Source of the DNA: Dubosiella newyorkensis
GTDB taxonomy: Bacteria > Bacillota_I > Bacilli_A > Erysipelotrichales > Erysipelotrichaceae
Assembly: GCF_001945605.1 (NCBI RefSeq)
Contig: NZ_MPKA01000060.1
Span: forward strand, 25,131-57,130
DNA length: 32,000 bases
Reading direction: 5' to 3'
The notes beneath the pieces were generated by a model that worked only from the letters and a program-made list of their open reading frames with translations, searched no databases and was not told the origin of the DNA. The position numbers and the translations under genes are program-made. Each line of letters opens with the position of its first letter. Position 1 is the stretch's first letter. Of this stretch, positions 1-32,000 are shown one piece after another.

Positions 1-1080
1 CGCATACAGCAAAGCGAAGATCGGAACCCCTAAGAACATGCCGATCACGCCAAAAAGCGAACCCCCGATCGTGACTGAAAACAAGATCCAGAATCCGGAA
101 ATGCCAAGTTTATCCCCTAAGATCACTGGCTTGAGGATATTGCCATCGATCTGTTGCAGTACCAAAATGAAGATCGCGAAGATCAGGGATTGCCACGGGT
201 TGATCAGCAACAAGATCACGATCACCGGGATCGCTCCTAAAAATGGGCCAAAGATCGGAATGACATTGGTCACCCCTACGATAAAGCCGATCATCGGCGC
301 ATACGGAAAGCGCAGCAAAAGCATCACAAAATAACAGACGATCCCAACGATAAAGGAATCGAGCAAATTGCCGACGATATATTGCTCGAATACAGTTTTG
401 GCGTCATGAGAAAACAAGGTCAAATAGTTGGCGATCTCTTTGGAAAAGATCGAGTAGTTGATCTTCTTGACAGCGCGGACGAGCGATTCTTTATCGAGCA
501 AGATATAGAAAGCGGCCGCGATCGCGATGATGATATTCATGAGTTCTTTCACGAAACCAAACGAGAAATCGGCGATCTTCGGGATATAGTTCTTGATCCA
601 AACGGAAATGCTTGGCAGCAAGTCGAGCTCGCTGAACCATTGTTCGATCGTTTCGGTCGAGATCTGTAAGTTTTTCGCTAAAAGCTCTAAATACGATTGG
701 AGCGTGCTCGAATACTCTTGCACATTGCCCATGAATGTTTTAAGCGAATCGACAAGAGAAGGAACGACCATGCTCACGACCAATACGAACAAGCCGATCG
801 CTAAAACGAAGATCACGATCTCCGATAAGATCCGCTTCGCGCTCGTTGGCAGCTTTGTTTTTCCCAGCACTTTTTCTTCAAAAGTCATAACGGGCTGATT
901 TAATATAAAGGCGATCGCAAACCCAAGGATAAAAGGAAATAAAATATGAAAAAGCCGGCCGATGATCGAAAGGACACCATCAAAGCGGCTGATCAAAACA
1001 AACACGAGGATCGCGATCACAAGAGATGAAGAATACACGATGATCTTTCGGCGCATCTCTTTGGTGACTTCTATATGCAT
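1..1080 (-). CDS. AI-2E family transporter (PerM/UPF0118-like permease); C-terminus runs off the left window edge
   Basis: Absent from the supplied ORF track because there is no stop in the window. My reverse-complement translation from the ATG at 1080-1078 reads MHIEVTKEMRRKIIVYSSSLVIAILVFVLISRF... It has many hydrophobic segments and the family-typical stretch GVTNVIPIFGPFLGAIPVIVILL. A GGAGG (revcomp of 1086-1090) lies 5 nt upstream of the ATG. The + strand ORFs 38-334, 382-669 and 593-898 are shadows of this gene. Confidence 0.8.
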   Translation of the reverse strand, partial: MHIEVTKEMRRKIIVYSSSLVIAILVFVLISRFDGVLSIIGRLFHILFPFILGFAIAFILNQPVMTFEEKVLGKTKLPTSAKRILSEIVIFVLAIGLFVLVVSMVVPSLVDSLKTFMGNVQEYSSTLQSYLELLAKNLQISTETIEQWFSELDLLPSISVWIKNYIPKIADFSFGFVKELMNIIIAIAAAFYILLDKESLVRAVKKINYSIFSKEIANYLTLFSHDAKTVFEQYIVGNLLDSFIVGIVCYFVMLLLRFPYAPMIGFIVGVTNVIPIFGPFLGAIPVIVILLLINPWQSLIFAIFILVLQQIDGNILKPVILGDKLGISGFWILFSVTIGGSLFGVIGMFLGVPIFALLYA

Positions 1081-1177
1081 TTTAACCTCCACTTCTTTCC
1101 AAAATATAGTAGCATATTTTTTCGAAGAATGAACATTACGGACAATGGGATAGAAAAAAAGAATAAAACAAGCTACA

Positions 1178-1933
1178 ATGCAAAGTATGGAAGCTATTTA
1201 TCAAGGAACGATCTCATGCAAAGCGATCATTGAAGAAGCCAAAAGCGAACCGATCGCCCTCTATGTCGATCCTCTTAAAAAAACAAAAGATATCGCCTAC
1301 ATCATCGCCATCGCCAAACAAAAAAAGATTCCCGTCCTCTATAAAACAAGAAAAGAGCTCGATGCGCTCGCCTCTTCAAAGAGCCATGGCGGCATCGTTT
1401 TGAAAGCCAGGCCAAGAAGTTTACCTACGCTTTCAACACTTTCAAAAAAAGAAGGCATGCTTTTTTATGTAGAAGGAGTCGAAGATCCTTATAATCTAGG
1501 CAGTATTTGCCGAACGCTGTATGCAGCGGGCTGCAATCTGCTTATCCTGCCAAAACGCGATTGGACTAACGCCTATAGTACGATCTTAAAAGCAAGCGCT
1601 GGCGCATTTGAGCGATTAGAGATCGCGATGGCTAGCGAAAAAGAAGTCGTCGCTTATTTGCAGGAGCACCAAATTCCTTTATATTGCGCCTATCGGAACA
1701 ATGCCCTTTCGATGGCTTCGTTCAGCTATGAAAAAACGAACTGTATCGCAATCGGTGGCGCGCTTCGCGGCCTTTCTAGGACGATCTTAGAAGCGAGCGA
1801 TCAAAATTTATATATTGAATATGGACGGGAGTTCCGCAATGCTTTAGATAGCGCAAGCGCCGTAGCCGTATTCGCTTTCGATGAATTGAGCAAGGAGAAA
1901 AAAAATGAGAACCAATCAAGAAAAACTAGTTAA
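1178..1933 (+). CDS. SpoU/TrmH-family RNA 2'-O-ribose methyltransferase (RlmB-like)
   Basis: ORF of 251 aa. Motifs: EGVEDPYNLGSICRTLYAAG, IAIGGALRGLS, and a C-terminal ALDSASAVAVFAFDE segment resembling the three SpoU methylase motifs. The start may instead be the ATG at 1187 (MEAIYQG); neither ATG has a Shine-Dalgarno sequence. Confidence 0.75.
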   Translation: MQSMEAIYQGTISCKAIIEEAKSEPIALYVDPLKKTKDIAYIIAIAKQKKIPVLYKTRKELDALASSKSHGGIVLKARPRSLPTLSTLSKKEGMLFYVEGVEDPYNLGSICRTLYAAGCNLLILPKRDWTNAYSTILKASAGAFERLEIAMASEKEVVAYLQEHQIPLYCAYRNNALSMASFSYEKTNCIAIGGALRGLSRTILEASDQNLYIEYGREFRNALDSASAVAVFAFDELSKEKKNENQSRKTS

Positions 1934-2756
1934 GATCGCAGTGTCTGGCACAGTCGATCATCCTCGTATCGGAGGGTATCGAGTTGGATACGATGGAAAA
2001 GGAAGGATCCCGATCGGAACAGGCGGGATCGTCTATTCGCATGCGATCGGCGATTCTTGCATGGATGTCGTTGGCGATCATATCGAACCTGGCATCTCTT
2101 TAGCCAATCCAAGTCCGAAAGAAAACCACGCCTTGGAGACTTTCGCTTGTCTAGGTAATGAAGTCAAAGTGCTCAGCGGCCCAAAAAAAGGAGAAAAAGG
2201 CTATGTGACTGGCACGCATGGAGGAATCGATCATACGATGGTCTACTTTCCAAAGGAAGTGCTGGAGGAAATGGATGGCAATGAAACCTTTTTAGTCAAG
2301 GCTTTCGGACAAGGTTTGAAGCTTCTCGACTACCCTAGCATCTATATGATGAATATCGATCCGAATCTGCTTGAAAAAATGCCGATCCAAGAACGAGAGG
2401 ATCATATCGTTTGGCCAGTGGTCACGATCGTGCCTGCGTATTTGATGGGCTCTGGTCTAGGCTCTTCGACATTGATGGAAGGCGATTACGATATCATGAC
2501 CCAGGATCCTAAAGCCAATGAACGCTTTGGATTAAACGATCTGCGCTTTGGCGATTTTGTCGCGATCCAGGATCATGACTGCACCTATGGACCAAACTAT
2601 CAAGAAGGCGCTGTGAGCATCGGCGTGATCGTTCATTCCGATTCCTTTACGAGCGGACATGGACCTGGGGTGATGGTTGTCGCCACAAGCAAAGAGGGAA
2701 AGATCGAGCCGATCATCGATCACGAAGCCAACTTAAAGAAGTATATGGAACAATAA
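1905..2756 (+). CDS. Conserved hypothetical protein, DUF4438-like as far as I can recall, with a KOW-like motif
   Basis: ORF of 283 aa. AGGAG lies 8 nt upstream of the ATG. The ORF overlaps the 3' end of the methyltransferase ORF by 29 nt. The segment GNEVKVLSGPKKGEKGYVTG looks like a KOW/SH3-barrel signature. The family assignment is from memory only. Confidence 0.65.
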   Translation: MRTNQEKLVKIAVSGTVDHPRIGGYRVGYDGKGRIPIGTGGIVYSHAIGDSCMDVVGDHIEPGISLANPSPKENHALETFACLGNEVKVLSGPKKGEKGYVTGTHGGIDHTMVYFPKEVLEEMDGNETFLVKAFGQGLKLLDYPSIYMMNIDPNLLEKMPIQEREDHIVWPVVTIVPAYLMGSGLGSSTLMEGDYDIMTQDPKANERFGLNDLRFGDFVAIQDHDCTYGPNYQEGAVSIGVIVHSDSFTSGHGPGVMVVATSKEGKIEPIIDHEANLKKYMEQ

Positions 2757-2785
2757 GCATTCATTCTCTACGTGAATGCTTTTTG
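2756..2785 (+). terminator. Rho-independent terminator after the DUF4438-like gene
   Basis: Perfect 8-bp stem AGCATTCA (2756-2763) / TGAATGCT (2773-2780), 9-nt loop, followed by TTTT. Confidence 0.65.
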
Positions 2786-2811
2786 CTTGTCGAGTGTTGT
2801 ATAATAAAAAC

Positions 2812-4932
2812 ATGCCTTTTATCCAAGTATATGTAGAACCACTCGCTCTATCTTTGAATCAAATGTTCACCTATCATTCCAAAGAAAAATTAGAGCGAGG
2901 AATACGAGTCAAAGTTGAATTCAATCATAAAGAAATGGTGGCGATCGTCATGGGCGAATGCGAGAAGCCCACGGACTTTCAAGCCAAAGAGATCTTGGAA
3001 GTTCTTGATGAAAAACCGCTTTTGAACGACGAGCTCTTCGAACTCGCCGAATATATGAGCAATACGTATGTCGCCAGCAAAATGAGCTGCTTCAAAACGA
3101 TGCTGCCTCCCTCTTTACGTGTTCAATCCAAAACAAAGCCGATCATCATGGAAGAATGGTTTGAACAAGGAGAAGGGATGTCTTCTTTAACACCAAAAGC
3201 CAAAGAACTCTTTGAAAAACTGCAGCCGATGCTTCCGATGCGCTCTTCTCTTTTCCGCAAACAAGCCAAGACCCATACGAAGCAGCTTTTAGAAAAAGGC
3301 TATATTCGCTCCATCAAGCGCGAAAAACAAGAAGAGATCGCCTCGGATTATGAAGAAGATCGACCTCCGATCTTAAGCGAGGATCAAGAAAAAGCGATCG
3401 AAACGATCAGAAACGAAGAAAATAGCACGTTCCTTCTTCACGGCGTGACAGGCTCAGGAAAAACGGAAGTTTTTTTACAGCTGGCCAAAGAGACGATCGA
3501 GCAAGGCAAGCAAGTGCTCTTTCTCGTTCCGGAAATCGGATTGACGCCATTGATGATCCAACGCGTCAAAGCCCGCTTCCAACAAAAGATCGCGATTTAT
3601 CATTCTCAACTTAGCGCCTCCGAAAAATATCAGCAATACCAAATGGTCAAAAACAAGGAAGTGCAGATCGTTGTCGGGACCCGCTCGGCCTGTTTCATGC
3701 CCTTTCATGATCTAGGCCTCATCTTGATGGATGAAGAACACGATACAAGCTATAAACAAGACGCGATGCCAAAATACCATACCCGAGATATCGCCTTGTT
3801 TCGCAGCGCCTACCATCACTGCAAACTCGTTTTAGCAAGCGCCACCCCTTCGCTCGAATCGTATGCAAGAGCATATAAAGGTCTTTATACGCTTGTCGAA
3901 TTAAAAAGAAGGATTGCTAAATCGATGCCAAAGATCGAGCTGGTCGATCTAAGGGAAGGCGAGGTAGAGGGTGGTCTTTCAAAGAACTTGCTCGATAAGA
4001 TCCAAGATAGGCTCGCAAAAAAAGAACAAACGATCCTTTTGCTCAATCGAAGAGGCTATTTGCCGGTGATGAAATGCAGAAAATGCGAAGAGACGATCCT
4101 TTGTCCAGATTGTGGAATCGCCCTCTCGTATCATCGAAGCGAGAACACGCTAGTATGTCATTGTTGTGGAAATACATATCCTAACACGAACACATGCCCG
4201 AAGTGCGGCTCTCACGATTTTTATCAACATGGCATGGGAACAGAGAAGCTGGAAGGATCGATCCAAACCAAGTTTCCGGAAGCCAAGATCGTTCGCATGG
4301 ATGCCGATACGACCCGTAAAAAAAACGCCCATCAAAAACTTTTGAAAGCGTTTGAAGAAGAGGGGGATATCTTGATTGGTACGCAAATGGTCGCCAAAGG
4401 CTTAGATTTTCCGAATGTCACGCTTGTTGGGATCCTGCAAGCCGATGCTGGACTTGTCAGAAGCGATTATCGAGCCAATGAAACGACGTATGAGATGCTC
4501 GAGCAAGCCTCTGGAAGAGCGGGAAGAGCCGATAAAGAAGGGGAAGTGCTTATTCAGACGTTCGATCGCTCGCACTATGTCATGGAAAGCGTGCTCAACC
4601 ATGATTATCGGAAGTTTTTTCAAACCGAAATGCAGTACCGGCATCTAGGAAACTATCCACCCTTTACCTATATGGCAACATTGATTTTTTCTCACGCAGA
4701 ACTTTCTCAAGCGCTTTTCGAGGCAAGGAAAGTCAAAGACGAGCTCAAAGAGCAACGGGTGCTCGGGCCGATCGAAATTTCGATGCGGCAGAAAAAAAAG
4801 CGCGTTCGTCTGCTTCTCAAAGACAAAAGTCAAGAACACTTGGAAACGACGATCTGGGCTTTGGCCCATCGTTATAAATCGAACGCTGTCAAACTCGAGA
4901 TCAATATGCATCCATTGATGCTGGAGGAGTGA
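2812..4932 (+). CDS. priA: Primosomal replication-restart helicase PriA
   Basis: Walker A GVTGSGKTEV, DEEH box (LMDEEHD), and a Cys-rich zinc region CRKCEETILCPDCG...CHCCG...CPKCGS. I prefer the start at 2812 (MPFIQVYVEP) over the track start at 2776, because 2776 lies inside the upstream terminator hairpin. Confidence 0.9.
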   Translation: MPFIQVYVEPLALSLNQMFTYHSKEKLERGIRVKVEFNHKEMVAIVMGECEKPTDFQAKEILEVLDEKPLLNDELFELAEYMSNTYVASKMSCFKTMLPPSLRVQSKTKPIIMEEWFEQGEGMSSLTPKAKELFEKLQPMLPMRSSLFRKQAKTHTKQLLEKGYIRSIKREKQEEIASDYEEDRPPILSEDQEKAIETIRNEENSTFLLHGVTGSGKTEVFLQLAKETIEQGKQVLFLVPEIGLTPLMIQRVKARFQQKIAIYHSQLSASEKYQQYQMVKNKEVQIVVGTRSACFMPFHDLGLILMDEEHDTSYKQDAMPKYHTRDIALFRSAYHHCKLVLASATPSLESYARAYKGLYTLVELKRRIAKSMPKIELVDLREGEVEGGLSKNLLDKIQDRLAKKEQTILLLNRRGYLPVMKCRKCEETILCPDCGIALSYHRSENTLVCHCCGNTYPNTNTCPKCGSHDFYQHGMGTEKLEGSIQTKFPEAKIVRMDADTTRKKNAHQKLLKAFEEEGDILIGTQMVAKGLDFPNVTLVGILQADAGLVRSDYRANETTYEMLEQASGRAGRADKEGEVLIQTFDRSHYVMESVLNHDYRKFFQTEMQYRHLGNYPPFTYMATLIFSHAELSQALFEARKVKDELKEQRVLGPIEISMRQKKKRVRLLLKDKSQEHLETTIWALAHRYKSNAVKLEINMHPLMLEE

Positions 4933-4937
4933 TGATC

Positions 4938-6188
4938 ATGGTTAGAAAATGGATCTTGAACGCATTGTACGCTGTTATCTTTGAACACGCGTATTCCAAT
5001 CTCTATCTCAAACAAAATTTACATCAAGTCAAAGAAAAAGACCGCAAACTAGCGACCCAGATCTTCTATGGAACGCTGCAGAACTACCGCTATTGTGAAG
5101 CCATCTGGAAGCAGCACGCCAACACGAAGCAAAAAGTGCCTCTCAAGATCAAGATTCTTTTAACAATGTCGGTCTATCAGATGCTCTTTTTAAAAAAAGT
5201 TCCTTCGTATGCGATCATCGATGAAGCCGTCGAGATCGCTAAACAAACAAAAGTCCATACAGCCGGTTTTGTCAACGCGATCTTAAGGAAGGTCGAAAAG
5301 GATCCAAGCCTTCCAGAACAGGATCCTCAACATTCGCTCGCTCTTCGCTATTCGCTGCCGGATTGGCTTATCAAGATGTGGATCCACCAATATGGCGAGC
5401 AAAAAACAGAAGAGATCGCGAAAGCCTCCAACGCTTCGCTTCCCTTGAGTATCCGACGGAATTTGATCGATACTAGCGAAGATGAGATTCGCTCGCTTTC
5501 TGTGATGGAGCTTCTTCAAGACCCCATCTATCTCTATTCGGGTGGCGCGATCTATGAAAACCCTTACTATAGCCAAGGAAAGATCTCGATCCAAGACGCA
5601 GGCGCGTATGAGATCGTGCGCTTTCTCGATCCGCAAAAAGAAGAGCGGATCTTGGATACGTGCGCTGCGCCAGGAACAAAGACGATGGCAATCGCTGAGA
5701 GGATCGAAGGAATAGGAGAGATCACGGCTTTGGATCTGCATGCCCATCGAGTCCAGCTGATCGAAAACGATATCGAACGGCTGCATCTTCATAATGTGAT
5801 CGCCCAACAACAAGACGCGAGCGATCTAGAAGGTTTTGGCTTGTATGATCGGGTGCTTTGCGATGTGCCATGTTCTGGTTATGGTACGCTTTCAAGAAAA
5901 CCAGATATCAAACTGGAGATGAAGCCGGAAGACATGGATTCTTTGATCCCGCTCCAATACAAGATCCTAGAAGAAGGCGCGAAACACGTCAAATACGACG
6001 GGATTCTTGTGTATTCGACATGCACTTTGAACAAAAAAGAAAATGAAAAACAAATCGAGCGCTTTTTGAAGGCGCACAACGATTTTGAAAAGGTCGATGA
6101 GAAAACACTGTTTCCAACATCGATCCATAATGGATTTTATATGGCCAAATTAAAAAGGAAGGAAGACGTTCATGAAAAGCATCTATGA
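4938..6188 (+). CDS. rsmB: 16S rRNA (cytosine967-C5)-methyltransferase RsmB (Sun)
   Basis: N-terminal NusB-like region, SAM motif DTCAAPGTKT, and catalytic DVPCSG and VYSTCTL motifs. GGAGGAG at 4923-4929 favours the ATG at 4938. The track starts at GTG 4929, which overlaps the priA stop. Confidence 0.9.
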   Translation: MVRKWILNALYAVIFEHAYSNLYLKQNLHQVKEKDRKLATQIFYGTLQNYRYCEAIWKQHANTKQKVPLKIKILLTMSVYQMLFLKKVPSYAIIDEAVEIAKQTKVHTAGFVNAILRKVEKDPSLPEQDPQHSLALRYSLPDWLIKMWIHQYGEQKTEEIAKASNASLPLSIRRNLIDTSEDEIRSLSVMELLQDPIYLYSGGAIYENPYYSQGKISIQDAGAYEIVRFLDPQKEERILDTCAAPGTKTMAIAERIEGIGEITALDLHAHRVQLIENDIERLHLHNVIAQQQDASDLEGFGLYDRVLCDVPCSGYGTLSRKPDIKLEMKPEDMDSLIPLQYKILEEGAKHVKYDGILVYSTCTLNKKENEKQIERFLKAHNDFEKVDEKTLFPTSIHNGFYMAKLKRKEDVHEKHL

Positions 6189-7218
6189 TCTGAATTACGA
6201 TCAAATGAAAGAATTTGCTCAAGATTGCGGGTGGAAGCCGTTTCGCGGACAGCAGATCTTTGAATGGCTGTATCGAAAACGGGTCGATTCGTTTGAGGAA
6301 ATGAGCAATTTATCCAAAGAGACCCGAGATTTGCTGCAGCAGGAATTCGCGATCAATCCTCTCAAGCTCGTCAAAAAACAAACAGCGAAAGATGGAACGA
6401 CGAAGTTTTTGTTCCAGACCGAAGATGGGGCGTTATTAGAAAGCGTGCTCATGTATTTTGATTATGGAAGAAGCGTCTGTGTCTCGTCCCAAGTGGGATG
6501 CAATATGGGATGTGCGTTTTGCGCGAGCGGATTGACGAAGAAAAAAAGAAATTTGACAAGCGCTGAAATGGTCGCGCAAGTGATGTATGTACAAAAGGAG
6601 CTCGACAAACAAGAAGAGAGACTCTCTCATATCGTTGTGATGGGAACAGGGGAGCCTTTTGATAATTATGACAACGTGATGAATTTTTTATCGACGATCA
6701 ATCACGATCGAGGCTTGGCGATCGGCGCTCGCCATATTACGATCTCGACTTGCGGGATCGTGCCGATGATCTATCGATTCGCGGACGCAAAATATCAATA
6801 TAATTTAGCGATCTCGCTGCATGCGCCGAATAATACGCTGCGCGATCAGCTCATGCCAGTCAATCACGCCTATCCGCTCGATACGCTCATGGAAGCGATC
6901 CGGTATTATTGTTCTAAAAACAATCGTCGGCTTACCTTTGAATATATCCTGCTTAAAGGGATCAATGATCAAAAGCAGCACGCCAAGCAGCTTGCCCATC
7001 TTTTAAAAGGGTTGAACGCTTATGTGAATTTGATCCCTTACAACAGCGTGGACGAAAAGAAGTTCAAAAGCGTCGATCACGAGGAAGCGATGGCGTTTTA
7101 TGATCAATTGATGAAGGAAGGCGTCCGGGCGACGATCCGTAAAGAACATGGAAACGATATCGATGCGGCATGCGGACAGCTTCGCATCAAAGAAATTCGG
7201 AAAGGAAACGGGGAATGA
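6172..7218 (+). CDS. rlmN: Radical SAM 23S rRNA/tRNA adenine-C2 methyltransferase RlmN
   Basis: Radical SAM motif CNMGCAFC (CxxxCxxC), GTGEPFDN, and C-terminal DIDAACGQL. Overlaps rsmB by 17 nt. Confidence 0.92.
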   Translation: MKSIYDLNYDQMKEFAQDCGWKPFRGQQIFEWLYRKRVDSFEEMSNLSKETRDLLQQEFAINPLKLVKKQTAKDGTTKFLFQTEDGALLESVLMYFDYGRSVCVSSQVGCNMGCAFCASGLTKKKRNLTSAEMVAQVMYVQKELDKQEERLSHIVVMGTGEPFDNYDNVMNFLSTINHDRGLAIGARHITISTCGIVPMIYRFADAKYQYNLAISLHAPNNTLRDQLMPVNHAYPLDTLMEAIRYYCSKNNRRLTFEYILLKGINDQKQHAKQLAHLLKGLNAYVNLIPYNSVDEKKFKSVDHEEAMAFYDQLMKEGVRATIRKEHGNDIDAACGQLRIKEIRKGNGE

Positions 7219-7964
7219 AAGTTTGTGGGAACACCGATATCGGCTTAGTGCGCAAAAGCAACGAAGACGACTACTGTGTCACCAAAAATCGCAATGGTGA
7301 TTGGCTAGCTGTTGTTTGCGATGGCATTGGCGGCAGCCAAGCCGGCGAAGTCGCGAGCCATATCGCTGTGAATTGTATTTATGAAGAATTCATGAAGGCG
7401 CCAGATCTTAGTAAAGATAAAAGAGTGAGCGTCTTCATCCAAGAAAGTTTGAATAAAGCCAACGACAAGATCTATACGAAATCGATGCATAATAAAAAAC
7501 AAAGAGGCATGGGAACGACTTGTGTCGGGGTGATCATCACCAAAAAAGGTACGTATATTTTCAATGTCGGCGACTCAAGGCTCTACGCGCTCTATCCAGA
7601 TGGATTCATTCAAATGAGCGAGGATCATTCTGTGATCGCTCAGCTTCTAAAAGAAGGCAAGCTCTCCTACGAGGAAGCAAAAGGCCACGCCCAGCGCAAT
7701 ACATTGACATCTGCCTTAGGCGTTTGGCGCGTCTATCGGATGGATCTGCATAAGATCGCCAACAACTATAAAGCGCTCATTTTATGTTCGGATGGTTTGC
7801 ATGGATATGTCGACGATTCGGAAATCGAGGCAGTGCTAGCTTCTGAGATCTTTACGCTTCAGGAAAAGGTGAGCATCTTGATTTCGCGCGCGAATCAAGC
7901 GGGCGGTTTAGATAACTGCACGATCGTTATTTTAGAAAAAGAGGAGGGCGATCTGCATGATTGA
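7215..7964 (+). CDS. stp: PP2C-family Ser/Thr protein phosphatase (Stp/PrpC)
   Basis: MKVCGNTDIGLVRKSNEDDY, VCDGIGG, CSDGLHG, and GGLDNCT. ATGA overlap with the rlmN stop. The track start at 7170 is an in-frame upstream extension lying inside rlmN. Confidence 0.9.
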   Translation: MKVCGNTDIGLVRKSNEDDYCVTKNRNGDWLAVVCDGIGGSQAGEVASHIAVNCIYEEFMKAPDLSKDKRVSVFIQESLNKANDKIYTKSMHNKKQRGMGTTCVGVIITKKGTYIFNVGDSRLYALYPDGFIQMSEDHSVIAQLLKEGKLSYEEAKGHAQRNTLTSALGVWRVYRMDLHKIANNYKALILCSDGLHGYVDDSEIEAVLASEIFTLQEKVSILISRANQAGGLDNCTIVILEKEEGDLHD

Positions 7965-9615
7965 TGTGATCGGAAAACGGTACAAGATCCTCTTTTTGAT
8001 CGGTCAAGGCGGCATGGCGGATGTGTATCTAGCCCAAGATCTCATTTTATCAAGAGAAGTGGCGATCAAGATCTTGCGTCAAAGCTTGGCCAACGATCCG
8101 ATGACCCTCGTTCGCTTCCAAAGAGAAGCGAGCGCGGCATCAAAATTATCGCATCCCAATGTGGTGGATATTTATGATGTGGGAGAAGCGGATGGCTACC
8201 ATTATATCGTGATGGAGTATATTCGTGGCCGGACGCTCAAGCAGCTGATCAACCAGCGTGGGGCGCTTGATTATCATGAAGCGATCTCGATCATGAAGCA
8301 GCTGACCTCCGCGATCGCCAAAGCCCACGCCAATCATATCATTCATCGGGATATCAAGCCGCAAAATGTATTGGTCAAAGATGACGGGACAGCTAAGCTG
8401 ACCGATTTTGGGATCGCGATCGCCAACGACGCGGTCCAGCTGACCTACTACAATACCGTGATGGGTTCGGCGCATTACTTGGCGCCAGAAACGGCGCAAG
8501 GAAAAGAACCGAACGAACAGATCGATATTTATTCGCTTGGGATCGTGTTTTATGAACTGCTCACAGGGGATGTTCCCTTTCGTGGGAACACGCCTACAGA
8601 GATCGCGATCAAGCATCTTCGCGAGCCGCTGCCTTATCCGCGTCTTTTCAATCCGCAGATCCCGCAGTCGGTGGAAAATATCGTGATCAAGGCGAGTGCC
8701 AAAGATGTCAAGGAGCGCTATGAGGACGCTCGAGAAATGTTGTACGATCTCGAGCATTGTCTGGAGGCCCAATATTTGAATATGCCTCGAATCCAGCTCA
8801 AGCATCCTACGATCGATATCATCGAGATCAAGGATGGAGCGATCCGCACCAATCCTATCCAAAAGGAGGTCAAGCCTGTGGATCCCAAGCCAAATCCGCA
8901 TTCGCTTTTGTTGTGGGGGGCCGGGATCGTTTCGAGCTGCTTGATCTTGTGTATGATCTTGCTTGTGAGCGGGATCGTCCGCTTTAAAGGGTTTTTAGGG
9001 TATGAAGAAATGCCGGATCTAATGCATATGCAAAAAGAGCAGGCGATCCTTGCCTTGCAGAACGCGCATTTTCAAACGGATCACATTGAATGGAAAGAAG
9101 TGGTCCAAGATGATATTCCTGCTGGAGAAATCTATAAGACAAGCATAAAGCCTGGCTCGATCGTAAAAGACGACGCGCCATTGATCGTCGAGATCTCCAA
9201 AGGGCCGAGCTTCATGATCCAGGATTATACGGGCTTGTATTTGGAAGATGTTCAAAGAGATCTTCAACAGCAAGGTGTCGAGCTGAATATGGAGATCGAA
9301 TACAAAGGGGAACCAAACACGTATCCTGGCGTGATCTTAGAACAGAGCGGATTAGAGCCAGGAGACAAGATCGATCCTAGCGCCTATGAGACGATCCGCT
9401 TTGTCGTGAGCGAATATCCGACGATCATCATCCCGGATACGCTGATCGGTATGGATGTTTATGAGGCGAAAGAGTATTTGAATGGAGAAGGGATCGCGGT
9501 CAATTTAAGAAAGACATCTTCGTCTTCTTCCAATAAAGTGATCAGCGTTACGCCAAAACCAGGATCAAGCTACACGCAGGAAGGAACAGACAGCGTCGTC
9601 ACGTTGTATTATTAA
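7957..9615 (+). CDS. prkC: Ser/Thr protein kinase PrkC with three extracellular PASTA repeats
   Basis: Hanks kinase motifs GQGGMADVY, HRDIKPQN, DFG and APE. One TM segment (LLLWGAGIVSSCLILCMILLVSGIV), then three ~65-aa PASTA-like repeats. 8-nt overlap with stp. Confidence 0.92.
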   Translation: MIDVIGKRYKILFLIGQGGMADVYLAQDLILSREVAIKILRQSLANDPMTLVRFQREASAASKLSHPNVVDIYDVGEADGYHYIVMEYIRGRTLKQLINQRGALDYHEAISIMKQLTSAIAKAHANHIIHRDIKPQNVLVKDDGTAKLTDFGIAIANDAVQLTYYNTVMGSAHYLAPETAQGKEPNEQIDIYSLGIVFYELLTGDVPFRGNTPTEIAIKHLREPLPYPRLFNPQIPQSVENIVIKASAKDVKERYEDAREMLYDLEHCLEAQYLNMPRIQLKHPTIDIIEIKDGAIRTNPIQKEVKPVDPKPNPHSLLLWGAGIVSSCLILCMILLVSGIVRFKGFLGYEEMPDLMHMQKEQAILALQNAHFQTDHIEWKEVVQDDIPAGEIYKTSIKPGSIVKDDAPLIVEISKGPSFMIQDYTGLYLEDVQRDLQQQGVELNMEIEYKGEPNTYPGVILEQSGLEPGDKIDPSAYETIRFVVSEYPTIIIPDTLIGMDVYEAKEYLNGEGIAVNLRKTSSSSSNKVISVTPKPGSSYTQEGTDSVVTLYY

Positions 9616-9620
9616 CAAGT

Positions 9621-10487
9621 ATGAAACAAGGAACAATTATTAAAATCATTTCCAATCAATATACGATCGAAAACGAGGAAGAAAAAGTGGTCGCCGCTCC
9701 GCGAGGAAAGATGCGGCGATCCAAGGCGCCAATGGTCGGCGATCATGTCGAATACGAAAAAGTGCAGGATTCGTATCGGATCTTGAAGATCTTGCCTCGA
9801 AAGAATCAGCTTCTTCGGCCAACGGTCGCAAATATCGACCAGGCGCTCGTGGTGACTTCATGCAAAGATCCAGATTTTTCTGAGCGCTTGCTCAACCGGC
9901 TGCTGTTTGTGGTCGAGCTCTCGAATGTGGAGCCGATCATCTGCATCACGAAGTGGGATCTAGCAAGCGAGCAAGAAAGAAAGACGATCGAAGCGTATCT
10001 TGCGATTTTAAAAAATTGTGGATATACGATCGTGTATTCATATCCAGAAAGCGATGATCAAGCGCTCAAAGCGGTTTTGAAAGATAAAGTGAGCGTGCTT
10101 TGCGGACAATCGGGCGCTGGAAAGAGTTCGTTGCTCAATCGGCTCGATCCTCGCTTTCAGCTGCAGACGCAGGAAATTTCAAAAGCGTTAGGAAGAGGAA
10201 AGCATACGACGCGCTATTCAGCGCTGCATGAGGTGGCTGGAGGACTTGTAGCCGATACGCCAGGCTTTTCTTCGCTTGATTTTTCAAATTTTGATTTGAA
10301 GCATCTAGATGCGCATCTTAAGGCGTTTTCGCCTTATATCGGTTCGTGCCGGTTTGCTGATTGCAATCATATCAATGAGCCGGATTGTCGCGTGAAATCG
10401 GCCGTAGAGGAAGGCAAGATCCCTTCGGCTTACTACGAGGATTATAAAGCGCTCAAGGAAGAGTCGCTCAATAGAAAGGTTTTTTAA
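9621..10487 (+). CDS. rsgA: Ribosome small-subunit biogenesis GTPase RsgA (CpgA/YloQ)
   Basis: Circularly permuted GTPase: ITKWD, then GQSGAGKSSLLN, DTPGF, and the zinc knuckle CRFADCNHINEPDC. Confidence 0.9.
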   Translation: MKQGTIIKIISNQYTIENEEEKVVAAPRGKMRRSKAPMVGDHVEYEKVQDSYRILKILPRKNQLLRPTVANIDQALVVTSCKDPDFSERLLNRLLFVVELSNVEPIICITKWDLASEQERKTIEAYLAILKNCGYTIVYSYPESDDQALKAVLKDKVSVLCGQSGAGKSSLLNRLDPRFQLQTQEISKALGRGKHTTRYSALHEVAGGLVADTPGFSSLDFSNFDLKHLDAHLKAFSPYIGSCRFADCNHINEPDCRVKSAVEEGKIPSAYYEDYKALKEESLNRKVF

Positions 10488-11152
10488 TGGAAAAGAATGA
10501 ATTGGTCATTGCCCCTTCGATCTTATCGCTAGATTATGGGCATGTGGATGAACAGTTGAAGGCGCTGATGGATTCGAAAGCGAAATGGCTTCATTTTGAT
10601 GTGATGGATGGCCATTTTGTGCCAAATCTCACATTTGGTCCGGATATTTTGCGAGGATTCAAAAAAGCGGCTCCTTTATTTATGGATGTTCATTTAATGG
10701 TGGACGATCCTGCTTTTTTCGCGCCGATCTTTATTCAAAATGGGGCGGACTTGATTACTTTTCATACAGAAGCGCTGAACAATGATCCTTCGCGCATCAA
10801 AGCGCTTCTTCAAAAGATCCATGAACTTGGTGCGCAAGCGGGGATCAGCGTGAAGCCGAAGACAAATATCGAACAATTCGCTTCGCTTTTAAATGATCTT
10901 GATCTTGTGCTGGTCATGTCGGTGGAGCCAGGATTTGGAGGACAGTCGTTCATGGAAGACCAGCTCGATAAAGTCCGTTGGCTGTATGATGCGCGCAAAG
11001 CGCAAGATCTTGGGTATCGGATCGAGATCGATGGCGGAATCAACGCTTCCACTTATAAAAAAGCGTTGCTGGCTGGCTGCGATACGTTGGTGGCTGGAAG
11101 CTACGTTTTTAAAAACGATATCATCAAAAGCATCGAAGGACTGCTTGAATGA
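10487..11152 (+). CDS. rpe: Ribulose-phosphate 3-epimerase
   Basis: IAPSILSLDY, HFDVMDGHFVPNLTFG, MSVEPGFGGQ, and DGGIN. 1-nt overlap (TAATG) with rsgA. Confidence 0.92.
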   Translation: MEKNELVIAPSILSLDYGHVDEQLKALMDSKAKWLHFDVMDGHFVPNLTFGPDILRGFKKAAPLFMDVHLMVDDPAFFAPIFIQNGADLITFHTEALNNDPSRIKALLQKIHELGAQAGISVKPKTNIEQFASLLNDLDLVLVMSVEPGFGGQSFMEDQLDKVRWLYDARKAQDLGYRIEIDGGINASTYKKALLAGCDTLVAGSYVFKNDIIKSIEGLLE

Positions 11153-11751
11153 GACCGGCTGTTTTAGTGACGCCTTTGGCCAAAACGATCCCATTTGTGG
11201 AAAACGCCATTTATGTTGGCGTCGACGCGGGGGTGCTGACTTTATTAGAGCAGGAATTTCCAGTCGAATTCGCGGTGGGCGATTTTGATTCGATGAGTCA
11301 AGAAGCGTATGAAAAGATCGAAAGCTTAGTCAAGATCGAAAAGCATCCGATCATGAAAGATGAATCGGATGCGCAGCTCGCTTTGCGTCTTGTCAAAGAG
11401 AAAGGTTGTTCGCCGATCTATTTGTGCGGCGCTTTGTCGAAGCGGATCGATCATACGATCGCGAATTTGCGGCTATTGATGTATCACTATCCTGATTTGA
11501 TTTTATGGGACGAGAAACAAAATGTGTCTCTTTTTCAAAGAGGAAAACACGTCTTGAAAAACACGTATAAAAATGTCTCGTTTTTCGCGGTAGGAAAGGC
11601 GACGATCACCTTGGAGGGGTTTTTATATCCGCTCGAGCATCGAGAGATCGATGTTTCGGATATTTATACGTTGTCGAATTCAATCGTCGATCAAGAAGGT
11701 GTTGTCATCGTGGAGGATGGAGCGATTCTTTGCGTGATGAGCGATGAATAG
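11149..11751 (+). CDS. thiN: Thiamine diphosphokinase
   Basis: 200 aa with a GDFDS motif. It occupies the position directly after rpe, as yloS/thiN does in B. subtilis. ATGA overlap with rpe. Confidence 0.8.
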   Translation: MRPAVLVTPLAKTIPFVENAIYVGVDAGVLTLLEQEFPVEFAVGDFDSMSQEAYEKIESLVKIEKHPIMKDESDAQLALRLVKEKGCSPIYLCGALSKRIDHTIANLRLLMYHYPDLILWDEKQNVSLFQRGKHVLKNTYKNVSFFAVGKATITLEGFLYPLEHREIDVSDIYTLSNSIVDQEGVVIVEDGAILCVMSDE

Positions 11752-11771
11752 GCAAGAAAGGGAGGAAGAGC

Positions 11772-13082
11772 ATGCATGAAGTTTGGATGAGCGTGGTCAC
11801 AGGGTTTATTTTGATCATTTCCGGTTTGTTTTGTGTATGTATTCCGAACCGTATCTTTTCGCTCATTTTGAATTTGAGCGTGATCTATTTTTTGATCAAT
11901 ACGGTGTATTTATTGTATTTGTTTTCGAAAAAAAGAAAGAAGATCGATTTGTTGTTCGCGTTCTTGTCGCTTTTTTTCGTTTTGTTCTTGATGGAATATA
12001 GGCAGTTTCCAGAATGGATCATCCGGGTCATGTTCGCGTCGTATTGTTTATTGATCGGGATCTCGTGCACCGTTCAAGTGGGGATTCATTATATCAACGG
12101 GATGAAAGGTTCTTTTTTCTTTCTTTTGCTTGGGATCGCCTATATTGGGCTAGGCCTTTTTCTTTTATGGTCCAATATGGTGACGACGGATCGTCTGCTG
12201 CAGTTTTTTGGTTTGTATTTTATGATCTTAGGCGTTCAATATTTGCATGATAGTTGGCAAAGCGTGCAGCCAGAAAAGAAGTATCGATGGAAGCGTTCGT
12301 TTAGGATCATGATCCCACCGATTTTCGCAGTCTTTATTCCGGATCGGGTCATCCAAGGGATCAACGCGTATTTACAGGAAGGTAAAACGATTGATTTGAG
12401 CGAATACAAAAGCGACCAAGAGCCGCAGCTCAAGGTGATGGTGCATGTCGGTCCGGATGGGTTTCAAAAGATCGGGCATATATGCTTCGCTTATAAAGAT
12501 CTTGTCTATTCGTATGGAAACTACGATGCTCAATCGTTTCACTTGATGCAGACGCTTGGGGATGGCGTGTTTTTCAATGTGGAGCTCAATCAATATATCG
12601 CCAATGCGATGCGGGCGGAGAACAACTCGATTTTTGAGTACGGGATCTGTTTAGAGCCCAAAGAGCAGGCGCTTGTTGAGCGCGAGCTCAGGAAGCTGCA
12701 GGCTAATTCGTATCGGTGGTATTGTGAATTGGAGAAGACGGGCGATTATGATCATTTTTATCAATATGCCCAGGATTATCCGTGTCGGCTGCATTATCGA
12801 ACGGGTGCCAAGTTTTATAAGATCAAGCAAGGCAAGTTCAAGACGTATTGGGTGTGCGGGGACAATTGCGCTTCGTTCATCGATTGGATCTTGGGGCAGC
12901 TTGGAAGCGATGTGCTTTCGATTCGAGGGATCATCACGCCAGGTTCGTATTTTGAGTTTTTAGAAACTGAGTATATGAAGAAAAGTTCGCCAGTTGTATA
13001 CCGGAAGGTGCATCCGTGGAACAAGGAGCTGGCCAAGATGTATACAGGTTCTTATAAAAAGAAGCGGTTCAAGACGAGCTAG
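11772..13082 (+). CDS. Polytopic membrane protein (HdeD/DUF308-like N-terminal half) with a C-terminal ~230-aa soluble domain carrying a His...Cys pair
   Basis: GGAGG lies 6 nt upstream of the ATG. About 6 hydrophobic helices span residues 1-190. The soluble domain has KIGHICFAYKDLVYSYG early and WVCGDNCASFIDWIL late. This resembles the permuted NlpC/P60 (LRAT or YiiX-like) arrangement. The function is inferred, not established. Confidence 0.7.
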   Translation: MHEVWMSVVTGFILIISGLFCVCIPNRIFSLILNLSVIYFLINTVYLLYLFSKKRKKIDLLFAFLSLFFVLFLMEYRQFPEWIIRVMFASYCLLIGISCTVQVGIHYINGMKGSFFFLLLGIAYIGLGLFLLWSNMVTTDRLLQFFGLYFMILGVQYLHDSWQSVQPEKKYRWKRSFRIMIPPIFAVFIPDRVIQGINAYLQEGKTIDLSEYKSDQEPQLKVMVHVGPDGFQKIGHICFAYKDLVYSYGNYDAQSFHLMQTLGDGVFFNVELNQYIANAMRAENNSIFEYGICLEPKEQALVERELRKLQANSYRWYCELEKTGDYDHFYQYAQDYPCRLHYRTGAKFYKIKQGKFKTYWVCGDNCASFIDWILGQLGSDVLSIRGIITPGSYFEFLETEYMKKSSPVVYRKVHPWNKELAKMYTGSYKKKRFKTS

Positions 13083-13100
13083 CTTCTTTTTTTCACGCAC

Positions 13101-13130
13101 AAAAAAAAGAGGTTTCCCTCTTCGTTTTGT
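13101..13130. terminator. Probable bidirectional terminator between the convergent membrane-protein gene and rpmB
   Basis: Stem AAGAGG (13107-13112) / CCTCTT (13117-13122) with loop TTTC. It is flanked by an A8 run upstream and CGTTTT downstream. The stem is short. Confidence 0.45.
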
Positions 13131-13140
13131 CTGATAAAGA

Positions 13141-13332
13141 TTAGATCGCGTTTTTCTTTTTCAATGTTCTCAAGGCACGAGCGCTAATGCGAACTTTTGT
13201 TGGTTTTCCGTCGACCATGATCGTCGCGTTTTGAAGATTTACATTCCATTTACGACGAGTCGCGTGCATAGAGTGAGAACGTCTATTGCCAGATAAAGGA
13301 CCTCTACCAGATATTGCACATTTTCTTGACAT
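13141..13332 (-). CDS. rpmB: 50S ribosomal protein L28
   Basis: MSRKCAISGRGPLSGNRRSHSMHATRRKWNVNLQ... is the classic L28 N-terminus. AAGGGGG lies upstream of the ATG at 13332. The track ORF (to 13362) adds 10 unsupported residues. Confidence 0.92.
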   Translation of the reverse strand: MSRKCAISGRGPLSGNRRSHSMHATRRKWNVNLQNATIMVDGKPTKVRISARALRTLKKKNAI

Positions 13333-13374
13333 CTTGCTTGCCCCCTTTACTTTCAGTTGCACAATTGCCTTAAC

Positions 13375-13403
13375 ATAATAGCATCCTCTTTCACGCTTTT
13401 CAA
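13375..13403 (-). promoter_or_regulatory. Sigma-A-type promoter for rpmB
   Basis: On the minus strand: TTGAAA (13403-13398), a 17-nt spacer, then TATTAT (13380-13375), about 40 nt upstream of the rpmB ATG. Confidence 0.5.
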
Positions 13404-13410
13404 GAACAAA

Positions 13411-13439
13411 TTGTCATCAATGAAGGAGTTTGCTATAAT
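13411..13439 (+). promoter_or_regulatory. Sigma-A-type promoter for mraY-murD
   Basis: TTGTCA (13411-13416), a 17-nt spacer, then TATAAT (13434-13439). GAGGAG at 13452-13457 lies 11 nt before the ATG. Confidence 0.55.
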
Positions 13440-13468
13440 CCTTATGAATGTGAGGAGTCTGTAAATTC

Positions 13469-14449
13469 ATGAATGTTTCAACTGGTCTTTTAATGGCGTC
13501 GGGTTGTTTGCTTTCGCTTGGCTTGATGCTTCTGATCATGCCTTCGTTGATCGATTATTTGCATAAGATCAAATTTGGGCAGACGGAAAGAGGAGAAGGT
13601 CTTGAGAGCCATAAGAAAAAAAATGGCACACCGACGATGGGCGGGATCGCTTTTATCCTAGTTCCGACTTTTCTCTATATCGTGTATTCTTTATTTTCGC
13701 CTTTTAAGCTCGATATGAACACGGCCATTATTTTATTGGCGTTTGTCGGGTATGGGCTGATCGGCTTTATTGATGATTATATCATAGTGGTCAAAAAGGA
13801 CAATGAAGGGTTGAAGCCCGGCGTCAAATTTTTGTTGCAGTCCATATTGGCTGTTGTTTTCTTTTTGTTGTATCGATCGACGGCTTCGACAGCTGTTTGG
13901 ATCCCGATCGCGCATATTCAAGTGGATCTTGGTTTCTTTTATTTCTTTCTTGTCTTTATCATGTTTACGGCGGAAACGAACGCGGTCAACTTTACGGATG
14001 GGGTGGATGGACTTTGCGCAGGGCAGATGATCATCGCGCTGATTCCGTTTATCGCTTTTGCTTTCATGCAAGGAAAGATGAATGTGGCATTCTTGATCAT
14101 GCTTGTCGTTTTCGCGCTTGTTGGTTATTTGAAGTTCAACTTGCATCCGGCCAAGATCTTTATGGGCGATACGGGTTCTTTGGCTTTGGGCGGTTTGATC
14201 GCGGCTGTTGCGATGGTCTTGAAGCAGGAGCTTTTGTTGATCGTGATCGGGCTTGTCTTTGTGGCGGAAGTGCTTTCGGTCATCATTCAAGTTTCGCATT
14301 ATAAACGCACGAAGAAAAGGATCTTTCGTATGGCGCCGCTGCATCATCATTTTGAAAAGGGCGGTTGGAGTGAAGAGAAGGTGGTCACTCGCTTTTGGAT
14401 GGCGGGTATTGTTTGTTCGCTGGTTGGTTTGATCATGGGGGTGATCTAG
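13469..14449 (+). CDS. mraY: Phospho-N-acetylmuramoyl-pentapeptide transferase MraY
   Basis: 326-aa polytopic protein with GTPTMGG, NAVNFTDGVDGL, FMGDTGSLALGG and APLHHHFE. Confidence 0.93.
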   Translation: MNVSTGLLMASGCLLSLGLMLLIMPSLIDYLHKIKFGQTERGEGLESHKKKNGTPTMGGIAFILVPTFLYIVYSLFSPFKLDMNTAIILLAFVGYGLIGFIDDYIIVVKKDNEGLKPGVKFLLQSILAVVFFLLYRSTASTAVWIPIAHIQVDLGFFYFFLVFIMFTAETNAVNFTDGVDGLCAGQMIIALIPFIAFAFMQGKMNVAFLIMLVVFALVGYLKFNLHPAKIFMGDTGSLALGGLIAAVAMVLKQELLLIVIGLVFVAEVLSVIIQVSHYKRTKKRIFRMAPLHHHFEKGGWSEEKVVTRFWMAGIVCSLVGLIMGVI

Positions 14450-15745
14450 ATGGAGAGCGTATTGGTCATTGGAGGGGCTCGCAGCGGTATTGCTGTAAGC
14501 AAGCTTCTCAAAAAGCAAGGGTATCATGTCGTTTTGACGGATATGAAGAAAGTGGATCGCGATGGTTTGGACGGGATCGAGATCTATGATGAAGGGCATC
14601 CTGATTTTTTAAAGGAGAAGGAGTATGCTTTTGTCGTGAAGAATCCGGGGATCCCATATTCGGCGCCGTTTGTCCGCTATTTCGTGGAGAAGGGCGTTCC
14701 AATCTATACGGAGATCGAGTTCGCCTATACGGTGGCGAAAGAGTTTAAGTTTGGAGCGATCACGGGCACGGATGGAAAGACGACGATCACGACTCTTTTG
14801 TATGAGATGCTCAAAGAGAAGGATCCTAGCGCGCAAGTGGCTGGCAATATTGGGATCCCGCTTTCGGAAATCGTTTTGGAGCATGCTGGCGAGTCGTTGG
14901 ATGTGGCTTTGGAGCTGAGTAATTTTCAGCTTCTGGGCACGAAGACGTTTCATCCTAGCGTTTGCGCGGTGAGCAATCTAGCGCCGGATCACTTGGATTA
15001 TATGGATTCTTTGGATGCGTATTATGCTTCGAAGATGAAGATCTATGAGAATTGCACGGAGTCGGATTGGTTTATTCGGAATGTGGATGATCCTTTGATC
15101 ATGGAGTACGCGAAAAACATTCCTTGTCGAGTGATCGATTTTTCGCTGTCGCGTCAAGATGTGGATTTGTATGTCAAGGATGGCAAGGCGATGCTTTGGG
15201 ATACGGTTTTGTTTGATGTGTCGGATCTAAAGATCGTGGGTTCGTTCAATTGTGGCAACGCGATGATGGCTTCTTGCATGGCGTATAAGTTGGGTGTTTC
15301 TTTGGAAAAGATCCAAGATGTGATTCGCTCGTTCAAGGGCGTGGAGCATCGGATCGAGTTCGTAAAGGAGATCGACGGGGTTCGTTTTTACAACGACACG
15401 AAGGCGACCAATACACATGCTGCTTGCGCGGCGCTTTCGGCGTTTGATTCGAATGTGATCTTGCTTTGTGGGGGAAAAGATAAGCATATTTCATTTGATG
15501 ATTTGAAGCAGTTTGATCAAAGGATCAAGTATTGTTTTAGTTTTGGTCAGACAAAGGATCAATTTGCTTCGATCTTCTCGAGGCAGAAGAGCGTGGAAAC
15601 GATGGAGGAGGCTTTACAGGAGGCTGTCAAGATCGCCGTTCCGGGGGATGTGATCTTATTGTCGCCGGCTTGTTCTTCGTTTGATCAATTTAAAAATTAT
15701 GAAATAAGGGGAGAAATTTTCAAGGATTTAGTCCATTCATTGTAA
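14450..15745 (+). CDS. murD: UDP-N-acetylmuramoylalanine--D-glutamate ligase MurD
   Basis: N-terminal Rossmann segment VIGGARSGIA, P-loop AITGTDGKTT, and the length and layout of a Mur ligase. The ATG follows the mraY stop directly. Confidence 0.9.
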   Translation: MESVLVIGGARSGIAVSKLLKKQGYHVVLTDMKKVDRDGLDGIEIYDEGHPDFLKEKEYAFVVKNPGIPYSAPFVRYFVEKGVPIYTEIEFAYTVAKEFKFGAITGTDGKTTITTLLYEMLKEKDPSAQVAGNIGIPLSEIVLEHAGESLDVALELSNFQLLGTKTFHPSVCAVSNLAPDHLDYMDSLDAYYASKMKIYENCTESDWFIRNVDDPLIMEYAKNIPCRVIDFSLSRQDVDLYVKDGKAMLWDTVLFDVSDLKIVGSFNCGNAMMASCMAYKLGVSLEKIQDVIRSFKGVEHRIEFVKEIDGVRFYNDTKATNTHAACAALSAFDSNVILLCGGKDKHISFDDLKQFDQRIKYCFSFGQTKDQFASIFSRQKSVETMEEALQEAVKIAVPGDVILLSPACSSFDQFKNYEIRGEIFKDLVHSL

Positions 15746-15759
15746 AAGGAGGAAAATTC

Positions 15760-16557
15760 ATGTCGTTTCTTCTCGACGTTCTAAAATCGATCGTTTTTGG
15801 GTGTGTGCAGGGGATCAGCGCGTGGTTGCCGTTTTCTTCGCGCGCCCATTTGATTTTGTTGCAGAGTTTGTGGCCGATCATGCCGGAATGGTATTATCGG
15901 ATGTTTTTAGTTTTTGTCTCGACAGGTTCGGCGTTCGCGATCTTGGTGTTGTTTTATCGTCAGCTTTTTTTGAAGCGTTCTTTTTTTCGAGTTTGGAAAT
16001 CGATCGTGTTGGCGAGTCTTCCGATCGTTGGCTTTGGGATGCTTCTTTCATATTGGATCGAGTCTGTTATGAGCGCAAAGTTTGTTGTGGCGATCTTATT
16101 GATCGCGTATGGGATCATTTTGATTGGTTATGCGAAGCATCCTGTGAGGGCGAAATATCATTCTTTTTATGAATTGGGGGCGAATGAGGCGGTTCAATTT
16201 GGTTTGGTGCAGTCTTTGGCTTTGTTTCCAGGCACTTCTTGGCTTGCTTCGGGTTTATTAGGTGGTCGTTTTTTGAAGCTGGAGCGCAAGGCGAGCTTGT
16301 TGTTTTCGTATTTGGTGTCGGCATGTTCGATCGTCGCTTTGAATTTGTTCCAGTTTTCGATGTTTTTCAAAGATGGATATCCGCTTAGTTTTTTTCAAGG
16401 GTTTTGTGGTTTGTTGAGCGCGGTTTGTTCGTTTATCGTAGGGATCTTCATTGTTCGTTGGTGGATGCGCGTTTTTGGCGAACAGTCTCTTCGGTGGGTC
16501 GGGTTTTATCGAATCGCGTTAGGGTTGTTCATGATCGTATTTTTCTATATTTTTTAG
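15760..16557 (+). CDS. UppP/BacA-family membrane protein with degenerate catalytic motifs (possibly not an undecaprenyl-diphosphatase)
   Basis: 265 aa with UppP-like length and scaffold. Motif 1 reads GCVQGISAWLPFSSRAHL, versus the canonical G.VEGLTE(F/Y).PVSSTGH. Motif 2 reads QSLALFPGTSWLASG, versus Q.L.L.PG.SRSG.T. The C-terminal FYRIALG segment is conserved. AGGAGG RBS. Confidence 0.75.
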   Translation: MSFLLDVLKSIVFGCVQGISAWLPFSSRAHLILLQSLWPIMPEWYYRMFLVFVSTGSAFAILVLFYRQLFLKRSFFRVWKSIVLASLPIVGFGMLLSYWIESVMSAKFVVAILLIAYGIILIGYAKHPVRAKYHSFYELGANEAVQFGLVQSLALFPGTSWLASGLLGGRFLKLERKASLLFSYLVSACSIVALNLFQFSMFFKDGYPLSFFQGFCGLLSAVCSFIVGIFIVRWWMRVFGEQSLRWVGFYRIALGLFMIVFFYIF

Positions 16558-16579
16558 TCAGCGTGGCTGGCTTTTTTTT
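16557..16579 (+). terminator. Rho-independent terminator after the uppP-like gene
   Basis: Stem GTCAGC / GCTGGC (one G-U pair), 3-nt loop, followed by T8 (16572-16579). Confidence 0.55.
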
Positions 16580-16624
16580 CACTAGAACGGTATACTAATA
16601 TCATTATTTTAGAAGGGGAATACT

Positions 16625-17599
16625 ATGGAAGATCAAAAGAATAAGAATTTGCCGCCTAAAATCGACGCGCAGAAGATGGAAGCTCAGCTTCAAGAGGAGA
16701 AAAAGAAGGAAGAAGCTTTTAATAAGAAGCAAAAGCAGAAGCGTTGGCTTTTGGTTGGCGGGATCATTGGGATCATGGTCGTGGCTGTTGTTTGTTTTGG
16801 TTTGTTCGTTTCGAAAGTGACGTATTCTGTCGCGGAAAGTATTGTCAATAATATTCCGGAGGAAGAGTTTCATGATTCTTCGTATCGTTTATTGAACGCG
16901 CCGGGTGAATATATAGCCAACGAGCAGCTTTCGATTGTGGAGGATCTTGAGGATCAAGACAAGATCGGCTTGATCAAGAAGGGCGAGTCTTTTTGGTGTG
17001 AAGATACGGCGTATGTCGATAGTAAAGAGGAGCTTTGGGGACAGCTCGGCATTGGCTGGGTCCTTTTGCGTGATCAAAATGGAAATTACGCGACGGAAAA
17101 TGTGTTGACGAGTGTGGATTCTACGCCTGGAACGGCTGAGATCTTAAAAGACATACGGGTGTATTCCGATCCTTCGACAAAGTCTACAATTTTAAAATCT
17201 TTAAAAAAAGGCGATCAAGTGGAGATCGTTTCGGAGAAAGAAGATATAAATGGTGTAGAATGGTTTGAGTTAGAGGATGGGTGGATCTTGAAGACGGACA
17301 ACGCGAAACGGATCGAATCAAGTCAAGAAGAGACGAAGGAAGAAAAGGAATCCAAAGAAACGGACGAGATCCCAGAAGATGAAGAGGGTATTCGTTACAA
17401 GGCGAAATACGATATGAAGGTTCGTGAGGAGCCAAGTTTGGAGGCGGAGCGCACTGGAACAGTCAAGTTGGATGAGGTCGTCGAGATCGTGGAGATCGGA
17501 GAAGACGAGGAGGGCGCTACGTGGGGCAAGATCCGAGATGGCGATTATGTCTGTTTGAAGGATAAGGACTATACGTATTTTGAAGAGGTGTCTGAATAG
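16625..17599 (+). CDS. Single-pass membrane protein with three SH3b-like repeats and acidic linkers
   Basis: Lys/Glu-rich N-terminus, then the TM segment WLLVGGIIGIMVVAVVCFGLFV. Three repeats end in LWGQLGIGWVLLRD, VEWFELEDGWILKTD and ATWGKIRDGDYVCLKD. Confidence 0.75.
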   Translation: MEDQKNKNLPPKIDAQKMEAQLQEEKKKEEAFNKKQKQKRWLLVGGIIGIMVVAVVCFGLFVSKVTYSVAESIVNNIPEEEFHDSSYRLLNAPGEYIANEQLSIVEDLEDQDKIGLIKKGESFWCEDTAYVDSKEELWGQLGIGWVLLRDQNGNYATENVLTSVDSTPGTAEILKDIRVYSDPSTKSTILKSLKKGDQVEIVSEKEDINGVEWFELEDGWILKTDNAKRIESSQEETKEEKESKETDEIPEDEEGIRYKAKYDMKVREEPSLEAERTGTVKLDEVVEIVEIGEDEEGATWGKIRDGDYVCLKDKDYTYFEEVSE

Positions 17600-17611
17600 G
17601 CATCTTTTTTT
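17587..17611 (+). terminator. Possible intrinsic terminator overlapping the stop codon of the SH3b gene
   Basis: Stem GGTGTCT / AGGCATC (two G-U pairs), loop GAAT, then T7. Confidence 0.4.
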
Positions 17612-17706
17612 GTTTTTAAGGATATTGTCCTAATAAGTTTAACACATAGTAGGGTTATAAAAAAAGAGAATCGCTTTAGAAATTATCAAAATATTGTGGG
17701 ATTGTC

Positions 17707-17735
17707 TTGAAACGTTTTAAGTTTTTGGGTATAGT
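17707..17735 (+). promoter_or_regulatory. Sigma-A-type promoter for the secreted-protein gene
   Basis: TTGAAA (17707-17712), a 17-nt spacer, then TATAGT (17730-17735). This implies a 5' UTR of ~105 nt containing a small GATTCG/CGAATC hairpin. Confidence 0.5.
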
Positions 17736-17848
17736 TATTTATGTTAGTAGAGTTCCTGCTGACAGGATGATTAGGTATTGATTCGCGTCGTACGAATCGA
17801 TATACATCACGAGAGTACAGCATAAAACAAAGAAAGGAAGAGCTAAAC

Positions 17849-18463
17849 ATGAAATTGATTAAATTTGGAAGTGCTGCTTTGGCCGCTACTATGGCTTTCA
17901 GCGCTGCCCCTGTTTTCGCAGCAGACAACAGTCCAATTCAAGGCGATGTTAATAAAAGACCTGGCGTTACTGAAGCGACAGTAGATGGCATTAAAATCGA
18001 AGTGACTGATAGCGCGATCACAGACGAAAAAGTATTAGAAGTTGTTAACGACGAACAAAAAGTTAAAGATATTTTGAAAGAAAACGGTTATAAAGTACCT
18101 ACTGGAGCAACTGTCGTTGTTCTTGGCGAAGGGGACTATAACTACGAAGTAAACGGAAAACCTGAAGAATTGAAAAAAGCCGTTGAAATGTCTTTCGACG
18201 CTGCTACCCTTGCAGCGAAAGATGGAGACCAAGTCTTTGTTCTTCACTTGAAACACGATGGTAAATGGGAAGTAATCTCTGCCGTTGTTGAAAAAGGCAT
18301 CATCAAAGTGACTTTGGATGGTCTTTCTCCAGTTGCGTTCTACAAAGTTGTAGATGAAAAGACTGGTAAAGTCGTTGAAATCACGAAAGAAGAAGCAGCT
18401 AAAGCTGGTGTTAACACAACGACAGCTAAGGTTGAAAAGAAATCTCCTAACACTGGAATCTAA
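17849..18463 (+). CDS. Small secreted protein of unknown function (Sec signal peptide)
   Basis: The N-terminus MKLIKFGSAALAATMAFSAAPVFA|AD looks like a signal peptide with an AxA cleavage site. It has its own promoter, a purine-rich RBS (GAAAGGAAG) and a strong terminator. The C-terminus ends ...KKSPNTGI. Confidence 0.8.
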   Translation: MKLIKFGSAALAATMAFSAAPVFAADNSPIQGDVNKRPGVTEATVDGIKIEVTDSAITDEKVLEVVNDEQKVKDILKENGYKVPTGATVVVLGEGDYNYEVNGKPEELKKAVEMSFDAATLAAKDGDQVFVLHLKHDGKWEVISAVVEKGIIKVTLDGLSPVAFYKVVDEKTGKVVEITKEEAAKAGVNTTTAKVEKKSPNTGI

Positions 18464-18520
18464 TTATTCTAGTTCACAAAATTTAAGCTTAAATTTATGT
18501 ACTCTGTGAATGTCCAAATA

Positions 18521-18552
18521 GTCGATCGATGAGAGTCGGTCGGCTTTTTTTT
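18521..18552 (+). terminator. Rho-independent terminator
   Basis: 9-bp stem GTCGATCGA / TCGGTCGGC (two G-U pairs), loop TGAGAG, then T8. Confidence 0.7.
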
Positions 18553-18574
18553 CAGAGTTGGAAAGGAAGAGACT

Positions 18575-19597
18575 ATGCGTCGTTTTAAAAAGATCATGAT
18601 TGGCGTTCTCATCGTCTTGTTGCTGATCGTATGGGGTGTTGGGGGCACTTATTTTTATTTGAACTATAAGGGTCAAAAACAGCTCAAGGAAAGCGAAGTA
18701 CAGGATCGGGAAGGGACGTATATCACTTATCAAGGGAAAGAGTATCGGTATAATGACGATATGATCAATATCCTTTTTATGGGGATCGATAAAAAGGGTG
18801 GTATTGAAGAAGAGGTCGCGCCTGGTGTTCAAGGTCTGGCGGATTCGATCTTGCTCGTTTCTTTGGATACGACGAATGATAATTTGTTTATGTGGGCGAT
18901 TCCGCGGGATACGATGGCTCAGCTAAGAAGAACGGATGAGGCGGGTAATTTTGCGGAACCTTTTGAAGATAAGATCACGCTTCAATATGGGTATGGAAAT
19001 GGGGCTCAGGAAAGCTGCGAGCTGATGGAGGTGGCTGTTTCCAACTTGTTGTTCAAATTGCCTATTCAGCGTTATGTTTCGATCAATATGGATGCGGTTC
19101 CAATCGTGAATGATGCGGTTGGTGGAGTGAGCTTGACGGCTTTGGAAACGGTCGCCAATTCAAAGGGGATCTATTTTAATGAAGGAGACCAAGTTCATTT
19201 GATGGGTCAAGATGCCTTGAATTATATTCAAATTCGTGATATCAATCAGATTGGAAGCGCAATGGGACGTTTGAATCGTCAAAAACAGTATGTGGATGCT
19301 TTTTATCATCAAGCTTTGCAGGCTGTCAAACAAAACATTGGTCTCCCTGTTACCCTGTATAATGAATTAAAACCATATATGTATACGAATCTAACATTAG
19401 AGGATGTAACATATTTAGGAACGGAGTTTTTACAGACCCACTTTTCTATGGAGAATTTAAAGCAGATTCCTGGAGAAGCGGTTTATGATGAAAACTATCA
19501 TGGGGGAAGGACGGTATTCCGGGTAAATTATGATGAGCTTCAAAAGGAGATCATCGATACGTATTATACGGAAGTGAAAGAGGATAATGAGGAATAA
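18575..19597 (+). CDS. LytR-CpsA-Psr (LCP) family glycopolymer-peptidoglycan ligase
   Basis: N-terminal TM anchor, INILFMGIDKKG, ADSILLVSLD, and WAIPRDT, as in LCP proteins. Confidence 0.85.
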   Translation: MRRFKKIMIGVLIVLLLIVWGVGGTYFYLNYKGQKQLKESEVQDREGTYITYQGKEYRYNDDMINILFMGIDKKGGIEEEVAPGVQGLADSILLVSLDTTNDNLFMWAIPRDTMAQLRRTDEAGNFAEPFEDKITLQYGYGNGAQESCELMEVAVSNLLFKLPIQRYVSINMDAVPIVNDAVGGVSLTALETVANSKGIYFNEGDQVHLMGQDALNYIQIRDINQIGSAMGRLNRQKQYVDAFYHQALQAVKQNIGLPVTLYNELKPYMYTNLTLEDVTYLGTEFLQTHFSMENLKQIPGEAVYDENYHGGRTVFRVNYDELQKEIIDTYYTEVKEDNEE

Positions 19598-19625
19598 GGG
19601 GTTGTATTTTGTACCCCTTTTTTTA
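19596..19625 (+). terminator. Rho-independent terminator after the LCP gene
   Basis: Stem AAGGGGT (19596-19602) / ACCCCTT (19613-19619), 10-nt loop, followed by a T-run. Confidence 0.65.
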
Positions 19626-19758
19626 TTTTCTCATATAGATTTATTCTTATATTTTATAATCATGCTTTTGTTTGAACTTGTCATAGAACATAACAATTTA
19701 GTTGAAATGCTTTTGAATTATGTATTATGGTTAATAAGAAAGAAGAAAGGTATTTATT

Positions 19759-20814
19759 ATGAAGTCAATGGACCGTGAAGTAAATGAATTAGATTTTATA
19801 AATATAGTTTCCACAATAGGGGTTGTGTTTTTACATGTTAATAACTGTTTTTGGTCTTTTTCATCTACAGAAAGATATTGGGCAACAGCTAATGTGATTG
19901 AAAGTGTTTTTTATTTTGCGGTTCCTTTATTTTTTATGTTGTGTGGAGTTACTTTGATTGATTATAGATATAAGTATTCAACAAGAGACTATATTAAAAA
20001 ACGATTTATAAAAGTTTTTATTCCTTATATTTTCTGGAGTATTATCGGTATTATATGGACACATCTTATATTCTCTACAAATCAGGGAGTGTTTAAGATA
20101 TCTTTAAAAGAATTTATAAATTTATTACTTAGTGGTAATGGAATCAGATATTTTTGGTTCTTTATACCTTTGTTTATGATTTACATCTCAATCCCCTTTA
20201 TAGCATTTCTAGAGCAGGATAAAAAACTAACAGTATTTAAGATTTATATCCTTTTTTATATAGTAATGAATGCTGCTCTTCCTTTTTTTAATAATGTGTT
20301 TCAGTTAGGCTTGAATTTGACTCAGTGGAGAATTCCGATTTTAGAAGGTTTTATGGTTTATCCTTTACTTGGATATGTGATCAACAATATTCAACTAACA
20401 AAAAGGTTTAGACATATAATTTATTTTATTGGCTTGTTTTCATTAATATTAATTATTTTTGGGACCTATTATGAATCAATTAAGATCAATGCAATCAATG
20501 AAATTTTCAAAGGTTATTTAAATTTACCATGCATTTTATATTCTTTATCAATGTTTTGCTTTTTAAGAGAAATATTTCCAAAAATTAAGAATAATAAAAT
20601 GGTTTATTTATTTATAAAATGGTTACGTCCATATACATTTAGCATATTTTTAATTCACTTTTTCTTTTTAGATAGTATTGAACGTTTCCTAAGTATTGAC
20701 CAGCGCTCTATTATATATCGATTAATAGGTCCATTTGTAGTGATAATATTATCGGTATGTTTTGCTTATATAATTCGATTGTTTAAATATGGTAAATTTA
20801 TTCTCCCAAAATAA
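19759..20814 (+). CDS. Acyltransferase-3 family membrane protein (putative glycan O-acetyltransferase, OafA/WecH-like)
   Basis: 351 aa with about 10 hydrophobic helices. The N-terminal LDFINIVSTIGVVFLHV segment resembles the Acyl_transf_3 signature. Confidence 0.75.
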   Translation: MKSMDREVNELDFINIVSTIGVVFLHVNNCFWSFSSTERYWATANVIESVFYFAVPLFFMLCGVTLIDYRYKYSTRDYIKKRFIKVFIPYIFWSIIGIIWTHLIFSTNQGVFKISLKEFINLLLSGNGIRYFWFFIPLFMIYISIPFIAFLEQDKKLTVFKIYILFYIVMNAALPFFNNVFQLGLNLTQWRIPILEGFMVYPLLGYVINNIQLTKRFRHIIYFIGLFSLILIIFGTYYESIKINAINEIFKGYLNLPCILYSLSMFCFLREIFPKIKNNKMVYLFIKWLRPYTFSIFLIHFFFLDSIERFLSIDQRSIIYRLIGPFVVIILSVCFAYIIRLFKYGKFILPK

Positions 20815-20936
20815 TTTGATAAAATTTTGGAAATTTAATTATAGAATGGTTTAGATTATTTTAAATAATTTGTTTAGAGTTGTTTTTTTTAATGAAAACG
20901 AAATCTTGTTTTTATATGAATCAAAAGGAGAATTGA

Positions 20937-21713
20937 ATGAAAGTAGTAATTTTAGCTGGTGGATTTGGAACGAGAATTAGTGAAGAGTCGTATTTGAAAC
21001 CCAAACCGATGATTGAAATAGGCGAAAAACCGATTTTATGGCATATTATGAAGTACTTTTCGCATTTTGGTTTTAATGAGTTTATTATTTGTTTAGGATA
21101 TAAAGCTCATAAAGTTAAAGAATTTTTTGATGATTATTATTTGTATACATCCGATATAGAATACGATTTTATTAATGGAGAAAAAAAAGTTCTTTCGAAT
21201 ACGGCTGAACCTTGGAAAGTAACATTAATTGATACTGGTCTTCATACTATGACTGGCGGAAGGTTAAAGAGAGTCAAAGATTATATTGGAGATGAGCCGT
21301 TTATCATGACTTATGGAGATGGTGTGGCAGATGTTGATCTTTTAGATTTGATTGATTTCCATAAAAAAGGGAATCGTTTAGCCACAATAACAGCTGTTCA
21401 ACCTGGAGGTCGTTTTGGGGTGCTTGATTTAGCTAAAGATGGTCAAATCAAACGTTTTCGAGAGAAATCGGTAGAAGATGGTGGATGGATCAATGGTGGT
21501 TTTATGGTTCTAGAACCTCAGGTGCTTGATTATATTGATGGAGATAAAACGACATTTGAAAGAGAACCTTTAGAAACAATTGCTAGCGAAGGGAATCTAG
21601 ATGCTTATAAACATTATGGATTTTGGCAATGTATGGATACGATGAAAGATAAACAGCAATTGGAAGAACTGTTTGAAAAAGGAGAAGCCCCATGGAAAGT
21701 TTGGCAGGATTAA
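20937..21713 (+). CDS. rfbF: Glucose-1-phosphate cytidylyltransferase
   Basis: MKVVILAGGFGTRISEESYLKPKPMIEIGEKPILWHIMKYFSHFGFNEFIICLGYK matches the RfbF/DdhA N-terminus as I remember it. AAAGGAG RBS. Confidence 0.9.
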   Translation: MKVVILAGGFGTRISEESYLKPKPMIEIGEKPILWHIMKYFSHFGFNEFIICLGYKAHKVKEFFDDYYLYTSDIEYDFINGEKKVLSNTAEPWKVTLIDTGLHTMTGGRLKRVKDYIGDEPFIMTYGDGVADVDLLDLIDFHKKGNRLATITAVQPGGRFGVLDLAKDGQIKRFREKSVEDGGWINGGFMVLEPQVLDYIDGDKTTFEREPLETIASEGNLDAYKHYGFWQCMDTMKDKQQLEELFEKGEAPWKVWQD

Positions 21714-22759
21714 AAAATTTTTATAAAGGAAAAAAAGTTCTTTTGACAGGACATACAGGATTCAAAGGATCTTGGTTATGTGCGATCCTTCATTATTTTG
21801 GTGCGCAAGTCGTTGGAGTTTCGTTAAAGCCAAATACTGTTCCTTCTCTTTATGAGGTTGGAAATATAGACTCTCTTGTTTATTCTTATATTTGTGATAT
21901 TCGGAATTTAAAGGAATTACAGGAAATATTTGAAAGAGAACAACCGGAAATCGTTTTTCATTTGGCTGCTCAACCTATAGTGCTTGATTCATATACTGAT
22001 CCTGTCTATACATATGAAACGAATGTGATGGGAACTGTTCATGTTTTGGAGTGTATTCGAAAAACATCAAGTGTGAAATCTTTTGTCAATGTTACGACTG
22101 ATAAAGTCTATCAAAATAAAGAATGGGAATGGGGATATCGTGAAATTGATCGATTGAATGGATATGATCCATATTCGAACAGTAAATCATGTTCTGAATT
22201 AGTTACTGACTCATATACTAAGTCTTTCCTGAATGATTTAGGAATCATTGTTTCGACTGCTCGGGCTGGAAATGTGATTGGCGGAGGTGATTTTGCTAAT
22301 TTCAGAATTATTCCAGATTGTGTGCGGGCCATGGAGGAAGGAAAGGAGATCGAAGTTCGAAATCCAAATTCCACTCGTCCGTATCAACATGTTTTGGAGC
22401 CCTTATTTGCATATTTAATGATTGCGCAATCCCAATATATGGATGCCGATAAAGCGGGAAATTACAATATTGGTCCTGATGAAACGGATTGTATCACAAC
22501 TGGAGAATTGGCAACGATTTTCTGTGAAGAATGGAGAGATGGAGCTAAATGGCATGCGATTGATTATAACGCTCCACATGAAGCAAACTTTTTAAAATTG
22601 GACTGCTCAAAATTAAAAACCACGTTCGGGTGGAAGCCAAGATGGAATGTCAGAGAAGCGGTTCGAAAAACGGTAGAATGGTCTAAGTCGTATTTTGCAG
22701 GTGAAAATGTATTAGACACTATGCAAAAGCAGATTAAAGAATATATGAAGGAGGAATAA
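21692..22759 (+). CDS. rfbG: CDP-glucose 4,6-dehydratase
   Basis: KKVLLTGHTGFKGSWL, a YSNSK (YxxxK) catalytic motif, and a length of 355 aa. AAGGAG lies 7 nt upstream of the ATG. 22-nt overlap with rfbF. Confidence 0.9.
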   Translation: MESLAGLKNFYKGKKVLLTGHTGFKGSWLCAILHYFGAQVVGVSLKPNTVPSLYEVGNIDSLVYSYICDIRNLKELQEIFEREQPEIVFHLAAQPIVLDSYTDPVYTYETNVMGTVHVLECIRKTSSVKSFVNVTTDKVYQNKEWEWGYREIDRLNGYDPYSNSKSCSELVTDSYTKSFLNDLGIIVSTARAGNVIGGGDFANFRIIPDCVRAMEEGKEIEVRNPNSTRPYQHVLEPLFAYLMIAQSQYMDADKAGNYNIGPDETDCITTGELATIFCEEWRDGAKWHAIDYNAPHEANFLKLDCSKLKTTFGWKPRWNVREAVRKTVEWSKSYFAGENVLDTMQKQIKEYMKEE

Positions 22760-22762
22760 TAA

Positions 22763-24106
22763 ATGTTTAAGAATAAAACAGAACAGGAAGCAAGAGCGGA
22801 AATTCTTCAATTGGTTAGTGAGTATTGTGATGCTTTTCATAATCAAAATAAGGAATATCAGGAAGGAGATCGAATTCCTTATGCTTCTCGTGTTTATGAT
22901 CATGATGAAATGGTCAACTTAGTCGATAGTTCCTTAGATTTCTGGTTGACTTCTGGTCGTTATACAGATGAATTCGAAAAGAAACTAGCAGAGTATTTAA
23001 ATGTACGATTCTGTTCATTGGTCAATTCGGGATCAAGCGCAAACTTGCTTGCCTTCATGACGTTGACATCTCCTCTTTTGGGAGAGCGTCGTGTAAAACG
23101 CGGAGATGAAGTAATTACAGTTGCGGCAGGTTTTCCAACGACTGTGACTCCAATGATCCAATATGGAGCGGTGCCAGTTTTTGTTGACGTTACGATTCCT
23201 CAATACAACATTGATGTGACAAAGCTTGAAGAAGCGTTAAGTCCGAAAACAAAAGCGGTTATGATTGCCCATACCCTAGGAAATCCTTTTGATTTAAAGG
23301 CGGTAAAAGAATTCTGTAAAAAGAATAATTTATGGCTAATTGAAGATAACTGTGATGCTTTAGGATCTACTTATACGATCGATGGAGTAACCAAGCAAAC
23401 TGGGACGATTGGCGATATCGGAACATCAAGTTTTTATCCACCACACCATATGACGATGGGTGAAGGTGGAGCTGTTTATACAAACAATCCGGTTTTAAAT
23501 AAAATTGCCCGTTCTTTCCGGGACTGGGGAAGAGATTGCGTTTGTAATCCGGGACAAGATAATATGTGTGAACATCGGTTTGATCGTCAATATGGAGAGC
23601 TTCCATTAGGATATGACCATAAATATGTATATTCCCACTTTGGATATAACTTAAAAGCAACTGATATGCAGGCAGCAATTGGGTGTGCACAGCTTGAAAA
23701 ATTTCCGTCTTTCGTTGAAAAAAGAAAAGAGAATTTTAGAAGAATGCGCTCTCAATTGGAAGGGCTTGAAGAATATTTGATTTTACCTGAAGCGGCTGAG
23801 AATTCTGATCCAAGTTGGTTTGGCTTTTTGATCACATGCAAAGAAGGCGTTGATCGTAATGCGCTCGTTCAATATATCGAAGATCATGGTGTGCAGACAC
23901 GAATGCTTTTTGCAGGAAACTTAACCAAGCATCCTTGCTTTGATGAAATGCGTAAGAATAAAGAAGGATACCGTATTATTGGTGATTTGACAAATACCGA
24001 TCGAATCATGAACGAATCGTTCTGGGTAGGATTGTATCCTGGCATGTCAGAAAAGAAAATCGATTACATGGCGAAAGTAATTAGAAACTATTTTGAAGAA
24101 AACTAA
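22763..24106 (+). CDS. rfbH: CDP-4-keto-6-deoxy-D-glucose 3-dehydrase (E1; DegT/DnrJ/EryC1 fold, PMP and Fe-S dependent)
   Basis: GDEVITVAAGFPTTV. FYPPHHMTMGEGG has His where aminotransferases of this fold carry the Schiff-base Lys. DNCDALG...DCVCNPGQDNMCEHRF reproduces the C-x57-C-x1-C-x7-C [2Fe-2S] pattern of E1. SDPSWFGF is also present. Confidence 0.88.
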   Translation: MFKNKTEQEARAEILQLVSEYCDAFHNQNKEYQEGDRIPYASRVYDHDEMVNLVDSSLDFWLTSGRYTDEFEKKLAEYLNVRFCSLVNSGSSANLLAFMTLTSPLLGERRVKRGDEVITVAAGFPTTVTPMIQYGAVPVFVDVTIPQYNIDVTKLEEALSPKTKAVMIAHTLGNPFDLKAVKEFCKKNNLWLIEDNCDALGSTYTIDGVTKQTGTIGDIGTSSFYPPHHMTMGEGGAVYTNNPVLNKIARSFRDWGRDCVCNPGQDNMCEHRFDRQYGELPLGYDHKYVYSHFGYNLKATDMQAAIGCAQLEKFPSFVEKRKENFRRMRSQLEGLEEYLILPEAAENSDPSWFGFLITCKEGVDRNALVQYIEDHGVQTRMLFAGNLTKHPCFDEMRKNKEGYRIIGDLTNTDRIMNESFWVGLYPGMSEKKIDYMAKVIRNYFEEN

Positions 24107-24142
24107 CTTCAAAATAGTTTTCGTTTTGTAATGAGGAAATTT

Positions 24143-25066
24143 ATGAAGAAACAAAAAGCTATTATTACCGGTGGGACCGGGATGATTGGAATTGCATTGA
24201 TTCGATGTTTATTAACAAACGATATAGATGTAACTGTCATTGTAAATCCAAATTCCAATCGTCAATCCGTTTTAAACCAGTTTAACACGATTAAAATCGT
24301 ACAAAAAGATATAAGTCATTTGAAAGAACTAGGTGATGTCTTACCTCATGATTATACGTACTTCTTCCACTTAGCGTGGATGGGGACATTTGGTGATTCT
24401 AGAAATGACATGTATCTGCAAACAAAAAATATTGAATATACTTTAGATGCAGTTAATTTAGCTAAGGCATTAGGATGTGAAGTGTTTTTAGGGACAGGAT
24501 CTCAAGCTGAATATGGACCGGTAAAGGAAAAAATGAGTGCAGAAACTCCAACCAATCCTGTCACAGGATATGGAATCGCAAAATTATGTGCAAATAGAAT
24601 GAGTCGGATATATGCTCAATCTCTAGGACTTCGCCATATATGGGTTAGAGTATTGAGTGTATTTGGTCCATACGATGGTCAGGGAACAATGGTTATGTCA
24701 GGGTTGAAGAATATGTTAGCCGGGCATGAAGGAAAATATACCAAAGGCGAACAAATGTGGGACTATCTTTATTGTGAGGATGCGGCTCAAGCGCTTTATA
24801 AGGCAGCAAAAAAAGGAAAAGACGGAAAAATCTATCCATTGGGAAGCGGTGAAGTAAAGCCTTTGAAAGAATATATTGAAATCATGAGGGATAATGTAGA
24901 TCCCAATCTTTCATTAGATTTTGGCAGTGTTCCTTATTATCCTAATCAAGTCATGTATATGTGCGCTGATATTGAGGATTTAAAAAAAGATACTGGATTT
25001 GAGCCTGAACATACATTTGATGAAGGCATAAAAAAGACAATTCAATGGATCAAGGAAGGTGATTAA
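24143..25066 (+). CDS. Extended SDR, CDP-paratose/CDP-abequose synthase-like 4-ketoreductase
   Basis: Rossmann motif ITGGTGMIG, catalytic YGIAK (YxxxK), and a C-terminal VMYMCADIEDLKKDTGF segment that recalls RfbS/RfbJ. It sits directly after rfbH. GAGGA lies 5 nt before the ATG at 24143; the track start at 24131 is less likely. The stereochemistry of the product is not decidable from sequence. Confidence 0.7.
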   Translation: MKKQKAIITGGTGMIGIALIRCLLTNDIDVTVIVNPNSNRQSVLNQFNTIKIVQKDISHLKELGDVLPHDYTYFFHLAWMGTFGDSRNDMYLQTKNIEYTLDAVNLAKALGCEVFLGTGSQAEYGPVKEKMSAETPTNPVTGYGIAKLCANRMSRIYAQSLGLRHIWVRVLSVFGPYDGQGTMVMSGLKNMLAGHEGKYTKGEQMWDYLYCEDAAQALYKAAKKGKDGKIYPLGSGEVKPLKEYIEIMRDNVDPNLSLDFGSVPYYPNQVMYMCADIEDLKKDTGFEPEHTFDEGIKKTIQWIKEGD

Positions 25067-25999
25067 ATGAAAAAAATCAGTGTTTTGGTTCCTTGTTATA
25101 ACGAAGAAGAAAATGTCATACCAATGAGTGAGGCGTTGACAGTGTTGTTCAGAGAACAATTGCCTCAATATGATTATGAAGTTGTCTTCATTGACAACTG
25201 TTCGACAGATACAACTCGAGAAAAATTAAAAATGATATGTCGAGGGGATTCAAAAATCAAAGCAATATTAAACGCAAAAAATTTTGGCCAGTTTAATTCA
25301 CCTTATTATGGCATGCTTCAAACGACAGGAGATTGTGTAATTTGTTTATGCTGTGATTTTCAAGATCCTGTTGAACTTATTCCAAAGTTTATAGAAGAAT
25401 GGGAAAAGGGATATAAAATCGTTTGTGGTGTAAAAACACAAAGTGAAGAGAATAAATTCGTTCGCTTTTTAAGAACTTGTTATTATAAAGCAATCAAAAA
25501 AATGTCGGATGTAGAACAAATTGAACATTTTACAGGATTTGGTCTTTATGATCGCTCTTTCATTGAAGTTTTAAGGGATTTAAAAGATCCAACTCCATTT
25601 TTAAGAGGAATCGTTGCAGAATTGGGACCTAAAAGGAAAGATATTCCTTATACCCAAGCAAAACGCCGAGCCGGAAAAACTCATAATAACTGGTATAGTT
25701 TGTATGATGCTGCCATGTTGAGCTTTACATCGTATACAAAGATTGGATTGCGTATCGCTACTATCGGGGGCTTTATTATTTCGATGATCAGCTTTTTGAT
25801 TGCGATCGTTTATCTCATTTTAAAGCTCATTCATTGGAATACATTCCAAGCGGGGATCGCACCGATTCTTTTAGGAATATTCTTCTTTGGATCATTGCAG
25901 CTTTTCTTTATTGGACTGGTTGGAGAATATATCATGAGTATGAACACTCGGATCATGAATCGACCTCTTGTGGTGGAAGAAGAGAGGCTGAACTTTTAA
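25067..25999 (+). CDS. GT2 polyprenyl-phosphate glycosyltransferase (GtrB/CsbB/ArnC/DPM1-like)
   Basis: VLVPCYNEEENV, FIDNCSTD, and CDFQDPVELIP (a DxD-type motif). Two C-terminal TM helices end in GEYIMSMNTRIMNRP, the hallmark of lipid-phosphate sugar synthases. Confidence 0.85.
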   Translation: MKKISVLVPCYNEEENVIPMSEALTVLFREQLPQYDYEVVFIDNCSTDTTREKLKMICRGDSKIKAILNAKNFGQFNSPYYGMLQTTGDCVICLCCDFQDPVELIPKFIEEWEKGYKIVCGVKTQSEENKFVRFLRTCYYKAIKKMSDVEQIEHFTGFGLYDRSFIEVLRDLKDPTPFLRGIVAELGPKRKDIPYTQAKRRAGKTHNNWYSLYDAAMLSFTSYTKIGLRIATIGGFIISMISFLIAIVYLILKLIHWNTFQAGIAPILLGIFFFGSLQLFFIGLVGEYIMSMNTRIMNRPLVVEEERLNF

Positions 26000-26008
26000 G
26001 GAGATGCT

Positions 26009-27700
26009 ATGAAAGAACTAAGGATAAATTATAAATCAATAAGGCTTGGTTCTTTTCTGTATCTGTCTCTTCCTGTTGTGTTATTTTTTATAGGCTTTGT
26101 AAAATGGAACATTGCGCTTCCCGCGATTCTTTTTATTGGATGGATTGTTTTTAAGCTGGGAAGAGAAAAGGAAGACTCTCGATATGTAACGTTTAAAATA
26201 AATACTTTATTGATTGTTATTTTTATTTTTATTCTTTGGGCTTATTTTGGAGGACAAGGTGGATTATTTTATCAAACAAGTGATTGGAATGAACGAAATG
26301 CGATTTTTAGAGATTTGATTCAATTTGATTGGCCTGTTTACTATCCAAAAACAGATACGATGTTGACTTATTATATTGGTCATTGGCTTCCAGCAGCAGG
26401 TATGGGCAAAGTAATCAATATTTTATCTTCTAATCGTGTGCTCGCCTTTCAAATCGGAAATCTATTTCTTGCGTTATGGACTATTATCGGGGTTTTGTTT
26501 ACTTACTTGTTGATGATAATTTATATTCAACCAAAATCAAAAAATTTAAAGTGGATTATTCTAGTCGTCTTTATTGGTTTCAGCGGTATGGATGTAATTG
26601 GATGTATTCTTGAAAAATGGAACTGGCAAACATTTATGGAATGGATGCATTTGGAATGGTGGTCGCCAGGCTATCAATTTAGTTCTAATACTACCGATCT
26701 TTTTTGGGTTTTTAATCAAGCTATACCAGCTTGGGTAGCAACCATGTTATTTTTGAATGAAAAATCTCCAAAACATTATGCATTCATCATTGGTTGTCTT
26801 TTGTTAGCGGCTACTTTTCCGGCAGTTGGCCTTGCGGTTTTGATGATTGGAAAATACATAGGCGATTTAATACGAGTGATTCATTCCAAATCGCAAAAAA
26901 ATTTTTTAATAGAAACTTTATCTGTCTCTAATATTGGATCTGTTCTTCTTTTAGTTCCTACTATCCTTTCTTATTTATTGATGAATAGCGCTATTGGAAA
27001 GACGAAAGAGAATACTTATGTTTTGTCAGACCAGCTACATCTTACTTCAACAATGAAGGGATTGATAATCGTAATGAGTATTGTCGCATTGATTGGATTG
27101 ATCTATATATGGATAAAAAGAAGAGAAGTGCAAAAACAAAAATCTTTAAGATTTATTTTAGGTTCATTAGTTTTGTTATTGCTTTTAATTGGGATGGTCA
27201 TCACACATCCAGAGACTCGAAGAATTTATTTTGTTTTTTTGACTTTAGAATGTGGAATATATTGGCTTTGTTTAGCTCCAGATTTTGCAAACCGTTATTT
27301 ATATTATTTAATCGCAGGAACTTTGTTAGTATTTCCTATGATTCATATAGGAACTTCCATTGATTTTTGTATGCGGGCATCTATTCCAAGTTTAATTATC
27401 TTGACCACTTTATGTGCCAAGAAAATATGTGACTGGATCTATAACGGAAAAAGATTTAATGGAATACAAAATGCAAGTACTATTTTACTCATAGGTTTTC
27501 TTTGTATAGGTAGCATTACACCTATCGTGGAAGTGGGAAGAGGAATTTACAAAGCAACGGAATCGGGGACAACAAGTCTTCAAGCAGATCAAATCAAGTC
27601 ATTAAACAAATATCATGAGACAGGAAGAACCTACTATAACTTTGTGTCTGAAGATTATAAAAATAAGTTTTTTTATAAAAATTATGCAGTGTTGAGGTAG
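26009..27700 (+). CDS. Large polytopic membrane protein, putative GT-C-fold glycosyltransferase or polymerase
   Basis: 563 aa with more than 10 hydrophobic segments. It contains an aromatic and acidic loop, QTSDWNERNAIFRDLIQFDWPVYYPKTD. AAGGAG RBS. I recognise no specific family. Confidence 0.6.
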   Translation: MKELRINYKSIRLGSFLYLSLPVVLFFIGFVKWNIALPAILFIGWIVFKLGREKEDSRYVTFKINTLLIVIFIFILWAYFGGQGGLFYQTSDWNERNAIFRDLIQFDWPVYYPKTDTMLTYYIGHWLPAAGMGKVINILSSNRVLAFQIGNLFLALWTIIGVLFTYLLMIIYIQPKSKNLKWIILVVFIGFSGMDVIGCILEKWNWQTFMEWMHLEWWSPGYQFSSNTTDLFWVFNQAIPAWVATMLFLNEKSPKHYAFIIGCLLLAATFPAVGLAVLMIGKYIGDLIRVIHSKSQKNFLIETLSVSNIGSVLLLVPTILSYLLMNSAIGKTKENTYVLSDQLHLTSTMKGLIIVMSIVALIGLIYIWIKRREVQKQKSLRFILGSLVLLLLLIGMVITHPETRRIYFVFLTLECGIYWLCLAPDFANRYLYYLIAGTLLVFPMIHIGTSIDFCMRASIPSLIILTTLCAKKICDWIYNGKRFNGIQNASTILLIGFLCIGSITPIVEVGRGIYKATESGTTSLQADQIKSLNKYHETGRTYYNFVSEDYKNKFFYKNYAVLR

Positions 27701-27715
27701 AAATGGAAGTGTAAA

Positions 27716-29587
27716 GTGAGGGAAATGATAAAAAAAGTGAATTGGCAAAAGCAGATAAAACAGTTATGGATCATTAATTTATTTTTTCTGATATTTTATA
27801 TGAGTGCTATTTATAGTTCTAGTTGGAAAGTAGTAAGAGCCAATTGGATGATGTTAGAGGGAATTTTAATTATTGGAAGCATAGTTGCTTTATCTTATAA
27901 GCTAGGAAAATTTAAAATAGAAAAGAATTTCGAAATAGAAAAAATTATAAAAAAGAATTGGTTATTCTGCTTAATTTTTTTAGGAAGTATTCTTATTAGA
28001 ATCTCTCAACTTACTGGTGGAATTATTTGGGATGCAGGTGAATATTATGGTCGACTAATTACTGCAACGGAAAAGTTTGACTTTTCGTTAACGGCTTTTT
28101 TGGATAATTTTAATTTAGCAAATCACCCTAATTATGGATATACCTTTTTCACAGGTATTGGAGAGTTTTTATTTCCTAGAAAAGTTTGGGGAGTGAATTT
28201 GGTAGTTTTAATTTTAACAGCATTTGCACTTGTTTTTTTATATAGAATATTTAACAAATATTTAAAACTAAATAAAACGACATCTTCTCTTTTGTGTGGT
28301 TTATTTAGCTTCTCACCATTAGTTCTTGGTACCAGTGGATACTATAATCCAGATTATGGAATTGCTTTATTTTTTATATTTATAATGTATTTTTTTCTCG
28401 AAAAAAAGTATATTTTATTTACATTTTGGAGTATTTGTTTTGTATTTACAAAAGAAGTTTCAGCGATTATATATTTTTTCTTTATTGTAGGCATTCTAAT
28501 GGCGAAATTTCTCGAAAAAAAAGATGAAAAGGTTGGAAATAGTTTTTTTATCATCTTTAAGAATCCAGTTATATATATATCTATCATAGTTGGTTTGTTC
28601 TATCTTGGATATATGAAATATATTGGAGGAATAACTAAATGGAAACAAGTAGAGGGAGCTGGAAGTAATTTTACTTGGAATAACGATGGTTTTAATTGCT
28701 TTGGGTTTAATAGAGAATACGTAATCCTTAAGTTTCAGCAAATGTTTATTGAAAACTATAGATGGATTATTATTATCCTGGCTTTCTTTGGATGTTTACT
28801 GATTCTTCTCTTTAAAAAGAAATTGAATTTATCCGTCAATAAGTATTTACTTTTCAGTATTGTTTTAAGCTTACTTAGTTATATTTGCTTTAATTGTTTA
28901 TATATTACATTTGCTTTAGTTCGTTATAATTATATATCTGATCTCTTAATTATTATAGTTTTAGGAATGATAATTAGTGAAATTTCAAAATTAAAGGCAA
29001 AAAACATTATAAATGGATCGCTGATAATGATTTGCGTTATTTTTTGTATAGAGAGTTTTGTAACGACAGATCCAATTTCTAAGGCTATTTATCCATTTGT
29101 GCCTACGAATTCTATTAGTATGATTTATCCCGGATACTTAGAAAAAGAAATTTATTATGGGGATAATTTAGTTTATAACAACCAATACTCTTTTCTTTCA
29201 AAAAGCTATAATCAATTTTTAAAAAATATAGAATATGATGAAAAGAAGATGGTGGCTTTTCCGGGGAACTTTGATGGTAGTCAGATAAACGGAAATGGCG
29301 AAATATATCAAGTAAACTGGGATAAAAAGAACTCAAGAAGAACGTTTGAGAATCTTTCTGATTCGGTAATTCCGATTAAAACGGAAAATTTGGAATCAAT
29401 TCTTTCTATTAAAAAGAAAAAAGATATGCCAGAAGAAGTAGTAGTTCCTTTTATTCCTTACTTCTATTGGAATTTAGGTAAAAACGAAGTAAAAGAAGAA
29501 ATGAAGAAAAATTATGAATTGATTTTAGAAGGAAAGACAGAAGGGATTCAAGGGAATATAGAATACCAATACTATAAAAAGAAATAG
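27716..29587 (+). CDS. Large polytopic membrane protein with a C-terminal ~180-aa soluble domain, GT-C-like (ArnT/PMT/YfhO-type architecture)
   Basis: 623 aa. An early loop, GGIIWDAGEYYGRLI, carries a D.xE acidic motif where GT-C enzymes have their catalytic Asp/Glu. Multiple TM segments run to about residue 440, followed by a hydrophilic tail. The start is uncertain (GTG 27716 or ATG 27725). Confidence 0.6.
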   Translation: MREMIKKVNWQKQIKQLWIINLFFLIFYMSAIYSSSWKVVRANWMMLEGILIIGSIVALSYKLGKFKIEKNFEIEKIIKKNWLFCLIFLGSILIRISQLTGGIIWDAGEYYGRLITATEKFDFSLTAFLDNFNLANHPNYGYTFFTGIGEFLFPRKVWGVNLVVLILTAFALVFLYRIFNKYLKLNKTTSSLLCGLFSFSPLVLGTSGYYNPDYGIALFFIFIMYFFLEKKYILFTFWSICFVFTKEVSAIIYFFFIVGILMAKFLEKKDEKVGNSFFIIFKNPVIYISIIVGLFYLGYMKYIGGITKWKQVEGAGSNFTWNNDGFNCFGFNREYVILKFQQMFIENYRWIIIILAFFGCLLILLFKKKLNLSVNKYLLFSIVLSLLSYICFNCLYITFALVRYNYISDLLIIIVLGMIISEISKLKAKNIINGSLIMICVIFCIESFVTTDPISKAIYPFVPTNSISMIYPGYLEKEIYYGDNLVYNNQYSFLSKSYNQFLKNIEYDEKKMVAFPGNFDGSQINGNGEIYQVNWDKKNSRRTFENLSDSVIPIKTENLESILSIKKKKDMPEEVVVPFIPYFYWNLGKNEVKEEMKKNYELILEGKTEGIQGNIEYQYYKKK

Positions 29588-29604
29588 AGAAGAGAGAGGT
29601 AAAT

Positions 29605-30831
29605 ATGAACGAGTCAAAAACTTCTAAAAATGTAATCTATAATACCATAGGGACATTCTTTTATTTCTTTTGTCAATGGTTGACAACTATTCTTGTAGTC
29701 CGAATAAGTGGGTATAAAGATGCGGGTATTTTGTCGATTGTGATTTCTTTTACAAATATTTTTTATTTCATAGCTTTATTTGGCGTTCGAAATTTTCAAG
29801 TTACAGATATTAATCATGAGTTTACAGATCGGGATTATTTTGATTCGAGACATATTACATCTGGAATAGCTCTAATTCTTTTTGTGATTTCATTGTTTTG
29901 TATACGATTTAGTCATATAACAGTAATATGTTGTATTTTTTATATGATATTTAAAGTTTTTGAAGGATATACAGATGTGATTTTTGGGATTTGGCAAAAT
30001 CATGATGGATATATTGAAATCTTGGTTTCCTATATTGGAAAAGGAATTTTAACGATTGCTGGTTTCTGTATTGGATTATATTTATTTAATTTGCCAATTG
30101 CGATTGCGATTCAAGCCCTTCTATATTTCTTATTTATTGCATTGTATGACGGGAATCAAATAAAGAAATTAGTAAATGATTTTGAAGTAAAGACAAATCA
30201 ATCTAAAAAGATGCTAATTCCGTGCGTACCTTTAATGATTTATGGATTGATCGTACCTTATTTGAATTTTTTATCTCGATATGTGGTGGAATTAAAATTT
30301 GGAACAGAGATACTCGGTTATTACTCTTCTATCACAATGGTTTTTACCGTGATGAGTACATTAATGGGATCTATTTTTGTAACAGTACTTCCTAAAATCG
30401 CTTATTTATATCAGACAGGAAACTATAAAGAACTGAATAAGTTTATTTTGTTAGCAAACCTAGGAATTGTTGGATTTGGCGTTTTATGTGTAGGGTTAGG
30501 AATCGTATTGGGAAATTTCGTATTTTCTATTTTGTTTGGTAAGCAAATTCTTGATTATATGTATTTGTTAACACCAACAATTATTGCTTCTATAATCTTA
30601 TCTTTAGTTTCTTTGACAAGCTCTATTATGATTTCTTTTCGAAAAAATCATTTAATGCTAATGATAAATATAATTGGTGTTGTATTGTGTACGTTGTTTA
30701 TTTCATTTATAGTTGATTCTTTTAGCTTGGTCGGTGCTTTGTATGCATTGATTTTAAGTCTCGCTATTATATATATTATTTTATTTATAATTATTGAATT
30801 TGAGATCGCTAAAAAGAAAGGATACATCTAG
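29605..30831 (+). CDS. MOP-superfamily polysaccharide flippase (Wzx/RfbX-like)
   Basis: 408 aa with about 12 TM segments. The N-terminus NVIYNTIGTFFYFFCQWLTTILVVRISGYKDAGILS is typical of Polysacc_synt proteins. GAGAGG RBS. Confidence 0.7.
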   Translation: MNESKTSKNVIYNTIGTFFYFFCQWLTTILVVRISGYKDAGILSIVISFTNIFYFIALFGVRNFQVTDINHEFTDRDYFDSRHITSGIALILFVISLFCIRFSHITVICCIFYMIFKVFEGYTDVIFGIWQNHDGYIEILVSYIGKGILTIAGFCIGLYLFNLPIAIAIQALLYFLFIALYDGNQIKKLVNDFEVKTNQSKKMLIPCVPLMIYGLIVPYLNFLSRYVVELKFGTEILGYYSSITMVFTVMSTLMGSIFVTVLPKIAYLYQTGNYKELNKFILLANLGIVGFGVLCVGLGIVLGNFVFSILFGKQILDYMYLLTPTIIASIILSLVSLTSSIMISFRKNHLMLMINIIGVVLCTLFISFIVDSFSLVGALYALILSLAIIYIILFIIIEFEIAKKKGYI

Positions 30832-31880
30832 TGAATTGTTTGAATTTAAGATCTATAGTAAAGAAAGGCGATTTATCTCTTAAAAAAAAGAAAGTTTTTT
30901 TTGGAATATTATTAGCTCTTTTTGTTATTCTTTATAATTTTATATGGATTGATAAAACATTTACAATGTCTGAAGGTTGGGCGCAATTCTATAACGGTTT
31001 ACTTGATCAAGGAAAAATACCATATAGAGATTTTTATTTTCATCTGCCTCCTTTGAATTTATTGAATGATTATATCATATGGAAATTATCTTTTGGATAC
31101 TTTATTATCTATCGAATGTGGAGATTGGCGGAGAGGATTCTAATTGTAGAGATAATGTATTATCTTTTAATTAAAAAAGTGAAACCTAGTATTGCTTTTG
31201 TAGGTTGTTTTATGGGTGCCGTATTTGGGAGTGCTACGGTATTTGATTTAGGAGGAGATTATAACCAACTTCAGCAATTGTTAATCGCTCTAATAGCCTA
31301 TACTCTTATTAAATATATCGAGAATATAAAAATTCCGAAGAAGAAATATGGTTGGTGTATAGCAACAGGAATTATCGGCGGATTAATGTTTTTGACAAAA
31401 CAACCATTAGTTTTAGCAAGTCTTGTTTGTTTTGGTATAATGATGGTTTTCTTATGGATTTTAAAAATTGATAAAAATATTTTCAGAACGATTTTTTTTG
31501 TGGTTTTAGGAGCATCTATACCGTTATGTATAGCAGGAGCATATCTTATTAATAATAATGCAATCCACGATTTTATTTATCAAGTTTTTCAAGATACTGG
31601 CTCTAAGGGATCGCTTTATGAAATTGTATTTGGAAGAATTTTAACGACTATAAAAAATAATATTTTTGGAATATTGAGTTTAATTTTTTGCATTCTTTCC
31701 TATTATATGTATATAAACCAGAATCAAATAAGAAAAAACTATGCATTCATGTTCGGAATTTTAGGAGGAATATTTGGAAGTTATTATATTTGGAATACAG
31801 GAGATGTAGCAAAAAGAGTTATATTGTTTTTTTTGTTAATGACACTTCTTGTTTCTTTTTTAACATTAAATAATATATAG
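30831..31880 (+). CDS. Polytopic membrane protein, GT-C/PMT_2-like first-loop motif; short for the family
   Basis: 349 aa. After the first TM segment comes a loop, FTMSEGWAQFYNGLLDQGKIPYRDFYFHLPPL. This resembles the acidic-residue...PYxDF...PPL loop of PMT_2/GT39-like enzymes. The only start that retains TM1 is non-ATG (GTG 30831, a 1-nt overlap with the flippase stop). Confidence 0.55.
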   Translation: MNCLNLRSIVKKGDLSLKKKKVFFGILLALFVILYNFIWIDKTFTMSEGWAQFYNGLLDQGKIPYRDFYFHLPPLNLLNDYIIWKLSFGYFIIYRMWRLAERILIVEIMYYLLIKKVKPSIAFVGCFMGAVFGSATVFDLGGDYNQLQQLLIALIAYTLIKYIENIKIPKKKYGWCIATGIIGGLMFLTKQPLVLASLVCFGIMMVFLWILKIDKNIFRTIFFVVLGASIPLCIAGAYLINNNAIHDFIYQVFQDTGSKGSLYEIVFGRILTTIKNNIFGILSLIFCILSYYMYINQNQIRKNYAFMFGILGGIFGSYYIWNTGDVAKRVILFFLLMTLLVSFLTLNNI

Positions 31881-32000
31881 ATTATCCTAAATAATCCGCC
31901 TTTGCTCAAATGACTTGTTCAAATCATTTAACACTTAAACAATAAAGCGTTTCAATAATAAAGATAGATAGAAAGAAGTGTATCTCTATGAATCCAGCTT

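Follow-up and report, generated by a model that had tools for sequence, protein, structure and literature searches.

The window, a 32,000-nucleotide stretch from Dubosiella newyorkensis, contains a block of ten open reading frames on the plus strand with an LCP gene directly upstream (Table 1), reproducing the uninterrupted same-strand arrangement described in the original prediction, with every frame at its expected position. Intergenic gaps are shorter than 30 nt, except for those between LCP and AT3 (161 nt) and between AT3 and rfbF (122 nt), and from approximately 19.6 kb onward the G+C content is 25-40%, compared with about 45% before that point.

Table 1. Features of the D. newyorkensis locus, in window coordinates.
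Feature	Coordinates	Strand	Basis or remark
LCP (LytR-CpsA-Psr) glycopolymer-peptidoglycan ligase	18575..19597	+	PF03816 81.8 bits; TIGR00350 72 bits, cut-off 62
Acyl_transf_3 (AT3) membrane acyltransferase-3, 351 aa	19759..20814	+	PF01757 110 bits
RfbF/DdhA glucose-1-phosphate cytidylyltransferase	20937..21713	+	TIGR02623 397.5 bits, cut-off 300
RfbG/DdhB CDP-glucose 4,6-dehydratase	21692..22759	+	TIGR02622 444 bits, cut-off 278
RfbH/DdhC (E1) CDP-4-keto-6-deoxyglucose 3-dehydrase	22763..24106	+	NF011936 740 bits, cut-off 423
Extended SDR, 311 aa (gene caller: start 24143, 307 aa)	24131..25066	+	PF01370 131 bits
GtrB/ArnC-type polyprenyl-phosphate glycosyltransferase (GT2)	25067..25999	+	GT2 catalytic domain, then two C-terminal TM helices
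P7, polytopic, 563 aa	26009..27700	+	Distant GT-C-like fold
P8, 623 aa (gene caller: start 27725, 620 aa)	27716..29587	+	GT-C fold, C-terminal beta-rich extracytoplasmic domain
P9, Wzx/MOP-like flippase, 408 aa	29605..30831	+	Polysacc_synt 26.8 bits, just below cut-off 28.2
5' fragment (codons 1-348) of a 919-aa gene, polytopic, 349-aa ORF	30831..31880	+	'ArnT family glycosyltransferase' (NCBI)
Left end of an IS630-family element of ~1.18 kb	31876..32000, runs past window	+	Transposase ATG 31989

Pfam and NCBIfam searches of the block proteins assigned AT3 and the three Rfb enzymes, the latter all exceeding their curated equivalog cut-offs as anticipated. RfbH aligns over its full length with the Yersinia pseudotuberculosis E1 structure 3BCX (542 bits), carries the active-site His pair (H228) in place of Lys, and retains the [2Fe-2S] motif at Cys197/259/261/269. 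A search for the E3 (RfbI) reductase of the classical pathway found it to be absent, and thus E1 would have to take its electrons from a general reductase. AT3 is a putative O-acetyltransferase of the glycan; a copy with 53% identity occupies the same position in Dubosiella muris, and none was seen in the other loci compared. The SDR, originally labelled an RfbS/J-like reductase, returned generic SDR hits and no equivalog match, leaving that label undemonstrated; its YxxxK motif is Y147-K151.

The GT2 aligns end to end (residues 3-303) with the GtrB structure 5EKE at 145 bits and with ArnC at 105 bits, and its transmembrane segments at 237-285 match the C-terminal hairpin of the GtrB and ArnC structures, in agreement with the GtrB-like identity first proposed. 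Its scores fall under the NCBIfam cut-offs for both PgfS (172 vs 500) and ArnC (121 vs 529).

Three GT-C-like enzymes had been predicted, of which two are intact, one clear and one distant, while the third is a fragment. P8 is clearly predicted to be a GT-C glycosyltransferase by fold: its AF2 model (pLDDT 90.9) retrieved only GT-C enzymes among the top 25 Foldseek matches in the PDB, with ALG12 first (E 5e-6, TMt 0.56), followed by ALG9, ArnT 5F15, Pmt4, PglB, STT3, AftB, AftD, and Emb. P8 has 857 homologs, and its residues D106, Y110, H137, K246, and E247 are invariant; homologs are encoded in the module operon of one locus (L093) and adjoining the GT2-SDR pair in another (L034). P7 belongs to a large family that has no Pfam model: its homologs number over 1100 and carry no Pfam domain. 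In Foldseek against the PDB, its AF2 model (pLDDT 92.5) exceeded a TM of 0.29 only with GT-C enzymes, led by ALG9 (probability 1.0, TM 0.36), then EmbB, PglB, and Pmt4; given the weakness of this match, we describe P7 as a predicted distant GT-C-like protein, with invariant D92, R96, N97, and D102 placed in a putative outside loop. The one named NCBIfam match for these two proteins, to a 'cell surface glycopolymer formation' domain, is weak, and neither protein resembles Wzy or WaaL.

The last frame of the block is an incomplete gene, cut by an IS630 insertion. Other D. newyorkensis strains have the intact protein, P0345; the product of the frame matches its residues 1-348 at 100% identity, and a 584-aa frame beyond the element (L001 12184-13938) does the same for residues 349-919. 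The element has DDE_3 and HTH Pfam matches (L001 11158-12209) and a TA duplication at its junctions, and the intact allele carries no insertion. On its own the fragment matches just PMT_2, and weakly (E 1.4e-3), and the 919-aa gene is absent from D. muris.

P9, with about ten transmembrane helices, is annotated at source as an 'oligosaccharide flippase family protein'. No GtrA is present in the cassette, and among GT2-carrying loci nine have GtrA only, three a P9-like protein only, and one both, a distribution suggesting that P9 probably stands in for GtrA in flipping.

We surveyed 80 loci picked solely by P7 similarity. These comprised 25 with rfbH, 22 with a ThDP enzyme (19 with both), 26 with a GT2 ortholog, and 10 with GtrA; the ThDP enzyme was accompanied by an aldolase in nine. 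No rfbF, rfbG, rfbH, or GT2 lay within reach in 42 of the 80, and module genes were found in 19 of the 38 loci with 8 kb or more on each flank. The GT2 orthologs (45-96% identity) span several bacterial families, and 20 of the 26 loci that carry them also have rfbF, rfbG, or rfbH, upholding the predicted coupling of a dideoxyhexose pathway to a GtrB-like GT2 and GT-C-fold enzymes in a Gram-positive. In 15 of 20 loci the SDR is the gene directly upstream of the GT2, and fewer than 40 nt separate the two. GT2, GtrA, and P7 form a conserved core in most relatives with no Leloir glycosyltransferase in the operon (e.g., L093, L043, L054, L072, and L081), and the wiring of the cassette is seen again in numerous gut Firmicutes. 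In the compact operon L093 the order is RfbF-RfbH-ThDP enzyme (87% identity)-aldolase-PfkB (69% identity)-SDR-GT2 (71% identity)-RfbG-P8-like.

We infer the CDP nucleotide specificity of the GT2 from these gene associations. We know of no CDP-dependent polyprenyl-phosphate glycosyltransferase, which would make a CDP-sugar an unprecedented donor class, and to our knowledge the characterised enzymes of the GtrB, ArnC, or DPMS type all use a UDP- or GDP-sugar. The GT2 could accordingly be a chance neighbour of the CDP pathway that takes an ordinary UDP-sugar, with the CDP-sugar used by a cytoplasmic Leloir glycosyltransferase encoded downstream, as in Salmonella, Yersinia, and mycobacterial LOS; indeed, all characterised 3,6-dideoxyhexose or yersiniose-type sugars are incorporated by a Leloir glycosyltransferase (PMC9306805). 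We regard this as improbable, since the orthologs travel with rfbF, rfbG, or rfbH across several families, usually in the same operon beside the SDR, and L093 contains no Leloir glycosyltransferase at all. Moreover, locus L033 (P7-RfbF-GT2) has rfbF beside the GT2 but neither rfbG nor rfbH, and its gene content suggests that this GT2 clade takes CDP-sugars.

Genes just past the end of the window bear on the identity of the sugar. A ThDP enzyme (L001 14026-15858) is encoded 3 kb beyond it, adjacent to genes for an aldolase and a PfkB kinase. The ThDP enzyme aligns over its full length with JanthE (PDB 8RPH) at 438.6 bits, compared with 232 bits for the best acetolactate synthase, and JanthE has been termed a 'YerE-like enzyme' (PMC12188165). 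The reported gene signature of acyl-branched sugars combines ddh genes with those for a ThDP enzyme, NAD(P)H reductase, and aldolase (PMC9306805). Because the ThDP enzyme, aldolase, and kinase accompany rfbH, the SDR, and the GT2 as conserved neighbours in 19 or more related loci, the cassette sugar is probably not the CDP-paratose or CDP-abequose originally proposed but a branched sugar of the yersiniose, erwiniose, or caryophyllose type, for which we propose the SDR as a YerF-like side-chain ketoreductase, with a C4 reductase as the alternative.

That alternative would have the SDR act as an RfbS/RfbJ-type enzyme yielding plain CDP-paratose, CDP-abequose, or an epimer for undecaprenyl phosphate loading and GT-C transfer, the ThDP enzyme, aldolase, and kinase being unrelated metabolic genes. 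In Salmonella, rfbS or rfbJ lies directly 3' of rfbH, and the SDR likewise directly follows rfbH here, with the ThDP gene 8 kb away. The ThDP, aldolase, and kinase genes are cut off from the rest of the cassette by the split gene and its IS element, leaving no evident co-regulation. The aldolase passes its subfamily cut-off as Eda (259 bits) and the kinase matches a KDG-kinase fusion model at 595 bits; the two resemble ordinary eda and kdgK and could simply be catabolic. In addition, the well-covered locus L060 has rfbFGH and the SDR-GT2 pair with no ThDP enzyme within 10 kb, indicating that the SDR may, at some loci at least, be a C4 reductase. Against this, only 6 of the 25 rfbH loci lack the ThDP enzyme, five of these being contigs under 12 kb; the ThDP gene lies between rfbH and the SDR in most loci, and SDR and ThDP enzyme occur together in 16. 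The enzyme groups with YerE-like proteins rather than acetolactate synthases, and the PfkB ortholog of L093 sits within the operon, between aldolase and SDR. In D. muris the ThDP gene is directly 3' of P9, and its separation in the present genome is the product of a recent IS and gene insertion. On balance, a plain dideoxyhexose appears unlikely.

The surroundings of the cassette suggest what the branched sugar would be attached to. Downstream in this genome are a putative glycosyltransferase (DUF4422), a second Wzx (Wzx2), and a Wzy-like gene, with no priming transferase seen, while a related uncultured Dubosiella locus has three GT2 genes, LCP, GT1, and Glf downstream and a different GT2-GtrA-DUF6020 cassette in place of the island. 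The possibility raised at the outset of a standard Wzx/Wzy capsule locus is thus borne out in the downstream genes but not in P7 and P8. The presence of this conventional Wzx/Wzy/Leloir/Glf/LCP-type locus indicates that the island would decorate a conventional polysaccharide, and we interpret the block as a horizontally mobile, strain-variable decoration cassette rather than a self-contained system. The LCP gene adjoins the block here, but its proposed membership of the system does not extend to relatives: neither D. muris nor the other loci compared have an LCP homolog less than 10 kb from the module, and the gene, on the higher-G+C backbone and outside the conserved module, is context only.

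Taken together, these observations lead us to favour, by a modest degree, a variant three-component extracytoplasmic glycosylation scheme decorating a D. newyorkensis cell-wall glycopolymer. In the cytoplasm, RfbF, RfbG, and RfbH, identified by sequence, would convert glucose-1-phosphate to CDP-4-keto-3,6-dideoxy-D-glucose. The YerE-like ThDP enzyme would then place an acyl branch on C4 from a 2-keto acid donor, which the neighbouring KDPG-type aldolase and PfkB kinase probably produce or trim, and the SDR would reduce the branch carbonyl, like YerF, to give a CDP-activated branched 3,6-dideoxyhexose of the yersiniose, erwiniose, or caryophyllose type; these branching steps draw on conserved gene association and a published retro-biosynthetic scheme. 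The GT2 would move the sugar from CDP to undecaprenyl phosphate, P9 would flip the lipid-linked sugar, the role of GtrA in related loci, and P8 and P7 would transfer it to one or more polysaccharide positions, as would the 919-aa ArnT-family protein in strains with the intact gene. The acceptor would be built by the downstream Wzx/Wzy-like machinery and LCP-anchored, and the product O-acetylated by AT3.

Known systems offer two other ways of reading the membrane components. In the dual-chain architecture of lactococcal and enterococcal rhamnose-rich wall polysaccharides (PSP-type in Lactococcus), the GT2 would supply a lipid-monophosphate-linked primer, extended in the cytoplasm by Leloir glycosyltransferases (DUF4422 and the downstream GT2s), with P9 flipping the oligosaccharide, P7 and/or the Wzy-like protein polymerising, and P8 ligating to another wall polymer. 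The flippase of the block is Wzx-like rather than GtrA, Leloir glycosyltransferases, a second Wzx, and a Wzy-like gene are nearby, and one P7 sub-clade adjoins DUF4422 and Wzx2 without a GT2. We nevertheless consider this arrangement quite unlikely, as the GT2-GtrA-P7 core fits single-sugar transfer and GtrA and P9-like proteins largely interchange. More doubtful again is that the same donor chemistry serves surface proteins or lipoteichoic acid (CsbB/YfhO- or GtlA/GtlB-like). The Streptococcus mutans Pgf system combines the GT2 PgfS with two membrane glycosyltransferases and an epimerase; the order here of SDR, GT2, and two membrane glycosyltransferases resembles PgfS, PgfM1, PgfE, and PgfM2, and PgfS is the best named NCBIfam match of the GT2, yet far under its cut-off. 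P7 and P8, the weak domain match aside, hit no named NCBIfam family, and the cassette is embedded among polysaccharide genes: LCP, Wzx, Wzy-like, and Glf. Should the favoured scheme be correct, a rare CDP-activated sugar would be loaded onto a lipid and then attached to the surface from outside the membrane, a wiring not described before.

The ten plus-strand genes of the predicted CDP-sugar island form an unbroken run (19759-31880) in the ORF listing of the window, and both the coordinates and, through Pfam and NCBIfam, the gene families bear out the same-strand block that had been read from the sequence. The G+C content of the block is 25-40% versus ~45% for the backbone, as expected if the island was acquired. 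The backbone includes rsgA, rpe and the thiamine pyrophosphokinase gene, downstream of which mraY, murD and uppP (bacA) are grouped in a stretch of strongly positive GC skew and negative AT skew that is not a full dcw cluster. Two further ORFs on this side are without a convincing family, and an SH3-repeat protein encoded between them has a 39%-identical copy at the far end of L087, the corresponding locus of an uncultured Dubosiella, such that this protein may delimit the polysaccharide region. Within the block, the sole long inverted repeat is a hairpin that overlaps the rfbH stop and lies right before the SDR start. A promoter and terminator scan of the block returned site counts equal to chance expectation and is thus uninformative.

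Features of the Dubosiella newyorkensis island, its flanks and related loci. Locations without a prefix are window positions; L001 is the locus of this genome including DNA past the window end, L006 that of Dubosiella muris, L087 that of an uncultured Dubosiella, L033 a Lachnospiraceae locus and L089 a further related locus.
Feature	Location	Strand	Assignment or remark
ORF, 436 aa	11772-13082		weak DUF308 match only
mraY, murD, uppP group	13469-16557
SH3-repeat protein, 324 aa	16625-17599
ORF, 204 aa	17849-18463
LCP gene	18575-19597
Acyltransferase-3 (AT3)	19759-20814	+	110 bits (Pfam)
RfbF, glucose-1-phosphate cytidylyltransferase	20937-21713	+	TIGR02623 397 bits, cut-off 300
RfbG, CDP-glucose 4,6-dehydratase	21692-22759	+	TIGR02622 444 bits, cut-off 278
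RfbH	22763-24106	+	NF011936 740 bits, cut-off 423
Hairpin	24084-24121		15-bp stem
Extended SDR	24131-25066	+	without equivalog match
GT2	25067-25999	+	aligned with sequences of GtrB and ArnC structures
P7, 563 aa, polytopic	26009-27700	+	no Pfam family
P8, 623 aa, polytopic	27716-29587	+	no Pfam family
P9, 408 aa, Wzx-like	29605-30831	+	Polysacc_synt 26.8 bits, slightly below cut-off
P10, 349 aa, polytopic	30831-31880	+	weak PMT_2, E 1.4e-3
IS630-family element	from ~31876 to about L001 12221		~1.18 kb
C-terminal half of split ArnT-family gene	L001 12184-13938
ThDP enzyme, 610 aa	L001 14026-15858		outside window
Eda-type aldolase and PfkB kinase	L001 15887-17558 (window-equivalent 36717-38388); L006 1822-3480
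Wzy-like gene	L001 20055 onward		one homolog carries Wzy_C PF04932
GT2, GtrA, DUF6020 protein (601 aa)	L087 5437-8554
P7-rfbF-GT2	L033 ~10000-13600
P8-like GT-C neighbourhood	L089 249-9115

A Pfam search of the polytopic proteins P7 and P8 identified neither Wzy_C (PF04932) nor any other match, a Pfam scan of all 35 aligned P7 members found no family, the two family HMM profiles returned nothing meaningful from all PDB sequences, and comparison of the profiles with each other revealed no relationship. The P8 model is confident (pLDDT 90.9) and its best 25 Foldseek PDB matches are all GT-C proteins (ALG12, ALG9, ArnT, Pmt4, PglB, STT3, AglB, AftB, AftD, Emb and DPY19), while P7 reaches a TM of 0.29-0.36 in Foldseek against the PDB with GT-C proteins only. 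The P8 family has 857 detectable members and D106, Y110, H137, K246 and E247 as invariant residues. The predicted GT-C-like character of the polytopic proteins therefore holds for P8 and, as a distant resemblance, for P7, and assignment of either as Wzy, WaaL or SEDS was rejected as no such proteins were among the fold-search matches. GT-C fold transferases are accordingly encoded beside the GT2, as in Gtr-type systems. No GtrA flippase is present in the block, where the intergenic gaps are too short to conceal one; in its place stands the Wzx-like P9, for which phmmer found no PDB matches, and GtrA (PF04138) occurs in 10 of 80 related loci.

Residues 3-303 of the GT2 align with residues 27-325 of GtrB (5EKE, 145 bits), ArnC structures score 105 bits, and two TM helices are found at the C-terminus (segments within 237-285). 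This end-to-end alignment combined with the C-terminal TM hairpin supports the predicted assignment as a GtrB-type polyprenyl-phosphate glycosyltransferase, while the narrower identities of PgfS (NF047588, 172 bits against a cut-off of 500) and ArnC (121 bits against 529) were rejected. Gene association points to a CDP-sugar rather than a UDP-hexose as the putative donor. In the Lachnospiraceae locus L033, P7, rfbF and a GT2 of 76% identity occur together without rfbG, rfbH or a ThDP enzyme, an arrangement that would make CDP-glucose itself the donor of this GT2 clade.

The last ORF of the block, P10, proved to be a gene fragment. Other D. newyorkensis strains have a 919-aa protein, named "ArnT family glycosyltransferase" by NCBI, whose residues 1-348 coincide with those of P10 (100% identity), and residues 349-919 of that protein are encoded with 100% identity by a 584-aa ORF beyond an IS630-family element that extends past the window end and shows a TA target duplication at its junctions. 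P10 was consequently rejected as an independent small GT-C, and as the 5' part of an IS-split gene it leaves this strain with two intact GT-C-type genes and one disrupted, in place of the three GT-C-like enzymes first proposed. No relationship emerged between P10 and the P7 profile, the P8 profile or the GT87-like cluster c15 by hhalign, and phmmer found no PDB matches for P10. Intact alleles of 874-922 aa are present in other D. newyorkensis assemblies. In sequence the IS630 transposase falls into ORFs of 173 and 162 aa, which were fused by the gene caller to a 349-aa product. The C-terminal half of the split gene contributes Gly-rich repeats to the extracytoplasmic region of the 919-aa GT-C, an unusual appendage for such an enzyme, and the UniRef name of one member of its cluster is 'GLUG domain-containing protein'.

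Both RfbF and RfbG exceed their family cut-offs, as befits a CDP-3,6-dideoxyhexose pathway, and RfbH aligns over its full length with the Yersinia pseudotuberculosis E1 dehydrase structure (3BCX/3BB8, 542 bits; ~60% identity as estimated by eye from the alignment), with H228 of a His pair in place of the aminotransferase lysine and the [2Fe-2S] cysteines C197, C259, C261 and C269 retained. A plant-type ferredoxin motif (C-x4-C-x2-C-x25-35-C) indicative of the E3 component (RfbI/DdhD/AscD) is missing from all reading frames of the window and from all ORFs of at least 90 aa in 81 loci, and no E3 gene was found in the Pfam-annotated neighbourhoods of the block and related loci. Lack of an E3 gene here sets the locus clearly apart from the textbook pathway, though it is not fatal since the E1-type enzyme SpnQ operates with general ferredoxin or flavodoxin reductases. 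The SDR had been labelled 'RfbS/J-like', a designation that is not established: its matches in Pfam, NCBIfam and structure sequences are to generic epimerases/dehydratases only.

The closest solved relative of the ThDP enzyme encoded just past the window is JanthE (8RPH, 438.6 bits, full length), which has been described as YerE-like (PMC12188165). Identity as a biosynthetic acetolactate synthase was rejected, as the protein falls below all ALS cut-offs and JanthE is about twice as close as the best acetolactate synthase (232 bits). Yersiniose A arises when YerE couples CDP-4-keto-3,6-dideoxy-D-glucose with pyruvate and the resulting branch is reduced by YerF, while ErwE, MMAR_2332 and MyGE take aldolase-made 4-hydroxy-2-keto acids to yield erwiniose, caryophyllose and gastriose; the combination of ddh genes, ThDP enzyme, reductase and aldolase has been proposed as a sequence predictor of such sugars (PMC9306805). 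Judged by gene content, the Dubosiella locus and its relatives display this signature. The YerE-like carboligase is linked to ddh genes (co-localized with rfbH in 19 of 25 loci), an SDR of the NAD(P)H-dependent reductase type accompanies the ThDP enzyme in 16 loci, usually in the order ThDP-SDR-GT2, and an Eda-type aldolase adjoins the ThDP enzyme here and in locus L056, with an HMGL-like aldolase in the metagenomic operon L093. The kinase or phosphatase found in addition suggests that the putative branch may come from a phosphorylated 2-keto-3-deoxy acid resembling KDG or KDPG. Our literature search found no structural report of a yersiniose-type branched sugar in Firmicutes, with such sugars encountered only for Gram-negatives (O-antigens), mycobacteria (lipooligosaccharides) and actinomycete antibiotics.

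The P7 profile, run against a single genome for each species, identified 498 loci, 80 of which were analyzed by tblastn and ORF clustering. Most derive from gut Clostridia (Lachnospiraceae, Oscillospiraceae, Christensenella, Gemmiger and Mediterraneibacter), with Dubosiella muris, Olsenella, Elusimicrobia and a Treponemataceae MAG among the other hosts. Among these 80 loci, rfbH is present in 25, the ThDP enzyme (35-96% identity) in 22 and both in 19, while a GT2 ortholog (45-96% identity) is found in 26 and together with rfbF, rfbG or rfbH in 20. A P9-like Wzx occurs in 8 loci, and the ThDP enzyme is accompanied by an HMGL-like aldolase in 7 and an Eda-type aldolase in 2. The usual gene order is rfbF-rfbG-rfbH-(GtrA)-(aldolase)-ThDP-(HAD)-SDR-GT2-P7, and genes of this module are present in 19 of the 38 loci having at least 8 kb on each flank. 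The spacing is tight, with SDR-GT2 gaps below 40 nt in 15 of 20 loci and GT2-P7 gaps below 100 nt in 9 of 26. Module-linked P7 proteins are scattered over most of the family tree, and DUF4422/Wzx-linked P7 proteins form a single clade. Operon L093, found through a P8 homolog, encodes RfbF, RfbH, the ThDP enzyme (87% identity), an HMGL aldolase, PfkB (69% identical to the Dubosiella kinase), SDR, GT2 (71% identity) and RfbG along with a 912-aa P8-like GT-C, and contains no Leloir glycosyltransferase; a GT2-SDR-P8-like operon is present in Olsenella (L034). In L089, a P8-like GT-C adjoins rfbH-like, SDR, ThDP, CMP-sugar synthetase-like (CTP_transf_3) and NeuB genes, which may represent a different branched or nonulosonic sugar route sharing the same GT-C family.

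Over the ten kb past the window, the IS element and the 3' half of the split gene are followed by the genes for the ThDP enzyme, a KDPG-type aldolase, a PfkB kinase, a DUF4422 putative glycosyltransferase, a second Wzx and a polytopic Wzy-like protein. Gene content farther downstream was read from related Dubosiella loci: L087 harbors the same DUF4422, Wzx and Wzy-like genes, then three GT2s, a second LCP, a GT1 and UDP-galactopyranose mutase, and D. muris L006 confirms the first of the three GT2s. This gene content amounts to a conventional locus of the Wzx/Wzy type for wall polysaccharide. The original prediction had set against itself such a downstream locus and the identity of the polytopic proteins as ordinary Wzy/WaaL-type proteins; the former exists, with further glycosyltransferases in L087, while the GT-C folds of P7 and P8 speak against the latter. 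Instead of the rfb island, L087 carries GT2, GtrA and DUF6020 genes between DUF4422 and Wzx, which exemplifies the swapping of cassettes at this polysaccharide locus. The island is one of several alternatives for decoration plugged into the locus. The Eda-type aldolase and PfkB kinase genes border the cassette in each Dubosiella species, but in D. newyorkensis they lie downstream of the ThDP gene and in D. muris, at the other end, upstream of the AT3 gene, which indicates that the locus has been rearranged.

We propose that a CDP-activated, probably C4-branched, 3,6-dideoxyhexose would be synthesized in the cytoplasm, moved onto undecaprenyl phosphate by the GtrB-like GT2, flipped by the Wzx-like P9 (by GtrA in relatives) and passed by the GT-C enzymes P8 and P7 to polysaccharide made by the downstream locus. 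The 919-aa ArnT-family protein would also transfer the sugar in strains with the intact gene, the AT3 protein may O-acetylate the product, and LCP may anchor the polysaccharide to peptidoglycan. This model, drawn from sequence and comparative evidence, upholds in part and substantially refines the initial proposal of a wall glycopolymer built or decorated from an undecaprenyl-phosphate-linked dideoxyhexose. A more specific reading, which we consider possible but rather doubtful, is that the cassette and at least 19 relatives from gut Clostridia, Erysipelotrichales and other anaerobes make an undescribed long-chain sugar, a 3,6-dideoxyhexose with a polyhydroxylated, possibly phosphorylated, C5-type branch derived from a KDG- or KDPG-like 2-keto-3-deoxy acid that the PfkB kinase and aldolase linked to the cassette would supply. 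On this reading the GT2 delivering the sugar would be the first polyprenyl-phosphate glycosyltransferase known to depend on a CDP-sugar, the new GT-C-like family P7 would act with P8-type GT-Cs to attach the sugar on the outer side of the membrane, and the product would be a strain-variable epitope found widely on the surface of gut Firmicutes.

A literature search found no description of such a GT-C or GtrB and dideoxyhexose system, in agreement with the earlier view of the combination as uncharacterized, and we know of no precedent for a CDP donor class in a system of this kind. The CDP pathway in Firmicutes is by itself not new, since bioinformatic work has predicted rfbFGH(S) in flagellar glycosylation islands of Clostridium (PMC13317340). 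With the general logic already established, the apparent novelty lies in the proposed coupling of a CDP-sugar to a lipid phosphate, in two GT-C families without annotation and, for gut Firmicutes, in a predicted branched sugar. If correct, the model would assign branched yersiniose-type sugars to the walls of gut Firmicutes that are abundant (including Dubosiella, Mediterraneibacter, Gemmiger, Christensenella, Lachnospiraceae and Oscillospiraceae), extend lipid-phosphate/GT-C "outside" glycosylation to CDP-activated sugars and provide a function for two large uncharacterized membrane-protein families (more than 1100 homologs of P7 and 850 of P8). Such strain-variable surface epitopes are candidate phage receptors and immune-recognition targets, of relevance as D. 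newyorkensis is a mouse gut commensal studied for its host effects. Each of the enzymes is either soluble or has been modelled, and carriers are available in culture.

Among known systems, the Salmonella/Yersinia CDP-3,6-dideoxyhexose pathway (RfbF/G/H/I with RfbS or RfbJ) has clear orthologs of its first three enzymes in the block, which differs in having no RfbI/E3, no terminal reductase identifiable as RfbS or RfbJ and no Leloir abequosyl or paratosyl transferase. The yersiniose, erwiniose, caryophyllose and gastriose pathways (DdhA-D, YerE/YerF, ErwE/F/I/J and MMAR_2331-2333; PMC9306805) share ddhA, ddhB and ddhC orthologs with the block and, with the Dubosiella locus, a YerE-like ThDP enzyme with an aldolase beside it and an adjacent SDR of the NAD(P)H type. 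In contrast to these pathways, the host here is a Gram-positive gut anaerobe, no DdhD/E3 gene accompanies the locus, an Eda-type aldolase (HMGL-like in relatives) occurs with a PfkB kinase or HAD phosphatase, and the predicted sugar would go to a polyprenyl-phosphate GT2 and GT-C rather than a Leloir glycosyltransferase. The Streptococcus mutans Pgf system (PgfS, PgfM1, PgfE and PgfM2) likewise combines a GT2, an SDR and two large polytopic glycosyltransferases in one block, but P7 and P8 match no PgfM model, the GT2 scores below the PgfS cut-off, and the sugar pathway and polysaccharide-locus context are different.

A functional parallel exists with the three-component extracytoplasmic glycosylation systems, namely GtrA/GtrB/Gtr* of Shigella and Salmonella phages, CsbB/YfhO, GacI/J/K/L and SccN/M of Gram-positives, and the pentofuranose systems (PMC11127046). 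The block lacks two features of this group, the GtrA flippase, replaced by a Wzx-like protein, and the UDP-hexose pathway, as it is CDP-based (rfbFGH and a YerE-like enzyme) where the known systems use UDP-hexose or PRPP. It further differs in pairing two intact GT-Cs and one disrupted GT-C with a single GT2, and in the GT-C-like P7 having no Pfam model. Common to both are a GtrB-type GT2 charging polyprenyl phosphate, a flippase, one or more outside GT-Cs acting on a pre-made glycopolymer, and a variable, horizontally mobile cassette, so that in predicted function the block is a three-component extracytoplasmic glycosylation system.

Follow-up and report, generated by a model that had tools for sequence, protein, structure and literature searches.

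A predicted Gtr-type glycosylation cassette with a candidate CDP-activated branched-sugar donor in a cell-wall glycopolymer locus of Dubosiella newyorkensis

The 32,000-nt stretch of DNA analyzed here (the window) comes from Dubosiella newyorkensis, a mouse gut bacterium and Bacillota gut commensal, and cuts across a cell-wall glycopolymer locus of ~50 kb. [quoted passage not shown] On this reading, a 3,6-dideoxyhexose with an acyl branch, activated by CDP, would serve a GtrB-like GT2 glycosyltransferase as donor, and GtrA would be replaced by a Wzx-like protein. The type of system is itself known. A rare, CDP-made branched deoxy-sugar as donor is without earlier report for a GtrB-type enzyme.

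The proposed route would begin with RfbF, RfbG, and RfbH, which together would supply CDP-4-keto-3,6-dideoxyglucose. A YerE-like ThDP enzyme, whose gene lies 6 kb past the window end, would put an acyl branch on C-4, using a keto-acid donor probably provided by the aldolase and PfkB kinase encoded next to it, and a short-chain reductase (SDR; 24131–25066) would then reduce the branch. The GtrB/ArnC-type GT2 would transfer the branched 3,6-dideoxyhexose from CDP to Und-P, and the resulting Und-P-sugar would reach the outer face via the Wzx-like protein, a job that would fall to GtrA in most related cassettes. Finally, the polytopic protein P623, a 919-aa protein, and probably the polytopic protein P563 would each place the sugar on a different wall-glycan site or polymer; the gene for the 919-aa GT-C protein is inactivated by an insertion sequence (IS) in the strain analyzed. 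Downstream Leloir glycosyltransferases would make the wall glycan, and LCP ligases would anchor it.

It is useful to compare this arrangement with the three-component GtrA/GtrB/Gtr(type) systems of O-antigen glucosylation in Shigella and Salmonella and with their Gram-positive counterparts (CsbB/GtcA/YfhO, GtlA/GtlB, and CsdAB-CflA). As in those systems, the GT2 is collinear with GtrB and carries two C-terminal TM helices, and polytopic GT-C-like genes follow directly downstream. Related cassettes contain a true GtrA (PF04138, 61–75 bits) and, in locus L016, even a Glucos_trans_II partner (PF14264, 106 bits). Unlike them, the D. newyorkensis cassette has its own CDP-sugar/ThDP branching pathway, carries a Wzx-like protein and no GtrA, and stacks three GT-C-type genes behind one synthase.

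Gene content within and beyond the window

The genes and the IS listed here between 18575 and 32000 all lie on the + strand. The first gene after a strong terminator-like hairpin (18520–18545, terminator scan) encodes an LCP (LytR-CpsA-Psr) protein, a glycopolymer-to-peptidoglycan ligase (18575–19597; Pfam PF03816, 81.8 bits; NCBIfam LCP domain). Next comes a membrane acyltransferase (Acyl_transf_3, 19759–20814; Pfam PF01757, 110 bits), probably a glycan O-acylase, whose gene falls where the GC content of the window is at its minimum (24.6% in the 1-kb block 20001–21000 of the GC profile). The CDP-sugar genes encode RfbF, a glucose-1-phosphate cytidylyltransferase (20937–21713; TIGR02623, 397 bits, cut-off 300); RfbG, a CDP-glucose 4,6-dehydratase (21692–22759; TIGR02622, 444 bits, cut-off 278); and RfbH (E1), a CDP-6-deoxy-4-keto-glucose 3-dehydrase (22763–24106; NF011936, 740 bits, cut-off 423). 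The SDR gene (24131–25066; Pfam Epimerase, 131 bits) leads directly into the five tightly packed ORFs of the initial annotation, all of which are present: 25067–25999, 26009–27700, 27716/27725–29587, 29605–30831, and 30831–31880. They encode, in order, the GT2, P563, P623, a 408-aa Wzx-like protein of the MOP superfamily (Wzx408), and the 5′ fragment (codons 1–348, 30831–31875) of the gene for the 919-aa protein (P919), which is ArnT/PMT_2-like. The left end of an IS630-family insertion fills 31876–32000 and runs past the window.

Beyond the window lie first the YerE-like ThDP enzyme, an aldolase, and a PfkB kinase, and then a DUF4422 protein, a second Wzx (Wzx480), a 9-TM protein (P398), three GT2s, a second LCP, a GT4, Glf, and an LtaS-like protein. 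The GT2 at 25067–25999 had been taken for the sole consumer of a nucleotide sugar. Within the window's share of the island, no other glycosyltransferase is encoded, but the broader claim is an effect of the window end, because five Leloir-type glycosyltransferases lie 7–17 kb downstream. The ratio of one synthase to three GT-C enzymes is likewise due in part to window truncation and the IS-split gene. The reported lack of a priming enzyme and of a chain-length regulator holds more widely: Pfam and NCBIfam searches found no phosphoglycosyltransferase (Bac_transf/WecA type) and no Wzz/CpsCD in the window or in the locus between nt 18575 and its far end (record position 295200). That primer and Wzz/CpsCD, which mark a Wzx/Wzy pathway, are missing from a locus in which Wzx480, P398, and Leloir glycosyltransferases are present. 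The initial annotation would have been overturned by conventional glycosyltransferases together with an initiating transferase downstream; genes of the GT2, GT4, and DUF4422 kinds do occur there, along with a second Wzx and a Wzy-like protein, but an initiating transferase was not found. Wall-polymer primers are commonly encoded elsewhere, as are TagO and GacO. A family-4 gene upstream (13469–14449), considered as a primer for the island, was rejected as a genuine MraY (315 bits); it was the only family-4 gene found.

Related cassettes were examined around 80 GT2 orthologues from other species (68–76% identity), 47 of which are well flanked, with at least 7 kb on both sides. Their usual gene order is rfbF-rfbG-rfbH-gtrA-ThDP-SDR-GT2-GT-C.

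The Wzx-like protein and the downstream glycosyltransferases

The assignment of Wzx408 (29605–30831) to the MOP flippases stands as a likeness: its cluster mates are named "oligosaccharide flippase family protein," a crude scan gives 10 hydrophobic peaks as compared with the ~12 TM segments looked for, and orthologues occur in cassettes L006 and L008, but its score against Polysacc_synt (PF01943; 26.8 bits, E 4e-6) falls just under the Pfam gathering score of 28.2. GtrA, a small protein of 3–4 TM segments (PF04138), is missing from the island, as first reported: an HMM of the cassette GtrAs, which matched 30 of the 80 related loci, gave no match on either strand of the window and none in loci L001, L006, L008, and L011. 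Of the 35 loci with a Wzx408-like protein or GtrA, just 1 has both, a near-exclusivity that rests on few loci. We propose that Wzx408 may flip the Und-P-linked sugar, replacing GtrA. A GtrA could also be encoded elsewhere in the genome; GtrA-type genes outside the locus include CflA in Lactococcus and GtcA in Listeria. Handling of a monophosphate-linked sugar by a MOP flippase was initially regarded as unusual, but earlier work had put it forward for GacK, for WpsG, and for a MATE protein of a Citrobacter system (PMC8035078, PMC10821137, PMC11127046).

Wzx-type cassettes elsewhere carried extra cytoplasmic modifiers (GT2b, LicD, IspD, or pyruvyl transferases) in all five cases examined. These fit a larger lipid-linked unit and count against the Gtr-type reading. 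They would suit a "dual-chain" system like the lactococcal PSP, which we consider rather unlikely here but deserving of weight. The GT2 would then be the locus primer, like WpsA/GacI, and the downstream Leloir glycosyltransferases would extend its Und-P-sugar in the cytoplasm. After a Wzx had flipped the product, the GT-C-like proteins and the 9-TM P398 would polymerize and ligate it on the outside. The locus has no phosphoglycosyltransferase, yet it encodes five Leloir glycosyltransferases, two Wzx, and a Wzy-like 9-TM protein, and an Und-P-primed, Wzx-flipped, GT-C-ligated chain is experimentally supported in Lactococcus (PMC10821137). However, the module from GT2 to P919 contains no cytoplasmic glycosyltransferase besides the GT2. 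The Leloir genes form a separate block with its own Wzx480 and LCP, behind the ThDP-aldolase-kinase genes, and the GT2b of L006 and L008 has no orthologue in the D. newyorkensis locus. Moreover, the frequent placement of wall-polymer primers outside their loci tells against a need for the GT2 in that role, and the commonest form of the cassette, with GtrA, is a plain monosaccharide system.

The S. pyogenes GacI/J-GacK-GacL and Lactococcus WpsA/B-WpsG-WpsJ systems have their primer gene outside the cluster, as would be predicted for D. newyorkensis, and the LtaS-like gene at the end of the locus recalls S. pyogenes GacH. By comparison, GacI and WpsA are without TM helices and need a small partner (GacJ, WpsB), whereas the D. 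newyorkensis GT2 belongs to the TM-anchored GtrB type, and its locus showed no GacJ-like gene. The donor of the GacI/WpsA systems is UDP-GlcNAc, and rhamnan genes are absent from the D. newyorkensis locus.

The GT2 and its putative CDP-sugar donor

The GtrB-like assignment of the GT2 (25067–25999) in the initial annotation is borne out by full-length alignment to GtrB (PDB 5EKE/5EKP, E ~1e-41) and ArnC (E 4e-29). Residues 3–303 are collinear with residues 27–325 of 5EKE (E 2.6e-41), including the juxtamembrane region and both C-terminal TM segments (237–255 and 267–285), and the catalytic domain is GT-A (PF00535, 82.8 bits versus a gathering score of 23.3). The DxDxQ metal/nucleotide motif reads CCDFQDP, compared with DADLQDP in GtrB: the first Asp is replaced by Cys, and D-x-Q is retained. 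The first Asp of the WpsA model, like that of DPMS, is reported to lie too far from the Mg2+ ion to bind it (PMC10821137). Directly 3′ of the GT2 are the genes for P563, P623, Wzx408, and P919; its orthologues are followed by GtrA/GtrII-type partners.

Use of a CDP-made sugar by a GtrB-type enzyme, one of the two unusual options initially raised, is favored by comparative genomics. In 47 of 47 well-flanked loci, rfbF, rfbG, rfbH, or the ThDP gene lies near the GT2 orthologue. The ThDP gene is present in 42 of them, RfbH in 35, and a homologue of the SDR (SDR311) in 46, usually in the order ThDP-SDR-GT2 and with a median gap of 1 kb between GT2 and ThDP. Eleven of the 47 have no rfbFGH within 10 kb, and ten of these keep the ThDP-SDR-GT2 trio (L087 has no SDR match). 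Two loci, L016 and L090, are self-contained, with unrelated genes on their flanks and no other glycosyltransferase within 10 kb; there, the GT2 is therefore the only possible user of the CDP sugar. Relative to the D. newyorkensis proteins, loci L006, L008, and L011 have ThDP enzymes 81–84% identical, GT2s 64–80%, P563 homologues 39–41%, and Wzx proteins 31–39%; across families, conservation within the cassette is highest for the GT2 and the ThDP enzyme. Since the CDP-sugar/ThDP branching pathway lies inside the cassette, the GT2 probably draws on a CDP-linked donor instead of UDP-Glc, UDP-Gal, or UDP-GlcNAc.

The same observations bear on the idea that the GT2 is an ordinary UDP-Glc/UDP-GlcNAc:Und-P transferase unrelated to the CDP pathway, the CDP-sugar being used by a downstream Leloir GT2 or GT4. 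No characterized GtrB/ArnC/GacI-type enzyme is known to take donors other than UDP- or GDP-sugars. In addition, the best NCBIfam matches of the GT2 are PgfS and ArnC, Leloir glycosyltransferases are present downstream, and rfbFGH is missing from the neighborhood in the 11 loci above. Nevertheless, the constant co-location with close GT2 orthologues, the two loci that offer no second glycosyltransferase, and the joint conservation of GT2 and ThDP enzyme make this explanation quite improbable.

The sugar is probably not the plain dideoxyhexose that was first supposed, because a YerE-like branching enzyme belongs to the pathway. The best solved relative of the ThDP enzyme is the YerE-like JanthE (8RPH; 438 bits, versus 232 bits for acetolactate synthase), and the enzyme is 81–87% identical to the products of ThDP genes embedded in rfbFGH cassettes. 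The components that define a YerE-type pathway are thus all encoded: the genes for CDP-4-keto-3,6-dideoxyglucose form a cluster with those for a ThDP carboligase of the YerE kind and a reductase. As for the SDR, shared synteny with the ThDP gene suggests a YerF-like reductase acting on the acyl branch. RfbH normally requires an E3 reductase (RfbI/DdhD); none was recognized in the D. newyorkensis locus, and by gene order it is missing from the related cassettes as well. YerE-type chemistry on CDP-4-keto-3,6-dideoxyglucose and aldolase-linked longer branches are on record (PMC9306805). The combination of rfbF/G/H with an SDR and a YerE-like ThDP enzyme that has an aldolase gene beside it resembles the yersiniose, erwiniose, and caryophyllose systems (YerE/YerF, ErwE/ErwF, and the aldolase ErwI). 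Those sugars have been described in Gram-negative LPS and mycobacterial lipooligosaccharides and are thought to be added by Leloir transferases, whereas transfer in D. newyorkensis appears to proceed via Und-P and GT-C enzymes. Unlike in the ErwI-type pathway, the D. newyorkensis aldolase is a KDPG-type enzyme accompanied by a PfkB kinase.

The polytopic partners

All three polytopic families, P563, P623, and P919, are found in other genomes in the slot right after the GT2. Their initial description as GT-C-like agrees with the fold of P623, the family relation between P919 and P623, and, weakly, the match of P563 to ALG9. P623 (27716–29587; gene callers start it at 27725, giving 620 aa) has ~11 TM segments and a C-terminal extracytoplasmic soluble domain, and its AF2 model (pLDDT 91) is of clear GT-C fold. 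The top 17 Foldseek PDB matches are all GT-C, with ALG12 (E 2.9e-6, TM 0.44/0.54) and, among others, ALG9, ArnT, Pmt4, PglB, AftD, AftB, and EmbA/B. Acidic first-loop residues had been noted in two of the polytopic proteins, and the first large loop facing outward does contain invariant ones, D92/D102 of P563 and D103 of P623. D103, the W-D of "RWDxGxYY," is invariant in 40 sequences and follows TM3, the N-terminus lying inside by the positive-inside rule. P623 relatives follow the GT2 in L066, L074, L030, and L011.

P563 (26009–27700; ~12 TM segments) belongs to a large family of >1100 homologues without a Pfam model. Its AF2 model (pLDDT 92) best matches ALG9 with probability 1.0 but E 6.5e-3 and TM 0.37; PglB and Pmt4 follow at probabilities of 0.54–0.66, and the rest are low-probability transporters. 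Its family shows no profile similarity to that of P623 by hhalign. These weak fold matches suggest that P563 is probably GT-C-like. Relatives stand directly after the GT2 in L042, L050, L069, and L088, and a distant one, in L010, lies beside UbiA, a PRPP synthetase, and a HAD-GtrA fusion.

Action of the three GT-C-like proteins in succession on one Und-P-sugar donor, building a dideoxyhexose oligomer or homopolymer as in the arabinan-like assembly first suggested, is highly improbable: the single lipid-sugar synthase common to the three genes, the AftD, AftB, and EmbA/B matches of P623, and the setting of the L010 relative would fit it, but polytopic partners number just one or two in the majority of related cassettes, each family alone fills a single "type-specific" slot elsewhere, one of the three GT-C genes is dispensable in the strain analyzed (IS-split), and a conventional backbone-synthesis block lies downstream. 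The likeness to mycobacterial arabinan assembly holds at the level of mechanistic class, but the closest model is a Gtr-type system of Gram-positive walls. That Gtr-type reading shares with the pentofuranose systems (Citrobacter ORF15/MATE/GT136) and DPA-dependent arabinan synthesis a polyprenyl-monophosphate donor and GT-C enzymes, sometimes several per donor, and with the Citrobacter system a proposed non-GtrA flippase (MATE, MOP superfamily) (PMC11127046). In those systems, however, a UbiA-type synthase makes the donor from PRPP, whereas D. newyorkensis would use a nucleotide sugar and a GT2. No UbiA, Prs, or DprE genes occur in its locus, and such genes were seen only beside the distant P563 relative in L010.

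Three large polytopic proteins had been counted; P563 and P623 stand, but the 349-aa third comprises residues 1–348 of a 919-aa gene cut by the IS at nt 31876. Its ORF continues for 2 codons inside the IS before ending at 31880, and 348/348 residues are identical to residues 1–348 of the intact protein P0372; the ORF downstream of the IS is identical to residues 349–919 (571/571). The PMT_2 model PF13231 gives 19.3 bits on the fragment, against a gathering score of 26.1. Full-length P0372 has no Pfam match, PF13231 is recorded on four homologues, and the P919 and P623 families are related by hhalign at 85.7% probability. Junction mapping against the intact allele gives an IS630-family insertion of 1178 bp, duplicated TA included, with HTH and DDE_3 transposase domains. 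In strain L094, the 919-aa gene is uninterrupted.

The GtrB-type glycosyltransferase and its proposed donor

The glycosyltransferase encoded at 25067–25999 (GT2) contains a PF00535 domain and two C-terminal TM helices. Its whole length aligns with that of Synechocystis GtrB (5EKE/5EKP, E ~1e-41) and ArnC (E 4e-29), but in place of the DADLQDP metal motif of GtrB it carries CCDFQDP. When one genome per species was scanned, 564 relatives were found; the best 80 of these, 68–76% identical, come mainly from MAGs of Clostridia and from Lachnospiraceae, Oscillospiraceae and Ruminococcus, and Bacteroidales bins contribute a few. We counted the genes flanking these 80 orthologues by local BLAST, both across all loci and across the 47 with at least 7 kb on either side. 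A ThDP enzyme lies nearby at 64 of the 80 loci (42 of the 47 well-flanked ones), an SDR at 68 (46 of 47) and RfbH at 52 (35 of 47), while any of rfbF, rfbG, rfbH or the ThDP gene is found at 72 of 80 and at every well-flanked locus (47 of 47). The canonical order is rfbF-rfbG-rfbH-(small membrane protein)-ThDP-SDR-GT2-(8–11 TM protein), in which the small membrane protein is GtrA (PF04138, 61–75 bits). This is a textbook gtrA-gtrB-gtr(type) cassette joined to its own sugar pathway. Two copies, L016 (Ruminococcus sp. CAG:488, with a Glucos_trans_II family protein as polytopic partner) and L090, are self-contained: one is flanked by an ABC transporter, LacI, PurA and GuaA, the other by LtaS-like, YgjP and homoserine dehydrogenase genes, and no further glycosyltransferase is present in either set of flanks. 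In those genomes nothing but the GtrB-like GT2 could use the CDP-sugar, and these copies provide the strongest available support, genomic in kind, for a CDP donor.

RfbF (20937–21713), RfbG (21692–22759), RfbH (22763–24106) and the SDR (24131–25066) directly precede the five ORFs of interest, GT2 being the first. A YerE-like ThDP enzyme, a KDPG-type aldolase and a PfkB kinase follow in that order at 14026–17558 of L001, the record of this locus that continues 3' of the window, 6–9.5 kb past the window end. The nearest solved relative of the 610-aa ThDP enzyme is JanthE (8RPH, 438 bits, compared with 232 bits for acetolactate synthase), itself a YerE-like enzyme. YerE puts a pyruvate-derived C2 unit on CDP-4-keto-3,6-dideoxyglucose, the product of RfbF, RfbG and RfbH, and reduction by YerF comes next; relatives of YerE that cluster with aldolases take longer, aldolase-made keto acids, leading to erwiniose, caryophyllose and gastriose (PMC9306805). 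Orthologous ThDP genes (81–87% identity) are embedded in rfb cassettes of other genomes, mostly as ThDP-SDR-GT2, and in L011, L030 and L086 the ThDP gene is accompanied inside the cassette by an HMGL-like aldolase and a PfkB orthologue (67–69% identity). Because ThDP and PfkB genes sit inside these rfb cassettes, and because the ThDP enzyme is YerE-like, we reject the view that the three genes serve unrelated central metabolism. The YerE-like enzyme and the synteny of the cassettes lead us to infer that the island's product is a CDP-activated 4-C-acyl-branched 3,6-dideoxyhexose rather than a sugar of the plain abequose/paratose type. The aldolase and PfkB suggest a keto-acid donor longer than pyruvate, possibly derived from KDG or KDPG, and hence a new branched sugar, whose branch may be longer than C2.

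RfbH is normally paired with an E3 reductase. No such enzyme of the RfbI/DdhD type was recognized beside RfbH in this locus (20937–25066), and none is obvious in the canonical cassettes (L013–L092) as judged by gene order. This leaves a gap in the pathway at the turnover of the 3-deoxygenation step.

Polytopic partners and the split gene

Two large polytopic proteins are encoded directly downstream of GT2. P623 (27716/27725–29587) has ~11 TM segments and a C-terminal beta-rich domain of ~170 aa. The top 17 matches of its predicted structure (pLDDT 91) are all GT-C enzymes, including ALG12, ALG9, ArnT, Pmt4, PglB, STT3, AftD, AftB and EmbA/B, and D103, in the first large outside loop, is invariant. 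P563 (26009–27700) has ~12 TM segments, belongs to no Pfam or NCBIfam family and has more than 1100 homologues, all unannotated. The best match of its AlphaFold model (pLDDT 92) is the GT-C enzyme ALG9 with probability 1.0, but with an E of 6.5e-3 and a TM-score of 0.37, so that the model weakly suggests a GT-C fold. The two proteins are not paralogues (hhalign probability 2%), and the soluble GT2b of L006 and L008 is no constant companion of P563, being missing from the other P563 loci and from this one. A distant P563 relative (33% identity) lies at 9001–15509 of L010 beside an ABC-2 exporter pair, a UbiA prenyltransferase-family gene, a PRPP synthetase and a HAD-GtrA fusion. That context suggests a Bacillota counterpart to the pentofuranose three-component system (PMC11127046), and it is a further pointer to polyprenyl-phosphate sugar donors.

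The third polytopic protein, a 349-aa ORF that the initial annotation counted as a gene product in its own right, turned out to be the 5' fragment of a larger gene cut by an insertion sequence, and the idea of a small stand-alone GT-C falls with it. Clustering at 90% groups the 349-aa ORF with the 584-aa ORF across the transposase gene. The 349-aa ORF is identical at 348 of 348 positions to residues 1–348 of a 919-aa D. newyorkensis protein (P0372). The ORF 3' of the transposase is likewise identical at 571 of 571 positions to residues 349–919. Between them lies an IS630-family element of 1178 bp, from window position 31876 to L001 position 12222, with a duplicated TA and an HTH/DDE_3 transposase; in another strain (L094) the 919-aa gene is intact (2575–5334). 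A phmmer search of the 349-aa ORF against PDB sequences gave no match. PMT_2 occurs in several homologues of the 919-aa protein, and some members of its cluster are named "ArnT family glycosyltransferase." Profiles of its family and of the P623 family align (85.7% probability) across the TM region bearing a conserved K-E/K-Q motif. Residues ~690–919 of P0372 (L001 ~13250–13938) form glycine-rich repeats, with one cluster member annotated as a "GLUG domain-containing protein"; this C-terminus may be an extracytoplasmic acceptor-binding module.

In other genomes the slot right after GT2 is filled by relatives of P563 (L042, L050, L069 and L088), of P623 (L066, L074, L030 and L011) or of the 919-aa protein (L027). 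The simplest reading of these data is that the three are alternative transferases for one lipid-linked donor. Dubosiella would then have stacked all three on a single donor, each with its own acceptor site, and one of them would be turned off by the insertion in this strain. The IS630 element may in effect turn one glycan decoration on or off from strain to strain.

Locus architecture, proposed flippase and the primer alternative

All genes of the window lie on the + strand, and the gene inventory that the initial annotation gave for it is borne out by Pfam/NCBIfam HMM scans. Housekeeping genes at ~45% GC occupy nt 1–17600 (PriA, RsmB, RlmN, PP2C, PknB, RsgA, Rpe, TPK, MraY, MurD, UppP and an SH3 protein). 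The island starts 3' of a strong terminator-like hairpin at 18520–18545, with others at 16556–16572 and 17582–17609, although promoter and terminator scan counts did not exceed those of shuffled sequence and serve for orientation only. By comparison, GC content in the island (19001–32000) is 25–37%, with a minimum of 24.6% in the 1-kb block 20001–21000, inside the acyltransferase gene; such values are consistent with horizontal acquisition. The island opens with an LCP ligase (18575–19597) and an Acyl_transf_3 protein (19759–20814), ahead of the rfb genes. Three proteins of unassigned function lie outside it: a DUF4438 protein (1905–2756), a 436-aa membrane protein with five N-terminal TM segments and a weak DUF308 match (11772–13082), and a 204-aa ORF without a family match just 5' of the island (17849–18463).

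Contig JBGNFS010000001.1 (GCA_041448535.1) has 0 mismatches to the window over 11,170 nt, and for the housekeeping and island proteins every near-identical cluster member is named Dubosiella newyorkensis. Past the window, the locus runs a further 23 kb. The rest of the split GT-C gene, the ThDP enzyme, the aldolase and the PfkB kinase are followed by a DUF4422 protein, a second Wzx (480 aa), a 9-TM protein of 398 aa, three soluble GT2s, a second LCP (541 aa), a GT4/GT1 enzyme, Glf and an LtaS-like sulfatase-family membrane protein (513 aa, L095 10001–11542), past which lie transposases and unrelated genes. The position of this last gene, at the locus end, recalls GacH, the glycerol-phosphate transferase of the streptococcal group A carbohydrate cluster.

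The initial annotation read the island as one lipid-sugar synthase serving several GT-C-like enzymes, a reading to be overturned by conventional glycosyltransferases together with an initiating transferase downstream. The former are indeed there, but an initiating phosphoglycosyltransferase occurs nowhere in the locus. Its observation is partly confirmed and its reading partly supported. Domain scans found neither a phosphoglycosyltransferase nor a Wzz in the window or in the whole locus, and a GtrA-like ORF is found on neither strand of the window. The family-4 gene at 13469–14449 is not the island's missing primer, since it is a true MraY (TIGR00445, 315 bits) adjoining MurD and UppP. MraY, MurD and UppP (BacA) are grouped at 13469–16557, just 5' of the glycan island and apart from the remaining dcw-type cluster.

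The island's 408-aa protein (29605–30831) is Wzx-like, marginally under the Pfam threshold. GtrA was found in none of the window, L006, L008 and L011. This fits a Wzx standing in for GtrA, although mutual exclusivity fails as a statistical argument: among the 80 GT2-orthologue loci, GtrA is present in 30, a protein like the 408-aa Wzx in 6, both in 1 and neither in 45, too few for statistics. MOP-superfamily flippases have been proposed before for Und-P-linked sugars, namely GacK (PMC8035078), WpsG (PMC10821137) and, for Und-P-ribofuranose, a MATE protein (PMC11127046).

The main alternative is a scheme like that of lactococcal PSP, in which the Und-P-sugar is a primer, elaborated before flipping and then polymerized or ligated by GT-C enzymes. 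Whereas GtrA-type cassettes are minimal, all five Wzx-type cassettes examined carry extra cytoplasmic modifiers: the soluble GT2b in L006 and L008, LicD and a GT2 in L032 (9360–15472), LicD and IspD beside a GT87-family polytopic partner in L057 (5653–9702), and polysaccharide pyruvyl transferases in L073 (5639–9027). The modifiers among the last three include IspD or LicC-like cytidylyltransferases. The lack of a phosphoglycosyltransferase anywhere in the locus also speaks for a primer role. However, the module from GT2 to the 919-aa gene here holds no cytoplasmic glycosyltransferase, and the Leloir genes stand apart as a block that has its own Wzx and LCP. For these two reasons we consider the primer scheme unlikely. 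We prefer instead a mechanism of the Gtr type, in which a multi-component transmembrane system glycosylates a Gram-positive wall polymer. Arabinan assembly, to which the island had been likened, is of the same mechanistic class, but its donor is made by PRPP/UbiA, a route absent here.

Distribution and implications in gut Bacillota

To our knowledge, all characterized GtrB/ArnC/DPMS-type enzymes use UDP or GDP donors, PRPP-based systems employing a different enzyme, and ThDP-branched 3,6-dideoxyhexoses are so far known from Gram-negative LPS and mycobacterial lipooligosaccharides. We give about an even chance to the proposal that the GT2 clade (more than 560 relatives, mostly from gut Clostridia and Erysipelotrichales) is the first class of polyprenyl-phosphate glycosyltransferases with a CDP donor, making an Und-P-linked acyl-branched 3,6-dideoxyhexose (yersiniose- or erwiniose-like) that GT-C enzymes of at least two uncharacterized families place on Gram-positive wall polymers. 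Each enzymatic step is deduced from sequence, predicted fold and synteny. Three elements seem to be without precedent: the use by a GtrB-type enzyme of this class of donor, a CDP-activated ThDP-branched 3,6-dideoxyhexose; the occurrence and wide spread of such a system in gut Bacillota; and the two unannotated GT-C-like partner families. In the papers searched we found no tie between GtrA/GtrB systems and CDP-glucose-derived sugars; the in silico survey of YerE-like clusters by Krug et al. 2024 may already include such clusters, approached from the ThDP side.

If the proposal holds, CDP-sugars would join the donors of GtrB/ArnC/DPMS-type enzymes, and abundant gut Bacillota, including Dubosiella, Allobaculum, Lachnospiraceae and Oscillospiraceae, would bear branched dideoxyhexoses on their walls, an unrecognized and widespread class of surface epitope in gut commensals. 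Such branched sugars are strongly antigenic and often act as phage receptors, and D. newyorkensis is a mouse commensal with immunomodulatory effects. Switching between strains, as by the IS-split GT-C gene, could change host and phage recognition. The proposal also provides a working hypothesis for two large unannotated families, those of P563 and of P623 (more than 850 cluster representatives).

An Allobaculum contig (L006) encodes GT2 and ThDP proteins that share ~80% identity with their counterparts here. GT2 orthologues (68–70%) with ThDP and SDR genes also occur in bins labeled Bacteroidales, Alistipes, Bacteroides and Prevotella (L036, L055, L068, L069 and L077), reflecting either cross-phylum transfer or binning contamination. 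A second cassette type is found in L046, L059, L061, L065, L070, L072 (Clostridium fessum), L077, L078, L080, L091 and L092. It combines a ThDP enzyme of 52–56% identity, a divergent SDR (27–32%) and a GT2 orthologue (~70%), with no rfbFGH within 10 kb, and on its 3' side lie a 728-aa double-GT2 protein, another GT2 and a Bac_transf-type phosphoglycosyltransferase.
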